DNA of 64,000 bases from an uncultured candidatus Brocadiaceae bacterium (GCA_964543795.1 CAZIZN010000006.1:143619-207618); one strand, 5' to 3'; counted from the stretch's first letter, positions 1 through 64,000 are shown. Translations and numbers: made by a program. Notes: a model not told the origin generated them from the sequence alone.

Positions 1-415
1 TCCGCAGACGCGCGCTGCGCTCCTGCTGCTCCTGGTCGCCGACGTAGCCGTAGGCGAACCAGAACGGGAAGTCGACGGCGAGCACGACGTCGGGCTTGCG
101 CTTCTTGAGCAGCGCGATCTGCCGCTCGCCGACTTCGAACGGCTCCCGGAACATCGCGCACATGTCGAGGGCCGGGTGCATGCTGACCGTTCCGAGGTCG
201 CCGCAGAAGGCCCGGAAGACCGTCTGCAGCGGCACCGAGTCGCCCTGCTTCGTGGCGCCGAACAGCGGGCCGTCCTCGAAGCCCGCGCTGACGCTGGCGC
301 CGATGATGTGGATGCGGACCGGTGCTGGCGCCGGTGCGGCCGTGGTCCCGGTCGGCCCCTGGGCCGGCGACACGGCGAGCGCCAGCAGCAGGGCGGCGAG
401 TGCGTGTACCTTCAT
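1..415 (-). CDS. secreted hypothetical protein, N-terminal part only (gene runs off the left edge); SGNH/GDSL-like hydrolase is a guess
   Basis: Own translation of the minus strand from the ATG at 415-413 gives MKVHALAALLLALAVSPAQG (signal peptide), then VRIHIIGASVSAGF (GDSL block-I-like). GC3 is uniformly high. It is absent from the ORF track because it is open-ended. Confidence 0.5.
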   Translation of the reverse strand, partial: MKVHALAALLLALAVSPAQGPTGTTAAPAPAPVRIHIIGASVSAGFEDGPLFGATKQGDSVPLQTVFRAFCGDLGTVSMHPALDMCAMFREPFEVGERQIALLKKRKPDVVLAVDFPFWFAYGYVGDQEQQERSARLR

Positions 416-569
416 GGCCCGCACTGTCGCGGCCGGGCCAGAGCCCCGCAAGTCCCGCGCGGGTCGCGGGGGCCAGCGATCGGCGGCGGAGCCACCCGCG
501 CACGCGAACCGTCGCGGCCCCGGCCGCGTCGAGGCCGCGGGGGCACGCCGCACCCCGCGTTCCAGGAGC

Positions 570-3407
570 TCAGCGCAGCGCGTCGCGCACGAGGTCGTGC
601 ACCTCGCGGCGCACGGCGTTGATCTTGTTGTTGACGCGCGTCGGGTGCACCCGGTTCGTCAGCAGCACGACGCAGACGTCGTGCGCGGGGTCGCAGAGCA
701 GCGAGGTGCCGGTGAACCCCGTGTGACCGAAACTGCCCGGCGCGACCGCGCTGCCGGCCCACGAGCCGGACGACGGCAGCTGGAAGCCGAGCCCGCGCGA
801 AACGTCCCCCGGTACGAGGCCGGCGGGCCGGGTCGCCGCGTCGACGAGGTCCCGCGGCAACCAGCCGCGGCCGCCGCCGAGCATCGCCACGCCGAACGCG
901 AGCACGTCCCGCCCGGTCGCGAACAGGCCCGCATGGCCCGACACGCCGCCCATCGCGAACGCGTTCTCGTCGTGCACGAGCCCGCGCACGATGCCGCCGC
1001 GCGCCTCGTCGCGTTCGGTCGGCGCAGCGGCCGCGAGTGCGGAGCCCGCGGTCGGCACGAAGGTGGCGCCGCCGAGCTGCAGCGGCCGCTGCACCTCTTC
1101 GGCGACGAACTGCTCGAACGGCTGCCCGCTCGCCGCCTCGACGACCGCCATCAGCAGGACGAAGCCGAGGTCGCTGTAGGTCGTGGCGGTGCCGGGCTCG
1201 TACATCAGCCCCTCGCGGGCCGCCGCGGCGACGATCGCGTCCTTGCCCGACAGCGTGCGGTAGTAGCGCTCGTAGGCCGGCAGGCCACCGCAGTGCGCGA
1301 GCAGGTGCCGCAGCGTGACCTTCTCCTTGCCCGTGCCGACGAACGCGGGCACCCACCGCTGCACGGGGTCGTCGAGTGTCAGCTCGCCGGCGGCGGCGAG
1401 CCGCAGGACGGCGCCCGTGGTCGCCAGGACCTTGGTCAGCGACGCGAGATCGAACGGCGTCGCGGTCGTCACGGCGGGCGCCGCCGGGTCGTAGTCGACG
1501 CGACCGGCCGCGACCTCGGCGACCGTCCGGCCGTGTCGCGCGACGAGGCACACGGCACCGGGGAACGCTCCGTCCGCGACCGCGGCCGCGAGGCGCCGTT
1601 CGAGCAGCAGCGGCAGGTCGGCGGCGACGTCGGCAGCGACCGGGTCGCCGCGCGGCACGTCGACGCCCCCGGCATACATCGACAGCCCCGCACCGGCGGG
1701 CGCGACACCCGGGATCGACACGGGCAGACGCCCGACGAGCGGGCTGCCGCCGCAGAGAGCCGACGCCGCAGCCGACTCGGTCGGGGGCGTCGCCACGTAG
1801 GCGGCCACGTAGGTGTCGATGGCGGGCACCTGCCGGATCACGTAGGGGCTGCCGAACGACACCGCGACGACGCGCTGTTCTTCGCGCAGCGCCGCGACCA
1901 GCGGCCGCAGCGACGGCGGCAGGCCGATCGCACCCTCGTATTCCCGCACCTTGACGTGCAGCGCCAGCACGACGGTCTGCGCGCGCGCCACGTCGGCGAC
2001 GATGCGGGCCAGCTCCTCGGGCGGCGTCTCGCCCGACGCGGTGTGTTCCGTGCCGACGACGCCGCGCAGGCCCGCCGCGAACGTCCGGCCGGCGCCGCCG
2101 TCCTGCCGGTCGAACACGTGCACGAGCAGGGTCTCGTTCCTGGCCTCTTGCGACAGCGGCAGGTTGCCGCCGCGATCCTGCACGAGCGTGAGGCCGCGGC
2201 CCGCGATCGCCGCCGCGACCTCCATCGACGCGTCGGTGCGCATCCGGCTCCGCCAGTCGGGATCGGGGCGCCCGCCGCCGCCGAGCAGACCGACCTTCGC
2301 CTTCGTGCCGAGGATGGCGCGCACGGCGTCGTCGAGGCGCACCATCGGCACGCGGCCCTCCTGCACCGCCGCGACCACGGCGGCGCGGGCGGCGATGGGG
2401 TCCGGCGGCATGAGCAGCACGTCGGCGCCCGCGAGCAGGGCGCGCACCGCGACCTCGCCGGGCGGGAACGCGTTCTTGACGCCGCCCATCTCGAGCGCAT
2501 CGGTGACCACGAGACCCCGGAAGCCGAGTTCGACGCGCAGCACGTCGTGCAGGATCCGGCGGCTCAGCGTGGCGGGCACGCCGGGCTCCTCGCCGAGCCC
2601 CGGCACCGCGAGATGGCCCGTCATCACCGACTCGAGACCCTCCTGGGCTGCGACCGCGAACGGGAACAGCTCCACGGCCCGCAGGCGTGCGCCGTCGCCG
2701 GGCACCGTCGGCAGTTCGAGGTGCGAGTCGCTGTCGACGTCGCCGTGGCCCGGGAAGTGTTTGCCGCAGGCGATCAGCCCCGCGCTGCGTACCCCGCGCG
2801 CGAACGCCGCGCCCAGCTTCGCGACGAGCCGCGGGTCCTCGCCGAAGCTGCGTACGTTGATGATCGGGTTCGCCGGGTTGCTGTTGACGTCGAGCACCGG
2901 CGCGAACACCCAGTGGAAGCCGAGCGCCTTCGCTTCCCCGGCCGTGACGCGCCCCATCGCCTCGGCGAGCCGCGCGCTGCCCGTGGCCCCCACGAGCATC
3001 TGGTTGCCGAGCTCCGAGGCGCCCGTGAGCCGGAACCAGACTCCCCCCTCGAAGTCGCCCGCGAGCAACAGCGGCACCTTCGCCGCAGCCTGCAGGCGCG
3101 GCACCAGCGCCGCCGCGTCGTCGACCGTGCCGAGGCTCAGGATCACCCCGCCGAGTCCGGCCTCCTGCACCCAGCGCAGCATGCGCGCGTGGTTGTCCTG
3201 TTCGCCGCTGCCCTCGGCGCGCGACAGGCTCCACGACATGAACAACTGGCCGGCCTTCTGCCCGACCGTGAGCTGCGACAGCAGCGTCTCGACCGGATCC
3301 TGGGCGGCGGCGGTGGCGGAGATCAAGGCGATGGTCAGGCAGCGGCGCACCCGCGAATGCTTGCGTACCGGACCGGGTTCGTCCAACAACCCTTGCCGCG
3401 GCGGCAC
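570..3407 (-). CDS. secreted fusion protein: GH3 beta-N-acetylglucosaminidase (NagZ-like) plus beta-lactamase-fold serine hydrolase (AmiE/YbbE-like)
   Basis: 945-aa ORF. The N-half has GH3 motifs KHFPGHGDVDSDSHLELP and NVRSFGEDP. The C-half has SxxK (ASLTKV), YSD and HTG boxes of the class-C beta-lactamase / DD-peptidase fold. The signal peptide RRCLTIALISATAAAQ suggests the true start may be the GTG at 3350. Confidence 0.85.
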   Translation of the reverse strand: MPPRQGLLDEPGPVRKHSRVRRCLTIALISATAAAQDPVETLLSQLTVGQKAGQLFMSWSLSRAEGSGEQDNHARMLRWVQEAGLGGVILSLGTVDDAAALVPRLQAAAKVPLLLAGDFEGGVWFRLTGASELGNQMLVGATGSARLAEAMGRVTAGEAKALGFHWVFAPVLDVNSNPANPIINVRSFGEDPRLVAKLGAAFARGVRSAGLIACGKHFPGHGDVDSDSHLELPTVPGDGARLRAVELFPFAVAAQEGLESVMTGHLAVPGLGEEPGVPATLSRRILHDVLRVELGFRGLVVTDALEMGGVKNAFPPGEVAVRALLAGADVLLMPPDPIAARAAVVAAVQEGRVPMVRLDDAVRAILGTKAKVGLLGGGGRPDPDWRSRMRTDASMEVAAAIAGRGLTLVQDRGGNLPLSQEARNETLLVHVFDRQDGGAGRTFAAGLRGVVGTEHTASGETPPEELARIVADVARAQTVVLALHVKVREYEGAIGLPPSLRPLVAALREEQRVVAVSFGSPYVIRQVPAIDTYVAAYVATPPTESAAASALCGGSPLVGRLPVSIPGVAPAGAGLSMYAGGVDVPRGDPVAADVAADLPLLLERRLAAAVADGAFPGAVCLVARHGRTVAEVAAGRVDYDPAAPAVTTATPFDLASLTKVLATTGAVLRLAAAGELTLDDPVQRWVPAFVGTGKEKVTLRHLLAHCGGLPAYERYYRTLSGKDAIVAAAAREGLMYEPGTATTYSDLGFVLLMAVVEAASGQPFEQFVAEEVQRPLQLGGATFVPTAGSALAAAAPTERDEARGGIVRGLVHDENAFAMGGVSGHAGLFATGRDVLAFGVAMLGGGRGWLPRDLVDAATRPAGLVPGDVSRGLGFQLPSSGSWAGSAVAPGSFGHTGFTGTSLLCDPAHDVCVVLLTNRVHPTRVNNKINAVRREVHDLVRDALR

Positions 3408-3426
3408 CCGCCCACCCGTTCGCGCG

Positions 3427-4161
3427 TCAGAGACCGGCGGCCGCGGCGCGGTCGAGCAGCAAGAGCACGTCGGGGTGCCGCCGCAGGACCGAAGCCGGAC
3501 AGGCGGTCGTCTCCGGGCCCTGCAGCATCGCCGCCACGGCGGCCGCCTTCGCCGGGCCGAAGGCGCACAGCACGAGGCGCCGCGCGGCGAGGATCGTGGC
3601 GAGGCCCGAGGTCACTGCGTGGCGAGGCGGCTCCTCGGGCGCGAACCGCTGGCGCGCGTCGTCGCGCGTCGTCTCGGCGAGCTTCGTCACGTGGAACCCG
3701 GACTCGAACGGCGTGCCGGGCTCGTTGAAGGCGAGGTGGCCGTTGCGGCCGATGCCGAGGAACTGCAGCTGCACGCCGCCGGCCCGCGCCAGCCGTTCGG
3801 CGTGCGCCGCCAGCCCGGCCGCGCCGCCGTCGTGCGGCACCGGGAAGAACGTGCCGGCCGCGAGCATGCGCGAGAGCGGCGGACACGCCTCTGCGAGTTC
3901 GTGCACCATGCCGCCGCGCCGGTCCGGAGGGAACCCGAGGTACTCGTCGAGGTGGGTCGCGAGGAACGCCCCGACGTCGACGCGGCCACCGTCGAGTTCG
4001 CCCGCCAGCGCCGACAACATCGCGGTGTAGGTCCCGCCGGTGGCGAAGCCGATCAGCGGGCGCACGACGTCGGCGATCGTGCGGCGGATCTCGTCGAGCA
4101 GCAGCGGCACCGCGTCGGCGGCGGCCGGCAGGGTGCGCAGTTGGAGGCCGGGGGCGGGCAT
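3427..4161 (-). CDS. nagB: glucosamine-6-phosphate deaminase
   Basis: Motifs GFATGGT and GIGRNGHLAFNEPG. I prefer the ATG at 4161 over the TTG at 4200 used by the track. Confidence 0.85.
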   Translation of the reverse strand: MPAPGLQLRTLPAAADAVPLLLDEIRRTIADVVRPLIGFATGGTYTAMLSALAGELDGGRVDVGAFLATHLDEYLGFPPDRRGGMVHELAEACPPLSRMLAAGTFFPVPHDGGAAGLAAHAERLARAGGVQLQFLGIGRNGHLAFNEPGTPFESGFHVTKLAETTRDDARQRFAPEEPPRHAVTSGLATILAARRLVLCAFGPAKAAAVAAMLQGPETTACPASVLRRHPDVLLLLDRAAAAGL

Positions 4162-4204
4162 GCGGGCGCCCACTGTGCGGAGCGCTTCGGGCCCGGGCAA
4201 GCGG

Positions 4205-5167
4205 CTACTTCTTCGCCGGCGCGTCCGCCGGTGCGCCGACCGGTGCGGGCGCCGGTGCGGGCGGCGGTGGCATCGCCGCGCCCTGCACGCGCATCGGGAT
4301 GCGGTAGAGGTGCGTGCGCGCGGTGACGAACAGATCGGTGCCGTCCGGACCGCCGAACGCGCAGTTCGTCGGGATCTGCCCGAGTCCGATGCGGGCGAGG
4401 CGCTTGCCCGCGGGCGAGTACACGATGACGCCGTCGCGCTGCGTCGTGTAGAGGTTGCCCTCGGCGTCGCAGCGCATGCCGTCCGAGCCGCCGGCGATCC
4501 AGAACGCCGCCTCGCCGAGTGTGCCGTCGGCCCGCACGTCGAACGCGCCGATGCGCTGGCCCTTGCCGCTGTCCGCGACGTAGAGCCGCTTGTGGTCGGG
4601 CGAGAAGCACAGGCCGTTGGGCTGGTCGAACTCCCGCTGCACGACCGTCAGCGCGCCGCCCGCCGGATCGAGCCGGTAGACGAAGTTGCCGGGCTGTTCG
4701 CGCGCGCGCTTGCCCAGGCCGTAGGTCGGGTCCGTGAACCAGATCGTGCCGTCGGCGCGCACGACCACGTCGTTCGGCGAGTTGAGCGGCTTGCCGTCGA
4801 ACGCCGCCGCGAGCACCGTGAGCGCCCCGTCCGCCTCGTGCCGCACGAGGTTGCGCGCGCCGTGCTGGCAGCTCAGCAACCGACCTTCGCGATCGAGCGT
4901 GTTGCCGTTCGCGCCCGCGCTGGCCTTCCAGGTCCTGGTGCCGTCCTTCGCCGTCCAACGCAGCCAGCGGTTCGCCGGGATGTCGCTGAACAGCAGCGCG
5001 TCCGCCTCGACGAGCCACACCGGGCCTTCGCAGAACTGCAGGTCGGCCGCGAGGGTCTCGACCCCGGCACCCTCGGCGAACAGTTCCTTCGCCGCGGGAT
5101 CGAGGATCGAGACCTGCGCCGGCAGCGCGGCTCCGAGACAGACGACGACGCAGAGGCACGTTCTCAT
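4205..5167 (-). CDS. secreted SMP-30/gluconolactonase/LRE-like beta-propeller protein
   Basis: The ATG at 5167 gives signal peptide MRTCLCVVVCLGAALPAQ. It has SMP-30-type segments (EGPVW, SPNDVVV..DGTIWFTDP, PNGLCFSPD, LYVADS, DGMRCD) and a Pro/Ala-rich C-terminal tail. Confidence 0.7.
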   Translation of the reverse strand: MRTCLCVVVCLGAALPAQVSILDPAAKELFAEGAGVETLAADLQFCEGPVWLVEADALLFSDIPANRWLRWTAKDGTRTWKASAGANGNTLDREGRLLSCQHGARNLVRHEADGALTVLAAAFDGKPLNSPNDVVVRADGTIWFTDPTYGLGKRAREQPGNFVYRLDPAGGALTVVQREFDQPNGLCFSPDHKRLYVADSGKGQRIGAFDVRADGTLGEAAFWIAGGSDGMRCDAEGNLYTTQRDGVIVYSPAGKRLARIGLGQIPTNCAFGGPDGTDLFVTARTHLYRIPMRVQGAAMPPPPAPAPAPVGAPADAPAKK

Positions 5168-5169
5168 GG

Positions 5170-6345
5170 TCACACCTTCCAGACGATGCCGCGCCGGAAC
5201 AGCGCGGCGAGCACGAAGTACCAGGCCACGATCCACAGTACGGCGAACGACAGCGAAGCGAGCTTCGGGTCGCCGATCGGCAGCAGCACCGTGCGGAAGA
5301 ACCACTCCTTGACCGCGACGTCCCTGCCGTCCACGGCGACGGTCCACAGCGAGCCCGTGATGCGGCCGAGGAGTCCGCTGCCCACGAACACGAGCAGCGC
5401 GTTCTGGCCGTAGACCTGCAACGGGTGCGCCAACCGGCGCCAGCCGCGCACGTCGAACGCCCACTGGCAGACGCCGAGCGCCGCCATCGCGATGCCGCCG
5501 GTCCAGACCGCGTAGCTGCTGGTCCACAGCGGCTTGTTCAGCGGCAGCGCCAACGACCACACCCAGCCCAGCGCCATCAGCACGGCACCCGCGCCGACGA
5601 GCAGCAGGACCTTGCGTTCGCCGCTGCGCGGCGAGACCAGCACGCGCCCGGCCTCCACGCCGAGAAGGCACGTCGCGACGGCCGGGATGGTGCTGAGCAG
5701 GCCCTCGGGGTCGTACTGCCCCTTCACCCAGATGTGGTCGCCGAACACCAGCCGGTCGAGCCAGCCCTGCAGCGTCGTCATCGGCCCGGCGAGATCCGGG
5801 GCGCCGACGCCCGGCACGGGCACGAGGGTCACGATCGCCCAGTAGCCGAGCAGACAGGCCGCGAGCAAGGTGCGCTGCGTTCTGGCGGTGGTCGCAAGGA
5901 ACAGCACCGCGGCGACCCCGTAGCAGACGCCGATGCGCTGCAACACGCCGGGGAATCGCGTGCGCAGCAGCGGGTCGAAGAGATCTCGGCCCTCGACGAA
6001 GGTCACCAGCGGGAACGCCGACAGGAACATGCCGAGCAGCACGAGCATCAGCACGCGCCGGCCGATCTTCTGCATCAGCGGCCCGCGCGGCGCGCCGGCG
6101 GCGACCTGCCTGCCGAGCGCCGGGACGATCGCCACGCCGGCGCAGAACAGGAACGTCGGGAAGACGAGGTCCGTGAACGTACAGCCGTGCCACTCGGCGT
6201 GGCGCAGCGGCGCGTATTGGTACTGAGCACCCCAGCGGCCCGGGTTGTTGACGAGGATCATCGCCGCGATCGAGAGCCCTCGCAGGGCGTCGAGGCCGAT
6301 CCATCGGCTGGCCGCGGGAGACGGCGGTGCGGCGGGCCCGCTCAC
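5170..6345 (-). CDS. polytopic membrane acyltransferase, DUF1624/DUF5009 (heparan-alpha-glucosaminide N-acetyltransferase-like)
   Basis: This is only the 3-prime 391 codons of the 1179-aa track ORF. The GTG at 6345 overlaps the murQ stop (GTGA). N-terminal signature RWIGLDALRGLSIAAMILVNNPG, followed by many hydrophobic segments. Confidence 0.7.
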   Translation of the reverse strand: MSGPAAPPSPAASRWIGLDALRGLSIAAMILVNNPGRWGAQYQYAPLRHAEWHGCTFTDLVFPTFLFCAGVAIVPALGRQVAAGAPRGPLMQKIGRRVLMLVLLGMFLSAFPLVTFVEGRDLFDPLLRTRFPGVLQRIGVCYGVAAVLFLATTARTQRTLLAACLLGYWAIVTLVPVPGVGAPDLAGPMTTLQGWLDRLVFGDHIWVKGQYDPEGLLSTIPAVATCLLGVEAGRVLVSPRSGERKVLLLVGAGAVLMALGWVWSLALPLNKPLWTSSYAVWTGGIAMAALGVCQWAFDVRGWRRLAHPLQVYGQNALLVFVGSGLLGRITGSLWTVAVDGRDVAVKEWFFRTVLLPIGDPKLASLSFAVLWIVAWYFVLAALFRRGIVWKV

Positions 6346-7253
6346 GACAGCGGTGCCGCGAGCGCTGCCCGCACGCTGCCTTCGCAGTGGAACAGCAACG
6401 TGCGTGCCCGCGCCGCGTCGACGACCTTCTGCAGCGCGACGATCGCCGTCTTCACCTCGCCGTCGCACTCCCGCAGCACACGCTCCGCCGTGGCCGCATC
6501 GCAGCCGGCCGCCTGCTGCACGATGCGCTGGCTGCGCGCGACGAGCTTCTGGTTGGTCGCCTGCAGATCGACCATCAGGTTGCCGTAGACCTTGTGCAGG
6601 CGCACGAACGCGCCGGTGCTCAGCATGTTGAGCACCATCTTGGTGGCGGTGCCCGCCTTGAGGCGCGTGCTGCCGGTCAGGACCTCCGGGCCGGTGACCA
6701 CCTCGATGGGCAGCTCCGCCGCGGCCGCGACCGCGCTGCCGGCGTTGCAGACCACCGCCACGGTGAGCGCGCGGCACTGCCGCGCGAAGCGCAGCGCCCC
6801 CACGACGTAGGGCGTGCGGCCGCTCGCGGCGATGCCGACGACGGCGTCCTTGGGCCCGAGATCGAGGCGGCGCAGATCGTCGGCGCCCTGGGCTTCGCTG
6901 TCCTCGGCGCCTTCGACGGCCTTCGCGAACGCGCCGGGACCACCGGCGATCAGGCCGACCACCTGCTGCGGATCCGCCGAGAAGGTCGGCGGGCACTCGA
7001 CGGCGTCGAGCACGCCGAGCCGGCCCGAGGTGCCGGCCCCGCAGTAGATCAGCCGGCCGCCCTTGCGCATGCGTTCGGCGATCGCGTCGACCGCGCCGGC
7101 GATGGCGCCCAGCTGCAGGCGCACGGCGTCGGCCACGGCGCGGTCCTCGTCGTTCATCGCCTGCACGAGGTCTTGCGTCGACATCGCGTCGAGGTCGGTG
7201 GTGCGCGGATTGCGCGCCTCCGTGGTGAGCGCCGTGAGATCCGGTTTGGTCAT
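6342..7253 (-). CDS. murQ: N-acetylmuramic acid 6-phosphate etherase
   Basis: SIS-domain protein starting MTKPDLTALTTEARNPRT. Other segments: GRLIYCGAGTSGRLG, AASGRTPYV, GSTRLKAGTATK. I prefer the ATG at 7253 to the upstream start at 7304. Confidence 0.85.
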   Translation of the reverse strand: MTKPDLTALTTEARNPRTTDLDAMSTQDLVQAMNDEDRAVADAVRLQLGAIAGAVDAIAERMRKGGRLIYCGAGTSGRLGVLDAVECPPTFSADPQQVVGLIAGGPGAFAKAVEGAEDSEAQGADDLRRLDLGPKDAVVGIAASGRTPYVVGALRFARQCRALTVAVVCNAGSAVAAAAELPIEVVTGPEVLTGSTRLKAGTATKMVLNMLSTGAFVRLHKVYGNLMVDLQATNQKLVARSQRIVQQAAGCDAATAERVLRECDGEVKTAIVALQKVVDAARARTLLFHCEGSVRAALAAPLS

Positions 7254-7296
7254 GGCTCTGCAGGCCAGTATAGACGCGCGCCCCACCGCCCCGGCC

Positions 7297-8784
7297 ATGA
7301 CCATCGGTTCCGTCGACCTCGCGATCCTGATCGTCTACATGGCGGGGACGATCGCGTTCGGGCTGCGCATGAGCCGCGGCCAGAAGTCGGCGAGCGACTA
7401 CCTGCTCGGCGGCCGCAACCTGCCCTGGTGGGCGCTGCTGCTGTCGATCGTCGCGACCGAGACCAGCACCGCGACGTTCCTCAGCGTGCCCGGCATCGCC
7501 TTCGGCCGGGGCGATCTGACCTACCTGCAGCTCCCGCTGGGCTACCTCGTCGGTCGCACGATCGCCGCCGCGGTGCTGCTGCCGTCGTACTTCCAGGGCC
7601 GGCTGTTCACCGCCTACGACGTCCTGCGCGAACGCAGCGGACCGGCCGTGCGCACGCTCGCGAGCGGCCTGTTCCTCGTCACGCGCACGCTGGCCGACGG
7701 ACTGCGCCTCTACCTCGCCGCCTTCGTGCTGCAGATCATGCTCGACTGGCCGCTCGAGCTGGCCGTCGCGGTCACCGCCGCGATCACCGTCGTCTACACG
7801 GTGCTCGGCGGCATCAAGGCCGTGGTCTGGACCGACGTGATCCAGTTCGTCGTCTACATGCTCGGCGGACTCGTGGCGCTGTGCGTGCTGCACGGCGAAC
7901 TCGCCGACGGTCTCGGCGGCATGTGGCGTGCGGCCGTCGCGGACGAACGGTTCGTCGTCTTCGACTTCGGCGGCGGCCTGCTCGCCGACGGCGGCTGGGC
8001 GGCGTTGTTCGCCAGCCCCTACACGTTCTGGGCCGGCCTGCTCGGCGGCGCCGTGCTGTCGATCGGCAGCCACGGCGTCGACCAGATCATCGTGCAGCGC
8101 TACCTGAGCGCCAGGAGCCTCGGCGACGCGCAGAAGGCCCTGCTGTGGAGCGGCCCCCTCGTGCTGGTGCAGTTCGGGTTCTTCCTGCTGCTCGGTCTGG
8201 CGCTGGCCGCGTACTACGCAGCGCACCCGCCCGACACGGCCTTCACGAAGGGCGACCAGGTGTTCGCGCACTTCATCGTGCACCACCTGCCGACGGGCTT
8301 CGTCGGCATCGTGCTCGGCGCCGTGTTCTCGGCGGCGATGTCGACGCTGTCGAGTTCGTTGTCGGCGTCGGCGTCGGCGCTCGTCAACGACTTCCTGCTG
8401 CCGGCGACCGGCCGCTCGACCGACTCGCGGTGGGCGCTGCGGGCCGCCAAAGGCGCCACGATGCTGTTCGCGGGCCTGCAGGTCGGCGTCGCCGTGAGCG
8501 GCCTCGGCGAACGCGACAGCGTCGTCAACCAGGTGCTCGGCATCGCCACGATCACCACCGGCGTGATCCTCGGCCTGTTCGTGCTGGCGCTGCGCGAGAG
8601 GCGCTCGCCGAACGCGTCGCTGCTCGGCCTCGTCGCCGGCCTCTTCGCGACCGCGATCGTGCTGTTCGTGCTGCCGCGGTGCGGCATCCCGCTCGGCTGG
8701 CCGTGGCACGGCCTCGTCAGTTGCGGCGCCACGGTGCTCGCCGGCACGGTCGCCGCCCGTCTCGTCCCCCTGCGCACGCCATGA
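7297..8784 (+). CDS. sodium:solute symporter (SSS) family transporter
   Basis: The ATG at 7297 lies 43 bp from the divergent murQ start. SSS signature GGRNLPWWALLLSIVATETSTATFLSVPGIAF, and about 13 hydrophobic segments. Confidence 0.8.
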   Translation: MTIGSVDLAILIVYMAGTIAFGLRMSRGQKSASDYLLGGRNLPWWALLLSIVATETSTATFLSVPGIAFGRGDLTYLQLPLGYLVGRTIAAAVLLPSYFQGRLFTAYDVLRERSGPAVRTLASGLFLVTRTLADGLRLYLAAFVLQIMLDWPLELAVAVTAAITVVYTVLGGIKAVVWTDVIQFVVYMLGGLVALCVLHGELADGLGGMWRAAVADERFVVFDFGGGLLADGGWAALFASPYTFWAGLLGGAVLSIGSHGVDQIIVQRYLSARSLGDAQKALLWSGPLVLVQFGFFLLLGLALAAYYAAHPPDTAFTKGDQVFAHFIVHHLPTGFVGIVLGAVFSAAMSTLSSSLSASASALVNDFLLPATGRSTDSRWALRAAKGATMLFAGLQVGVAVSGLGERDSVVNQVLGIATITTGVILGLFVLALRERRSPNASLLGLVAGLFATAIVLFVLPRCGIPLGWPWHGLVSCGATVLAGTVAARLVPLRTP

Positions 8785-9992
8785 GAATCCTCGCCCACCG
8801 ATTCGCCGCCGCCGCTGCCACGCTGCTGTCCGCCCTCGCGGCCGCCGCCCAGTCCGACGCCTGGCCGCAGCAGGCCGGCGTCGACCTGCTCGCGGGCCGG
8901 GAGTGCGAGCAGTTGCGCGGTCGCAAGGTCGGCCTCATCACGAACCACACCGGCCGCACGCGCACCGGCGAACGCACCGTCGACGTGATCGCCGCCGCCG
9001 AAGGCGTGACCCTCGTGGCCTTGTTCTCGCCCGAACACGGCTGGGACGGCGTGCTCGACGAGAAGGTCGGCGACACCAGGGACCGCGCGACCGGTCTGCC
9101 CGTCTACTCGCTCTACGGCGAGACCCGCGTGCCGACGCCGGCGATGCTGCAGGGCATCGACACGCTGGTGTTCGACATCCAGGACATCGGCTGCCGCTTC
9201 TACACCTACCTGTCGACGATGCGGAACGGTCTCGAAGCCGCCGCCGCGCACGGCCTGCGTTTCGTCGTGCTCGACCGCCCCAACCCGATCGGCGGGGTGC
9301 GCATGGAGGGGCCCGTGCTCGCTGCGGACCGCCGCGACTTCGTCGGCACCCACCGCATCCCGCTGCGCCACGGCATGACCGCGGGCGAACTCGCGCGCAT
9401 GATCGCCGGCGAGGACGGCCTGCAGGTCGACCTGCAGGTCGTGCCGTGCCTGGGCTGGCAGCGCGCCGACTTCTGGGACCACACGGGGCTCGTCTGGATC
9501 AATCCGTCGCCGAACATGCGGTCGTTGACGCAGGCGCTGCTCTACCCGGGCATCGGCCTGCTCGAGGGCACCAACCTGTCGGTCGGCCGCGGCACCGACA
9601 CGCCGTTCGAGGTCCTCGGCGCGCCGTGGTGCAACGGCGTCCTGCTGGCGCGCCGGCTGCGCGCCGCGAAGCTCCCGGGCGTCACGTTCGTGCCGATCGT
9701 GTTCACGCCGGACGCGAGCAAGTTCCGCGGCGAGGCGTGCTCGGGCGTCAACGTCGTGATCACGGACTGGCAGACCTTCGAGCCGGTGCGCACAGGCATC
9801 CACGTGGCGTGCGCGCTGCGCGCGCTGCACCCCGACGCCTGGGACACGAAGCGCCTCGACTGGCTGCTCAAGCACGAACCGAGCGCGGACGCGATCGTCG
9901 CCGGCGAGCCCGCCGACGCGATCGTCGCGCGCTGGCAGAAGGACCTCGACCTGTTCCGCATCCGCCGCAAACCGTTCCTGCTCTATGAGTGA
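8781..9992 (+). CDS. secreted DUF1343 protein (YbbC/NamZ exo-beta-N-acetylmuramidase family)
   Basis: ATGA overlap with the transporter stop. Signal peptide MRILAHRFAAAAATLLSALAAAAQ. DUF1343 blocks GLITNHTG, LFSPEHG, VFDIQDIGCRFYTY, VLDRPNP, NPSPNM, EGTNLSVGRGT. Confidence 0.8.
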   Translation: MRILAHRFAAAAATLLSALAAAAQSDAWPQQAGVDLLAGRECEQLRGRKVGLITNHTGRTRTGERTVDVIAAAEGVTLVALFSPEHGWDGVLDEKVGDTRDRATGLPVYSLYGETRVPTPAMLQGIDTLVFDIQDIGCRFYTYLSTMRNGLEAAAAHGLRFVVLDRPNPIGGVRMEGPVLAADRRDFVGTHRIPLRHGMTAGELARMIAGEDGLQVDLQVVPCLGWQRADFWDHTGLVWINPSPNMRSLTQALLYPGIGLLEGTNLSVGRGTDTPFEVLGAPWCNGVLLARRLRAAKLPGVTFVPIVFTPDASKFRGEACSGVNVVITDWQTFEPVRTGIHVACALRALHPDAWDTKRLDWLLKHEPSADAIVAGEPADAIVARWQKDLDLFRIRRKPFLLYE

Positions 9993-11160
9993 CCCCACCC
10001 GCTTCGGTCTCGAGATCGTCTGCGAGCAGCCCCCCGAAGTGCTGCGCGCGAGCAAGCGCTTCGGCCTGCTCTGCAACCAGGCCTCGGTCGACGGCGCGTT
10101 CCGGCACGCCGCCGACGTGCTGCACACGAAGTTCCCGGGCCGCCTCGCGGCGCTGTTCAGCCCGCAGCACGGCCTGTGGTCCACCGAGCAGGACAACATG
10201 ATCGAATCGGGCCACGGCCGGCACCCGCGCCTGCAGATCCCGGTGCACAGCCTCTACTCGGAGACGCGGCGGCCGACGCAGGCCATGCTCGACGGCCTCG
10301 ACCTGCTCGTCGTCGACCTGCAGGACGTCGGCACGCGCGTCTACACCTACGTCTGGACGCTGAGCTACTGCCTCGAGGCGTGCGCGCAGAAGGGCATCCC
10401 GCTGCTGGTGCTCGACCGCCCGAACCCGCTCGGCGGACTCGCCGCCGAAGGGCCGCTGCTGCAGCTCGACCACCGCAGCTTCGTCGGCCGCGCCGCGATC
10501 CCGATGCGGCACGGCCTCACACTCGGCGAACTGGCCCGCTTCTGCAACGACAGCATGGGGCTCGGCGCCGACGTGCACGTAGCACCGATGGCCGGCTGGC
10601 GGCGCACGATGCTCTGGCCCGACACGGGCCGCGCCTGGGTGCCGCCGTCGCCGAACCTGCCGCGCTTCGAGGGCTGCCTCGTCTATCCGGGCCAGGTGCT
10701 GCTCGAAGGCACGAACCTCAGCGAAGGCCGCGGCACGACGACGCCGTTCGAGCAGTGCGGCGCCCCGTTCGTCGATCCCTGGCAGCTGCAGGCCCTGCTC
10801 TCGACGCGCGCTCTCGACGGTGTGGCGCTGCGGCCGGTGCACTACGAGCCGACCTTCCACAAGTGGCGCGGGCAGACCTGCGGCGGCCTGTTCCTGCACG
10901 TCACGGACGCCGCGAAGTTCGCGCCCTACCGCACGACGCTGGCCCTGTTGCGCGCCGTGCGCGAACTCTGGCCGCAGCAGTTCGCATGGCTCGAGCCGCC
11001 CTATGAGTACGAGACCGAGAAGATGCCGATCGACGTGCTCACGGGCGGCAGCGAGGTGCGCGCGTTCGTCGAGGGCAAGCGGCCGTGGGCGCAGCTCGAG
11101 GCGCTGGCGAGCTCGCCGGACGACTGGTGGCAGCGCACGAGGCGGTTCCTGCTGTATTGA
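9985..11160 (+). CDS. second DUF1343 (NamZ-family) paralog, no signal peptide
   Basis: 8-nt overlap with the previous gene. It has the same conserved blocks (LLCNQASV, LFSPQHG, VVDLQDVGTRVYTY, VLDRPNP, PSPNL, EGTNLSEGRGT). The N-terminus MSDPTRFGLEIV has no hydrophobic leader. Confidence 0.8.
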   Translation: MSDPTRFGLEIVCEQPPEVLRASKRFGLLCNQASVDGAFRHAADVLHTKFPGRLAALFSPQHGLWSTEQDNMIESGHGRHPRLQIPVHSLYSETRRPTQAMLDGLDLLVVDLQDVGTRVYTYVWTLSYCLEACAQKGIPLLVLDRPNPLGGLAAEGPLLQLDHRSFVGRAAIPMRHGLTLGELARFCNDSMGLGADVHVAPMAGWRRTMLWPDTGRAWVPPSPNLPRFEGCLVYPGQVLLEGTNLSEGRGTTTPFEQCGAPFVDPWQLQALLSTRALDGVALRPVHYEPTFHKWRGQTCGGLFLHVTDAAKFAPYRTTLALLRAVRELWPQQFAWLEPPYEYETEKMPIDVLTGGSEVRAFVEGKRPWAQLEALASSPDDWWQRTRRFLLY

Positions 11161-11231
11161 GCAGGCGCGGCGCCCGGGAGTGCGGCGCGACCGACTGCGA
11201 CCCTGCGGGCGCGGGGCACTAGACTCGGCGC

Positions 11232-11972
11232 ATGCGCCAGATCCTGCTGCCGCTCGCCATCACCGTTCTCGTCGCCCTCATGCCCGCCCAGTCCGACCCA
11301 CCCGCGCCCGGCAAGCAGGTCGAGCAGTCGCTCGCCGTCGGCGACGCGACGATCCGCTATCTCTGCTACCTGCCCGCCGACCACGCCACGCGTCGGGAAC
11401 CCGCGCCGCTGCTGCTGTTCCTGCACGGCCGCGGCGAGAGCAAGGGCCCGCTGGCGAACGTGGCGACCTGGGGACCGCCGAAATACCTCGCCGCCGGCGA
11501 CTCCCTGCCGATGGTCGTGCTGTCGCCGCAGTGCCCGATGGACGCGTGGTGGCACCACGACGAGCAGCAGCGGCTGCTGATCGCGCTGCTCGACCACGCC
11601 GAACGCACGCTGCGCATCGACGAGGACCGCGTCTACGTCGCCGGCCTCAGCATGGGCGGGTTCGGCACGTGGCGGCTCGCCGCCGACCACGCCGGCCGTT
11701 TCGCCGCGGCCGTGGCCGTCTGCGGCGCCGGCGAACCGGCGTGGGCGCCGAAGCTGACGAAGCTGCCGATCTGGGCCTGGCACGGCGCCGACGACCGCAT
11801 CGTGCCGCACGCGCGCTCCGTCGAGATGGTCGAGGCGATCCGCAAGGCCGGCGGCGAACAGGTGCGTTTCACGAGCCTCGCGCACGTCGGCCACAACAGC
11901 TGGGAACCGGCGTTCCGCTCCCCCGACCTCTGGCGCTGGCTCGGCGAACAGCGGCGCGCGAAGGCGCACTGA
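11232..11972 (+). CDS. secreted alpha/beta-hydrolase (carboxylesterase/peptidase-like)
   Basis: Signal peptide LVALMPAQS, nucleophile elbow GLSMGG, plus LFLHGRGES and WHGADDRIVP. Confidence 0.7.
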   Translation: MRQILLPLAITVLVALMPAQSDPPAPGKQVEQSLAVGDATIRYLCYLPADHATRREPAPLLLFLHGRGESKGPLANVATWGPPKYLAAGDSLPMVVLSPQCPMDAWWHHDEQQRLLIALLDHAERTLRIDEDRVYVAGLSMGGFGTWRLAADHAGRFAAAVAVCGAGEPAWAPKLTKLPIWAWHGADDRIVPHARSVEMVEAIRKAGGEQVRFTSLAHVGHNSWEPAFRSPDLWRWLGEQRRAKAH

Positions 11973-11976
11973 CGCG

Positions 11977-13800
11977 GTGCCGGCGACGCCTTGCGGTAGC
12001 ATCGCCGACGTGCGCCTCTCCCTCTGGCCCCTGCTGATCGTGCCCGCACCGCCGCTCTCGGCGCAGGACGCGGCGGGCACCGGCCTCGCCGAGCGCTACT
12101 GCGCCGAGTGCCACACCGGCGCCGACGCCGAACGGGGCTTCCGCATCGACGCAGCCTTGGCCGATGCGACCGGCGCCGGGGCCGAGCAGGCGCTCCTGCG
12201 CCTGCGCTCGCGCACGATGCCGCCGCCCGACGCCGCGCAGCCTACCGCCGAAGAACGCCGCCGGCTCGCGGCGCACCTCGCCGCGCGCGTGCCGGTCGAT
12301 CCCGCGGCCGCGGCCCCGACGATGCGCCGGCTGGCCAGGGTCGAGTACGAACGCACGGTCCGCGACCTGTTCGGCATCGACTGGCGCGGCGGCGATCTGC
12401 TGCCCGAGGATCCGCGGGCCTACGGTTTCGACAACGTCGGCGACGTCACCGGCATGACGCCGCTGTCGTTCGAGAAGTACGCCGCCGCGGCCGCCGCGAT
12501 CGCAGCGCTCGTTCTCGCGGATCCGGCCGCGACGGCGCGCGCGTTCGGCGACGGGGCGCCGCTCGCGACGGGTCTCGCCGACCTGCTCGACCGCGCGTTC
12601 CGCCGGCCCGCCCACCAGGCCGAGATCGACGCGCGCTGCGAGCTGTTCGCGTCGCTGCGCGCGGCGGGCCACGACGAGACGACGGCGCGCGCGGCCGTGC
12701 TGCGCAGCGTGCTGACCTCGCCGTCGTTCCTGTTCCGCGTCGAGGTCGATCGTCCGGACGGCGGCCTCTCGGGCCACGAACTCGCGGTGCGGTTGTCCTA
12801 CCTCCTGACCGGTTCGTCGCCCGATGCAGCGCTGCGCCAGCGCGCGGCCCGCGGCGAACTGCACGACCGCGCGGTGCTCACCGCCGAGGCGCGGCGACTC
12901 GTCGCCGCGACGGGCGGCCGCCAGCTCGCCGAACGCTTCGCCGCACAGTGGCTGCGCCTGCAGGACGTACTGACCCACAACGCGGACTTCCGGCGCTACC
13001 CGGAGATCTGGAACCACGCGCTGCGGCCGGCCTTCCACGAGGAGGCCGTGCGGTTCTTCGCGGCGCTGGCGGCCGGCGACGAACGCGTGCTGCTGCTGCT
13101 CGATGCGGACTTCACGTTCGCGAACGACACGCTGCGGCGGCACTACGGGCTGCCCGGCGACGGCGGCGGCGACGAGTGGCAGCGCGTGCCCCTGCCCGAC
13201 CGCCGCCGCGGCGGGGTACTCGGCATGGGGGCGATGCTGTTCGTCTCGTCCTACCCGTTGCGCACGAGCCCGGTGCTGCGCGGCAAGTGGGTGCTCGACC
13301 ACCTGCTCGACACGCCGCCGCCGCCGCCGCCGCCCGGTGCAGGCACGCTGCCCGCGGACGACCGGCAGCCCGACGAACTGACGCTGCGCCAACGCCTCGA
13401 ACGGCATCGCCAGCAGAAGTCCTGTGCGGACTGCCACGCCCAGATCGACCCGATCGGTTTCGCGCTCGAGAACTACGACGTGCTCGGCCGCTGGCGCGAC
13501 GCCGTGCACGGCCAGGCGGTGGACGCACGCGCCGAACTGCCCGACGGCACCGCCCTCGACGGCCCGGCCGCGCTCAAGGACGCGCTGCTGCTGCGCCAGG
13601 ACGACTTCGTGCGGGCGATGGCCAAGGCCCTGCTCGTCTTCGGCACCGGCCGGCCGACCGCCGTCGCCGACGAAGCCGAACTGCAGCGCATCGTCGGCGC
13701 CAGCGCGGCGGGCGACCACCGTTTCGGCCCGTTGCTCGACGCCGTCATCACGTCGCCGCTCTTCACGAGCCGGCGGCTCGCCCCGGAGAAGCGGCCGTGA
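11977..13800 (+). CDS. DUF1592/DUF1587/DUF1588/DUF1585 family protein with a c-type heme motif
   Basis: CAECH heme motif. It also has RRLARVEYERTVRDLFGI (DUF1587-like), LTSPSFLFRVE (DUF1588-like) and CADCHAQIDPIGFALENYDVLGRWR (DUF1585-like). The start may be the GTG at 12010, which gives signal peptide MRLSLWPLLIVPAPPLSAQ. Confidence 0.75.
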   Translation: MPATPCGSIADVRLSLWPLLIVPAPPLSAQDAAGTGLAERYCAECHTGADAERGFRIDAALADATGAGAEQALLRLRSRTMPPPDAAQPTAEERRRLAAHLAARVPVDPAAAAPTMRRLARVEYERTVRDLFGIDWRGGDLLPEDPRAYGFDNVGDVTGMTPLSFEKYAAAAAAIAALVLADPAATARAFGDGAPLATGLADLLDRAFRRPAHQAEIDARCELFASLRAAGHDETTARAAVLRSVLTSPSFLFRVEVDRPDGGLSGHELAVRLSYLLTGSSPDAALRQRAARGELHDRAVLTAEARRLVAATGGRQLAERFAAQWLRLQDVLTHNADFRRYPEIWNHALRPAFHEEAVRFFAALAAGDERVLLLLDADFTFANDTLRRHYGLPGDGGGDEWQRVPLPDRRRGGVLGMGAMLFVSSYPLRTSPVLRGKWVLDHLLDTPPPPPPPGAGTLPADDRQPDELTLRQRLERHRQQKSCADCHAQIDPIGFALENYDVLGRWRDAVHGQAVDARAELPDGTALDGPAALKDALLLRQDDFVRAMAKALLVFGTGRPTAVADEAELQRIVGASAAGDHRFGPLLDAVITSPLFTSRRLAPEKRP

Positions 13801-15080
13801 ACGATCCGCGCGGACCGACGCGGCGGACCTTCCTGCGCGGCGCCGGTGCGGCGCTCGCCGTGCCGTGGCTCGAGACCTTCGCGCCGCCGCGCGGCGCTCG
13901 GCCCGTGCGGCTGGCGATCCTCGTGATGCCCAACGGTGCGTTGCCCTCGGCGTGGACCCCGGCGGCGGACGGTGCCGGCGGCTGGACGCCGTCGTACAGC
14001 CTGCAGCCGCTGGCCGCCCGTCGGGCCGAGGTCAACGTGCTGACCGGCCTGGCCAACCGCCGGAGCTTCTCCGGCGACGGCCACTACGCGAAGGTCGCCC
14101 CGCTGCTGACGGGCGCGAAGATCCGTCGCACCGGCGGCCGCGACCTGTGGAACGGCGTGTCGATGGACCAGGTGGCGGCGCGCGCCATCGGCGGCGCCAC
14201 CTTGCTGCCGTCGCTCGAACTCGGTTGCGACCCGATCTATCCGGTCGAGGACATGGGCTACTCGACGGTCTACGGCGGCAACATCGCCTGGACCGCACCG
14301 GACCGGCCGACGACCAAGGAGATCGTGCCGCGCGCGGTCTTCGACCGGCTGTTCCGCAGCACGGCGCTCGCCAGCGACCCGACGCGGCAGAGCGTGCTCG
14401 ACGTGGTTCGCCAGGACGCCGCGCGCCTGCGTGGGCGCCTGTCCCGGCGCGACCAGCACGAACTGGCCGGATACCTCGACTCCGTGCGCGCCCTCGAGCG
14501 GCGCATCGAGGCGATCGAACGCACGGCGCCGCCGGCGATCGATCCCGCGCGCACGCCGCCGCCGGGCGTGCCCGAGGACTACCCGACCCACGTCGGGCTC
14601 ATGCTCGACCTGATCGCGCTGGCGTTCGCCGCCGATGCGACGCGCATCGTCACGTTCCTCATGGCGAACGAGGTCTCGAGCCGCAGCTTCGGCTTCCTCG
14701 AGGGCTGCGGGGGCGGCTTCCACGAGTACTCGCACCACGAGGGGCGGGAGGAGAAGCAGGAGGCCTACCGCCGCATCAACCGCTGGCACGTGCAGCAGTA
14801 TGCCGGACTGCTCGATCGGCTCGCCGCGCTGCGCGAAGGCGAAGGATCGGTGCTCGACCGCTCGATGGTCGTGTTCGCTGCGGCGATGAGCGACGGCAAC
14901 GCGCACTCGCCGCACGACCTGCCGGTCCTGTTGGCCGGCGGCGGCGACGGCACGCTGCCGGCGGGTCGCCTGCTCGCGAGCAGAGCCGACACGCCGCTGT
15001 GTTCGCTGTGGCTCGCGCTGCTGCAGCGGCTCGGCGTCGAGGCGCGTTCGTTCGGCGACGCGCACCGGCCGCTGTGCTGA
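13797..15080 (+). CDS. DUF1552 protein with a Tat-type signal
   Basis: GTGA overlap with the upstream gene. Twin-arginine leader TRRTFLRGAGAALAVPW. FHEYSHH block typical of DUF1552. This is only the last 427 codons of the 990-aa track ORF. Confidence 0.75.
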   Translation: MNDPRGPTRRTFLRGAGAALAVPWLETFAPPRGARPVRLAILVMPNGALPSAWTPAADGAGGWTPSYSLQPLAARRAEVNVLTGLANRRSFSGDGHYAKVAPLLTGAKIRRTGGRDLWNGVSMDQVAARAIGGATLLPSLELGCDPIYPVEDMGYSTVYGGNIAWTAPDRPTTKEIVPRAVFDRLFRSTALASDPTRQSVLDVVRQDAARLRGRLSRRDQHELAGYLDSVRALERRIEAIERTAPPAIDPARTPPPGVPEDYPTHVGLMLDLIALAFAADATRIVTFLMANEVSSRSFGFLEGCGGGFHEYSHHEGREEKQEAYRRINRWHVQQYAGLLDRLAALREGEGSVLDRSMVVFAAAMSDGNAHSPHDLPVLLAGGGDGTLPAGRLLASRADTPLCSLWLALLQRLGVEARSFGDAHRPLC

Positions 15081-15113
15081 TGCGCGCCTGCCGGAGAGCG
15101 CCTGCCCACGCCG

Positions 15114-16241
15114 TCACTGCGTGACGATGATCACCGCGTCGCTGGCCGTGGCACCGAGCGGGCCGCACGGGTCGAGGAAGCCCATCTGGAAGGCGAACGA
15201 TTGGCCCGCACCGATCCATGCCGGCAGCGGCAACGCGGTCCGCGCGACGCCGCTCGCGCTGGCGCTCGAAAGCAGGATCACCGACGACGAGGGGTCGAGC
15301 CAGTAGTCGATGCCGGCGATCGCGAGCGGCGCGGTCGCCGCCGAGAGGGCAATCGCGCCGAACGCGGTCGCGTTCGCGGGCGCCTGGGTGCACGACACGG
15401 CGAAGTCGAGGTTGCCGGCGCTGGGCACGCTGCGCAGCGCCATGCGCAGCGCGCCGAGGCAGCCGGGCGTGCTGACGCCGACGTGGAACGCGACGGGCGC
15501 GGCGAAGCCGCCGAGATTCAGCGGGTTGGCCGTGAACGCCACGCTGCCCGTGCTCGTGGCGTGCAGGCTGCCCGAGGTATCGAGCAGGTGGTTGTCGAGG
15601 TTCCACGTCGAGATGCCGCCCGCCAGCGAGTCCAGGCGCAGGTTCATGGTCTGCTGGATCTCGGCCGCGGTGCGCGCGAACGGCCAGAGGCGCACTTCGT
15701 CGAGCGAACCGTTCCAGACCTCGATCGGGCCGCCCGAGTCGTCGCCCTTGCCGATACGCAGGACACCGCCGCGGTCCCAGATCGGCGCCTGCGTGCCGGT
15801 CGCGGTCGCGACCTGCGCGCCGTTGACGAACAGGTTCGCGGTCGTGCCGTCGTAGGTGGCCGCGACGTGCGTCCAGGTCAGCAGCTGGCCCGCGCCGAAG
15901 GCCCAGTTGCAGGTCTTCGCGACGCCGTTGCTGCCGACGACCTTCCAGGTCAGGGTGCGCGCCGCGGTGTTGTTCGCGTTGACGCGCAGGAAGTAGGACT
16001 CCTGCTGCGGGGTGATGTTCTGCCGGCAGACGGTCGGATACCGCCAGCCGGTGCCCAGCGTCGCGTCGTCGTAGGTCAGCCACGCCTCGATCGTGATGCC
16101 GGTCTGCGGCACGACGGCGGGCGAGTACGGCACTTCGAGGTAGCCGTCGACGCCGTTGACGAGCGTGATGCCGGTCTGGGCGGCGGCGGGAGCGAGCAGG
16201 GACGTGGCGGCGAACAGGGTGGCGAGGGTGGGGCGAGTCAC
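15114..16241 (-). CDS. secreted LamG/concanavalin-like protein with the shared C-terminal domain
   Basis: GTG start, signal peptide LLAPAAAQ. LamG_3-type blocks (TIEAWL, WTHVAATYDG, LFVNG, DEVRLW). The last ~118 aa are a near copy of the paralog at 16535-17665. Confidence 0.8.
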   Translation of the reverse strand: MTRPTLATLFAATSLLAPAAAQTGITLVNGVDGYLEVPYSPAVVPQTGITIEAWLTYDDATLGTGWRYPTVCRQNITPQQESYFLRVNANNTAARTLTWKVVGSNGVAKTCNWAFGAGQLLTWTHVAATYDGTTANLFVNGAQVATATGTQAPIWDRGGVLRIGKGDDSGGPIEVWNGSLDEVRLWPFARTAAEIQQTMNLRLDSLAGGISTWNLDNHLLDTSGSLHATSTGSVAFTANPLNLGGFAAPVAFHVGVSTPGCLGALRMALRSVPSAGNLDFAVSCTQAPANATAFGAIALSAATAPLAIAGIDYWLDPSSSVILLSSASASGVARTALPLPAWIGAGQSFAFQMGFLDPCGPLGATASDAVIIVTQ

Positions 16242-16311
16242 GGGAGCTCCGGGGTGATGCGGTCGGGAGGAGGCAGACTCGCAGGCCGGCGGCGGCTCGT
16301 AAAGGGGTGCG

Positions 16312-16329
16312 GCCGTGCTTCTGCACGGC
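16312..16329 (-). terminator. possible hairpin terminator downstream of the LamG paralog at 16535-17665
   Basis: GCCGTGC-TTCT-GCACGGC is a 7-bp stem. On the minus strand it is followed by CCGCACCCCUUUAC, a weak U-tract. Confidence 0.3.
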
Positions 16330-16534
16330 TACGCGGGCAGCGCGGCCGCCTGCGGGCGAAGTTCCTGCGCCACGTGACCGCTTCTCACCAGCGCCCGATG
16401 ACGCCCGCGGCGTTCGCGCCGGGGTCGTCGCCCTGCCAGCCGAACACCATGAGCGCGGCGTTCTGCGGCAGGCGGATCACGTTCGCTTCGTCTCCATTGC
16501 CGCCCGCCCCTCCCTCGCGCCCCCCACCGACCAG

Positions 16535-17665
16535 TCACTGCGTGACGATGATCACCGCGTCGCTCGCCGTGGCGCCCAGCGGGCCGCACGGGTCGAGGAA
16601 GCCCATCTGGAACGCGAACGACTGGCCGGCTCCGATCCAGGTCGGCAGCGGCAACGCGGTCCGCGCGACGCCGAGTCCGCTGGCGCTCGACAGCAGGATC
16701 ACCGACGACGCCGGATCGAGCCAGTAGTCGATGCCGGCGATCGCCAGCGGTGCACTCGCGACGCCGAACGCGATCGCGCCGAACGCGGTCGCGTTGGCCG
16801 GCGCCTGCGTGCACACGACGCGGAACGCGGTATTGCCGGCCGACGGCACGCTGCCGAGCGACATCGCGAGCGGCCCCAGACAGCCCGGCGTGCTCGCGCC
16901 GGCCAGGAAGGCCGTCGGCGCGGCGAACGCCTGCAGGGTCAGCGTGTTCGCGGTGAACGCCACGGCACCGCTGCTCGTCGCGTGCAGACCGCCCGACGTG
17001 TCCAGCAGGTGGTTGTCGAGGTTCCAGGTCGAGACGCGGCCCGGGATCGAATCGAGCTGCAGGTTCATCGTCTGCTGGATCTCCGCCGCCGTGCGCGCGA
17101 ACGGCCACAGCCGCACTTCGTCGATCTGCCCGTTCCAGACTTCGATCGGCGTCGCGACGTCCGAACCCTTGCCGATGCGCAGCACTTCGCTGTTGAGGTC
17201 GCGGATCGGCGCGCCGTTGCCGGCCGCGGAGCCGACCTGCACGCCGTTCACGTAGAGCACCGCGGCGGTGCCGTCGTAGGTCGCGGCAACGTGGGTCCAG
17301 GTGTTGAGCTGTCCCGTCGCGAACGGCCAGTTCACCGTCGGGCTGAGACCGCTCGTCGTCACCACCTTCCAGCGCAGCACGCGCGCGCCGGTGTTGCCGG
17401 CCTCGATGCGCAGGAAGTAGTCCTCGCTGCCGCCGACACTGATGCCCTGCCGCACGACGGTCGGGAACCGCCAGCCCGTCGGCAGCGTCGTGTCGTCGTA
17501 GGTGATCCAGGCCTCGACGGTGATGCCGGTCTGCGGCACGACGCGGGCGCTGTAGGGCACCTCGATGTAGCCGTCGACGAGGTTGCTGAGGGTGACGCCG
17601 GTGTTCTGGGCGAAGGACGGCGCGGCGAGGGCGAGGCCCGCGAGCGCGAGGGGGAAGTGCTTCAT
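16535..17665 (-). CDS. secreted LamG/concanavalin-like protein with the shared C-terminal domain (tandem paralog)
   Basis: The ATG at 17665 (MKHFPLALAGLALAAPSFAQ) was found by counting 376 codons back from the stop at 16535. It aligns with 15114-16241 over its whole length. Confidence 0.8.
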   Translation of the reverse strand: MKHFPLALAGLALAAPSFAQNTGVTLSNLVDGYIEVPYSARVVPQTGITVEAWITYDDTTLPTGWRFPTVVRQGISVGGSEDYFLRIEAGNTGARVLRWKVVTTSGLSPTVNWPFATGQLNTWTHVAATYDGTAAVLYVNGVQVGSAAGNGAPIRDLNSEVLRIGKGSDVATPIEVWNGQIDEVRLWPFARTAAEIQQTMNLQLDSIPGRVSTWNLDNHLLDTSGGLHATSSGAVAFTANTLTLQAFAAPTAFLAGASTPGCLGPLAMSLGSVPSAGNTAFRVVCTQAPANATAFGAIAFGVASAPLAIAGIDYWLDPASSVILLSSASGLGVARTALPLPTWIGAGQSFAFQMGFLDPCGPLGATASDAVIIVTQ

Positions 17666-17779
17666 GGTTCCTGGTGGTGTTTCGGGCCCCGTAGTGACGA
17701 GGTCCCGGGTGGTATCCGATTCCGCAGCCTCGCACGCCGCCTTCTGCCGGTAAAGACCCGCGCCTACGATGGCGGCCAG

Positions 17780-19480
17780 GTGAACGTCGACCTCGCTGCC
17801 GAACTGCGCCGCCTCTACGGCTTCCCCGGCTTCCGCGCCCTGCAGCGCCCCGTCGTGGAGCATTTCCCGGGCGGCGGAAGCGCGCTCGTGCTGATGGCCA
17901 CGGGCGAAGGCAAGTCGCTGTGCTACCAGCTGCCGGCGTTCGTCGGCGACGGGCTCACGGTGGTCGTCTCGCCGTTGATCGCGCTCATGGACGACCAGGT
18001 GGCCGCCCTCGTCGCGCGCGGCCTGCCGGCGACGTGCGTGCACAGCATGCAGGAGCGCGGCGAGCGCGAACGGCGGCTCGCGGCGGCGCTGCGCGGTGCG
18101 GTGAAGCTGCTCTACGTGACGCCCGAACGCTTCCGCGTGCCGGGCTTCCTCGACGGCTTGCGCAGCGCTGGCGTGGCGCGGCTCGCCGTCGACGAAGCGC
18201 ATTGCGTGAGCCACTGGGGCCACGACTTCCGCCCGGACTATCTGCGGCTCGGCGAGGTCCGCGCGGCGCTCGGCGACCCGCCGTGCCTGGCGTTGACCGC
18301 GACCGCGACGCCCGAGGTGCAGGCGGACATCCGCGCCGTGCTGCGCATCGAGGGCGCGCCGCGTTTCTGCACGGGCATCGCCCGCGACAACCTGTTCCTG
18401 TCGGTGCACGCGTGCGACGACGATCCCCAGAAGCTGGCGCGTCTGCGCGCCGTGCTCGAGCGCACGGGCGGCCCGGCGATCGTCTATTGTGCGCTGATCA
18501 AGGATCTGTTGCGGCTCGAGGGCGAACTGCAGCGCGGCGGCCTGCGGCCGCTCGTCTACCACGGCGACCTCTCGGCGCACGAGCGGCGTGCGCAGCAGGA
18601 GCGGTTCCAGGCCAGCGACGACGCGCTGATCCTCGCCACGAACGCGTTCGGCATGGGTGTCGACAAGGCGGACATCCGTGCGATCGTGCACTGGCAGATC
18701 CCGCGCACGCTCGAGGCCTATTACCAGGAGGTCGGCCGCGCGGGGCGCGACGGGCTGGGTTCGTTCTGCGAGCTGCTCTACCGCGAGGAGGACCTCGTCA
18801 TCCAGCGCGACTTCACGGAGTGGGCGAATCCGGGTGCTGGCTTCGCGCGCGAGGTGGTCGACCACCTCGAGGGGCTGGGCGATCGCCTGCACACGCTCGA
18901 TCCCGAGACGCTGCGCGCGACGTTCCTGCACAAGAACCGCCACGACGGGCGCATCGACACGGTGCTGCGGCTGCTGCGCAGCGGCGGCTGCGTCGAAGGC
19001 GAACTCGGCCGCGGCATGACGTTCGTGCGGGCGCCGAGCGACGCGGAACTCGCCGAATGGCTGCCCGAGGAGAAGCGCAAACGCGACCTCATGGGGCTCC
19101 TGCGCATGGTGCGCTACGCGACCGAGGCGGGGTGCCGCAAGCAGGCGATCCATTCGCACTTCGGCTTCGACGACATCGAGGACGGCTGCGGGGCGTGCGA
19201 CGTGTGTGTGGATGCCGCGGCGTGGCAGGAGACGCACCTGCCGCCGGTGCGGCCCGTGCCGCGCGGTGCGGCGGCGGACGGTGGTGCGGCGGGCGACGGT
19301 GGCGGCGCGGCGCCCGTGCAGCGCGGCGACTGGATCGACGTGCATGGACTGGGCCTCTGCTGCGTCGTGCGCGTGCACCGGCGCGGCAAGGGCTGGAAGG
19401 CCGACGTCGAAGTCGCGCGGAACCTGCAGCAGCGCTCGGTCGACCTCGGCCGCGCGCGGTGGTCGAAGGTCGAGCAGTGA
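17780..19480 (+). CDS. recQ: RecQ-family DNA helicase
   Basis: The GTG at 17780 is in frame with the track ORF. Motifs LMATGEGKSLCYQLP, DEAHCVSHWGHDFRPDY, ATNAFGMGVDKADIR, YYQEVGRAGRDG. Confidence 0.85.
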   Translation: MNVDLAAELRRLYGFPGFRALQRPVVEHFPGGGSALVLMATGEGKSLCYQLPAFVGDGLTVVVSPLIALMDDQVAALVARGLPATCVHSMQERGERERRLAAALRGAVKLLYVTPERFRVPGFLDGLRSAGVARLAVDEAHCVSHWGHDFRPDYLRLGEVRAALGDPPCLALTATATPEVQADIRAVLRIEGAPRFCTGIARDNLFLSVHACDDDPQKLARLRAVLERTGGPAIVYCALIKDLLRLEGELQRGGLRPLVYHGDLSAHERRAQQERFQASDDALILATNAFGMGVDKADIRAIVHWQIPRTLEAYYQEVGRAGRDGLGSFCELLYREEDLVIQRDFTEWANPGAGFAREVVDHLEGLGDRLHTLDPETLRATFLHKNRHDGRIDTVLRLLRSGGCVEGELGRGMTFVRAPSDAELAEWLPEEKRKRDLMGLLRMVRYATEAGCRKQAIHSHFGFDDIEDGCGACDVCVDAAAWQETHLPPVRPVPRGAAADGGAAGDGGGAAPVQRGDWIDVHGLGLCCVVRVHRRGKGWKADVEVARNLQQRSVDLGRARWSKVEQ

Positions 19481-19491
19481 AGCCGTAGCCG

Positions 19492-19681
19492 GAAAATAGC
19501 TGCGTACCGAACCAGGTTCGTTCCACCGCGATTCTCCCCCACCGGCAGCCGCCGATACCGCCTCGCGGACGCAGGCGGCGGCGAATTGCGGCACGGCATC
19601 GTGCGGATTGCGGCGAACGCGGGCCGCAGCGGCGGCGAGAATGCCGGTGGAACGAACCAGGTTCGGTACGCAGCTATTTTC
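19492..19681. repeat. 190-bp inverted-repeat element (MITE-like / long hairpin) made of two 45-nt repeat units
   Basis: 19492-19536 reads GAAAATAGCTGCGTACCGAACCAGGTTCGTTCCACCGCGATTCTC. It matches the reverse complement of 19637-19681 at 41 of 45 positions. The element fills the gap between convergent recQ (stop 19480) and the gene ending at 19680. Confidence 0.8.
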
Positions 19682-21998
19682 AGCGGACGGCGATCTGCAC
19701 GCCGCGGCTGGCGCGCAAAGTGCCGGGTGCGGCGCCCTCGCTGACGATCTGCGCGTAGAGGTCGAGCGGCGGCAGGCCTTCGGGCAGCGGCACGCGCAGG
19801 CCGGCGTAGCCGGCACTGTTGGCGAGGACGAGCCAGGTACCGAGCAGGTGCTGCGGGGCGAGGTCGATGCGCAGCGTGCAGCCGCCGCCGACGCCGAAGT
19901 TGGCGAACGGCACGTTCGCCGACGCGAACGACAGGCCGACGATCGCCCACTGGCCCGGCAGCAGGCCGGGCTGCCCGACGGTCGGGAACTCGTTGCCGAT
20001 GCGGAAGTCGTGGTAGAGGCGCGGCGAGGCGACGCCGCAGTTGGGGCCGTATTCGAGCGGCGCGGGCAGCGCGGGGTGCTCGCGCACGATGCCGGTGCAG
20101 GTCCAGGTCACGGCACCGAGCAGGCTCGTCGTGTGGTCGTAGAGCACGGCGAAGCGGTCGGTCTGCGGGGTGTAGGCGACCAGCACGTCCTGGGCGACGT
20201 GCGTGCCCGCGCCGGTCGGGCCCGGCAGGTCGTGTTGGGCGACGGTGGCGCCGCGGTAGCCGAGCAGGTGCACCTGTGCCGCGCCGCCCGAGCGGGTACC
20301 GACGAGCCAGTGCGAGGAGTTCGTGGTGCTGACCGCGACGGCATCGGCCGAGAGGCTGCGGCCCGCCGAGGTGCGCACGAGCTGCACGGGCCACGGCGCG
20401 CTCGGGCCGTTCGTCGCGGACCAGTCGATGCGGCGGCATTCGATCGCGGTGCCGGCCGCCGACGTCAGGGGACCGGGGTAGGTCGCGGTGGGCGCGGTCG
20501 CGAATGTGACGAGGTAGCGGCCGAAGCTGCCGTCGAGGCGCGGGCGCATCGCGTGCCGGCTCGGATTGGCGAGGCCGATCGACCAGCCCTGGCTGCCGAC
20601 CTGTCCCGTGTAGTCGACGCGGCGTAGTCCGACGTCGTGGCGCGCGAACGTGGTGCTCCAGTACTGGAAGCCGACGATCCAGCCTTCGTAGTCGCCGCGA
20701 ATGTTCTTCGTGACCGTGGGCTCGGTGAAGCCCGTGGCGAACTGGTTCGGCGTCGCGATCGCGAACGTGCCCGACTGGTTGTGCGTGGTGGTGCCGAACA
20801 GCGAACCGACGATCTGCGTCTGGCCGTTCGCCGTGCGCGTGCGCACGATCAGCGCCTGCGCGGGGCTCGACGTGAAGACCTTGCTGGCGGCCGCGCGCGG
20901 GCGGCGTTCGCGGACGCCGCCGGTCGTCGTCAGCAGCAGGGGGTTCGCCAGGCTGCCGGTCGCGCTGCTGGCACTGTAGGAGCGCGCGAAGCACTGGTCG
21001 ACGGTCGCGCCGAGCCTCGCCCAGGCCAGCGTCATCGTGTCGTCGATCCAGCTGCCGGCGACCGTGGGTTCGACGGAGTTGGCGTTCGCGGCGAGTTCGC
21101 TGCCGAACAGCACGGCCCCGGAGAAGTCCGACGCGGCGCGGAACACGTAGACGTCGCTGTCCGCAGCGCTCGCGGACCGGGTCCAGACGATGCCGAGCGC
21201 GGTGCCCGGCGTCGCACCGTTCGTCGCGTCGACTTCGAAGTCGCCGAAGGCCAGCGACGAGCCGGCGACGATGCCGAGCGGCTGCAGGAGCGGATCGACG
21301 AGCAGCGGCCAGGACGCCGTGGCGACGAAGTCGGCGGGCACGTGCAGCGTGATCGCCTCGCCGTCGAAGGACGACGGCACGGGGCAGCTGCGGCCGGCCG
21401 CGTCGAACACGGTGGCAGCACCGTAGACGAGTTCGTAGTCCCCGACCGGGCTGCGGAAGTGCAGCGGCGCCACGGCCGCCGCGCGCGGAGCGGCGACGAG
21501 CGGGGTCGCGATCGCGCCGCGGATGCACAGTTCGCCTGCGGGAAGAGCGTCGGGCGCGTCGATGCGGAAACGCTGCTCGGCGCAGGCAGCGTGCAGGTCC
21601 CAGATCTCGGTGACCCAGCCGCGGCAGCGGCGGAACTGGCGCTCGTCGAACGACTCGACGGCTTCGCCGCCGGCGCGCAGATCCCGTTCGCCGAGCGTCG
21701 CCGACACCGTGCGCCACTGCCAGGGCAGCGAGCGCGGCGCCGCCGCACCGAGGTAGGGCACGAGCACGAAGGCGCCGTCGCGGAAGCCGATCTTGAAGTG
21801 GTCGCCGGCACCCCAGACGCCGAGCCGGCCGGCCTGCGGATCGGCCCCTTCGTCGTGCAGCGGCACGCCGCCGGCCAGCGCGGCGGCGAACACGCGCGGT
21901 GCCGCGTCGGCGATGGCATCGGGGGTCTGGGAGGCCGCGAACGTGGCCAGGGCAGCGGCGGCGAACGGTGCCAGGAGTCGGCGCGAGTAGGTCTTCAT
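19680..21998 (-). CDS. 772-aa secreted protein of unknown function with the shared C-terminal domain
   Basis: ATG at 21998 (an alternative is 22004), signal peptide MKTYSRRLLAPFAAAALATFAASQ. I recognise no N-terminal domain. The C-terminus GPNCGV...GGGCTLRIDL...GVQIAVR belongs to the shared family. Confidence 0.75.
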   Translation of the reverse strand: MKTYSRRLLAPFAAAALATFAASQTPDAIADAAPRVFAAALAGGVPLHDEGADPQAGRLGVWGAGDHFKIGFRDGAFVLVPYLGAAAPRSLPWQWRTVSATLGERDLRAGGEAVESFDERQFRRCRGWVTEIWDLHAACAEQRFRIDAPDALPAGELCIRGAIATPLVAAPRAAAVAPLHFRSPVGDYELVYGAATVFDAAGRSCPVPSSFDGEAITLHVPADFVATASWPLLVDPLLQPLGIVAGSSLAFGDFEVDATNGATPGTALGIVWTRSASAADSDVYVFRAASDFSGAVLFGSELAANANSVEPTVAGSWIDDTMTLAWARLGATVDQCFARSYSASSATGSLANPLLLTTTGGVRERRPRAAASKVFTSSPAQALIVRTRTANGQTQIVGSLFGTTTHNQSGTFAIATPNQFATGFTEPTVTKNIRGDYEGWIVGFQYWSTTFARHDVGLRRVDYTGQVGSQGWSIGLANPSRHAMRPRLDGSFGRYLVTFATAPTATYPGPLTSAAGTAIECRRIDWSATNGPSAPWPVQLVRTSAGRSLSADAVAVSTTNSSHWLVGTRSGGAAQVHLLGYRGATVAQHDLPGPTGAGTHVAQDVLVAYTPQTDRFAVLYDHTTSLLGAVTWTCTGIVREHPALPAPLEYGPNCGVASPRLYHDFRIGNEFPTVGQPGLLPGQWAIVGLSFASANVPFANFGVGGGCTLRIDLAPQHLLGTWLVLANSAGYAGLRVPLPEGLPPLDLYAQIVSEGAAPGTLRASRGVQIAVR

Positions 21999-22067
21999 GG
22001 GCATGCGGGATACGGGACTGCTCCGCAGGAAGACCGCGGCGGAGGTGGTGTGACGCGCGCAGCGAGG

Positions 22068-22112
22068 GAGAATGGTGGTGGAATGAACCTGGTTCGGTAC
22101 ACAGCTATTTTC
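22068..22112 (-). repeat. solo copy of the 45-nt repeat unit
   Basis: The reverse complement reads GAAAATAGCTGTGTACCGAACCAGGTTCATTCCACCACCATTCTC. It lies in the divergent intergenic region and overlaps the ATG at 22083. Confidence 0.75.
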
Positions 22113-23549
22113 GTGCTCCTGATGGTCGCGCTGCGGGGGCAGGTGCAGCCGGATCGCTTCGATTCGGGCTGGATCGACCATGTCGGTGCGCTGCCCGCGG
22201 TGGTCGCGACGCACACGGCGCAGGTGCCGAACGCGCGCTGGTTGCGCGTGCGCCTGGGCGACTGCCACCTGCCGGCCGGTTCGCTGCTGCGGCTCGAGGG
22301 CCTGCGCGACCAGGCCGTGCAGTTCTTCGCCGCGGGGAGCCTCGCCGACTACCAGTTCACGTCGGCTTTCTTCAACGGCGACCGCGTGCGCATCGACCTC
22401 GTCGCGGCGCCCGGATCGAAGGGCAATCGCCTCGCCGTGTCGAGCCTGCTCTACGAGGGCGGCGGCGGCGAGGACGTCGGCATCTGCGGCCCCGTCGACA
22501 CGCGCGTGCTGAGCCAGGACCCGCGCGTGGGCCGGCTCGGCGGCTGCTGCACGATGTTCCTCGTCAACGAGTTCGCGCTCGCGACCGCGGGCCACTGCCT
22601 GTCGGGCACCGCCGGCATCGTGTCGTTCGAGGTGCCGCTCTCGGATGCGAACGGCAACCCGCAGTATCCGCCGCCCGAACACCAGTACGCGTTCGCGCAG
22701 GGGTCGGCGACCTCGGTCAACGGCGGGCTCGGCAACGACTGGTGCGTGGTCGGCGCGGTGCGCAACTCGAACACGGGCCTCTATCCGGGCCAGGCGCAGG
22801 GCTGGTTCCCGTGGGGTGCGCCGCCGGCCTTCGCGGGCCAGACGGTCGCGGTGACCGGTTACGGCAGCCACGCGAATCCGACCTGGAGCCTCGCGCAGAA
22901 GACCCACTCGGGACCACGGACCGGCGCGTCGACGGCGGTACTCGAATTCTCGGTGCACGTGAGCGGCTGCAACTCGGGCTCGCCGGTGATCGACCTCGGC
23001 GCGCAGCGCGCGATCGGCATCACGACGCACGCCGGCTGCACGGCGACGGGCGGCTCGAACTACGGCACGGGCTTCGGCCTCACCGCGCTGCGCACGGCGC
23101 TCGCGAACCTCGTGATGAGCCGCGTCGCAGGCAGTGCCACCGCCTTCGGTCAGGGCTGCGGCGGCGCCTTCGGCACGCCGGCACTCGGCTTCGCCGGTAT
23201 CCCCGACGTCGGCCAGGCGCTGACGATCGAGGTCGCGGGACTGAACCCCACCACGAGCGAGTTCGGCACGCTCGTGTTCGGCTTCTCGAGCACCGCGTGG
23301 AGCGGCGGCAGCCTGCCGGCACCGCTCGCCCCCTACGGCCTGGTCGGCTGCACGCTCTACACGAGCAGCGACGCGGCGGTGTTCCTGCCCACGAACTTCG
23401 GCAGCACGAGCTACGTGCAGCAGCTGCCGAACCACCCGTCGTTCGTGGCGATGCCGATCCACTGCCAGTACTTCGCGCTCGACGCGTCGGCGCAGAATCC
23501 GGTCGGCGGCGTGGCCAGCAACGCGGGCCGCATCCGCATCGGCAACTAA
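22083..23549 (+). CDS. secreted trypsin/chymotrypsin-fold serine protease with the shared C-terminal domain
   Basis: Catalytic-triad context: ATAGHC (His), NDWCVV (Asp), GCNSGSPV (Ser). Leader MNLVRYTAIFVLLMVALRGQ. The C-terminus has GQGCGGAFGTP...LVGCTLYTS...SNAGRIRIGN. Confidence 0.75.
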   Translation: MNLVRYTAIFVLLMVALRGQVQPDRFDSGWIDHVGALPAVVATHTAQVPNARWLRVRLGDCHLPAGSLLRLEGLRDQAVQFFAAGSLADYQFTSAFFNGDRVRIDLVAAPGSKGNRLAVSSLLYEGGGGEDVGICGPVDTRVLSQDPRVGRLGGCCTMFLVNEFALATAGHCLSGTAGIVSFEVPLSDANGNPQYPPPEHQYAFAQGSATSVNGGLGNDWCVVGAVRNSNTGLYPGQAQGWFPWGAPPAFAGQTVAVTGYGSHANPTWSLAQKTHSGPRTGASTAVLEFSVHVSGCNSGSPVIDLGAQRAIGITTHAGCTATGGSNYGTGFGLTALRTALANLVMSRVAGSATAFGQGCGGAFGTPALGFAGIPDVGQALTIEVAGLNPTTSEFGTLVFGFSSTAWSGGSLPAPLAPYGLVGCTLYTSSDAAVFLPTNFGSTSYVQQLPNHPSFVAMPIHCQYFALDASAQNPVGGVASNAGRIRIGN

Positions 23550-23929
23550 CTCCGTGCGTCGTCGCGCGAGAGCGGCTCGATGCCGGGACACAGCCGCCGT
23601 GCTGCGCGCAACCGCTCGGGATCGCGCAGTTCGGGCCAGAACGGCCAGTCGCGGCAGCGCTGCGGCCGCACCGCGTAGATGCCGCAGGTGGCCTCGCGGC
23701 CGTCCTGCAGGAACACGCAGCGGTTGGCGAAGCCGTCGACGAGCCTCGTGCCGTCGGGGTGCACGAAGCGGCTCTTGAAACCCGCCTCGTCCATGCCGAG
23801 GTGCGCGGCGATCGCCGCCACGTCGGCGGCGGTGACCTGCACGATGCCGCCGGGCACAGCGCAGCAGTTGCCCGAGCGGCGGCAGGCGAAGCGGAAGCCG
23901 TAGCCAGGCTGCTCCTGCATCGGACTCAC
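23546..23929 (-). CDS. YkgJ-family cysteine-cluster protein (UPF0153)
   Basis: 127 aa with the CRRSGNCC cluster and later C..C residues. GTGA overlap with the upstream SGNH gene's stop. Confidence 0.6.
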   Translation of the reverse strand: MSPMQEQPGYGFRFACRRSGNCCAVPGGIVQVTAADVAAIAAHLGMDEAGFKSRFVHPDGTRLVDGFANRCVFLQDGREATCGIYAVRPQRCRDWPFWPELRDPERLRAARRLCPGIEPLSRDDARS

Positions 23930-25119
23930 CGCCAGAGACGTTTCGCGAGTTCCCGCGCGACCGCGCCGTTGCCAGCCTCGCTGAGATGACCCGAGGGCAA
24001 GTAGAGACCCTGTGCCGCGTGGTCCACGAAGGCGGGAGAGAGGTCGATGACCTGCGCACCCGAAGTTCCGAGCCGGGCCACCATCGGCATGGCCCGATCA
24101 CCACCCGGATACTCCGCGAGATGCTCGCGCTGCGGGATGAGCACGATCCAGGGATCGGCACCGCTGGCACGGACCGCCTCTGCGAACGCGCGCGCAATCG
24201 CCGTCGAGATCATCACTGCCTCCGCATCCTCATCCAGGACCGACCGGCGGTGCAGTTCCCGGTTCGCCAGCTTGCGCCGCAAGGAGGTCGCGAGGCGCAG
24301 GGTCCGCCACGGGTGCCACCAGGCCGATTCCAGGTCGCCCGGCTGGTACCAGCGATCGGCCGCAAGGAGGTCCGCGGGAAGCGACCGACTGCGCAGTTGC
24401 TCGAGCAGGGTGCGGCGAGCCCCCCCTCCCTCGACCCCCCGCACCTGCAGTCCGCCTTCACCGTCGACGACCATACGCGGCTTCTGCAGGTAGTCCCCGC
24501 CACCGGTCAGCAGGAACCGATAGACGTTCAGACACCGACCGATGTCCTCGGGCCAGATGCACAACAAGGCATGTGTCGTCTCCAGTCGTCCAAGTTCGCG
24601 TTTGCAGCGCAGGTATGCCTGGTCCATGCCGTACCCCGGCACTCCGAAGTTGACGACCTCGAACCCGGGCACAGCCGCTTCGAGTTGGAACTGCCATGTG
24701 CCCGACAGACCAACTTCGTCGCCGTGCGTGAACGAATCGCCGAAGGTCAGCAGGCGCACCTTGCCCGGTGGAACGACGCGATCGTAGACCCGATCCGGCG
24801 CACTGCGCGCTCCCTGCGCATTGCTCGCGACATCCACACCAACGCCGTTGGGAGCAATCACCCAGCCGAGTTCCGCGTCCTCCGCGAAGTATCGCCCTGC
24901 GGTCTGCGTCGGCAACGAGGCGAGCAGTCGGTCGATCTCGTCTGCAGCGGGAATCAGCGGCAGGAGCGGGATCCCGAGCACGCTGGTCCGACCGTCACTC
25001 GACCGCGAGAGACCGCGCACCGCACCCTCCACGGTCAGGAGGCCGACGACCAACGCCACCAACGAGAGCTTCGCGCGTCGCCACCGGGTGTGCCGAGTTC
25101 CTGTTCGGGATCCAGACAT
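23926..25119 (-). CDS. membrane-anchored SGNH/GDSL-family hydrolase
   Basis: I prefer the ATG at 25119 (MSGSRTGTRHTRWRRAKLSLVALVVGLL, N-terminal TM) to the TTG at 25245. Block I is LLTFGDSFTHGD. It is a paralog of 29178-30260. Confidence 0.65.
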   Translation of the reverse strand: MSGSRTGTRHTRWRRAKLSLVALVVGLLTVEGAVRGLSRSSDGRTSVLGIPLLPLIPAADEIDRLLASLPTQTAGRYFAEDAELGWVIAPNGVGVDVASNAQGARSAPDRVYDRVVPPGKVRLLTFGDSFTHGDEVGLSGTWQFQLEAAVPGFEVVNFGVPGYGMDQAYLRCKRELGRLETTHALLCIWPEDIGRCLNVYRFLLTGGGDYLQKPRMVVDGEGGLQVRGVEGGGARRTLLEQLRSRSLPADLLAADRWYQPGDLESAWWHPWRTLRLATSLRRKLANRELHRRSVLDEDAEAVMISTAIARAFAEAVRASGADPWIVLIPQREHLAEYPGGDRAMPMVARLGTSGAQVIDLSPAFVDHAAQGLYLPSGHLSEAGNGAVARELAKRLWR

Positions 25120-25272
25120 GATCGTCGTCGAGGGAGCCGGGATCGGAGGTCCTATGAACCGGCGGACGAGGCCTCCGTGCGGAGACTGCGCGGACACTCG
25201 TTCACGATCCGGGCGGACCATCGCCGAAGCCGCCGGTCCGGTCAATGGCTGGCCGTCTCGCTCGACGGGCGC

Positions 25273-26355
25273 TCACCGCCGCCGGCGCCGCAAACGGTGG
25301 TCGAACATCGAACCGCGGCGCGCGCCGCCCGACCGCGGCGCCCGGTCCTGCTGCGCGCGTTCCTCGAGTTCGCGCTGGTGGCGCCGCTGCGCCAGGAACG
25401 CCTCGATCTCGCACTGCAGCTGCTTTGGGTCCTGGAAGCGGATCTCGCGCTCCTTGGCCATCATCTTCTCGAGGAAGTAGTGCAGCTGCGGCGACAGCGC
25501 GAGCGCGCGGATGCGCTCGCCGGACAGCGACTCCAGCACCTGCTTGGCGAGCACTTCCTCGCTGGTCTTGCCCTCGAACGGCAAGGAACCCGTGACGAGG
25601 TGGTAGAGCGTGGCGCCGAGCGCGTAGATGTCGGCGCGCACGTCGATGCCGCCGCCGCGCGCCTGCTCCGGGGCGATGTAGTGCACGGTGCCCGCGGTCG
25701 TGTCGCCGGCCCCGGCCTCGTCGCTGCGCACGGCGAAGCCGAGGTCGATCAGCACGGCGCCGCGTTCGACCGACCACAGGATGTTGCCGGGCTTGACGTC
25801 GCGGTGCACGAGCCCGCGCGCGTGCAGCGCGTCGAGCGCAGAGGCCACCTCGACGACGATGGCCAGCGCCGACTCCTCGTCGAGCCGGCCCTGCTCGGCG
25901 AGCAGGTCCTGCAGGCACTGGCCGGGCACGAGTTCCATCGCGAAGAAGATCGTCTCGCCCTCCTTGGCGACGCGCAGGCCCTTGACCAGGTGCGGGTGGT
26001 CGAGCTGCATGAGCAGTTTCGCTTCGCGCACGAACGGCTCCGTCTTCGCGGGGTCGCGCGCCAGTTCGGGCCGCAGCACCTTGAGGGCCAGCCGCCGGCC
26101 GTCGGTGCGATCGACCGCCTCGAAGACGCGACCGACGGCGCCTTCGCCGAGCAGCCGGCCGAGTTCGTAGCGGGTCAGCGCGGGTCTGCCGCCGGCTTCG
26201 GTCCGCTGCCAGAGCTGCCACTGCTCCTTCGTGCACAGACCGTTGCGGACCAGGAAGGCGCACGCATCGCCGGACGCCAGCGCGGCATGTGCGGAGCCCG
26301 CGGGCAACAGCCCGCGGTGGACCAACATCGCCAGCAGCTTGGTGTCGGGGATCAC
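25273..26355 (-). CDS. Ser/Thr protein kinase
   Basis: Hanks motifs GEGAVGRV, ALKVL, HRDVKPGNIL, DLGFA, YIAPEQ. The start is uncertain (GTG at 26355 or ATG at 26328). Confidence 0.85.
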   Translation of the reverse strand: MIPDTKLLAMLVHRGLLPAGSAHAALASGDACAFLVRNGLCTKEQWQLWQRTEAGGRPALTRYELGRLLGEGAVGRVFEAVDRTDGRRLALKVLRPELARDPAKTEPFVREAKLLMQLDHPHLVKGLRVAKEGETIFFAMELVPGQCLQDLLAEQGRLDEESALAIVVEVASALDALHARGLVHRDVKPGNILWSVERGAVLIDLGFAVRSDEAGAGDTTAGTVHYIAPEQARGGGIDVRADIYALGATLYHLVTGSLPFEGKTSEEVLAKQVLESLSGERIRALALSPQLHYFLEKMMAKEREIRFQDPKQLQCEIEAFLAQRRHQRELEERAQQDRAPRSGGARRGSMFDHRLRRRRR

Positions 26356-26438
26356 GTGGATGGAAAGCGTTGTAGCAGCAGAGACTTCGAAGGTTCTGGC
26401 GAGCCGCCGTCAAGTCGCGATGGCAGCGCACCCGAAAG

Positions 26439-27827
26439 GTGGCACAGACCACCGACCACGAGGCGCAGGGCTTGAAGCATCCAGGGGTTGCGTTCGTCAT
26501 CAAGTACTTCGACTTGATCGACGAGTTCATCAAGGTTCGCTGCTGCTCCGAGGAGCTGTTGCAGGAACTGCACGCTGCGTCGATCACGAACAAGTCGTCC
26601 TACCGCAGCCGCGTCGTGCGGGCCTGCGTGCCGACCTTCGAGACGGACGTGCTCGCCGCGGTCCGGCGCCTCGACGAAGGTTACGACCTGGAGATCGTCG
26701 AGGAACTGCTCTACCAGATCTGCATCGACGTCAATCCGTCGCTCGAGATCCATCAGGTCAGCATCCCGACCGGCGGCGCCGCGAAGGCCAGCAGCGAGCC
26801 CGAGGACCTGTTCCTGCCGCGGCCCGGCAACGAGGCCGCGCGCCAGGCCCTGTTCCGCCGGGTCAGCAACCTCGAGCGCTCCCTGCGCCAGCAGATCATC
26901 GGCCAGGACGACGCGATCACCTCGCTGGTCCGCGCGGTCAAGAAGGCCGCGGTCGGCCTCAAGCGACCCACCCACCCCGTCGGCACGTTCCTGCTCGTCG
27001 GCCGCACCGGCACCGGCAAGACCGAACTCGCCAAGTCGGTCGCGCGCAACCTGTTCGACGACCCGGGCGCGATGATCCGCGTCGACTGCAGCGAGTACGC
27101 GCTGCCGCACGAGTACGCCAAGCTGATCGGCTCGCCGCCCGGCTACATCGGCCACAACGAAGGCGGCTACCTCACCGAGGCGATCAAGAAGAAGCCCAAC
27201 AGCGTGGTGCTCTTCGACGAGGTCGAGAAGGCACACTACAAGGTGCACAACCTGCTGCTGCAGTTGCTCGACGAAGGCATCATCACCGACAGCAAGGGCC
27301 AGACGGTGCAGTTCCACCAGGCGCTGATCCTCATGACGAGCAACCTCGGCATCGAGAAGATCGACGCGGTGCGCACGCGCATGGGCTTCTCGGCGGCACA
27401 CCGCCGGCAGAGCCTCGGCGACATCGACCTGCACGCCGTGACGATCGAGGCGCTGCGCGAGTTCTTCCGGCCGGAGTTCATCAACCGCATCGACGAAGTG
27501 GTGATGTTCAACGCCCTCGACGAGAAGGTCTGCCAGCGCATCGCCGGCAACATGCTGCGCGAGGTGTCGGACCTGCTGCGCCGCCGCGGCATCCACGTCA
27601 GCTTCTCGCCCGGCGTGCGCATGCTGCTCGCCAAGCAGGGCTTCTCCGAGGAGTTCGGCGCCCGCGAACTGCGGCGCCTCATCAAGCGGCGCATCGAGGA
27701 CCCGATCACCGAGATGATCCTCGACCACGAACTGGGCTCGGGCTCGGTCGTCAACGTGCGGGTGCGCAACGGCGAGTACGCCTTCGGCTGCGCGGCGACG
27801 CCGCGCACCGTGCTGCAGCCGGCCTGA
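26439..27827 (+). CDS. single-ring AAA+ ATPase related to ClpB/ClpC domain 2, with an unassigned ~150-aa N-terminal domain
   Basis: Walker A VGRTGTGKTELAK, Walker B VVLFDEVEKA, plus LILMTSN, PEFINRID and GARELRR. The N-terminal part (FVIKYFDLIDEFIKVRCCSEELLQEL...) matches nothing I recognise. GTG start. Confidence 0.8.
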   Translation: MAQTTDHEAQGLKHPGVAFVIKYFDLIDEFIKVRCCSEELLQELHAASITNKSSYRSRVVRACVPTFETDVLAAVRRLDEGYDLEIVEELLYQICIDVNPSLEIHQVSIPTGGAAKASSEPEDLFLPRPGNEAARQALFRRVSNLERSLRQQIIGQDDAITSLVRAVKKAAVGLKRPTHPVGTFLLVGRTGTGKTELAKSVARNLFDDPGAMIRVDCSEYALPHEYAKLIGSPPGYIGHNEGGYLTEAIKKKPNSVVLFDEVEKAHYKVHNLLLQLLDEGIITDSKGQTVQFHQALILMTSNLGIEKIDAVRTRMGFSAAHRRQSLGDIDLHAVTIEALREFFRPEFINRIDEVVMFNALDEKVCQRIAGNMLREVSDLLRRRGIHVSFSPGVRMLLAKQGFSEEFGARELRRLIKRRIEDPITEMILDHELGSGSVVNVRVRNGEYAFGCAATPRTVLQPA

Positions 27828-27884
27828 GCCGAACCGGGCGCATCCGGCAGCAGACCGTTCCCGCGGCGGGCCGTTCCGGCCAAG

Positions 27885-29144
27885 ATGGCCGGCGCTGCCA
27901 TGCTGCTGTTCCTCCTCGCGGTCGGCTTCACGCTCGTCGTCTCGTTCGTGTGCTCCCTCGCCGAGGCGTCCCTGCTGAGCCTCGGCCCCGCGCGCATCGA
28001 GTCGCTCGCGCGGACCGGCAGCCGCGCCGGCATGCTGCTGCGGCGCTGGAAGCAGGAGCCCGACACGCCGATCGCCGCCATCCTGGTCCTCAACACGATC
28101 GCCCACACCGGCGGCGCCACCGTCGCCACGGGGCAGTTCCTCGAGGCCTTCCCGGGCGCTTCGCCGGCCTGGTTCGCCGCCGCGTTCGTCGTCGCCATCC
28201 TGGCACTCACGGAGATCCTGCCCAAGACCCTCGGCGTGGCACACGCGAGCAAGCTTGCGGTGCCGATGGCGCACGTGGTGCAGACGATGATCGTCTGCCT
28301 GCGGCCCTTGCTGCATCTGACGCGCCTGATGTCGCGCTTCTTCACCAAGCGGAACCAGGCGCATGCCCCTTCGCTCGAGGAGATCCGGATCCTGGCGGCG
28401 GTCGGCCACAGCGCGGGCGCCTTCGGCGGCATCACCGCGGGCCTGATCCACAACGCCACGAAGCTGCGCGACAAGAAGGCGCGCGACGTCATGGTGCCGC
28501 GCGGCAACATCGCGTTCCTGTCGGGCACGCGGTCCACGGAGCAGAACCTCGCGCTCGTGCACCGCAGCGGCCACAGCCGCTTCCCGTTCTCGTCGACCGA
28601 CGACCTCGACGGCGTGACCGGCGTGATCCTCACCAAGGAACTGCTGTTCTCGCTGCGCGAGCGCATCGAACCGGACTGGCAGGACCTGCTGGTGCCGCTG
28701 ATCGTGGTGCCCGAGTCCGCGACCTTGAACCACGTGCTGCGGCGCTTCCAGGTCGAGAAGCGGCACATGGCGATCGTCGTCGACGAGTACGGCTCGACGC
28801 AGGGCATCATCACGCTCGAGGACGTGCTCGAGGAGATCGTCGGCGAGATCGAAGACGAACTCGACACCGAGGAGACGCACGTGCTCGAGCGCCCCGACGG
28901 CTCGCTGCTCTGCCGCGGCGTCGCCGAGACGCGCAAGGTGTTCGACCGGCTCGGCATCGAGGACGTGCCGACCTCGAGCCAGACGCTCGCCGGTTTCGTC
29001 ACCGAACAGCTCGGCCGCCTGCCGACCGCCGGCGAATACGTCGACGTGCGCGGCTTCCGCTTCGAGATCACCAAGGCGAACAACCGCCGCGTCGAACGCG
29101 TGCGCATCGTGCCGCGGCCGACGGTCGACGCGGCTGGCAGCTGA
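27885..29144 (+). CDS. CNNM/TlyC-family membrane protein (DUF21, CBS pair, CorC_HlyC)
   Basis: N-terminal TM domain with EILPKTLG, a CBS region (ARDVMVPR...), and C-terminal EYGSTQGIITLEDVLEEIVGEI. Confidence 0.8.
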   Translation: MAGAAMLLFLLAVGFTLVVSFVCSLAEASLLSLGPARIESLARTGSRAGMLLRRWKQEPDTPIAAILVLNTIAHTGGATVATGQFLEAFPGASPAWFAAAFVVAILALTEILPKTLGVAHASKLAVPMAHVVQTMIVCLRPLLHLTRLMSRFFTKRNQAHAPSLEEIRILAAVGHSAGAFGGITAGLIHNATKLRDKKARDVMVPRGNIAFLSGTRSTEQNLALVHRSGHSRFPFSSTDDLDGVTGVILTKELLFSLRERIEPDWQDLLVPLIVVPESATLNHVLRRFQVEKRHMAIVVDEYGSTQGIITLEDVLEEIVGEIEDELDTEETHVLERPDGSLLCRGVAETRKVFDRLGIEDVPTSSQTLAGFVTEQLGRLPTAGEYVDVRGFRFEITKANNRRVERVRIVPRPTVDAAGS

Positions 29145-29177
29145 CGACCGGCTGACGATCGCGCGACGCGGGCGCCG

Positions 29178-30260
29178 TCAGCCGCCGGCGCGCAGCGCCG
29201 CGGCGATGCGCTGCGCGACCCAGCCGTTGCCTTCGCGCGTCATGTGGCCGTCGAACCACCGGCGCCGCAGGCCCGGGTCGTCGCGCTCGGCGGCGAGGAA
29301 CTCGGCGACGAGATCGAGCGTCTCGACGCCGATCGCGCGACCGGCCGCCAGCACGTCGCTGGCGCTCGCGTTCGCCTCGGCGCCCTGCAGCACCAGCAGG
29401 AGCCGCACGCCGCGAGCCCTGGCGCGCTCGGCGATGCGCCGCACCAGCCGCTTGCCGATCTCCGGTCCCTTGCCGACGAGGTGCGGCACCGGCACCTGTT
29501 TCTGGTCCTCGATCCACCATTGACGGCAGGCGTGCGCGAGGATGCCGTCGAGCAGGGCGCTGCAGCCGAGCAGGTCCTTGATCCAGCGCTGCCCCACCTC
29601 GTCGGGCGCCGAGGTGTCGGCGACCGGGCTGTTGCGCAGCACGAGCCCGTCGCCTTCGAGGTCGAACCAGGGAACCGGCGTGTAGCGCTTGCTGTATTCG
29701 CAGCGCTCGAGGTCGCCGGCGATGAAGCTCACCACGAGCGTGTGCACGGGTCGTCGTTCGAGCAGCAGCTCGGCGCGCAGCACCGCCTGCGTGAGGCTGT
29801 AGCCGAACACGCCCGCGTTGGCGACCGGCCGGTCGAGCAGCCGTTCGAGCTGTGCCGGCCACGACGCGTCGTCGTCGACCTGGTCGCCGAAGGTGAACGA
29901 GTCTCCCACCGCGACGATCAGCCCGTCGCCCTTCGGCGGCGCCCCGTCGCCGTTGCGCCGGAAGCCGTCCGCGTCGATCGAGACGCGGGTGCCCCAGTGG
30001 TTGTCGGTGCTCGCGAAGCCCGGCGTCGGCACGTAGCCGAGCAGCGGGTCGGCCACCGCCGGATAGCCGCGCTTCATCAGGTCGACGCGCAGGCTGCGGA
30101 AGCTGCCGAAGTGCAGCGGCGCGCGCGCGAGCCGGATCGCCAGTTCGGCGACCAGCAGCAGCGCCGCGACGGGCAGCAGCGCGAACAGCAGCTTCTTGCG
30201 GCGGGAGAGCGGCGCACGCCGAGCGGGCCCGCGCGACGGCGTCGAGGGAGGAGGGCTCAC
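29178..30260 (-). CDS. membrane-anchored SGNH/GDSL-family hydrolase (paralog)
   Basis: This is the last 360 codons of the 858-aa track ORF. The GTG at 30260 overlaps the uvrC stop (GTGA). TM segment KKLLFALLPVAALLLVAELAI, block I IVAVGDSFTFGD. Confidence 0.65.
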   Translation of the reverse strand: MSPPPSTPSRGPARRAPLSRRKKLLFALLPVAALLLVAELAIRLARAPLHFGSFRSLRVDLMKRGYPAVADPLLGYVPTPGFASTDNHWGTRVSIDADGFRRNGDGAPPKGDGLIVAVGDSFTFGDQVDDDASWPAQLERLLDRPVANAGVFGYSLTQAVLRAELLLERRPVHTLVVSFIAGDLERCEYSKRYTPVPWFDLEGDGLVLRNSPVADTSAPDEVGQRWIKDLLGCSALLDGILAHACRQWWIEDQKQVPVPHLVGKGPEIGKRLVRRIAERARARGVRLLLVLQGAEANASASDVLAAGRAIGVETLDLVAEFLAAERDDPGLRRRWFDGHMTREGNGWVAQRIAAALRAGG

Positions 30261-32092
30261 GATGTCTCCGGGTGCAGGTGCGACCAGATCGTCTCGGCGA
30301 CCGCCGCGGGCAGCTTCGGCACGGCGCGCAGCGCCTCGCGCGACGCACAGCGCAGCGCCGACAGCGAGCCGAAGTGCCGCAGCAAGAGCCGGCGGCGCGT
30401 CGGCCCGACGCCCGGGATCGCGTCGAGTTCCGAACCCAGACGCCCGCGCGTCTGGCGATGGTAGGTGATCGCGAAGCGGTGCGCTTCGTCGCGCAGCGCG
30501 GCGATCAGCAGGGTCTCGGGCGCCGCCGGCGGCAGCGCGATCGCCGCATCGCGCCCCGGCAGGAACAGGCGCTCGCCGGTCTCCGCGCGCGCGTCGCCGA
30601 CGCCGCGCAGACGGCTCTTGGCCAGCCCGCAGCGCCGCAGGTCGTCCTGCAGCCCCAGTTCGGCGACGGCGCGCTCGGCGGCGGCGAGCTGGCCCTTGCC
30701 GCCGTCGACGACCAGCAGGTCCGGCAGGTCCTCGTCGTCGCGTTCGAGGCACAACGACAGGCTGCGCCGCACCGCCTCCTCCATCGCCGCGAAGTCGTCG
30801 CCGGCGTGCTCCGCCGAGATGCGGAAGCGCCGGTAGTGCGCCTTGTCGGGCTGGCCGTCGACGAACGCCACGCGCGAGGCCACGGTGCTGGTGCCCTGGA
30901 TCGTCGACACGTCGATGCAGTGCAGCCGCTGCGGCGCCTCGGGCAGATCGAGCAGGCGGGCGAGCCGTTCGGCGCCGGCGGCCCGGCGTCGGGCGGCGTC
31001 GGCCGCCATCGCATCGGCCAGCTCGGCGTTCTGTTGCGCCAGTTCGAGATGACGGCGGCGGTCGCCGCGCTGCGGCACCAGCAGTTCGACCTTGCCGCCG
31101 CGCTTGTGCTGCAACCACGCGCGGATGATGTCCGGCTCGGCGGGCGGCGCGGGCAGCAGGATCGTCGCCGGCACGTAGCGATCGCCTTCGTAGAGCCGGC
31201 CCAGCACGTCGCCGAGCAGCAGTTCGTCGGGCAACTCGCTGCGGAACGCGAACCGGCGCACGCTCTCGAGCGCGCCGCCGCGGAAGGCCAGGAACGCGAC
31301 CGCGACGTCGTCGCCGGCGCGGTGCAGGCCGACGGCGTCCTCGTCGCCGGCGTCGGCGACGACGCTCTGGGGCTCGGCGACGAGCTGCAGCGCCGCGATC
31401 TGCTCCTTCTGCGCCTGCGCGCGTTCGAACTCGAGGTTCGCCGCGGCCTCCGCCATGCGCGCCCGCAGTTCGACGAGCACGGGCGCCACGTCGCCGCGCA
31501 AGATCCGGACCGAGCGGTCGAGCAGCTCTTCGTAGGCGGCGCGATCGACGAGGCCGACGCAGGGCGCGGGGCAGCGACCGATCTGGTGCTTGATGCACGG
31601 CCGCGTGCGGTTGTCGAACACGTGGTCGGTGCAGTCGCGCAGCGGCACCACCTTGTGCAGGAGGCGCAGCGTGCGCCGCACCGCCTTCGCCGAGGCGAAC
31701 GGCCCGAAGTACTGGGCGCCGTCGTCCTGCCGCCGCCGCACCAGCCGGTACCACGGCCAGGCCTGCTTGCGATCGAGCCGCAGCAGCAGGAACGCCTTGT
31801 CGTCGCGCAGCTTGATGTTGTAGCGCGGCTGCCGCTTCTTGATCACCGTGTTCTCGAGCAGCAGCGCCTCCTGCTCGGTCGCGGTGGCCAGGAACTCGAC
31901 GTCGCGCGCTTCCTCGGCGAGGAAGCGCAGCTGGTATCGGCCGTCGCCGCCGGGCTTGAGGTAGCTGCGCACGCGCGCCCGCAGGTCGGCGGCCTTGCCG
32001 ACGTAGAGCGCTTCGCCCCGGGCGCCGAGGAAGACGTAGATCCCGGGCCCGGTCGGGAAGCGGGCGACCTTGTCGGCGATGCGGGGATCCAT
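30257..32092 (-). CDS. uvrC: excinuclease ABC subunit C
   Basis: The ATG at 32092 gives MDPRIADKV. GIY-YIG block GIYVFLGARGEALYVGKAADLRARVRSY, and a C-terminal (HhH)2 region. Confidence 0.9.
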   Translation of the reverse strand: MDPRIADKVARFPTGPGIYVFLGARGEALYVGKAADLRARVRSYLKPGGDGRYQLRFLAEEARDVEFLATATEQEALLLENTVIKKRQPRYNIKLRDDKAFLLLRLDRKQAWPWYRLVRRRQDDGAQYFGPFASAKAVRRTLRLLHKVVPLRDCTDHVFDNRTRPCIKHQIGRCPAPCVGLVDRAAYEELLDRSVRILRGDVAPVLVELRARMAEAAANLEFERAQAQKEQIAALQLVAEPQSVVADAGDEDAVGLHRAGDDVAVAFLAFRGGALESVRRFAFRSELPDELLLGDVLGRLYEGDRYVPATILLPAPPAEPDIIRAWLQHKRGGKVELLVPQRGDRRRHLELAQQNAELADAMAADAARRRAAGAERLARLLDLPEAPQRLHCIDVSTIQGTSTVASRVAFVDGQPDKAHYRRFRISAEHAGDDFAAMEEAVRRSLSLCLERDDEDLPDLLVVDGGKGQLAAAERAVAELGLQDDLRRCGLAKSRLRGVGDARAETGERLFLPGRDAAIALPPAAPETLLIAALRDEAHRFAITYHRQTRGRLGSELDAIPGVGPTRRRLLLRHFGSLSALRCASREALRAVPKLPAAVAETIWSHLHPETS

Positions 32093-32278
32093 CGGGGGGA
32101 GGCGCGTAGTCGTAGCGCCGATGGCGGCGGATCCAAGCTGCCGTCCGCGCGGGGCCCGCGGCGACGCCGGTCGCGCGGCCGGCTCCTCGCCCAACGCCAT
32201 GGCCCGGACGCGTGGGGATTGCCAGGGCGACGCCTGGCGCACTAGCCTCTGCCGCTCCTCACCTCAGGAGTTCCATCC

Positions 32279-34378
32279 ATGCAGATCCTGTCACGCCTCG
32301 CCGTGTCCGCCTGCGCATTCGCCGTGTCGGCGCTGGCGCAGACCCCCATCGTGGCTCCGTTCGGCTACGCCAACGCCGAAGGCGCCTCCAACAACGCATT
32401 CCCCTGGAACCGCGGCGCGCAGAGCATGCGGATCCAGATGATCTACGACAGCTCGCACTTCACGAACCAAGGGGCCGCGGGGGCGGTGCTGATCTCGCAA
32501 CTCCGCTTCCGCGCCAACGCGAGCACCTCCACCTGGGCCGGCGGATCCTGGCCGAACGTGCGCATCGACATGTCGACGGCCGCCGTCGACTACCTCGCCG
32601 CCTCGGCGACGTTCGCCAACAACCACGGCGCCGACCAGGCGACCGTGCACCAGGGAACCGTGACCGTGACCGGCGGCACCGGCAACGGCGCGGGCGTGCC
32701 CGGCCCCTGGTACGTCGACATCCAGCTCACGACGCCGTTCGTCTACGACCCGACGACCGGTAGCGACCTCATGGTCGACGTGTTCCTCGACGGCACGGGC
32801 TGGTCCGGCGCGAGCACCGCATCGGACGCCGTCTCCGGCGCCACGGCGACGCCGGCCCCGCCGCTCGGCACGCGCGTCTACGACTCGACGGGCATCACCG
32901 GCCTCACCGGTACGGTCGGGCTGAACCACATGCTCGTCACGGAGTTCACCTTCGTGCCGGCAGTGGGCCTGTTCCCCTCCTTCTCCGCGTCGGCGCGCAC
33001 GGGCCCCTCGCCGCTCGCCGTGCAGTTCACGGACCGCACGTACTCCTCGGCGCCCGGCGGCGTGCTCGCCTGGCAGTGGGACGTCGACGGCGACAGCATC
33101 GTCGACTACACGACCCAGAACCCGACGCACACCTACAACGCCTGCGGCAACTACACCGTGTCCTTGACGGCGATCGACGGCGTACACGGCGCGGTCACGA
33201 CGACGCGCACGAACTACATCGTCACCGACGAGGTCGTGCCGGACTTCACGTGGTCGATCATCGGCCCGGGCACGCTGCAGTTCATCGACACGAGCGTGCC
33301 GACGCCGACGTCGTGGGCCTGGGACCTCGACGGGGACAACGTCGTCGACTCCACGGCGCCGAACCCGGTCTTCGTCTATCCGTCGTCGTGCGTCGCAGGC
33401 CCCGTCGTGACCCTGACGGTCGGCCGGCTCTGCCGCGGCCCCTACACGGTGCAGAAGACCTCCTTCGTGGCGACCACCCTCGAGACCGTGCGCAACGGCG
33501 CCACGTCCACGTCGACCGGTTCGGCCAACCTGTTCGACATCGACGTCACGAATCCGCTCGGCATCAGCATCTGCCAGCTCGAGACCAAGACCACCGCGGC
33601 GGTCAACGCGCCGGTCACGATCGACGTGTTCATCACGCCCGGCACCTACGTGGGCGCGACGACCAACCAGTCGCTCTGGCGGCAGGTCGCGTCGATCCCG
33701 GCGCTCGGCACCGGTTCGGGTGCTGCGGCACCGCTGATCGTGATGAGCCTGTCGCCGCCGCTCTACCTGCCGCACGGCACCTACGGCGTCATGATCCGTT
33801 GCACGGGCGCCAGCGTGCAGTACAGCTCGGGCGGTCCGGCGACCTACACGAGCCCGGACGCGACGATCACGGCCGGTGCGGTGCAGGGCACGCCGTTCAG
33901 CGGGGCTCTGTTGACGCCGCGCCTGTGGAACGGCGCGCTGCGCTTCTCGACCTGCAGCGCGACCGGCGACGCCGGCTACCAGTTCTTCGGGGCCGGCTGC
34001 AACGGCAGCTTGGGCACCCCGGGCAACGTGGCCACGAGCCAACCGCGGCTCGGCCAGACGGCCACTGTCAGCCTGACGAACCTGCCGCAGAGCGCGGTGT
34101 TCTTCATGGTCGGGTTCAGCAAGACGAACTCGTCGTTCGGACCGCTGCCCGTCGACCTGACGCCGTTCGGCGCGCCCGGTTGCTCGGGGCGCGTCAGCCC
34201 CGACGCGGTGGTCCTGCTCGTCGGCAGCGCCAACACGGCGACGTTCAACCTCGCGATCCCGAACACGACGGCCTTCCTCTGCCAGCAGTTCTTCACGCAG
34301 GGGCTGTCGGTGGACCCCGGGCTCAACGCGCTCGGCTCGGCCGCCACGGACGCCGCGGCGATGATCATCGGTCAGTGA
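32279..34378 (+). CDS. secreted protein with two PKD domains and the shared C-terminal domain
   Basis: A CAGGAG sequence precedes the ATG. Signal peptide ends AVSALAQ. PKD signatures VQFTDRT...WQWDVDGD...THTYNACGNYTVSLT and LQFIDTS...WAWDLDGD. C-terminus GAGCNGSLGTP...APGCSGRVS...AAMIIGQ. Confidence 0.8.
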   Translation: MQILSRLAVSACAFAVSALAQTPIVAPFGYANAEGASNNAFPWNRGAQSMRIQMIYDSSHFTNQGAAGAVLISQLRFRANASTSTWAGGSWPNVRIDMSTAAVDYLAASATFANNHGADQATVHQGTVTVTGGTGNGAGVPGPWYVDIQLTTPFVYDPTTGSDLMVDVFLDGTGWSGASTASDAVSGATATPAPPLGTRVYDSTGITGLTGTVGLNHMLVTEFTFVPAVGLFPSFSASARTGPSPLAVQFTDRTYSSAPGGVLAWQWDVDGDSIVDYTTQNPTHTYNACGNYTVSLTAIDGVHGAVTTTRTNYIVTDEVVPDFTWSIIGPGTLQFIDTSVPTPTSWAWDLDGDNVVDSTAPNPVFVYPSSCVAGPVVTLTVGRLCRGPYTVQKTSFVATTLETVRNGATSTSTGSANLFDIDVTNPLGISICQLETKTTAAVNAPVTIDVFITPGTYVGATTNQSLWRQVASIPALGTGSGAAAPLIVMSLSPPLYLPHGTYGVMIRCTGASVQYSSGGPATYTSPDATITAGAVQGTPFSGALLTPRLWNGALRFSTCSATGDAGYQFFGAGCNGSLGTPGNVATSQPRLGQTATVSLTNLPQSAVFFMVGFSKTNSSFGPLPVDLTPFGAPGCSGRVSPDAVVLLVGSANTATFNLAIPNTTAFLCQQFFTQGLSVDPGLNALGSAATDAAAMIIGQ

Positions 34379-34780
34379 CCTGACCATGCCGCCGCGCGCG
34401 CCGCGGCAGGTCCGGGGCGGCACACGTGTCGTCCCGGACGGCCCGGCTGCGGATCGACGACGGTCCGCCCCGTCCGTCGCCACAGCGGACGGACCCCGCC
34501 TCGGCCGCCGGCCAGGCTCGCCGTGATGCCACGCGCCAGCCGGCGCCGACGAGGATCTCGACGCTCGTCGGGTCGTTGTCGAGGTCGACGACCGCGGCGT
34601 CGACGCTGCGGACGGGCGCGACGCGCCAGCGCGCGTTGCTGTCGACCGGCAGGCCGCGGGTTCGCCATCCTGCATGCCACGGGCATGCCCCCGCGACGAA
34701 CTGCTGACAGCACTCCCCTTGCCGCCGCCCCCTGCAGGCCGTTCGCTCCGGGACTCCCCACCCCTTCCACCCACCCCACG

Positions 34781-35908
34781 ATGCCCCAAAGCAACTCCTC
34801 CCTCGCGCTGCGCGCCGCCGCCGCGACCCTGTTCGCCTGCTCCCTCCTCCCTGCCCAGGACCTGATCGGCGTCGGCTGGGCCGGCCAGGTCGTGCTGATC
34901 GACTCCTACACCGCGGCCGTGACGCCGCTCGGCACGGGCATGCCCGGCCAGAACGGCCTCGCCCGCGACGCCAGCGGCAACTACTGGTGCACCACGCGCA
35001 CGAACACGACGCCGTACGTCTACGGCTACACGATGCTCGACCCGAACACCGGCGCGGCGACCCTCGTGCACGCCAACGGCACCGACCTGCGAGGCCTCTC
35101 GGACGACGGTGCGGGCAACCTGTTCGGCATCGCGCAGGCGTCCGCCGACCAGCTCGTGCGCATCGACGTCGCCACGGGCGCCAGCACGACGATCGGCAGC
35201 ACCGGCTTCGGCGGTCTGCAGGGCCTGGCGCTGCACCAGGGCGTGCTCTACGGCTGGGACATCTCCAACGGGCTCCTGATCATCGACCAGAACACGGGCG
35301 TCGCCACCGACCCGTTCCCCGGCCTCGGCGGGCCCAGCGGCTTGCAGTACCTCTGTTCGCACCCCGACGGCCGCCTGCTCGCGGGCGGCGGCAGCACCAC
35401 CAATTCGCTCTACACCGTCGACGTGACGACGGGGTTCACGACGCTGATCGGCGTCACGAGCGGTGCTTCCGACCTGCGTGGCCTCGAGCCGCTCGGCGGT
35501 CGCGCCACCTCGTTCGGCACCGGCTGCGCCGGCGCCTTCGGTCCCGTCGTGCTGACGGTGACCGGCAACCTGCGCGCCAACGGCAACATCGTCTACTCGT
35601 CGACCAACCACGCGCCGAACGCGCTCGGCGCGATCGTGTTCGGCCTCAGCACGAGCATGAACGGCGGCCTGCCGCTGCCGCTGCTGCTCGACCCGATCTT
35701 CGGCACCAGCGGCTGCACGCTCTACACGAGCATCGACGCCTCCGTGATCGGCATCACCTCGGCCGCCGGTCCCGCGACGCTGACGTTCTCGTACGGCCTG
35801 CCGGCAGCGGCCGCCGGCGCGATCTTCCACGTGCAGCACGGCTGCTTCGAGCCCGTGCAGGGTGGCCTGTCGTGGTCGAACGCCGCGACGGTGCAGATCG
35901 GGATGTAG
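34781..35908 (+). CDS. secreted beta-propeller-like protein with the shared C-terminal domain
   Basis: The ATG at 34781 (MPQSNSSLALRAAAATLFACSLLPAQ) is internal to the 461-aa track ORF. It has repeated ...LRGL...G.L.....L..ID..TG units. C-terminus GTGCAGAFGP...TSGCTLYTS...SNAATVQIGM. Confidence 0.75.
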   Translation: MPQSNSSLALRAAAATLFACSLLPAQDLIGVGWAGQVVLIDSYTAAVTPLGTGMPGQNGLARDASGNYWCTTRTNTTPYVYGYTMLDPNTGAATLVHANGTDLRGLSDDGAGNLFGIAQASADQLVRIDVATGASTTIGSTGFGGLQGLALHQGVLYGWDISNGLLIIDQNTGVATDPFPGLGGPSGLQYLCSHPDGRLLAGGGSTTNSLYTVDVTTGFTTLIGVTSGASDLRGLEPLGGRATSFGTGCAGAFGPVVLTVTGNLRANGNIVYSSTNHAPNALGAIVFGLSTSMNGGLPLPLLLDPIFGTSGCTLYTSIDASVIGITSAAGPATLTFSYGLPAAAAGAIFHVQHGCFEPVQGGLSWSNAATVQIGM

Positions 35909-35916
35909 CTCCCGAT

Positions 35917-35944
35917 CCGCCCGCGCGGACGACCGCGCGGGCGG
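35917..35944. terminator. perfect 12-bp GC hairpin between convergent genes (probable bidirectional terminator)
   Basis: CCGCCCGCGCGG-ACGA-CCGCGCGGGCGG. It starts 9 nt after the stop at 35908 and ends 8 nt before the stop of the minus-strand permease gene at 35952. Confidence 0.55.
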
Positions 35945-35951
35945 ACCGCGG

Positions 35952-37220
35952 TCACTCGTGCCGCAGCGCGCGGACCGGATCCATGAGCGCGGCGCGCCGC
36001 GCCGGATAGAGGCCGAACACCACGCCCGTCGCGCACGAGATGCCCATCGCCAGCAGCACGGACCACAGCGTGATCACGGGCTTCCAGTCGGTGAACTGCT
36101 CGATCGCGAGCGCGCCGACGATGCCGAGCCCGATGCCGAGTACGCCGGCGATCGCGGTCAGCGTCACCGTCTCGACGAGGAACTGCAGCGTGATGTCGGC
36201 CTGCGTGGCACCGATCGCCCGGCGGATGCCGATCTCGCGGGTGCGTTCGGTCACCGACGCCAGCATGATGTTGAGGATGCCGATGCCGCCGACGAGCAGC
36301 GAGATGCCGGCGATCAACGGCAGCACGAGGTCGAACGTGCGCTGCGTCTTGGCGCGCTGTTCGAGCAGTTCGATCGGCACCACCACCGAGTAGTCCTTGC
36401 GCTCGTGGAACGTGTCGAGGATCGCGTGGATGCCGCGCGCCGTCGCCGGCACGTTCGCCTCGCGGTCGACGCGGCAGACGATCTGGTGCAGCTCGACGCG
36501 CGTGTACTCCTCGGACCCCTCGTTCGACGTGTAGTGCATGAGGCCGAGCCGGTCGATCACCGTCGCGTACGGCACGTAGACCTCGAGCGCGCGGTCGTCG
36601 ACGCCGAGCACGGCGCGGTCGGGGTTCTTCGTCGCGAAGTCGGGCAGCACGCCGACCACGCGGTAGTAGTTGCTGCCGATCTTGAGGTCGAGGTCGAGCG
36701 GATCGCCGACGTAGCGCGCCTCGGCGATCACGCGCGCCCGCACCACGCAGACGCGCGCCCGCTCCCGCTCGTCGGCCGCGGTGAGCAGCCGCCCGCGCAT
36801 CGGCCGGAAGTTCAGCACCGTGAAGTGCTCCGGCGTCACGCCCTGCACCTTCGCCTCGACGCGGCGGCCGCGGAACCAGATCCAGTCCTTGACCTCGTGC
36901 ACCGGCAGGGCCGCGACGACCGCCGGCAGCGTGCGACGGATCTGCTCCAGGTCGCGGAACGTGAGCCCGTAGCGCAGCACGTAGGAACCTTCGGTCTTCT
37001 TCGTGTCCTGCTCGGCCGGCGGCTTCTGCGCGTTGATCAGGATGTTCGTCGTGCCGAGCTCCTCGATCTGCTCGAGGATCGCGCGGCGCGCCCCCTCGCC
37101 GGCCGACACCATCGACATCACCGAGGCGATGCCGAAGATGATGCCCAGCGCGGTCAGCAGCGAACGCAGCTTGTGGCGGCGCAGGTTGCGCAGCGCCTCG
37201 ACGATCAGCTCGTGGAACAC
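35952..37220 (-). CDS. ABC transporter permease, MacB/FtsX family
   Basis: GTG at 37220. N-terminal LRNLRRHKLRSLLTALGIIFGIASV, a periplasmic domain, and a C-terminal FtsX domain (ERTREIGIRRAIGAT...). Confidence 0.8.
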   Translation of the reverse strand: MFHELIVEALRNLRRHKLRSLLTALGIIFGIASVMSMVSAGEGARRAILEQIEELGTTNILINAQKPPAEQDTKKTEGSYVLRYGLTFRDLEQIRRTLPAVVAALPVHEVKDWIWFRGRRVEAKVQGVTPEHFTVLNFRPMRGRLLTAADERERARVCVVRARVIAEARYVGDPLDLDLKIGSNYYRVVGVLPDFATKNPDRAVLGVDDRALEVYVPYATVIDRLGLMHYTSNEGSEEYTRVELHQIVCRVDREANVPATARGIHAILDTFHERKDYSVVVPIELLEQRAKTQRTFDLVLPLIAGISLLVGGIGILNIMLASVTERTREIGIRRAIGATQADITLQFLVETVTLTAIAGVLGIGLGIVGALAIEQFTDWKPVITLWSVLLAMGISCATGVVFGLYPARRAALMDPVRALRHE

Positions 37221-37945
37221 GCCGCCTCCGCGGACCGCTGCCGGCGGCCGTCGTCGGCGGCGATCGCGCCGTCGCGCAGCGTGATGCGGCGTTCGGCGCG
37301 CGCCGCCACGCCCGGGTCGTGCGTGATCATGACGATCGTGCGGCCCTGCGCGTGCAGGTCGACGAACATGCCGATGATCTCGGCCGAGGTCTTGCTGTCG
37401 AGGTTGCCGGTCGGCTCGTCGGCGAGGATCAGCGCCGGCTCGTTGACGAGCGCCCGTGCCAGTGCCGTGCGCTGGCATTCGCCGCCCGACAACATCGTCG
37501 GCAGGTGGTCGAGGCGATGGCCGAGACCGACGCGGTCGATCAGCGCCGCGGCGCGCCGGCGCCGCTCCTGGCGGCCCACGCGTGCGTAGAGCAGCGGCAG
37601 CTCGACGTTCTCCTGCACGCTGAGGTGCGAGACGAGCTGGAAGGACTGGAAGACGAAGCCGATGTGGGTCTTGCGCACCCGCGACAGGCTCTGGTCGTCG
37701 AGTCGGGCCACGTCCTCGCCGACCAGGTGGTAGGAGCCGGTGCTGGGCCGGTCGAGGCAGCCGAGGATGTTGAGCAGCGTCGACTTGCCCGAGCCCGACG
37801 AGCCGACGATCGCCAGGTACTCGCCCTCCGCCACCGCGAGATCGATGCCGCGCAGCACGGGCACGGGGTTCTGGGACGTGCCGTAGGTCTTCGTGATGCC
37901 GCGCAGCAGCAGCACCGCGTCGCACGTGGGCTCGACCGACGTCAT
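37205..37945 (-). CDS. ABC transporter ATP-binding protein (MacB/LolD-type)
   Basis: Walker A GSSGSGKSTLLN, signature LSGGECQRTALARAL, Walker B ILADEPTGNLD. 16-nt overlap with the permease gene. Confidence 0.9.
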   Translation of the reverse strand: MTSVEPTCDAVLLLRGITKTYGTSQNPVPVLRGIDLAVAEGEYLAIVGSSGSGKSTLLNILGCLDRPSTGSYHLVGEDVARLDDQSLSRVRKTHIGFVFQSFQLVSHLSVQENVELPLLYARVGRQERRRRAAALIDRVGLGHRLDHLPTMLSGGECQRTALARALVNEPALILADEPTGNLDSKTSAEIIGMFVDLHAQGRTIVMITHDPGVAARAERRITLRDGAIAADDGRRQRSAEAACSTS

Positions 37946-39501
37946 GGCTTGTCGGGCTTGGCCGAGGCCTCGACGGCGGCGGCGCCCTTGGACTTCGCCT
38001 CCGGCGACGGGCTCTGCCCGTCCGCGCCTGCCGCGTCCTTCGCACCGCCGTCCTGCCCCTCGTCGCCGAGCAGCGGATTGTAGAGCAGCACCTGCTCGCG
38101 CTCCTCGAGCCCGGCGGCGATCTCGACGAACGCGTCGTTGCTGGCGCCGATCGTCACCTTGCGCTTCTGCGGTCCGGTCGCGGCGTGCACGTAGCAGAAG
38201 TGCTCGGCATCGACGGCGAACACGCACTGCAACGGCACGAACAGCACCTGCGGGCGTGTCTCGACGAGCACCTCGGCCTTGGCGCTGATGCCCGGGCGCA
38301 GCCGCTGCTCGCCGAGGCCCTTTTGGATCGTCACCTCGACGTCGAACTTCTTGACGTCGCGCGAGCCGTAGCCATCGCCGCTCGCGACGCTGGCGATGCG
38401 CGAGACCTCGCCCTCGAGCACGAGGCCCGGATAGGTCTCCATCGTCACGTTCGCGACGAGCCCCGTCTTGACCTTGTCGATGTCGGCCTCGTGGATCTTG
38501 ATCTTGACCTGCAGCACGCGCAGGTCGGGGATCGTCATCAGCGTCTGCCCGCCCCACACCTGGCCGCCGACCTTGACCTGCTGGCGGTACCACGGCTCGT
38601 GAGGGTCGCCGTAGACGACGATGCCCGGGCACGGCGCCTTGAGCGTCATGTTGTCGCGCTCCTCGGTGCGCTCCTTCAGCTGGTCCTGCTGGGCCTTGAG
38701 CCGCTTCTCGTACTGCTGCACCGCGACCTTCTTCTGGCCCAGCGTCGACTCGCCGCGCTTCTGCGCCGTCTGCAACTCGCGCTCGGCGTCCTTGACCTTG
38801 GTCTCGAGGTCGGCGACCTGCATCGGGAAGGTGTACTTCTCGAAGATCGCCATCTCGAGCTCCGCGCCCTCCTTCTGCACCGTCGTGCGCTCGTACTCGA
38901 TCTGGTGGTCCTCGAGCTCGGACTTCTTGATGAAGTTCTGCTTCAGCAGCAGCTGGCTGTCCTCGAAGTTCTTCTTCGCGCGGTTGTAGTTCGTCTCGGC
39001 GTCCTTGATCGCGACCTCGAGCTTCTTCTTCTGCTGCGGCGCCTCGCCGAGCACGTACTTCTCCTGCTCCTTCTTGGCGCGGTCGAGCGCGACCTCGGCC
39101 TTCGCCAGCGCCGAGACGTTCTCGACCTCCTGGATCTCGAGTTCGGTGCGCGCGGTCTTCAGGCTCGCTTCCGTCTGCAGGATCTCGAGGTTGAGCTGCT
39201 CGATCTGCTGTTCGAGCTGGGCTGGATCGAGCTTGCAGACGACGTCGCCCTCGGCGACCTGCTTGCCCTCCTCGACGAGCCAGGTGATCTTGCCCTCGCT
39301 GCGCAGCTTCGGCGTGATCTTCTGCGAGTCCTTGGCGACCAGCGTGCCGTTCTCGGTGATCGAGATCTGCAGGTCGTCGCGCCGCACCGTGAACAGCTCG
39401 TTGGCGTTGGTCGCGCCGGCCGCGGCATCCGGCGCTCCGCGCCAGTACCAGCCGCCGACGCCGAGCAGGAGAACCGCGGGAACGACGATCGCGAGCTTCA
39501 T
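37942..39501 (-). CDS. periplasmic adaptor (HlyD/MacA membrane-fusion protein)
   Basis: N-terminal TM MKLAIVVPAVLLLGV, a long K/E/Q-rich coiled coil, and beta-barrel C-terminal parts. ATGA overlaps at both ends. Confidence 0.8.
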   Translation of the reverse strand: MKLAIVVPAVLLLGVGGWYWRGAPDAAAGATNANELFTVRRDDLQISITENGTLVAKDSQKITPKLRSEGKITWLVEEGKQVAEGDVVCKLDPAQLEQQIEQLNLEILQTEASLKTARTELEIQEVENVSALAKAEVALDRAKKEQEKYVLGEAPQQKKKLEVAIKDAETNYNRAKKNFEDSQLLLKQNFIKKSELEDHQIEYERTTVQKEGAELEMAIFEKYTFPMQVADLETKVKDAERELQTAQKRGESTLGQKKVAVQQYEKRLKAQQDQLKERTEERDNMTLKAPCPGIVVYGDPHEPWYRQQVKVGGQVWGGQTLMTIPDLRVLQVKIKIHEADIDKVKTGLVANVTMETYPGLVLEGEVSRIASVASGDGYGSRDVKKFDVEVTIQKGLGEQRLRPGISAKAEVLVETRPQVLFVPLQCVFAVDAEHFCYVHAATGPQKRKVTIGASNDAFVEIAAGLEEREQVLLYNPLLGDEGQDGGAKDAAGADGQSPSPEAKSKGAAAVEASAKPDKP

Positions 39502-41120
39502 TGCCAGCCTCCCTGCGCATCGACGAAGAACAGCCCCATGTCGCGCAGCAACGACAGCCGGCCGATGAAATGCTCCACCTTGAGCCGGATCAGCGCGTTC
39601 TGCGCGTTGACGAGCGCCTGCCGCGCCTCGAGCAGGTCGCGGTTGTCGAGCTTGCCCGACTCGTAGCGGATCTCGGTCACCGTGACCGCGGCCCGCTCCT
39701 GCACGATCTGCTCTTCCTGCAGGCCGATGCGCTCCTCGGTGCTCTTGAGCCGGCGCAGCGCGTCGCGGATCTCGAGATCGAGCTGGTCCAGGCGCAGCGA
39801 GTAGCCGCGGCGGGCCTGCTCGAGCGCGATCTGTGCCGAACGCAGGTTGTTGCGCTCCGACCGGCGCTGCAGCGGGATCTCCATCTGCAGCCCGAGCGTC
39901 GCGTTCCAGTTCTCGGGGCCGGCGCGCGAAGCCTGCGTGTCGGTCCCCGCGAGGTCGTAGCGGGCGACGAGGTCGACGTCCGGCAGCAGCGTGTTCTCGG
40001 CGATGCGCAGCGAACGCTCGCTGTCCTCGACCTGCTGGCGCTGCGTGATCAGGTCCAGCCGGTTGTGGCGCGCCGCGGCGACGGCCGAACTCTCGCGGAT
40101 GCGCACCGGCTCGTACGGCGCCTCGCTGTCCTGCACGTCGAGCAACGTCGTGGTCGGCAGGCCGAGCAGGATCTTGAACTCGTCGAGCGCACGGTCGTAG
40201 TTGGCGCGCGCGTCGATGAGCTGGTCCTTGGCCTCGATCTCGCGACGCCGCGCGCGGTAGACCTCCTGCTCGGTGTTGCGGCCGACGCGGTAGAGCGCCT
40301 CGGCCTTGCCGCGATCGAACACCGCGCCCTGGTAGTTGGCGTCCTCGATGACCAGGGTCTTCTGCTGGCTCACGAGGTCGTAGTAGGTGCGCGCCACCGA
40401 GATCGCGAAGTTCTCGCGGTACTGTTCGAAGTCGCGGATCGCGTAGACGAAGCTGCGTTCGGCCTGCGTCAGCGCCTCGTGGGAGACCTCGTAGCCCGCG
40501 CCGCGCAACAGTGGCTGCGTGAGGCTGATGCCGACCGCGCTGCCGTAGGTGTCGGGACCGCCGTCGTCACCGAACGGCCACGCCGAGGTCGCCGACGACG
40601 TCAGCGCCAGCGTGCCGCCGGTCGGCAGCAGCTGGCTCACGCCCAGCGAAGCAGCCGCGTCCTGCCGCTCGCCGCCGTCCTCCTGCGCGGCGAGCACGTA
40701 GGAGACCGCCGCGTTCCACTGCGGCCCGAACTGGAAGCGCGTGAGCGAGATCGAGAGCCCCGACTGGTAGAGCCCCTCGCGGCGCGTCAGCAGGTCGCGG
40801 TTGCTCGCAAACGCCGTCGCCAGCGACCGCTGCAGGTCGTAACGGTCGACGGCCTGCACGGCCGGTGCGGCGGGCGGCGACGGCGGCGGCGGCGCGGCGG
40901 GGTCGTTCGGATCCGGGTGCGGTGCCGCATCGGGCGGCGGCGCCGGCGGCGGCTCGACCTCGGGCTCCACGACCCACTCGCGGCGGTCGCCGAGCACCTG
41001 CTGCACGCCCTCGGCGAGGATGGACTCGACGTCGCGATCGGCGTCGCGGGTGTAGCTGTCGACCGAGCAGGCGGCGAGCAGGGACAGGACGACGAACGGG
41101 TGTGAGCTTCGATGGCGCAT
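39498..41120 (-). CDS. TolC-family outer-membrane efflux lipoprotein
   Basis: Lipobox LSLLAAC. Two internally repeated halves with TolC-like helical segments. It is the first gene of the four-gene operon. Confidence 0.7.
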   Translation of the reverse strand: MRHRSSHPFVVLSLLAACSVDSYTRDADRDVESILAEGVQQVLGDRREWVVEPEVEPPPAPPPDAAPHPDPNDPAAPPPPSPPAAPAVQAVDRYDLQRSLATAFASNRDLLTRREGLYQSGLSISLTRFQFGPQWNAAVSYVLAAQEDGGERQDAAASLGVSQLLPTGGTLALTSSATSAWPFGDDGGPDTYGSAVGISLTQPLLRGAGYEVSHEALTQAERSFVYAIRDFEQYRENFAISVARTYYDLVSQQKTLVIEDANYQGAVFDRGKAEALYRVGRNTEQEVYRARRREIEAKDQLIDARANYDRALDEFKILLGLPTTTLLDVQDSEAPYEPVRIRESSAVAAARHNRLDLITQRQQVEDSERSLRIAENTLLPDVDLVARYDLAGTDTQASRAGPENWNATLGLQMEIPLQRRSERNNLRSAQIALEQARRGYSLRLDQLDLEIRDALRRLKSTEERIGLQEEQIVQERAAVTVTEIRYESGKLDNRDLLEARQALVNAQNALIRLKVEHFIGRLSLLRDMGLFFVDAQGGWQ

Positions 41121-41298
41121 CGCGAGGGGCGGTCGCAGCAGCGCGGCAGACGTCGGCCGGGTTCACGACCTTCCCGGTTTCCTCCGCGGCGAGAGCGGTC
41201 GGCCGCGATTGGAGCAGCCGCCAACCCGAGGCGTAAGGCCCCCGCCGGGAAAACCTCGCGCTGCGGACGCCGACCGGCCGTCTATCCTCCCGCCGTCC

Positions 41299-42255
41299 AT
41301 GACGCGCCCGATCGACCCGGTCCCCGCCTCCTTCCAAGTGCCGTTCACATGGCTCGATGGCCGCATCGTGCCCAGCTCCGAGGTGGTCGTGCCGATCATG
41401 ACCCACACGCTGCACTACGGTCTCGGGGCGTTCGAGGGCATCCGCGCCTACGACGCCGTCGGCGGCCCCGCCGTGTTCCGGCTCGCCGAGCACACAGCCC
41501 GGCTGTTCCGGTCCGCACGGATGCTGCACGTCGAGATCCCGTTCGCTCCCGACGCGGTCGCCGCAGGCTGTACGCAGGTGCTCGCCGAGAACGGCATGCG
41601 CGAGGGCTACCTGCGGCCGATCGTGTTCGTCGACGACGGCCGCCGCGGCCTCGGCGCGATGAACAACCGCACCCGCGTGGCGATCGTCACCTGGCCGTGG
41701 GGCCGCTACCTCGGCGACGAAGGCGTGCAGCGCGGCATCCGCGCGCAGGTCTCGTCGACGGTGCGCATGAACGCGCGCTCGTTCCTGCCCAAGGGCAAGA
41801 TCAACGGCCAGTACGTGAACTCGATCCTCGCCAAGCGCGCCGCCGTGCTCGCCGGCTACGACGAGGCGATCCTGCTCGACGACGACGGCAACGTCGCCGA
41901 GGCGACCGGCGAGAACCTGTTCGTCGTGCGCGACGGCGCCCTGCTGACGCCGCCGCTGAGCCAGCCGATCCTCGAAGGCATCACGCGCGACTCGGTGATC
42001 GCGCTCGCCGGCGACCTCGGCCTCGCCGTGCACGAACGCAGCTTCGGCAAGGACACGCTCTACGTCGCCGACGAGGTGTTCCTCTGCGGCACGGCCGCCG
42101 AGATCACGCCGGTGCGCGAGATCGACGGCCATGCGATCGGCAACGGCGGCCGCGGCCCCGTGACCGAGGCCGTGCAGGCGCGCTACCTCGATGCCGTGCA
42201 CGGCCGGGTGCCCGGCCGCGAGGGCTGGCTCACGCGCTACGCGGTCTCAAAATAG
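41299..42255 (+). CDS. ilvE: branched-chain amino acid aminotransferase
   Basis: ATG at 41299. Class-IV aminotransferase blocks HTLHYGLGAFEGIRAY, KINGQYVNSILAKR, GENLFVVRDGALLTPP, GITRDS. Confidence 0.85.
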   Translation: MTRPIDPVPASFQVPFTWLDGRIVPSSEVVVPIMTHTLHYGLGAFEGIRAYDAVGGPAVFRLAEHTARLFRSARMLHVEIPFAPDAVAAGCTQVLAENGMREGYLRPIVFVDDGRRGLGAMNNRTRVAIVTWPWGRYLGDEGVQRGIRAQVSSTVRMNARSFLPKGKINGQYVNSILAKRAAVLAGYDEAILLDDDGNVAEATGENLFVVRDGALLTPPLSQPILEGITRDSVIALAGDLGLAVHERSFGKDTLYVADEVFLCGTAAEITPVREIDGHAIGNGGRGPVTEAVQARYLDAVHGRVPGREGWLTRYAVSK

Positions 42256-42292
42256 CTGCGTACCGTACCGGGTTCGTTCCACCACCATTTGG
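42248..42292 (+). repeat. solo copy of the 45-nt repeat unit, containing the ilvE stop codon
   Basis: CAAAATAGCTGCGTACCGTACCGGGTTCGTTCCACCACCATTTGG. The TAG at 42253-42255 is the ilvE stop. Confidence 0.75.
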
Positions 42293-42328
42293 CCGCCGCG
42301 CGGCCCCGCGCGAAGCCGCCGCCCGCCG

Positions 42329-43267
42329 CTACTTCGCCTTCGCCGCCGCGCGTTCGGCTTCGAGCACGCGCGGGTCGACGAGCCACCAGAAGCCGGCCGA
42401 CTCGACGAACACGATGCGGTCCTTCTGCGCCGCGTACCACTTCGTCCAGTCGCCGTCGGCGGGCACCAGGTCGTGCGCCACGTAGCGCGAGAGACACCGC
42501 AGCGCGCGTTCGCGATCCTCGCCGGCGGGCCCCGCCGCGAGTCCGATCCACCGTTCGAGGCTCGTGCGCGCGGCGTTCGGCGTGCCGAGCGCCATCGCGT
42601 CGCCGTCGATCTCGTAGCGCTGCTTGTAGCGCTGGCTCTTGTGCTGCTCGCCCTTGCCGCTGAACAGGTACGGCCCGTACTTCTCGAGCCACGCGGCCGC
42701 GCCCGCCGGCGAGCGGTCGGTGTAGGTCGCGAGCGCCGACTCGACCAGCTGGCCCACCTGGTGCTCCTGGATGCCGCGCAGGTAGCCGCTCTCTCTGTGC
42801 AGATCGAGATAGGTCCGGAAGATCTGCCGCGTCACGCAGACGAACGGCACCGTCAGGCTGCCGCGTTTGCCGGCCATGTAGTGCAGCACGTTGACGAGCG
42901 TGTCCTTCGCCGGCTCGAGCAGCCGCTCGGGATCCGTGGAGTAGCCCCAGTAGAACCACTGGCCCTGACGCGCGAGCGACAGGCTGCCGAGGCACTTCGC
43001 CGAATGGCCCTCGGCGAGGTTCTCGAAGCCCGGCACGTCGGTGAAGAACCCCTCGTGCGCGACGATCGTCGGGTTCCACTCGCCTTCGGGCAGCGGCTTC
43101 TCGAACGCTACGAGCGTGAACGTCTCGCCCACGCCGTCGGGATACAGCGGACTGCGCGCGCCCTCGTGGTTCTTCTGCCGCGGCGTCGCGACGCCGGGGA
43201 ACGAGACCTTGTGCGGTGTCGTGAAGATCGCGTGGTCTTGGGCCAGCCCGTGGCCCTGGTGGTCCAT
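42329..43267 (-). CDS. hypothetical protein (312 aa, no recognisable domain, no signal peptide)
   Basis: Clean ORF with an ATG start and high GC3. Its start is 6 nt downstream of the stop of 43274-44008. Confidence 0.6.
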   Translation of the reverse strand: MDHQGHGLAQDHAIFTTPHKVSFPGVATPRQKNHEGARSPLYPDGVGETFTLVAFEKPLPEGEWNPTIVAHEGFFTDVPGFENLAEGHSAKCLGSLSLARQGQWFYWGYSTDPERLLEPAKDTLVNVLHYMAGKRGSLTVPFVCVTRQIFRTYLDLHRESGYLRGIQEHQVGQLVESALATYTDRSPAGAAAWLEKYGPYLFSGKGEQHKSQRYKQRYEIDGDAMALGTPNAARTSLERWIGLAAGPAGEDRERALRCLSRYVAHDLVPADGDWTKWYAAQKDRIVFVESAGFWWLVDPRVLEAERAAAKAK

Positions 43268-43273
43268 GCAGAT

Positions 43274-44008
43274 TCAAATGTAGCCGCTGGTCATCGCCAC
43301 CTGCTGGCCCTCGATCAGCTCGGTGCCGAGGAACCCGACCGCGACCACCGGCGAAGCCGTCTTCGGGAACTTGCGCGCGTTGGCGGTCTGCCCCTTCACC
43401 TGTCGGAACGTCGGCGAATCGGCGAGCACGACGTCGACGGCATCGCACCGTGCTGCGGTGACCTTCGCGTAGGTCGTCGTCTCGACCAGCAAGCCGCGCT
43501 GCTGCAGGAAGCCGGCGATGCGCTGCGTGCGTTCCTCCTCGTCGACCGCGACGAGCAGCACGCGCAGCGCTTCCTTCGGCGTCGCGAGATCGAGTTCGAT
43601 CGGCGGCAGGCACTCGAGCGGATCGCAGACCAGGAACCGCATGCGCGCCGACAGCGCGTCGCCGACGCCGATCCGCTGCAGCGGCAGGCGCAGCGTCGCC
43701 AGACCCGTGATGAGGCCCTTGTCGTCCATCGGCGCGTCGAGTTCGCCGGTCGCCGCGAACGCACCCCCCGTGATCGTGACAGCCACCGCTTCGCCGGCCC
43801 CGGTCTCGCGGCCGTAGAGGTGCCAGCCCTTCTTCAGCTCGACGACGATCGCGAGTTGGGCTCCGTCGTGGCTGGCGGCCACCGTGAGCGGCGCACCGTC
43901 GGGCAGACCGGCAACGGTGAGGGGCGTGGCGGATGGGGCGGACTGCGCCGGCGCGACCGCGCCCAGCATCGAGAGCAACAACGAGTGGCAACGCATCGGG
44001 CCGCGCAT
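43274..44008 (-). CDS. secreted protein with a DsbD-N/DsbC-like thiol-disulfide domain and an unassigned C-terminal domain
   Basis: The internal ATG at 44008 gives MRGPMRCHSLLLSMLGAVAPAQS. KKGWHLY and FLVCDPLECLPP resemble the DsbD N-terminal-like family. The C-terminal ~110 aa are unassigned. Confidence 0.5.
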   Translation of the reverse strand: MRGPMRCHSLLLSMLGAVAPAQSAPSATPLTVAGLPDGAPLTVAASHDGAQLAIVVELKKGWHLYGRETGAGEAVAVTITGGAFAATGELDAPMDDKGLITGLATLRLPLQRIGVGDALSARMRFLVCDPLECLPPIELDLATPKEALRVLLVAVDEEERTQRIAGFLQQRGLLVETTTYAKVTAARCDAVDVVLADSPTFRQVKGQTANARKFPKTASPVVAVGFLGTELIEGQQVAMTSGYI

Positions 44009-44174
44009 GCTACAGCACTCGTGCGCACCACGGCGCCGTGACAGCGGAGTTACGTGTTCGACCCGCTCCACCTCCGCGCCGACGCTCGGCTCGACAGGAA
44101 CGGTTCGCGACCGATCATCGCCGGCGATGTCCACCCGGTCCCGCTGACTGCGCGGCCTCAGGTTCATCGCCTGG

Positions 44175-44318
44175 GTGACGATCGCCACGCTCGTGCTGGC
44201 CGAGGCGGTCATGCAGGTCGGGGCCTATGCGCTGCACCTTGCCCGACGCACGACCGCGCCGGCGGCCAGGACCGCGGCTGCGGACGCGCCGGCCACCGAC
44301 CGGATCCTCTGCGTCGGC
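44175..44318 (+). pseudogene. N-terminal fragment of a third membrane-anchored SGNH hydrolase paralog, truncated by the IS remnant
   Basis: The frame opens after the TGA at 44145. It encodes a TM helix (TIATLVLAEAVMQVGAYALHLARR) like the N-termini of 23926-25119 and 29178-30260. It then reads DRILCVG and breaks exactly where block I GDS is expected. Confidence 0.35.
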
Positions 44319-44660
44319 TGGCAACGGCAACATGAAAAGGGACCCCGCGGCAGTCTGAAAAGGGACCCCCTCCCGGACGCCGCGTAGGGCGCAAACCGGC
44401 CCTCCCAGCCACGATCGGGTTTCCAAACGACCGGTCGCAGCCAGGAGGGCCAGGAGTGCTCAGGATGACCCAGTGGGCAGAGATTCGCCACCAACACCAA
44501 GTCGACGGCGTCCCCAAGAAGGAGCTGGCGAGGCGGTTCGACATCGACGTGAAGACGGTCCGGCGTGCCCTGAAGCAGGCGACGCCCCGAAGCGCCGGAC
44601 GGCCAAGCGGCCGAGCCGGATGGACCTGTTCCGCGGCCGGATCGAGGAGCTGCTTCTCCA
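44319..44660 (+). mobile_element. IS21-family element remnant (left end plus a frameshifted, truncated istA 5-prime part)
   Basis: TG terminus at 44319. A 14-nt direct repeat TGAAAAGGGACCCC occurs at 44333-44346 and 44356-44369. IstA-like HTH MTQWAEIRHQHQVDGVPKKELARRFDIDVKTVRRALKQ continues in another frame as KRPSRMDLFRGRIEELL, then similarity ends. There is no catalytic domain and no istB. Confidence 0.6.
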
Positions 44661-44970
44661 ACTCGCCGACCACGCCGCGGCCCTAGCGTCGATCGACCGG
44701 TGCCTGCCGAGCTACCGCGCCGCGTGGGTCTTCGGCATCCGCTACAAGGTGCAGCGGTTGGGCCTGCGCAACCTGCCCGAGGCGCTGCGTTCGATCTACG
44801 ACGATCAAGGTCTGTTCCGCCCACCGCCCACCGCTTCGCCGAAGCCCGCAAACCGTCCGCTCGACGGGACGGATGGAGGAAGACCGGCGCCCCCCCGAGG
44901 TAGAGTGGAGAGGTCACGACTCGCGCAATAGACAGATCCCATCCCACAGCCATCCCGATCGGCGAGCACC

Positions 44971-45465
44971 ATGCAAGAACCACTGCCGAAGTACGATCTC
45001 GAAGTGATCCGGATGGCCGCGGCCAGGGGAGCGCGCTCGCAGACGGTTCACACGCAGAACGTCACCGATGCGATCGAAGCGACCGTAGAGGCCTGGGAGA
45101 ACAAGCTCATGAACTGTCGCGCGGTGCGTAACTGGGAGGCATGGGCGTTCCGGGTCGCTGCCAACGCCGCGAAGCGGGCGGCGGCGCGGTCACCCAGAGC
45201 GATCTCGATCCCGAGCGCCGGTGCTGGCCAATCCCCACCCGGGGATCATCACGGCCTCGACCCGACACCGGCACTACGCCGGACCCTGCGCCTGGCGATC
45301 GTGAGTCGCGGATCCCGGCTGATCGGACGCCAACTCGAAGTCGTGTTGAAGCTCCTGGAGCCGCAGATGTCGCTGCACCGCGCCGCACGGGAACTGTGCA
45401 TGGACCGCACCGCACTCCGGCGGTCCTTCCGCACGGCGTTGGCACGCCTGCGCGGATCTTCCTGA
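44971..45465 (+). CDS. divergent ECF-like sigma-70 family factor
   Basis: Region-2-like VTDAIEATVEAWENK...NWEAWAFRVAANAAKRA and region-4-like LIGRQLEVVLKLLEPQMSLHRAARELCMDRTALRRSFRTALARLR. Confidence 0.55.
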   Translation: MQEPLPKYDLEVIRMAAARGARSQTVHTQNVTDAIEATVEAWENKLMNCRAVRNWEAWAFRVAANAAKRAAARSPRAISIPSAGAGQSPPGDHHGLDPTPALRRTLRLAIVSRGSRLIGRQLEVVLKLLEPQMSLHRAARELCMDRTALRRSFRTALARLRGSS

Positions 45466-45571
45466 CCCCAAAAGTACCCCCCCCACCTCTTGGCGATGCG
45501 GGATGTTGCGTCGGCCACGACGTCGCGGCGGCCGCGGGAAGCCAGACAGTCCACACACACAAGGGGGCACA

Positions 45572-45973
45572 ATGTTGCTTTCGACGTGCAAGTATCTGCT
45601 CATCGCCTGTTTCGCAATGACCGCCGGCCTTCCCTTCCTGGCGGCGCCAGACACCTGCCGACTCAACGTGAAGAACGTCGGCACTGACGAGGTCCCCATC
45701 TACGACTTCGACTGCGCGGGCACCTGCGCGGTGAGCGGACCCTGTGCCGAGGACAGCACGACGGGCGGCGGCACGACGGTGTGGTTCTGCGAGTGCAATG
45801 GCAACACCGTGACGACCAAGTGCGCAGGCAGAGTCTCCCTCTACCAGGGGACCTACACTCCCATATGCGTCCGCAACAACTGCTCCAACAGTTGCTTCCC
45901 ACCGATCGTGTTCCCCGTGCCCGTCGCCGAACTGCCCGCGAACGTCTGCATGTGCCCGGATGTCGGATCCTAG
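45572..45973 (+). CDS. small secreted cysteine-rich protein (133 aa precursor, 12 Cys after the signal peptide)
   Basis: AAGGGGG lies 4 nt upstream of the ATG at 45572. Signal peptide MLLSTCKYLLIACFAMTAGLPFLAA. The mature part has 12 cysteines, including the CEC and CMC pairs. I recognise no family. Confidence 0.7.
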   Translation: MLLSTCKYLLIACFAMTAGLPFLAAPDTCRLNVKNVGTDEVPIYDFDCAGTCAVSGPCAEDSTTGGGTTVWFCECNGNTVTTKCAGRVSLYQGTYTPICVRNNCSNSCFPPIVFPVPVAELPANVCMCPDVGS

Positions 45974-45976
45974 CCG

Positions 45977-47635
45977 ATGCGCCCCGATGCACGAACGACG
46001 CTGGTCTGCGCGGCAGCAATGACCATCATCGGCCTCTTGTGGATGCTCTCCGGTGATCCGGCACCGGAGTCCGGGGCGCACTCCGGGTTGGCCCATCCTG
46101 AGGCACCTTCCGTCGGAACGACGCGACCCGTCGCCGATGCTCCGCACCGACAGGAACACCTCGCCGACGGACTGGCGACAGTCGACGGTGCAACCCTCGT
46201 GGTCGTCCGTGACCCGAGCGGTGCCCCGATCGTCGGTGCCGACGTCCGTGTCGTGAAGTCAGACGCAACAGGTGCCTCGCCCCGTCGGCTGCCAGTGGGG
46301 ACGAGCGGACCCACCGCCCGCTGCGATGATCGGGGGGTGGCTACGTTCCTGCCGACAATCACCCCTGGGCACACCCTGATCGCATCGCACGCATCGCACG
46401 CCCACGCGCACCATCCGGTGACCGCCGTGAAGGATCGGATCGACATCACCCTGCAGCCGGCGGCGACGCTCCGCATCTCCTGTCGGACGCGGGACGGCAA
46501 GCCCTTGTCCGGGGTTCGGGTGTCCGCATCCTCGCGCCCACTGGCCAATCCACCCACCGACGGCGAGACGCGCCTCGCCCCTGGACCGGATCCCGCGACG
46601 GCCATCCATGAAGCCGTCTCCGGAGGCGACGGGAGAGCGATCGTCGGCGGACTGCTCCCAGGACGAGTCTACGTCGTACTCGATCACGGAACGCACGTGG
46701 CGGCGGGACTGTTGCGCAAGCAGCCCATCTCGGTAGCCGCTGGCTCCGTCGACCTGGAGGAGTCGTTCGATCCGATCGCCGGCATCCATGCCGCAATGAG
46801 CGGCGACAGCATCGTCACCTGGAACCTGCGGATCCCGAAGAGCATCGTCCACGATCCGCGCGTCATCCGGAGCCTCGGTGCTCTGACGGAGTCCTTGCAG
46901 TCCAACCGCGGAGACACGCTGTGTTTCCTCGGGGCCAGGCGGTACGACCCGAAGACCGGCGATTACATGCCGCTTCCCGACAACCTGCGCGTGACCCTGT
47001 TGACGGATGCCCTCGGCGTCGTTCAGGCAAAGGTCCGACCGCAGACGGGGCCGAACCTGTACTCGGTCCAGGAGATTCGTCTCGATACATCCCGCCCCGC
47101 GGCACCGACGGAATTGGTTTCTGTGCTGCTTCTGCACGCGGACGGATCCCAGATGCTCGACACGAGCATGTGTACCCTTCTTCCCGAAGACGTAGAACTG
47201 GTCGGTCTCTCGATTCCATTACCCCGACTTCCTGTACGTTTGCCGCTCGGGAGCTACACCCTGCGAGGACATACCGCCTTCCTCGACCGCGCACTGGGAT
47301 CCCAACGGATCCACGTCGCCGCCGGCGTGACGCAGCATGCCGTCACGTTGACGCAACCTCTGGTCGCCTGCCGGTTCCTCGTCAACGACGATCTGGGAGT
47401 GGAAGTCGATGCGGCGGACATCACCATCGTGCATGGCGACGCGAAGGAGAGCTTCTCCTGCGACCATGGACTGCCGACGCGCGTGTATCACCTGCCGCCC
47501 GGCGAGTTGAAGATCCAGGTCGTGGCCAGGGGCTGCAAGCCGGTGTCGCTCACGACCAACTTGACCGAAGGCGAAGCCACGAAAGGCGCAACGACGGCCC
47601 GGGTCATCTCGGTGATCGCCCCCCGATCGGAGTAG
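45977..47635 (+). CDS. single-pass membrane protein with carboxypeptidase-regulatory-like beta-sandwich repeats
   Basis: It starts 3 nt after the previous stop. N-terminal TM LVCAAAMTIIGLLWML. Repeated segments of the type VVVRDPSGAPIVGADVRVV...DDRGVATF...PGHTLIASHASH, and a His-rich stretch HASHAHAHH. Confidence 0.6.
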   Translation: MRPDARTTLVCAAAMTIIGLLWMLSGDPAPESGAHSGLAHPEAPSVGTTRPVADAPHRQEHLADGLATVDGATLVVVRDPSGAPIVGADVRVVKSDATGASPRRLPVGTSGPTARCDDRGVATFLPTITPGHTLIASHASHAHAHHPVTAVKDRIDITLQPAATLRISCRTRDGKPLSGVRVSASSRPLANPPTDGETRLAPGPDPATAIHEAVSGGDGRAIVGGLLPGRVYVVLDHGTHVAAGLLRKQPISVAAGSVDLEESFDPIAGIHAAMSGDSIVTWNLRIPKSIVHDPRVIRSLGALTESLQSNRGDTLCFLGARRYDPKTGDYMPLPDNLRVTLLTDALGVVQAKVRPQTGPNLYSVQEIRLDTSRPAAPTELVSVLLLHADGSQMLDTSMCTLLPEDVELVGLSIPLPRLPVRLPLGSYTLRGHTAFLDRALGSQRIHVAAGVTQHAVTLTQPLVACRFLVNDDLGVEVDAADITIVHGDAKESFSCDHGLPTRVYHLPPGELKIQVVARGCKPVSLTTNLTEGEATKGATTARVISVIAPRSE

Positions 47636-47643
47636 ACCTGCTC

Positions 47644-48090
47644 GTGTCGACGGATCACCACGCTCCTGGAGGGCCCTGGTGTGCCCGCATTGGCACCCTG
47701 CTCCTGTCCACGACCCTGCTGATCTGTGCAGCCCTGAAGGCTTTCTCCCCCTACTCCGAGGAGTACCTGATCTCGAAGCCCGTCTACTTCGGGAGCGCAA
47801 CATTGGAAGCCCTGTTGGCCGTGATGCTCTGGAGCCGGCTGCATCGTCTGGCACTCACGCTCCTGGTCCTGGCCTTGTCGGGAACGGCAGTGTTCCTGTG
47901 GGTGGGTGGTCTGCTCGACACCGCGCCCTGTGGCTGCTTCGGCTCGTGGCGCGTCTCGCGCAAACTCCACTTCGTCCTCGTCGGAACTCTGGGCATGCTC
48001 GCCATGGCGACCTACTGCGCCTTGGGCAAGCCCCCCACGCGTCCCGGCCGTGCGACGACGCGCGGCGCGCACGCGGCGCCGCTGCCGTAA
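47644..48090 (+). CDS. MauE/DoxX-like redox-associated membrane protein
   Basis: GTG at 47644, 8 nt after the previous stop. About 4 hydrophobic segments and the CGCFG motif I associate with MauE-type proteins. This is the last 148 codons of the 389-aa track ORF. Confidence 0.55.
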   Translation: MSTDHHAPGGPWCARIGTLLLSTTLLICAALKAFSPYSEEYLISKPVYFGSATLEALLAVMLWSRLHRLALTLLVLALSGTAVFLWVGGLLDTAPCGCFGSWRVSRKLHFVLVGTLGMLAMATYCALGKPPTRPGRATTRGAHAAPLP

Positions 48091-48188
48091 CCGCCTCGCC
48101 GAACCGGCGACCGCTCGCGACCGCGGCCGCGGGGATTCTCGCGACCGCCGCAACTTCGCCGCGGCCCACCGCGGTAGACGTTGCGTCC

Positions 48189-48689
48189 ATGACCGAAGCT
48201 GCCGTGCCCCACCGCACCGACGACGCCGCGTTCGCGGCGTTCCTGCAGGCGCAGCACGCACGGCTGCTGCAGTTCCTGCGCCGGCTGTGCGGCACCGACG
48301 CCGAGGACGTGCTGCAGGAGACCCTGGCGAAGGTCTGGCGCCTGCGGCACGGCTTCGATGCGGCGCAGAACGGCGAAGCCTGGCTCCTGCAGGCGGCGTT
48401 CCGCACCTTCTGCGACCATCGCGCCCGGGGCCGGCGCGCGCCGCCGACGCTGTCCGCCGACGCCGATCCGCCGGCCCCCGCGCACGCGTGCCCGATCGAA
48501 CTGCGCGACGAGGTGTCGCGCTGCCTTCGGGGCCTGCCGCCGATCGAACGCGACCTGCTGCTCGGCTTCCACGCGCACGGCCTCTCGCTGCGCGAACTCG
48601 CCGAGCGCCACCACCTGCCGCTCAACACCGTCAAGTCGCACCTGCACCGCGCCCGCCAGCGGCTGCAGGCCCGCCCGGAGGACGCATGA
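48189..48689 (+). CDS. ECF sigma factor
   Basis: ATG at 48189. Region 2 AEDVLQETLAKVWRLRHGFD...AWLLQAAFRTFCDHRAR, region 4 LPPIERDLLLGFHAHGLSLRELAERHHLPLNTVKSHLHRARQRL. Confidence 0.8.
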   Translation: MTEAAVPHRTDDAAFAAFLQAQHARLLQFLRRLCGTDAEDVLQETLAKVWRLRHGFDAAQNGEAWLLQAAFRTFCDHRARGRRAPPTLSADADPPAPAHACPIELRDEVSRCLRGLPPIERDLLLGFHAHGLSLRELAERHHLPLNTVKSHLHRARQRLQARPEDA

Positions 48690-49150
48690 CCCCTGCCGAG
48701 TTCGACGCCCGTCTGCACGAACTGCTCGACCGCCGTCTGGACCCGCTCGACGACCCGGATTGCCGCGCCTTCCTCGACGCGCACCCGCACCGGCTGCCGG
48801 ACTTCGCGGCGCTGCGCCTACGGCTCGCGGCACTGCCCCACCTCGCCGAGCCCGTGCCTGCACCGGTGCCGACGCCGCGCCCCTGGCGCCGCCTCGCACC
48901 GTGGTGGTCGCTCGCGGCGGCCGCCGCGATCGCCCTCTGGCTCGCCCGCCCGACGCCGGCACCGGCCCCGGCGGCAGCAGCCCCGGCGGCGCCAGAACCC
49001 GCCGCCGCGCCGCGCGGCCGCGTGCTCGCCGCAGCTCTGGAGCCCATCCACCAGCGGCTCGGGGCCGTCGCCACCGCGCAGGCGCGCGCCGTGCTGCTCG
49101 ACCGACCCGACGCACGCCTCGAGACCTTCGTGCAGTGGAGTTCCCCATGA
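48686..49150 (+). CDS. putative anti-sigma factor (single TM)
   Basis: ATGA overlap with the sigma gene. An N-terminal helical region, then TM APWWSLAAAAAIALWLA. Confidence 0.45.
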   Translation: MTPAEFDARLHELLDRRLDPLDDPDCRAFLDAHPHRLPDFAALRLRLAALPHLAEPVPAPVPTPRPWRRLAPWWSLAAAAAIALWLARPTPAPAPAAAAPAAPEPAAAPRGRVLAAALEPIHQRLGAVATAQARAVLLDRPDARLETFVQWSSP

Positions 49151-50139
49151 AACCGATCCTCCTGTCCCTCGCATCGCTCACCGGCCTCTACGTTGCGCTG
49201 CCGGCGCAGAAGATGCCGCTCGCCGACGAGAGCCAGCGCCAGGTCGTCGTGCTCGACGTCGGCGACCTGATCGGCAAGGCGCCGCCGCCAGCACTCGTGT
49301 CGGGCCGCAGGGCGGCGACGACGCCGAGCGAACTGCAGCGCGTGGCCGCGTTCGTACGCGCCTTCGCCGAACCGGCCCTCGGCGACGGCGCCGACCTGCA
49401 GCCGCTCGGCGACCGCCACCTCGTCGTGCTGGGGTCGGCCGTGCAGGTCGCCGCCACCGAGCGGCTGGTCGCGCATGCACGCACCACGCGTGCAAAGCAG
49501 TTCCTGCTCGACGTGCGGCTCTGCACCGTGCCGGGCGCGTTCTTCGATCGCGAGCTGGCCGGCAAGCTCGCCGTCGCAGCCGGTGAACCGGGCCAGACCG
49601 GCGCCGGCCCGCACGTGGCCGTGCTCGATGCCGAAGCGGCGGCGGCGATCACGCGGGCGATGCGGCAGGATGCGCAGGCCAGGGTCCTGCAGGCGCCGCA
49701 GATCGTCGTGAACACGCTCCACTCCGCGACGCTGCAGATCGGCGAACAGGTGTCCTACGTGCGCGACTTCGAGATCGAGATCGTGCAGGGGGCGAGGATC
49801 GCCGACCCCGTGGTCGAAGTCCTGTTCGACGGCCAGCAGGTCGAGGCGCTCTGCGCCGAGGTCGACGACGGGCTCATCGGCGTACAGATGCAGGTCATCG
49901 ACCAGTCCGTGGAGAAGCCGATCCGCACGATCCCGTCGCGCGTGCCGGGCATCGAGCAGGAGCTCACGCTGCAGGTGCCGCGCACCACCGGCTGCCGCGG
50001 CAACCAGACCGCCCTGCTGCCGGACGGAGCGACGGCCGTGATGGCCGCCCGCAAGAACGACGGCACGTGGCTCTTGTCGTTGATGACCGTGAACGCGATC
50101 CGCGCCGCCGTGCCGATCGGCCCCGGCGAGCGACGCTGA
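49147..50139 (+). CDS. secreted short secretin-domain-like protein
   Basis: ATGA overlap with the upstream gene. Signal peptide MKPILLSLASLTGLYVALPAQ. The C-terminal half resembles a secretin C-domain (ARVLQAPQIVVNTLHSATLQIGEQVSYV...LIGVQMQVIDQSV...ALLPDGATAVMAA). Confidence 0.5.
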   Translation: MKPILLSLASLTGLYVALPAQKMPLADESQRQVVVLDVGDLIGKAPPPALVSGRRAATTPSELQRVAAFVRAFAEPALGDGADLQPLGDRHLVVLGSAVQVAATERLVAHARTTRAKQFLLDVRLCTVPGAFFDRELAGKLAVAAGEPGQTGAGPHVAVLDAEAAAAITRAMRQDAQARVLQAPQIVVNTLHSATLQIGEQVSYVRDFEIEIVQGARIADPVVEVLFDGQQVEALCAEVDDGLIGVQMQVIDQSVEKPIRTIPSRVPGIEQELTLQVPRTTGCRGNQTALLPDGATAVMAARKNDGTWLLSLMTVNAIRAAVPIGPGERR

Positions 50140-50254
50140 CGACGTGCGGATCCGCGCCGGGCCCGGGGCCGATGCCGGACGAAGCGGCGCGGGCGCAGCG
50201 TTATGCTCGCGAAGGCGACCGCCGGCACCCGCCCACGCACCCCACGACACCTTC

Positions 50255-51208
50255 ATGCGCACCCTGCTGCTCCTCGCAACGAGCCTGATCTCCTGCCTCC
50301 CGACGACCGGCCAGGAGGCCACCGGCCAGGAACCGCGCCCCGCCGAGGCCGCGCGGGATGCGGCGGCGACCGAACTGCAGCAACGGTTGCTGGCCACCGC
50401 CGCCGCCGGGCCGACGGCATTCGCAGCCGAGTGGGTCTGGCCCGCCGGCGACCTGCAGCGCCCGATCCGGCCCGCCGCCGCACCGCCGGAGCCGGCGCCG
50501 GACAGGGCCCGCGGCGCGTTCGCGGCCGACGTGCTGCACGTCGTGTTCGCCGGCGCCTCGCCGCTCGAGCTCCGGCAGCACGGGCGACACTGGTTGCTGC
50601 GCGAGGGAGCAGGACCGTTCCGGCTCGCGCACGCCCAGGCCGGGCCGATCGCGGACCGGCCCTTCGTGCCCGATCCCCCGCTGCTGCTGCGCGCCCTCGC
50701 GGCGGGTGCGCCGCGCGTCCTCGACCGCACGATCGGCGAAGCCGACGGCCGGCCGGTCGAGTGGTTCGCGCTCGAACTCGACACGGGCCACTGCGAAGTC
50801 CTGCGGTTCGCGGGCGCGATCGGCGACCCGAGCCCGGTGCCCGCCGGCGTGCGCGCGCTCGTGCAGACCCGCGGCCTGCAAGCCCACCTGCCGAAGCCGA
50901 CGGTCGACGTCGCGGTCGAGATCGACGTCGGCACCCGATACGTGCAGCGCATCCGCGTGGTGAGTCTCAGCCGGCGCATCGACACGACTCGCCTGCGCGC
51001 GGCCGCCGGCGGTCGCGGCGCGGGCATCGACGATGCGGAGCCGGTCGTCGACGAGCCGGAGCCGATGCCGACCGTGTTCCGCGAGGGGCTGCCCGTGCGC
51101 GAGCAAGGCGACCGGCAACGCCGCTGGTTCGAGGTGCGGCTCCGGGAGCACGGCGCGGCGACGATCGACGCACTCGACGAAGCCTCGCGGGCGCTGCTCG
51201 GTCGCTGA
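50255..51208 (+). CDS. secreted hypothetical protein
   Basis: The internal ATG at 50255 gives MRTLLLLATSLISCLPTTGQ. I recognise no domain. Confidence 0.5.
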   Translation: MRTLLLLATSLISCLPTTGQEATGQEPRPAEAARDAAATELQQRLLATAAAGPTAFAAEWVWPAGDLQRPIRPAAAPPEPAPDRARGAFAADVLHVVFAGASPLELRQHGRHWLLREGAGPFRLAHAQAGPIADRPFVPDPPLLLRALAAGAPRVLDRTIGEADGRPVEWFALELDTGHCEVLRFAGAIGDPSPVPAGVRALVQTRGLQAHLPKPTVDVAVEIDVGTRYVQRIRVVSLSRRIDTTRLRAAAGGRGAGIDDAEPVVDEPEPMPTVFREGLPVREQGDRQRRWFEVRLREHGAATIDALDEASRALLGR

Positions 51209-51548
51209 GCACGCGCGCGATCCGAACAGGCGCAGATCGCGCAGGCGCGTGCCGAAGCGATGCCGCAGGAACTCGGCCAGGTCACGAAGCGCCGACGTTC
51301 ACTCGGGCGCAGCGCCGCCGGCAGAGCGTCGACCAACATGGCCGCACGGTGGGTCCGGGGCTAGCCCTTGGCAACCGGCCGAAGCGCCATGCGGTGGGGG
51401 CAGCGCGAAACCGGTGACTCGAGCAGCGCATCTGGCGGTTCTTCGGGCTCAAGGGCATTCGGTCACAGCCGGATGCCGTCTCGTTCATCTCCCGCGCGAT
51501 GATGCGCGACTGCCGGGCAAAGGCGACGGCGGCGTCCAGATGGTCAGG

Positions 51549-51670
51549 CTACCTGGGCGAAATGCGGGCCGCGGCGATCGATCTCACCTCCTCGACCGAG
51601 GTGGTCCACGCTTGGATGGCACCGTCATCGCCACCCGTGAGCAGACGAGTGCCGTCGACCGAGAACCGGC
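51549..51670 (-). pseudogene. possible terminal fragment of a WD40-repeat gene
   Basis: The minus strand reads RRFSVDGTRLLTGGDDGAIQAW, a single WD40-repeat signature, followed by a stop at 51549. The upstream continuation is lost. A C9 homopolymer lies at about 51680. Confidence 0.3.
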
Positions 51671-51727
51671 GAACCGCTGCCCCCCCCCGTCGGCAGGTAC
51701 CCCGGCAGGGGGTAGAACTGCGCACGC

Positions 51728-53917
51728 ATGATCCTCCAAGCGCGCTTCGCGGGGCCGTTGCTGCAGCTGCTCGTGATCCCCACGGCCTGTTTGCCCACCG
51801 CTGCCCAGACCGCCGAGTGGTGGAACCGCACCAGCGTGGCGCTGCCGTCGGATCGGTACCTCCACGCGATGGCATACGACAGTTGGCGCGGCTGTTCGGT
51901 GATGTTCGGCGGCAACGGCCCACCCGAGACCAACGACACCTGGGAGCACGCGAACGGTCGCTGGACGCAACGCCTGCCCGCAACGACGCCGCCGGTGCGC
52001 TCCTTGCACGCGCTCGCGTTCGACCGCCAGCGCGGTCGCACGGTGATGTTCGGCGGCATCGGGGCGAACAACACGCCGCTCGGCGACACCTGGGAGTGGG
52101 ACGGCGTCGATTGGTTGCAGCGCACCCCCGTGCACGCGCCTCCACCTCTCGCGGGGCATTCGATGGCTTACGACGAAGCGCGCGGCCGGATCGTGCTCTG
52201 CAACGGCCAGACATGGGAATGGGACGGCGTGGACTGGACGCAGGCCTCTCCCGCCGTGCACCCGCCGGTGCGCGTCTTCGGGAGCCTCGCGTACGACGCC
52301 GCCCGGGCGCGAACCGTGTTCTTCGGCGGCGTCGTGGGCCTCTCGCAGCTGATGGCCGACACCTGGGAGTGGGACGGCATCGCGTGGACGCAGCGCGCGC
52401 CGGCCACCTCGCCTCCCGCCTGCTCGGGCCACGTCATGGCGTTCGACCGGACTCGGCAACGCATCGTCGTGTACTGGTCGGACCAGACCTGGGAGTGGGA
52501 TGGCGCGAACTGGCAGGCGCGCCCATCGGCGAACCGCCCCGAAGTGCTGCGGTGGATGGCGATGGCGTACGACGACCGCCGTGGCGAGTGCGTGCTGTTC
52601 GGCGGGCTGCCCAGCGGCACGTGGGGCTGGGACGGCGTCGACTGGGGACCCGTCGAATCGCTCGACGCGCTACCGGCGCGCTATGGCCACGCGATGGTGT
52701 ACGACTCGGCGCGCGGCGTCAGCGTGGTGTTCGGTGGCAAACGGCGCAACTTCGTGAACCTGGGCGACACGTGGGAGTACGACGGAAACGCCTGGCGGCA
52801 GCGGGCGACGACCGGGCCCATTCCGCAGTTCCGCCACGCGATGGCCTACGACAGCCTGCGGCGGGAGACGGTGTTGTTCGGGGTCTGGGGCGACACCTGG
52901 GTGTGGGATGGCAACAGCTGGACCCGGCGCACGACGTCGGTCGCGCCATCGCAGCGCACGGGCCCCAACATGGCGTTCGATTCGTGGCGCGGGGTGATCG
53001 TGCTCTATGGAGGCTCGACCCCCCAGTCCACTTCCCTGCGAGACACCTGGGAGTGGAACGGCACCTCCTGGACGCAGCGCTTCCCCCCGACGCCGCCCAT
53101 TTCCGTCGCGGGTTCGATGGCGTTCGATCGAGGGCGCGGCAGGTGCGTGATCTTCGGCGGCTCGACTGGCGCCACGATCGTGCACGAGTGGGACGGCACC
53201 TCCTGGACGCACATTCCAGCGCCGTACCCGCGGCCGCAGTCGCCGAATGGCCAGTTGGCGTTCGACGAGGGCCGCGGCGTGTGCGTGCTGTTCGGCGGTG
53301 ATCAGAACGGCAGCTACGCCGACGGCACGTGGCAATGGGACGGCGCCACTTGGACCCGCATCGTGCTTCAGCCGGCACCCGGGCCCCGCGTCGAACACGC
53401 AGTCGCGTACGACACGCTGCGGCGCCGGTTCGTGCTCTCGGGGGGGCGGGCAAGCACCAACGTGCCGCTCGGTGACACCTGGGAGCGCATCCAGCCTGGC
53501 TACGCATTCGCCGCGACCTACGGCGCTGGCTGTGGAGCGCCCCCGATGCAGATGCGCGCGGCCGCGGGCTCGCGGCCGCTGCTCGGCAGCACGATGAACC
53601 TCGACATCTCGCACGTGCCGACCGCCGCGTTCATGGCGCTCGGCATCTCCAACGCGAGCCTCGGGGCACTGGCGCTGCCGTTGCCACTCGACTCGTTCCA
53701 GCTGCCTGGGTGCACGCTGCTGCAGAGTTGCGACCTGCTGCTGCTGCCGTGCCAGCAGATCTCACCGACCACGGCGCAAGGTTCGCTGGCGATCCCGAGC
53801 CAGCCGGTGCTGAACGGACTGTCGCTCTTCGTGCAACCGTGGTCGCCGGCTCCTGGTCTGAACCCGGCGGGGCTGGCGGTCGGCAACGCGGTCGAACTGT
53901 CGATGGGTTCGTTCTGA
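51728..53917 (+). CDS. secreted Kelch-type beta-propeller protein (~12 repeats) with the shared C-terminal domain
   Basis: Signal peptide ends CLPTAAQ. About 12 units carry the core GDTWEWDG..W.Q. C-terminus GAGCGA...LPGCTLLQS...GNAVELSMGSF. Confidence 0.8.
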   Translation: MILQARFAGPLLQLLVIPTACLPTAAQTAEWWNRTSVALPSDRYLHAMAYDSWRGCSVMFGGNGPPETNDTWEHANGRWTQRLPATTPPVRSLHALAFDRQRGRTVMFGGIGANNTPLGDTWEWDGVDWLQRTPVHAPPPLAGHSMAYDEARGRIVLCNGQTWEWDGVDWTQASPAVHPPVRVFGSLAYDAARARTVFFGGVVGLSQLMADTWEWDGIAWTQRAPATSPPACSGHVMAFDRTRQRIVVYWSDQTWEWDGANWQARPSANRPEVLRWMAMAYDDRRGECVLFGGLPSGTWGWDGVDWGPVESLDALPARYGHAMVYDSARGVSVVFGGKRRNFVNLGDTWEYDGNAWRQRATTGPIPQFRHAMAYDSLRRETVLFGVWGDTWVWDGNSWTRRTTSVAPSQRTGPNMAFDSWRGVIVLYGGSTPQSTSLRDTWEWNGTSWTQRFPPTPPISVAGSMAFDRGRGRCVIFGGSTGATIVHEWDGTSWTHIPAPYPRPQSPNGQLAFDEGRGVCVLFGGDQNGSYADGTWQWDGATWTRIVLQPAPGPRVEHAVAYDTLRRRFVLSGGRASTNVPLGDTWERIQPGYAFAATYGAGCGAPPMQMRAAAGSRPLLGSTMNLDISHVPTAAFMALGISNASLGALALPLPLDSFQLPGCTLLQSCDLLLLPCQQISPTTAQGSLAIPSQPVLNGLSLFVQPWSPAPGLNPAGLAVGNAVELSMGSF

Positions 53918-53990
53918 CGCCCGGTCCCGGCTTCGGCCCTCGCGGGTATCTGTCGTCTGTCGCGTCACGACGCACCACCTCGCGCACAGT

Positions 53991-54019
53991 AGGCCCCTGT
54001 AGGTGCAGACCTACGGCCT
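53991..54019 (+). terminator. possible hairpin downstream of the Kelch gene
   Basis: AGGCC(CCT)GTAGGT-GCAG-ACCTACGGCCT is an 11-bp stem with a 3-nt bulge. No U-tract. Confidence 0.25.
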
Positions 54020-54111
54020 CACCAAAGAGAGTGCCACCGGGGTGATTGGCAACCGTAGAGTGGGCTCCACAGCGTCGACGTCCGGCGCGCCACCACCCCC
54101 CCGGAGCTCCC

Positions 54112-55197
54112 ATGCAGACCCTCGCACGCATCGGTCCGATCCTCCTGCTCGCGCTGCCGGCCGCGGCGCAGAACCCCGCCATCGACCTGAACCTCTGGAC
54201 GGCCGAACACCTCAACGGCAGCGGCCCGTGGATCGTCGACCCTGCGCGACAGTGGGCCGAGTCGACGAACACCGTCAACACCGACTGCTCGGTCTTCTAC
54301 AGCGACTTCGACGTCACGCTGCTCGACTTCCGCATGACGATCGATCCTCTCGGCGGCGACGACGACCTGCCGGGCTTCGTACTCGGCTGGCAGCCCGGCG
54401 ACAGCAGCAATGCCACCGCGGACTACCTCGTCGTCGACTGGAAGCGCATCACGCAGGCCTACCAGAACTGGGGCACCGCGAACATCGGGCTCGCGATCTC
54501 GCGCATGACCGGCCCGTTCACGCGCGGCGTCGGCGGCGCGCCGATCGACCTGTGGTCGCACACGCTCAACTGCACCGAACTCGCCCGCGGCGCGACCCAC
54601 GGCGCGGTGGGCTGGAGCTTCGCGACCGACTACCACTTCCGCGTGCTCTACACGCAGAACAGCGTCGACATCTGGCTCAACGGCGCGCACGAGTTCAGCC
54701 TGCAGGGCACGTTCACGCCCGGCCGTTTCGGCTGCTACAACTACTCGCAGAGTCGCACGGGCTTCCAGTTCTCGCTGCCCGGTGCGTTCACGCTCTACGG
54801 TGCGGGTTGTGCCGGTTCGGCGGGCACGCCGTACCTGTTCGGGCCGGTGACACCCGTCGTCGGCGGCTACGTGCCGATCATCACCGCCAACCTGGCGCCC
54901 GCGACGGTCGCCTTCACGGCGATCGGTCTCTCGGACAGCAGCCTCGGCGCGACGCCGCTGCCGCTGGCCCTCGGCAGCTTCGGCGCGCCGGGCTGCACGC
55001 TCTACACGAGCGCCGAGTTGCTGCTGCCGGCGACGAACTGGAACGGCACGGCCTACGTGGCGCTGCAGCTGCCGCCGACCTTGCCGCCGACGCTGCTGCC
55101 GGTGTTCTTCGCGCAGACGCTCGTGTTCGATCCGGCGGCCAACCAGCTCGGGTTCGTGTTCTCGAACGCGGGGGCGATGACGATCGGCATCCGCTGA
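54112..55197 (+). CDS. secreted jelly-roll/LamG-like protein with the shared C-terminal domain
   Basis: The ATG at 54112 gives MQTLARIGPILLLALPAAAQ. N-terminal domain has GGDDDLPGFVLGWQ. C-terminus GAGCAGSAGTP...APGCTLYTS...SNAGAMTIGIR. Confidence 0.75.
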   Translation: MQTLARIGPILLLALPAAAQNPAIDLNLWTAEHLNGSGPWIVDPARQWAESTNTVNTDCSVFYSDFDVTLLDFRMTIDPLGGDDDLPGFVLGWQPGDSSNATADYLVVDWKRITQAYQNWGTANIGLAISRMTGPFTRGVGGAPIDLWSHTLNCTELARGATHGAVGWSFATDYHFRVLYTQNSVDIWLNGAHEFSLQGTFTPGRFGCYNYSQSRTGFQFSLPGAFTLYGAGCAGSAGTPYLFGPVTPVVGGYVPIITANLAPATVAFTAIGLSDSSLGATPLPLALGSFGAPGCTLYTSAELLLPATNWNGTAYVALQLPPTLPPTLLPVFFAQTLVFDPAANQLGFVFSNAGAMTIGIR

Positions 55198-55230
55198 GCC
55201 AGCCGGCGCCGGCCCTCGCGGTCCGCCCGC

Positions 55231-56424
55231 TCAACGGAGGAGGTTGCCGACCGGCGGGCTCACCTGCAGCGGCAGGCTCGTGCCCTGCACCCCCTTCCAC
55301 CACACCGGCAGGCCGCGCAGGCCGGGGTCGGCCGGGATCTGCCAGGTGCCCGACCCGGTGCCGGCCTGGTCCGTCAGCACGATGCCGAGGTGGAACGACG
55401 CGCTGCTCGCGAGCCACGACGGTTGCGCCAGCAGCGCGCCGTAGTCGACGGTGCCGAGCGCGAAGCCGACGAACACGGCGACGAAGCCGTTCGGAGCGCC
55501 GTCGAAGCGCACCGTGATCGGCGCGCCCACCTGTGCTGGCGCCAGGCGCTGCGCTGCGAGCAGCGGTCGAGGCGCCGCGAACGTCGCACACGGACCGACG
55601 GAGGAGACGAAGGTGCACTGGTCGAGCTCGGTCAGCAGTGGATCGGCTTCGACGGCACACCGCGGTGTCGTACCGGATTGCCATGCCGCGAACGAGCCGT
55701 TGCGGATCCAGACCCGCGTGCCCGCGGCCCGCAAGGCCGGCGCACTCGCATTGCCGGCGAACGACACGTGCGCGCCGTGGAACACGCCGCCGATGAGGCT
55801 CGCCCCGGCAGCGCCGTTCCCGGTGTTGAACACGTTGACCGCGGCGAACGAACAGCCGACCGCCGTGATGACGGAGTTCGTGGCGAACAGCGCGTCGGTC
55901 GGAAGCCCGAAGTTGGGAGAGTACGACGCGACGCTGCAGTCCTGCAGGTGCACGGTCGCGGCATCCACCGTGAGCGCTGGGTGGCGCTGCGAGCCGAAGT
56001 CGCAGTCGTCGAACGTCACGCGGCCGCTCAGGACCGCGACCCTCGAGATCGACTGGCTCGGGGTGTGCACCATGTCGGCACGGAACACGATGCCGACGAC
56101 GTGCGTCGTCGGCCCGGCCGCGGGCGGCGAGAACACCGTCAAGCCGTCCGTGAAGTAGCACGGCAGGCAGTTCGGGGTCACGAACGCAGGGTCCGACCCG
56201 ACCGAGACCGTGCCCGGCACCTGCGCCCGGATCGTCACGCCGACCGATGCGGTGAAGAAGGCGTAGGCACCCGGCGCCACCTCGATCACGTCACCGGGTG
56301 CGGCGACCGCGAGCGCGGAGCGGATCTGGGCATGACCACCGGGACCGACCAGGTGCACGGTCTGGGCGCTTGCCACAGCGGTGAACCATGGGACGATGCA
56401 AAGGGCGAGGAGGATCTTGCGCAT
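55231..56424 (-). CDS. secreted right-handed beta-helix-like protein with a divergent version of the shared C-terminal domain
   Basis: Signal peptide MRKILLALCIVPWFTAVASAQ. Repetitive short strands typical of pectate-lyase-like beta-helices (VTFDDCDF, VHLQDCSV, ITAVGCSF, VSFAGN). The C-terminus is only loosely similar to the others. Confidence 0.65.
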   Translation of the reverse strand: MRKILLALCIVPWFTAVASAQTVHLVGPGGHAQIRSALAVAAPGDVIEVAPGAYAFFTASVGVTIRAQVPGTVSVGSDPAFVTPNCLPCYFTDGLTVFSPPAAGPTTHVVGIVFRADMVHTPSQSISRVAVLSGRVTFDDCDFGSQRHPALTVDAATVHLQDCSVASYSPNFGLPTDALFATNSVITAVGCSFAAVNVFNTGNGAAGASLIGGVFHGAHVSFAGNASAPALRAAGTRVWIRNGSFAAWQSGTTPRCAVEADPLLTELDQCTFVSSVGPCATFAAPRPLLAAQRLAPAQVGAPITVRFDGAPNGFVAVFVGFALGTVDYGALLAQPSWLASSASFHLGIVLTDQAGTGSGTWQIPADPGLRGLPVWWKGVQGTSLPLQVSPPVGNLLR

Positions 56425-56663
56425 GCGATCTCGGTTGGGCCGAAGGACGGTGGCGACGGAAGCCTATCGCGCAACTCACATGCCGTGGTGGACAGATACC
56501 GCCACCCGCGGTGTCGGCTACCGCTCGAGCCAACGACGTGCCTATCCACGGAGCGTGTCCGATCCCGGGCCCATCCGGGCGCCGCCCGCCTCGTGGCGCA
56601 ACACCGACGGAGCCGGCGAGAATCCGGCGGGAAGCGGCGCCCGACCGCCGGCGCACGCGGCCG

Positions 56664-58037
56664 TCAGCGCGACCCGACCTGCACTTCGAGCGCGTTGCTG
56701 GTGATCAGCCCGGTCGGGTTGGCGCCTGCGTCCGGGGCGAATCCTTGGCCGAACAGCGACAGCCCGACGAGCGCGGCGTCGTTCGGGATCGACAGACCGA
56801 CCGAGGCCACGCCGCCGGTCACGGGCAGGAACTGCACGGCGTCGAGACCGACACGGAAGAAGCAGTTCGGCGCACCCGGAATCGGCGCCGGCAGCACGAC
56901 GGCGTTCCACAGCGTGTTCGAAAGCCCGAACGCGAACAGCGCAGCGTTCGTCGTCCCGAGTCCGGTCAGCTGCAGTTGCAGAGTCTGCCCGAGCCACGGC
57001 ATGCGCCCGCCATCGAGCGACAAGGCCGGCGTGCCCGCGGTGCCGGGGCAACCATCGCCGCCGATCCGCAGCGTGGCAGCGCCGGGCCGCACCAGTTCCC
57101 AGGTCTCGCTGCCGACGAGCAACATGCTGCCGCGCGCGAGGTCGTTGGCGAGATGCGCGCCGGTCCGGGTCGACACGCCGAACGCAGGCGGTGCCGCAGC
57201 AGCGACCCAGTTGGTGCCGGTCCACTCCTGGTAGTCCCCGAAGGTCAGCCAGAGCGGTCCGCTGCCGCGCGTATTGGCGCCGCCATAGGTGACTACGCGA
57301 CCTCGGGTGCCGTCGTAGGCCGTGGCGTGCAGCACCCGTGTCGACTGGGCGAAGGCGCCGATGTGCAGCCACTGCGCGCCGTCCCACTCGAAGAGGTCCG
57401 GGTTGGTGTAGCGCACCTGCAGCAGCGGATCGTGGACCTCGCCTCCGACCAGGACCACTCGTTGGCGCAGCCAGTCATACTCGCAGCGGGAATAGTCGAT
57501 GCGCCCCGGCGAGGCCGTCGTCGCCCGCAGCGTCCAGGCGCCGTTCCACTCCCAGGTCTGGTCGTTGCAGCGCACCACCGCGACGTTGCGGGTGCGGTCG
57601 AACGCCGCGGCGATCGTGGTGGTGGCCGGCGGCCGCGGCGCGCCGCTCGCCGGCGCGATCGACTGCCAGCTGACACCGCGGTACTCGTTCACGTAGCCGC
57701 CGTTGCTGCCTGGTCCTTCGCCGTCGAACGCGAGCAGACGCCGCTGCCCAGGGTCGTAGACGAGGGCCAGTTCGTGGTCGACGACTGCACCGGGATTGCC
57801 GGCCGTCGGGTTCTGCTGCCACAGGACGCCGTTCCACTCCCACGTCTGTGGGACGTTCCCCCCTCCGGGTGGCATCACGATGGCGACGGCCACGGCGCGG
57901 TGTTCGTCGTAGGCGGCGGCGACGACGTTGCCGGTGAACGGTGTCGCACGCAGGGTCCACTGCGCCGCCAGGTCCACGCTGCACAGCAGCGGCGCCGCGA
58001 TCGCGGGGAAGAACAGGCGCACGGATCTCGCAACCAT
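56664..58037 (-). CDS. secreted Kelch-type beta-propeller protein (~6 repeats) with the shared C-terminal domain
   Basis: Signal peptide ends SVDLAAQ. Repeats with TWEWNG / FEWDG / YQEWTG cores. C-terminus GDGCPGTAGTP...APNCFFRVG...SNALEVQVGSR. Confidence 0.8.
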   Translation of the reverse strand: MVARSVRLFFPAIAAPLLCSVDLAAQWTLRATPFTGNVVAAAYDEHRAVAVAIVMPPGGGNVPQTWEWNGVLWQQNPTAGNPGAVVDHELALVYDPGQRRLLAFDGEGPGSNGGYVNEYRGVSWQSIAPASGAPRPPATTTIAAAFDRTRNVAVVRCNDQTWEWNGAWTLRATTASPGRIDYSRCEYDWLRQRVVLVGGEVHDPLLQVRYTNPDLFEWDGAQWLHIGAFAQSTRVLHATAYDGTRGRVVTYGGANTRGSGPLWLTFGDYQEWTGTNWVAAAAPPAFGVSTRTGAHLANDLARGSMLLVGSETWELVRPGAATLRIGGDGCPGTAGTPALSLDGGRMPWLGQTLQLQLTGLGTTNAALFAFGLSNTLWNAVVLPAPIPGAPNCFFRVGLDAVQFLPVTGGVASVGLSIPNDAALVGLSLFGQGFAPDAGANPTGLITSNALEVQVGSR

Positions 58038-58164
58038 CGATCAGCCTCCGGGAGTCACTTGGCGAGCCGCAACCGGTCCGGCTCGGCGCCGTACGGTAGC
58101 GCGCCGTCGCCGACTGCGCACGCCCCCCCGACGGCCGGCTCGCCCGGGGGCGCGCGTCGCGTTC

Positions 58165-60228
<2,064 letters not shown>

Positions 60229-60356
60229 GGCGCTGGTGTACGCCGCGAGCGTCCTGCCGCACACCCTCCGTTGCGCCTTGGCGCGACCACGCTTACCGTG
60301 GTCCCCCCGGGCGTTCCCCGGCCAGCCCCCGCAGCCCCCTTCCAGGCACAGGCACC

Positions 60357-61676
60357 GTGTCCAGCCGCCGTCCCTCCACCTCCCGTTCCGCATCCAGTCC
60401 TGCCGGCCGCGCCGGCGCCAAAGCCGCTCCCAAGGTGCGCAGCGACGGCAAGGTCGACGTCAGCTGCCCGCAGTGCGGCACCCGCTACCGCGTGTCCGAG
60501 GAGAACCTCGACAGCAAGATCGAGTGCCAGGAGTGCCACCGCGTGTTCTTCGCCAAGACGACCGCCGGCAAGCGGGCGCGCACGCAGGACAACAGCAAGG
60601 TCTACATCGGCTTCGGCATCGGTGCCGCAGCACTGATCGGCATCTTCGTGCTGATGTCGCAGGGCGGCGACACGCCGCCGGCGAAGCCGCGGACGGTCGA
60701 GACGCCGAAGGTCGTGCACACGCTCGGCAACAACCCGCGCACCGACCAGCTCGTGAAGTGGGGCCAGGCGATCGGCAGCGGCAACCAGCTCGTGATCCAG
60801 CGCAACAGCGACATGGCCGCGCTGGGCAGGATGGTCGGCATCGAGTCCGGCGACGCGACGGCCGTGATCGCCGCGCTCGCGACGCACGACTCGACGCGCT
60901 ACCTGCGCGAACTCGAGTGCGCGAGCGGCACCCTCGCCGACGAGGCCTCGATGACCGCGAACGCCGGCAAGGGCGTATTGTTCGTGACGCCGAAGCCCGG
61001 CACCGACGACTACCTGACGAACACGCGCGGCGAGTTCGAGGTCGAGTTCCGCATGGAGGGCGACCAGGTTCGGGTCACCGGCTGGACGCTCAAGATGAAG
61101 CCGGCGCGCAACCCGAAGAAGCCGGATCCGAACAACGTCAGCTACGCGCCGAACAAGGACATCGCGAAGCCGGACGTGGTGCAGATCACCGACAGCGCCG
61201 GCACGCGAACGGTCAAGGAGTCCAAGCCCACGGCCGTGCCGCACTGGGACAAGGCGACGCCGGCGCAACAGAAGCTAGCCGACGAGGTCGTGGCCGACAT
61301 CCTGCGCAGCGCCGACCCCGAAGCCAAGGGCGGCCTGTTCACGCGCGCGACGCTGCGCGTGCAGGAACTCGACGACCGCAAGGCGGTCGTGCCGCGCGTG
61401 CTCAACGCGATGTACGAGCTCTACGGCGACGTCAACGCCAACAACATGAAGCTGAGCCAGCTCAACCGCGCGCTCGTGACCTTCACCGGCTACGCCGTGA
61501 ACTACCAGGTCGAGGACACCGGCGACGCCGCGAAGGACAAGGCGGCGCGCGAGTCGTGCGTGCGCCAGTGGTTCGCGTTCTGGTGGCGCTACAGCAGCGG
61601 CGACCTCAGCGAGTTCCTCGACCTCGGCGACGACCTCGACAAGCCGAAGGACCCGAACCAGGGCACGGGCAAGTAA
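60357..61676 (+). CDS. membrane protein with an N-terminal MJ0042-type zinc ribbon
   Basis: GTG start. CPQCGTRYRV...IECQECHRVF zinc ribbon, one TM (IGFGIGAAALIGIFVLM), and a ~330-aa unassigned extracytoplasmic domain. Confidence 0.7.
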   Translation: MSSRRPSTSRSASSPAGRAGAKAAPKVRSDGKVDVSCPQCGTRYRVSEENLDSKIECQECHRVFFAKTTAGKRARTQDNSKVYIGFGIGAAALIGIFVLMSQGGDTPPAKPRTVETPKVVHTLGNNPRTDQLVKWGQAIGSGNQLVIQRNSDMAALGRMVGIESGDATAVIAALATHDSTRYLRELECASGTLADEASMTANAGKGVLFVTPKPGTDDYLTNTRGEFEVEFRMEGDQVRVTGWTLKMKPARNPKKPDPNNVSYAPNKDIAKPDVVQITDSAGTRTVKESKPTAVPHWDKATPAQQKLADEVVADILRSADPEAKGGLFTRATLRVQELDDRKAVVPRVLNAMYELYGDVNANNMKLSQLNRALVTFTGYAVNYQVEDTGDAAKDKAARESCVRQWFAFWWRYSSGDLSEFLDLGDDLDKPKDPNQGTGK

Positions 61677-61739
61677 CCTGCCCGTGCCTGCCCACCCCGT
61701 CTCTCCCGACCAGACCGGACGCCCCACCCCCGCACGACC

Positions 61740-62918
61740 ATGACCTTCCTCCCCGTCACCTGCGACAACTGCGGCGCCAAGTACAAGCTGCCGGAGTCGT
61801 TCACCGGTTCCCAGGCCAAGTGCCAGAAGTGCGGCAGCGTGATCGACGTGCAGAAGCAGCGCGCGGCCCACGGCGGCGCGGCGGCCACACCCGCGGCGGC
61901 GAAGCCGGCAGCGGCGGCGCGGCCCGCGGTCGATCGCAGCAAGGCCGCAGCGCCGGCGGGCAGACCCGCCGAGCGGTCCGAGCGTCCGGCCCGCGCGGGG
62001 CGCGGCAAGGCGGCGGCCAAGGGCGACGACGGCGGCGAAGCGACCCCGCGCGGCAAGCGCGAGCGCGGCGAAGCGAAGAAGAACAATCCGATGCCGCTCG
62101 TGATCGGCGGCGTGAGCCTCGTCGCGATCGTCGTCGTGGTCGTGGTGATGATGCAGGGCGGCACGCCTCCCGCCGAGAAACCGGACACGGCCAACCGCGC
62201 AGCCGCCGACGCGCCTGCCGAGAAGCCTGCCGAGAAGCCGGCGGAGAAGCCCATCGAGAAACCGGCCGAGCAGCCCGCGGCCCCGACGAACGATGCGCCG
62301 GCCGCCGCGGCGGCCAGCGATGCGGCCGCCAAGCCGGCGGAGAATCCCGCCGAGCAGCCCGCGGCGCCGGCAGCCCAGCCCGCCGAAGCGAGCGTACCGA
62401 TGCCCGACGTGCAGCCGGGCCAGGTCGCCCGGCCCTGGCAGAAGATGCGCAACCCGCCCCAATCGATGGACCAGGTCACCGACCCGAAGTCTTACGCCGA
62501 AGTGACCTGGCCGGAGTCGATCGCCGAAGGCCAGCGCACGGAGGTGCGCGGTCTCGTCGAGGACGTCGCCAACGGCGGTCGCGCCGGCATCCGCGCCAAA
62601 CCCAAGCTCCTCGAAGAAGGCGTGCGCTACGCGGCGATGTTCGGCATCGTCGAGAAGCTGCGTACGCTCGACTACCGCTCGACCGAGGCCTCCCAGCTCG
62701 CGTTCGAGTACAACAAGCTGCTCGAGGAGATCACGGCCGGCCTCAATGCGAGGTTCGAGCCCGTCGAGGCGACCGAGGACATCCACCCGGCCAAGGCCGA
62801 GTGGAACACCCGCACGGTGAACGGCTGGATCGGTCTGATCGGCAAGTACGCCGACGAAGACGTCTTCAAGAAGGAGCGCGCCGAGCGCGTCAAGAAGGCC
62901 GCGGGCGACGCGAAGTAG
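61740..62918 (+). CDS. membrane protein with an N-terminal MJ0042-type zinc ribbon (second copy of the architecture)
   Basis: CDNCGAKYKL...AKCQKCGSVI zinc ribbon, TM (LVIGGVSLVAIVVVVVVMM), a PAEKP-type low-complexity repeat (APAEKPAEKPAEKPIEKPAEQP), and a C-terminal globular part. Confidence 0.7.
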   Translation: MTFLPVTCDNCGAKYKLPESFTGSQAKCQKCGSVIDVQKQRAAHGGAAATPAAAKPAAAARPAVDRSKAAAPAGRPAERSERPARAGRGKAAAKGDDGGEATPRGKRERGEAKKNNPMPLVIGGVSLVAIVVVVVVMMQGGTPPAEKPDTANRAAADAPAEKPAEKPAEKPIEKPAEQPAAPTNDAPAAAAASDAAAKPAENPAEQPAAPAAQPAEASVPMPDVQPGQVARPWQKMRNPPQSMDQVTDPKSYAEVTWPESIAEGQRTEVRGLVEDVANGGRAGIRAKPKLLEEGVRYAAMFGIVEKLRTLDYRSTEASQLAFEYNKLLEEITAGLNARFEPVEATEDIHPAKAEWNTRTVNGWIGLIGKYADEDVFKKERAERVKKAAGDAK

Positions 62919-62927
62919 CCGGCCAGC

Positions 62928-63011
62928 CTGCGCGCGGGGCGGTTCCCCCGCTGCGCGCGGGGCGGTTCCTCCGCTGCGCGCGGGGCGGTTCCTCCGCTGC
63001 GCGCGGGGCGG
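62928..63011. repeat. 23-bp tandem repeat, about 3.6 copies
   Basis: The unit CTGCGCGCGGGGCGGTTCC(C/T)CCG occurs at 62928, 62951 and 62974, with a partial copy at 62997. It lies between the stop at 62918 and the hslU ATG at 63036. Confidence 0.85.
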
Positions 63012-63035
63012 GCTCGCTATGCTGCTCGCCCTCGC

Positions 63036-64000
63036 ATGACCGACCTCGGCACGGATCTCACTCCCCGCGAAATCGTCCGCCGGCTCGACGACTACATCGT
63101 CGGCCAGCAGAAGGCCAAACGCGCCGTCGCCGTGGCGCTGCGCAACCGCTGGCGGCGCCGGCAGCTGCCGACCGACGTCGCGGCGGACGTCTACCCCAAG
63201 AACATCCTGCTGATCGGTCCGACCGGCGTCGGCAAGACGGAGATCGCGCGCCGCCTCGCGACGCTGGCGCGCGCGCCGTTCGTCAAGGTCGAGGCGACCA
63301 AGTACAGCGAGGTCGGTTACCACGGCCGCGACGTGGAATCGATGGTGCGCGACCTCGTCGACGCCGCCGTCGCACTCGTGCGCAGCGAGAAGGTGCACGA
63401 AGTCGAGCAGCGCGCCGCGGCGGCGGCCGAAGAACGGCTGTTCGCCGCCCTGACCGACGAACTGGGTCTCGACGAGTACCACGACGCCGCACCGCTGAGC
63501 GGCTCGATGGAGGCCGGCCTCTGGCGACCGCACCACAAGCCTCCGGCCGAAGCGCTCGCCGAACCCGACCTCGCCGCGCGCGAGCAGGCCCGTGTGCGCC
63601 TGCGCGACGATCTGCGCGCCGGCCGGCTCGAGACGCGCCCGGTGGAGATCGAACTGCGCGACACGCGCACGCCGACGCTCAGCGTCATGGGTCCGCAGGG
63701 CAACGAGACGATGGGCATCGACGCCCAGGCGCTGCAGGAGATGTGGGGCCGTTCGCCGCAGAAGCGCACCAAGATGCGCAAGCTCACGGTCGCCGAAGCA
63801 CGCAAACTCCTGCACGACGAGGAGGCGGACAAGCTGCTCGACCAGGACGCGATCGTCGGCGAGGCGCTCGACCGCGCGCAGAACGACGGCATCGTCTTCG
63901 TCGACGAGATCGACAAGATCGTCAGCAGCGGCGGCGCCGGCGGCGCGGACGTCTCGCGCGAGGGCGTGCAGCGCGACCTGCTCTCGGTGGTCGAGGGCTG
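63036..64000 (+). CDS. hslU: ATP-dependent protease ATPase subunit HslU, N-terminal part (runs off the right edge)
   Basis: Own translation gives MTDLGTDLTPREIVRRLDDYIVGQQKAKRAVAVALRNRWRR, NILLIGPTGVGKTEIARRLA and GIVFVDEIDKI. It is absent from the ORF track because it is open-ended. Confidence 0.9.
   Translation, partial: MTDLGTDLTPREIVRRLDDYIVGQQKAKRAVAVALRNRWRRRQLPTDVAADVYPKNILLIGPTGVGKTEIARRLATLARAPFVKVEATKYSEVGYHGRDVESMVRDLVDAAVALVRSEKVHEVEQRAAAAAEERLFAALTDELGLDEYHDAAPLSGSMEAGLWRPHHKPPAEALAEPDLAAREQARVRLRDDLRAGRLETRPVEIELRDTRTPTLSVMGPQGNETMGIDAQALQEMWGRSPQKRTKMRKLTVAEARKLLHDEEADKLLDQDAIVGEALDRAQNDGIVFVDEIDKIVSSGGAGGADVSREGVQRDLLSVVEG

What the first reader, a model, noticed from the sequence alone, without database searches (positions are those of the whole stretch)
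44971..48090. Sigma factor, 12-cysteine small secreted protein, beta-sandwich membrane protein and MauE-like membrane protein: candidate dedicated disulfide-rich protein maturation cluster
Four same-strand genes are tightly packed, with gaps of 106, 3 and 8 nt.
- 44971-45465: a divergent ECF-like sigma factor.
- 45572-45973: a 133-aa precursor with a good SD (AAGGGGG), a signal peptide and 12 Cys in about 108 mature residues, including CEC and CMC pairs.
- 45977-47635: a single-pass membrane protein built of carboxypeptidase-regulatory-like repeats, with a HASHAHAHH stretch.
- 47644-48090: a 4-TM protein carrying CGCFG, the motif I associate with MauE/DoxX-type redox membrane proteins.

MauE is genetically required for maturation of the methylamine dehydrogenase light chain, a small periplasmic protein with 12 Cys (6 disulfides). 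The cysteine count here is the same, but the sequence does not look like MauA: it has only one Trp and no dehydrogenase genes nearby. I infer a private oxidative-folding module for a knotted secreted protein (toxin, bacteriocin or signal) under its own sigma factor. The cluster sits in the more AT-rich mosaic region next to an IS remnant, so it is likely accessory.
Basis: partly seen in the sequence, partly recalled or inferred. Interest (0 to 1): 0.7.

Follow-up and report, generated by a model that had tools for sequence, protein, structure and literature searches.

The report
Cysteine-rich protein with private MauE oxidase
Three tightly packed genes form a cassette that recurs in many uncultured bacteria: a secreted protein with 12 invariant cysteines, a membrane-anchored beta-sandwich protein, and a small MauE-type membrane enzyme that probably supplies the disulfide bonds; the 'sigma factor' in front is not part of it.

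Summary
The four ORFs exist exactly as described. Three of them form a conserved cassette.

- **Cys-rich protein (45572-45973):** it founds an unannotated family of about 30 clusters. All 12 mature cysteines are present in 28-30 of 30 members. It has no Pfam, NCBIfam or PDB sequence match. A confident AlphaFold model (pLDDT 88) has no fold match in PDB or BFVD.
- **ORF3 (about 540 aa):** an ORF3 homologue follows the Cys-rich gene in 10 of 11 independent loci. The eleventh contig ends after 74 residues.
- **MauE-like gene:** it follows ORF3 in 7 of the 8 loci that can be read that far, usually overlapping ORF3's stop.
- **MauE signature:** the window protein scores just below Pfam's MauE cut-off. 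It nevertheless has four hydrophobic helices, Lys in TM1, Glu in TM2 and CGCFG between TM3 and TM4. A 2026 preprint shows this signature belongs to a DsbB-like disulfide-forming enzyme.

The best reading is a dedicated oxidative-folding cassette for a six-disulfide secreted protein, with ORF3 as scaffold or partner. No thioredoxin-fold intermediary is encoded.

Not supported: the sigma-like ORF1 (weak match, absent from other loci), the His-rich stretch (not conserved), and any relation to MauA. What the folded protein does is unknown.

The parts
45561..45567 (+). Shine-Dalgarno-like AAGGGGG, 4 nt upstream of the ATG of the Cys-rich gene
   Evidence: Read from the sequence.
45572..45973 (+). 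Precursor of a secreted Cys-rich protein, 133 aa. It has an N-terminal hydrophobic signal-like segment (residues 2-20). The mature part is about 108 aa, acidic (pI 4.2) and carries 12 conserved Cys. It is the founding member of an unannotated family whose C-terminus ends in CxCPD.
   Evidence: ORF and cysteine positions. Hydropathy. Homologues at 52-55% identity. Wider family of 28 listed clusters and the 30-sequence alignment A4. Each Cys is present in 28-30 of 30 members. No Pfam, NCBIfam or PDB sequence match. All-beta AlphaFold2 model with pLDDT 88.4. No fold match in PDB or BFVD.
45977..47635 (+). ORF3, 552 aa. It has a single N-terminal transmembrane helix (residues 8-26), a variable linker, and a large extracytoplasmic beta-rich region. 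The first domain (76-159) is CarboxypepD_reg-like. It is the conserved partner gene of the Cys-rich protein. It has no invariant cysteine and no thioredoxin signature.
   Evidence: Pfam. Hydropathy. Pairwise matches to the downstream genes in L001 (E = 5e-48) and L009 (E = 1e-21). Alignments A5 and A7. hhalign to L016 (99.5%) and L020 (98.4%). All 7 orthologues hit CarboxypepD_reg at E <= 0.1. No PDB sequence relative.
47644..48090 (+). Short MauE-family membrane protein, 148 aa with a GTG start. It has four hydrophobic helices, Lys32 in TM1, Glu55 in TM2 and CGCFG in the TM3-TM4 loop. It is the predicted quinone-linked disulfide-generating enzyme of the cassette.
   Evidence: Pfam MauE E = 3.4e-5. 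The window protein and its three full-length orthologues all hit MauE, best 2.8e-7. Invariant K32, E55, C96, C98, G100. Hydropathy. Family signature from the preprint.
47929..47943 (+). Codons for CGCFG (residues 96-100), the predicted redox-active CXC site followed by the conserved Phe-Gly
   Evidence: Motif position. It is CGCFG in L010, L013 and L102, and CRCAG in L016. CXC mutants abolish the activity of two MauE proteins.
44971..45465 (+). ORF1, 164 aa. It is a possible, very divergent ECF-like sigma factor. It sits beside the cassette in this genome only and is not a conserved part of it.
   Evidence: TIGR02937 at 17 bits against a cut-off of 42.9, and no Pfam match. No similarity to the genuine ECF sigma factor at 48189-48689. 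No PDB relative. The upstream genes differ in the other loci.
44456..44686 (+). Context: a truncated transposase-like HTH ORF (IS remnant) at the upstream edge of the lower-GC segment
   Evidence: Sub-threshold HTH_Tnp_ISL3, HTH_23 and HTH_28 matches. The ORF breaks off after 76 aa and a second frame continues. Composition.

Best explanation
The unit is a three-gene operon-like cassette, 45572-48090, not four genes.

**Proposed mechanism.**
1. The 133-aa precursor is exported through Sec and loses its signal peptide (inferred).
2. Its 12 invariant cysteines are oxidised to six structural disulfides that lock a small all-beta domain (inferred).
3. The oxidising equivalents come from the cassette's own MauE-type enzyme. 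This is a four-helix membrane protein whose CGC pair lies in the loop between helices 3 and 4. It is re-oxidised by a membrane quinone held near Lys32 and Glu55, as proposed for characterised MauE proteins (by homology).
4. ORF3 is anchored in the same membrane by one helix and carries about 500 residues of beta-sandwich domains outside the cytoplasm. It has no conserved cysteine, so it is not the thiol-exchange catalyst. It most likely acts as a scaffold or chaperone holding the unfolded client next to MauE, or as the stable binding partner of the folded protein (inferred).
5. Thiol transfer from MauE to the client is either direct or goes through a DsbA-like protein encoded elsewhere (unknown).

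**Shown here:** gene order, conservation of the cysteines, the MauE signature and conservation of the neighbourhood.

**Inferred:** export, disulfide formation, direction of electron flow, the role of ORF3 and the biological role of the product.
For: - **Client.** It has 12 Cys in 108 mature residues, against a 1.4% background (P = 4e-8), and each Cys is kept in 28-30 of 30 family members. Every member has an N-terminal hydrophobic leader. A confident all-beta model (pLDDT 88.4) appears once 30 sequences are used.
- **Enzyme.** The window protein and its three full-length orthologues all match PF07291, best E = 2.8e-7. K32, E55, C96, C98 and G100 are invariant. There are four hydrophobic helices, with the CXC between the third and fourth.
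- **Literature.** The preprint 10.64898/2026.03.05.709764 shows that two MauE proteins rescue motility and PhoA activity in E. coli lacking dsbB, and that either Cys of the CXC is essential. Across 15,413 MauE sequences the CXC is followed by F-G, and a Lys in TM1 and a Glu in TM2 are conserved.
- **Linkage, ORF3.** Eleven independent loci were examined. An ORF3 homologue follows the Cys-rich gene in ten. Sequence comparison supports this for L001, L009, L010, L011, L013, L016, L018 and L020. For L102 and L104 the support is position, size and a weak CarboxypepD_reg match. In L006 only 74 residues of a TM-anchored protein are readable.
- **Linkage, MauE.** A MauE-like gene follows ORF3 in 7 of the 8 loci readable that far: window, L010, L011, L013, L016, L018 and L102. 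The rule holds even for a borderline family member (P0031, E = 5.5e-4), and across loci with G+C from 0.58 to 0.71.
- **Spacing.** ORF3-to-MauE spacing is +8, -4, +6, -4, -8, -4 and +28 nt, which suggests translational coupling.
Against: - The window MauE-like protein is below Pfam's gathering score (24.6 against 27), and no NCBIfam model matches it.
- No thioredoxin-fold partner is encoded in the cassette, whereas characterised disulfide-generating enzymes normally act through one. No WCxxC-type protein was seen in real ORFs of the 64-kb window.
- One locus (L104) has the Cys-rich gene and ORF3 but no MauE gene within 8 kb. Two B12-binding radical SAM genes follow instead.
- The positive-inside rule does not clearly fix the orientation of the CXC loop: about 7 K/R on the predicted inside against 5 outside.
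- The disulfide state, export, co-transcription and any ORF3-client contact are untested.
- No promoter-like or terminator-like sites were found by the simple scan.
Confidence: 0.6

Rival explanations
1. **Two-subunit envelope complex.** The Cys-rich protein is the small subunit and ORF3 the large, membrane-anchored subunit of a stable extracytoplasmic complex. That complex has its own activity, such as binding, sensing or catalysis. MauE is only its maturation factor, as MauE is for the heavy and light chains of methylamine dehydrogenase. This refines the best explanation rather than contradicting it: it decides ORF3's role as final partner rather than folding helper.
For: The Cys-rich gene and ORF3 are linked more strictly than MauE is: 10 of 11 loci, including L104, which lacks MauE. 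The two genes lie 3 nt apart here and overlap by 16 nt in L013. ORF3 is conserved along its full length of about 540 residues. The gene content resembles the small Cys-rich subunit, large subunit and MauE of the mau cluster.
Against: No interaction was tested. ORF3 has no recognisable catalytic or cofactor motif and no PDB relative. The His-rich stretch is not conserved. The Cys-rich protein lacks the two tryptophans needed for a TTQ-type cofactor.
Confidence: 0.3
2. **Thiolate metal binding.** The cysteines stay reduced and bind metal ions (for example Cu, Zn or Cd) or an iron-sulfur-like centre. The MauE-like protein keeps them reduced or handles redox stress. ORF3 is a beta-sandwich metal-handling protein.
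For: One earlier study is cited in the preprint as suggesting that MauE may be a reductase. CarboxypepD_reg/DUF4198-type beta-sandwiches occur in metal-uptake proteins (own knowledge), and one ORF3 orthologue gives a weak DUF4198 match at E = 0.0015. A His-rich stretch is present in the window's ORF3.
Against: The preprint's complementation data support oxidation, not reduction. The His stretch is not conserved. The pattern of 12 evenly spread Cys, with an even count in most members and a confidently predicted compact all-beta fold, fits structural disulfides better than thiolate clusters. MauE has no known link to a cytoplasmic electron donor.
Confidence: 0.1
3. **Cys-rich protein as the redox shuttle.** The small protein, with its two CXC motifs, replaces the missing thioredoxin-fold carrier. 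It passes disulfides from MauE to ORF3 or to other envelope proteins.
For: The cassette has no thioredoxin-fold gene. CXC motifs can be redox-active, as in MauE itself.
Against: The residue between the cysteines of both CXC motifs varies freely across the family. ORF3 has no invariant cysteine to receive a disulfide. Twelve conserved Cys are far more than a shuttle needs. In L010 a separate thioredoxin-like gene lies directly upstream.
Confidence: 0.07
4. **Secreted toxin or bacteriocin with immunity.** The knotted protein is an antagonistic effector or a signal. ORF3 is the producer's immunity or export-assisting protein. MauE is the maturation enzyme. This concerns the biological role and is compatible with the folding mechanism.
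For: The protein is small, acidic and disulfide-rich, with surface positions that vary strongly between members while only Cys and Gly are fixed. The segment is accessory-like, with lower G+C and an IS remnant alongside. The family is rare and patchy in metagenomes.
Against: No toxin, bacteriocin, immunity, export or phage-related family matched. No dedicated exporter lies in the cassette. No fold match to known toxins in PDB or BFVD.
Confidence: 0.12
5. **Chance adjacency.** A housekeeping MauE gene merely happens to lie next to two unrelated genes.
For: MauE is described as a generalist enzyme that is widespread in bacteria.
Against: The same three-gene order recurs in 7 of 8 readable loci from different samples, with G+C from 0.58 to 0.71. 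ORF3 and MauE usually overlap by 4-8 nt.
Confidence: 0.03

Closest known systems
mauE / mauD / mauA module of the methylamine-utilisation (mau) cluster
   Same: A MauE-family membrane protein is encoded beside a small exported protein with 12 cysteines (six disulfides) and a large extracytoplasmic partner protein. MauE is required for maturation of the small subunit.
   Different: The Cys-rich protein shows no sequence or fold similarity to MauA. It has only one, non-invariant Trp, so no TTQ cofactor. There is no MauB-type heavy chain, no MauD thioredoxin-like gene, and no MauG or amicyanin genes nearby. ORF3 is a TM-anchored beta-sandwich protein.
Generalist MauE disulfide-bond-forming enzymes (Caldithrix abyssi H1XRV2, Desulfatibacillum aliphaticivorans B8FLW7; bioRxiv 10.64898/2026.03.05.709764)
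   Same: Four-helix membrane protein with CGC followed by F-G in the TM3-TM4 loop and conserved Lys (TM1) and Glu (TM2).
   Different: Those enzymes are presented as housekeeping oxidases acting through DsbA or MauD. This one is a short (123-148 aa), divergent, sub-threshold member that is genetically tied to one client family and has no thioredoxin-fold partner in the cassette.
DsbB-DsbA and VKOR oxidative-folding pathways, and dedicated paralogue pairs such as DsbI-DsbL encoded beside their substrate arylsulfate sulfotransferase (the last from own knowledge)
   Same: The logic is the same: a quinone-linked membrane enzyme generates disulfides for exported proteins. In the DsbI/DsbL case a private copy sits next to its client.
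   Different: There is no sequence relation to DsbB or VKOR (no Pfam match). The active site is CXC rather than CXXC, and no DsbA-like carrier is encoded.
CarboxypepD_reg (PF13620) / transthyretin-like beta-sandwich domain proteins
   Same: The first extracytoplasmic domain of ORF3 matches at 31.7 bits, and all seven aligned orthologues give weak matches.
   Different: The match is just below the curated cut-off. The remaining 400 or so residues match nothing. The bitopic architecture and the fixed pairing with a Cys-rich protein and MauE are not features of that domain family.

Membership tests
MauE (Pfam PF07291) | Score at or above the curated Pfam gathering threshold (27 bits) | tested here: inconclusive
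   The window protein scores 24.6 bits, E = 3.4e-5. It and its three full-length orthologues all match, best E = 2.8e-7. No NCBIfam model matches.
MauE (Pfam PF07291) | Four transmembrane helices | tested here: met
   Kyte-Doolittle scan gives four hydrophobic windows, read as helices at about 16-34, 47-65, 70-91 and 107-128.
MauE (Pfam PF07291) | CXC motif followed by Phe-Gly in the loop between TM3 and TM4 | tested here: met
   CGCFG lies at residues 96-100. C96, C98 and G100 are invariant in four orthologues, and one orthologue reads CRCAG. Criterion taken.
MauE (Pfam PF07291) | Conserved Lys in TM1 and Glu in TM2 (proposed quinone site) | tested here: met
   K32 and E55 are invariant in alignment A8. 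K32 is also present in the partial L011 and L018 genes. Criterion.
MauE (Pfam PF07291) | CXC loop faces the periplasm | tested here: inconclusive
   Charge distribution only weakly favours an N-in topology, with about 7 K/R inside against 5 outside. No topology predictor or experiment was available.
MauE (Pfam PF07291) | Replaces DsbB in vivo; activity depends on both Cys | not testable with these tools
   This needs complementation of E. coli lacking dsbB, as.
MauA, methylamine dehydrogenase light chain | Sequence or fold similarity to MauA | tested here: not met
   No Pfam family matched any of 30 members at E <= 0.01. A profile search of the PDB sequence set found nothing significant. Foldseek against PDB gave no match at E <= 0.001.
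MauA, methylamine dehydrogenase light chain | Two tryptophans forming TTQ, and adjacent heavy-chain (mauB) and mauD/mauG genes | tested here: not met
   The mature protein has one Trp, which is not invariant in the family. The neighbours are ORF3, MauE, an ECF sigma/anti-sigma pair and others.
MauA, methylamine dehydrogenase light chain | Twelve cysteines in a small exported protein | tested here: met
   There are 12 conserved Cys in about 108 residues. This shares a count only and does not show homology.
ECF sigma-70 factors (for ORF1) | Recognisable sigma-2 and sigma-4 domains above threshold | tested here: not met
   No Pfam Sigma70_r2 or r4 match. TIGR02937 scores 17 bits against a cut-off of 42.9. 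No similarity to the genuine ECF sigma factor 2.7 kb downstream. No PDB hit. The weak match does span the whole model (16-162 of 165), so a very divergent sigma factor is not excluded.
CarboxypepD_reg (PF13620) (for ORF3) | Domain score at or above the gathering threshold (32.3 bits) | tested here: inconclusive
   31.7 bits at residues 76-159. All 7 orthologues match at E <= 0.1. Two further orthologues match at 22-27 bits. Extra repeats are not significant.
Thioredoxin-fold disulfide carrier (DsbA/MauD-like) within the cassette | Thioredoxin-like domain with a CXXC motif in one of the cassette proteins | tested here: not met
   ORF2 and ORF3 have no thioredoxin family match. ORF3 has no invariant Cys. 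No WCxxC protein appears in the window's real ORFs.

The most novel reading that the evidence does not exclude
The cassette is a self-contained oxidative-folding machine that works without any thioredoxin-fold carrier. In this reading the membrane-anchored beta-sandwich protein ORF3 replaces DsbA/MauD as the client-presenting component. It holds the unfolded 12-Cys protein at the CGC loop of a minimal MauE, which oxidises it directly. The product is a new disulfide-knotted fold that stays bound to ORF3 as the small subunit of a previously unknown envelope complex.
Probability: 0.2. Interest if true: 0.75.

Novelty: new variant of a known kind. Interest (0 to 1): 0.58.

Why it matters
**Why it matters.** MauE has only just been proposed as a third major disulfide-generating enzyme of bacteria, alongside DsbB and VKOR. 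Outside methylamine dehydrogenase its natural clients are unknown, and so is whether it always needs a thioredoxin-like carrier.

**What this cassette offers.**
- A genetically defined candidate client for a MauE enzyme.
- An unexplained obligatory third component, ORF3.
- A minimal MauE of 123-148 residues.

All three are small enough to express together, so both open questions become directly testable.

**New families.** The finding also defines two unannotated protein families. One is a six-disulfide all-beta domain with no detectable fold relative in PDB or BFVD. Such a domain could be useful as a stable scaffold.

Tried and rejected
- **Word-index homology searches.** They returned only two relatives of the Cys-rich protein, and none for ORF3 or ORF4 apart from the proteins themselves. 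The exhaustive profile search was needed to find the family.
- **Collection scans.** Scans of genome contigs and metagenome contigs with alignment A1 found nothing.
- **Structure prediction.** The first prediction, with 3 sequences, was useless (pLDDT 46).
- **Taxonomy.** A UvrB scan gave only hits of 61% identity or less from many phyla. A PSCyt3/PSD domain protein in the window hints at Planctomycetota or relatives (own knowledge of those domains), but this is unproven.
- **Upstream regions.** They do not align across loci, so no shared promoter motif was found. The sigma-70 promoter and terminator scan found nothing.
- **Rfam.** No RNA family matched in the window.
- **Literature.** Searches for this gene combination found nothing. 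The C. jejuni fet cluster paper turned out not to concern MauE.
- **Odd composition at 38-40 kb.** It is explained by a Lys/Glu-rich coiled-coil efflux adaptor gene.
- **ORF1 as regulator of the cassette.** Rejected as a conserved feature.

Full report
**Observation.**

The window has about 71% G+C. The segment 44-48 kb is lower, at 0.66-0.67. Four same-strand ORFs lie at 44971-45465, 45572-45973, 45977-47635 and 47644-48090. The gaps between them are 106, 3 and 8 nt. Identical products (164, 133, 552 and 148 aa) are on record as called genes from an NCBI assembly, on a contig of 236,740 bp.

Their GC3 is 0.77-0.85, against 0.88-0.96 for most neighbours. A truncated HTH/transposase-like ORF lies just upstream.

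ORF2 has 14 Cys. Two lie in the N-terminal hydrophobic leader and 12 in about 108 mature residues. That is 11.1% against a 1.4% background, binomial P = 4e-8.

**The Cys-rich protein is real and founds a family.**

The word-index search found only two relatives, at 52-55% identity, with all 12 mature Cys invariant. An exhaustive HMMER search of 1.84 billion representatives, using that alignment as profile, listed 28 clusters at E <= 0.001.

The 30-sequence alignment shows the following:
- an N-terminal hydrophobic leader in the members;
- each of the 12 Cys present in 28-30 of 30 sequences;
- a few conserved Gly;
- a C-terminus that ends two to four residues after a CxC, mostly as CxCPD(A/V).

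Other positions vary freely, including the residue inside both CxC motifs.

No Pfam or NCBIfam model matches, and no PDB sequence matches. With three sequences AlphaFold2 failed (pLDDT 46). With 30 sequences it gave a confident all-beta model (pLDDT 88.4, pTM 0.75) with six strands, read here as three hairpins, at 30-35/44-49, 58-65/68-75 and 84-91/94-101. Cysteines sit at the start and end of each hairpin (29/48, 58/73-75, 84/99).

**The neighbourhood is conserved.**

Contigs encoding ten other family members were fetched, giving eleven independent loci with the window. The Cys-rich gene is C, the roughly 540-aa gene is O3 and the MauE-like gene is M.

| Locus | Gene order | Notes |
|---|---|---|
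| window | C-O3-M | |
| L001 | C-O3, contig end | O3 32% identical, E = 5e-48 |
| L006 | C, then 74 residues of a TM-anchored protein, contig end | |
| L009 | C-O3, contig end | E = 1e-21 |
| L010 | C-O3-M | |
| L011 | C-O3-M (N-terminus only) | |
| L013 | C-O3-M | the O3 start most likely overlaps C by 16 nt |
| L016 | C-O3-M | M is an uncalled ORF at 10163-10534 with CRCAG |
| L018 | C-O3-M (N-terminus only) | |
| L020 | C-O3, contig end | hhalign 98.4% |
| L102 | C-O3-M | a borderline family member; M has CGCFG |
| L104 | C-O3, then two B12-binding radical SAM genes | no MauE-like ORF within 8 kb |

- O3 follows C wherever it can be read.
- M follows O3 in 7 of 8 cases. The O3-to-M spacing is +8, -4, +6, -4, -8, -4 and +28 nt.
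- The loci have G+C from 0.58 to 0.71. Protein identities are 18-38%. They are therefore not copies of one recent element.
- The genes upstream of C differ, where readable: an unrelated 144-aa ORF (L006), a thioredoxin-like gene (L010), Peptidase_S51 (L013), a 1230-aa protein with 11 CarboxypepD_reg stretches (L016), and unknowns (L104).

**ORF4 is a minimal MauE.**

The window protein matches PF07291 at E = 3.4e-5. Its 24.6 bits are just under the 27-bit cut-off, and the match covers model positions 43-127, which include the CXC. The window protein and its three full-length orthologues all match, best E = 2.8e-7.

Hydropathy gives four helices. K32 (helix 1), E55 (helix 2), C96, C98 and G100 (loop 3-4) are invariant.

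These are exactly the features reported for MauE in bioRxiv 10.64898/2026.03.05.709764:
- Two MauE proteins restore motility and PhoA activity to E. coli lacking dsbB.
- Mutation of either Cys of the CGC abolishes this.
- In 15,413 sequences the CXC is followed by conserved F and G.
- A Lys in TM1 and a Glu in TM2 line the predicted quinone site.

The preprint also notes that such enzymes normally act through a thioredoxin-fold carrier, and that 8.2% of MauE entries are fused to one.

**ORF3.**

It has one N-terminal transmembrane helix, a variable Pro/Ala-rich linker, and about 480 conserved residues.

The first domain is CarboxypepD_reg-like: 31.7 bits against 32.3, and all seven orthologues match weakly. 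In L102 and L104 the weak match falls in a different part of the protein. A profile of domain 1 detects the following stretch and a C-terminal stretch only at non-significant scores. 'Built of repeats' is therefore plausible but not shown.

No cysteine is invariant across the seven orthologues, and no thioredoxin or other catalytic family matches. The His-rich stretch is absent from the closest orthologue.

ORF3 is therefore not the thiol-exchange catalyst. Its strict pairing with the Cys-rich gene, which holds even in L104 without MauE, points to a physical partnership.

**ORF1.**

The only support for a sigma factor is a full-length but very weak TIGR02937 match of 17 bits, against a cut-off of 42.9. 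There is no Pfam match, no PDB relative, no similarity to the genuine ECF sigma factor at 48189-48689, and no counterpart at other loci. It shares the lower GC3 of the segment. It may be a local regulator, but it is not part of the conserved unit.

**Mechanism proposed.**

After export, the client's 12 cysteines form six disulfides. The cassette's MauE generates the oxidising equivalents at its CGC loop and passes electrons to a quinone. ORF3 holds or receives the client.

- **Shown:** anatomy, conservation and synteny.
- **By homology:** MauE chemistry.
- **Inferred:** export, disulfide state, ORF3's role, and direct versus carrier-mediated transfer.

The rivals considered are metal-binding thiolates, the Cys-rich protein as redox shuttle, toxin plus immunity, and chance adjacency. 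They are weighed in their own section. The synteny excludes chance. The others need experiments.

**Comparison with known systems.**

In logic, the cassette resembles the mauE/mauD/mauA arrangement and private DsbI/DsbL-type systems. It differs in four ways:
- it has a new client family unrelated to MauA;
- it has an obligatory beta-sandwich membrane protein;
- it lacks any thioredoxin-fold gene;
- it uses a very short, divergent MauE.

I found no paper describing this combination.

I rate it a new variant of a known kind, of moderate to good interest.

Noticed in passing
L010 8673-9824 (+), directly upstream of the cassette in NCBI GCA_964418595.1: Two adjacent gene calls (51 aa and 315 aa) are one reading frame interrupted by an in-frame TGA at 8826-8828. 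The context is FTFET-TGA-HWCK. Read through, it gives a signal-peptide-bearing thioredoxin-like protein (Thioredox_DsbH 43 bits, Thioredoxin_7 38 bits) in which TGA takes the place of the first Cys of CxxC. This makes it a candidate UxxC selenoprotein. A predicted hairpin follows the TGA, and the C-terminus has weak PQQ_2/beta-propeller similarity. No Rfam SECIS family matched. It could be the missing thioredoxin-fold carrier at that locus.
   Followed up: partly
L104 8001-13794 (NCBI GCA_044229935.1): This is the one locus where the Cys-rich gene and the ORF3 homologue are not followed by MauE. After a 418-nt gap come two paralogous B12-binding radical SAM genes. No CXC-type membrane ORF lies within 8 kb. 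This Cys-rich member belongs to the subgroup lacking the C-terminal CPD.
   Followed up: partly
L016 10163-10534 (+) and L013 6633-8273 (+): Two gene-calling gaps in public records. The MauE-like gene of L016 is not called, and its motif is CRCAG rather than CGCFG. The ORF3 homologue of L013 is called from 7263, but most likely starts at 6633, overlapping the Cys-rich gene by 16 nt.
   Followed up: yes
window 43274-44212 (-): The gene diverging from the segment encodes a protein with an internal signal-like stretch and a near-threshold DsbD_N match (24.2 against 25 bits). It contains VCDPLECLPP, which resembles the DsbD-alpha redox loop (own knowledge). Its high GC3 (0.88) suggests it belongs to the core genome, not to the cassette.
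   Followed up: no
window 48189-50139 (+): Immediately downstream of the cassette lies a genuine ECF sigma factor (Sigma70_r2 and r4_2 above threshold). It is followed by an overlapping ORF without family matches, which may be an anti-sigma factor, and by a protein with weak secretin similarity.
   Followed up: partly
window 11758-13800 (+): A protein with a CxxCH haem motif and the PSD3-PSD5-PSD4-PSCyt3-PSD2 domain set. This architecture was first described in Rhodopirellula (own knowledge), which hints that the window comes from Planctomycetota or a related lineage. A UvrB-based scan of species genomes gave no close relative, with identity of 61% or less.
   Followed up: partly
window 44456-44931 (+): The IS remnant is split over two frames. 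An HTH N-terminus lies at 44456-44686, and a second ORF at 44473-44931 in another frame may be its continuation. This is consistent with a frameshifted, truncated IS21-type istA (family assignment from own knowledge; only sub-threshold HTH matches were obtained).
   Followed up: partly
window 37942-41162 (-): The strongly negative AT skew and lower G+C at 38-40 kb come from a Lys/Glu-rich coiled-coil protein that looks like a membrane-fusion adaptor (reading of the translation). It sits between an outer-membrane efflux protein (OEP) gene and an ORF resembling a MacB-type ABC transporter (also read from the translation). This is ordinary.
   Followed up: yes
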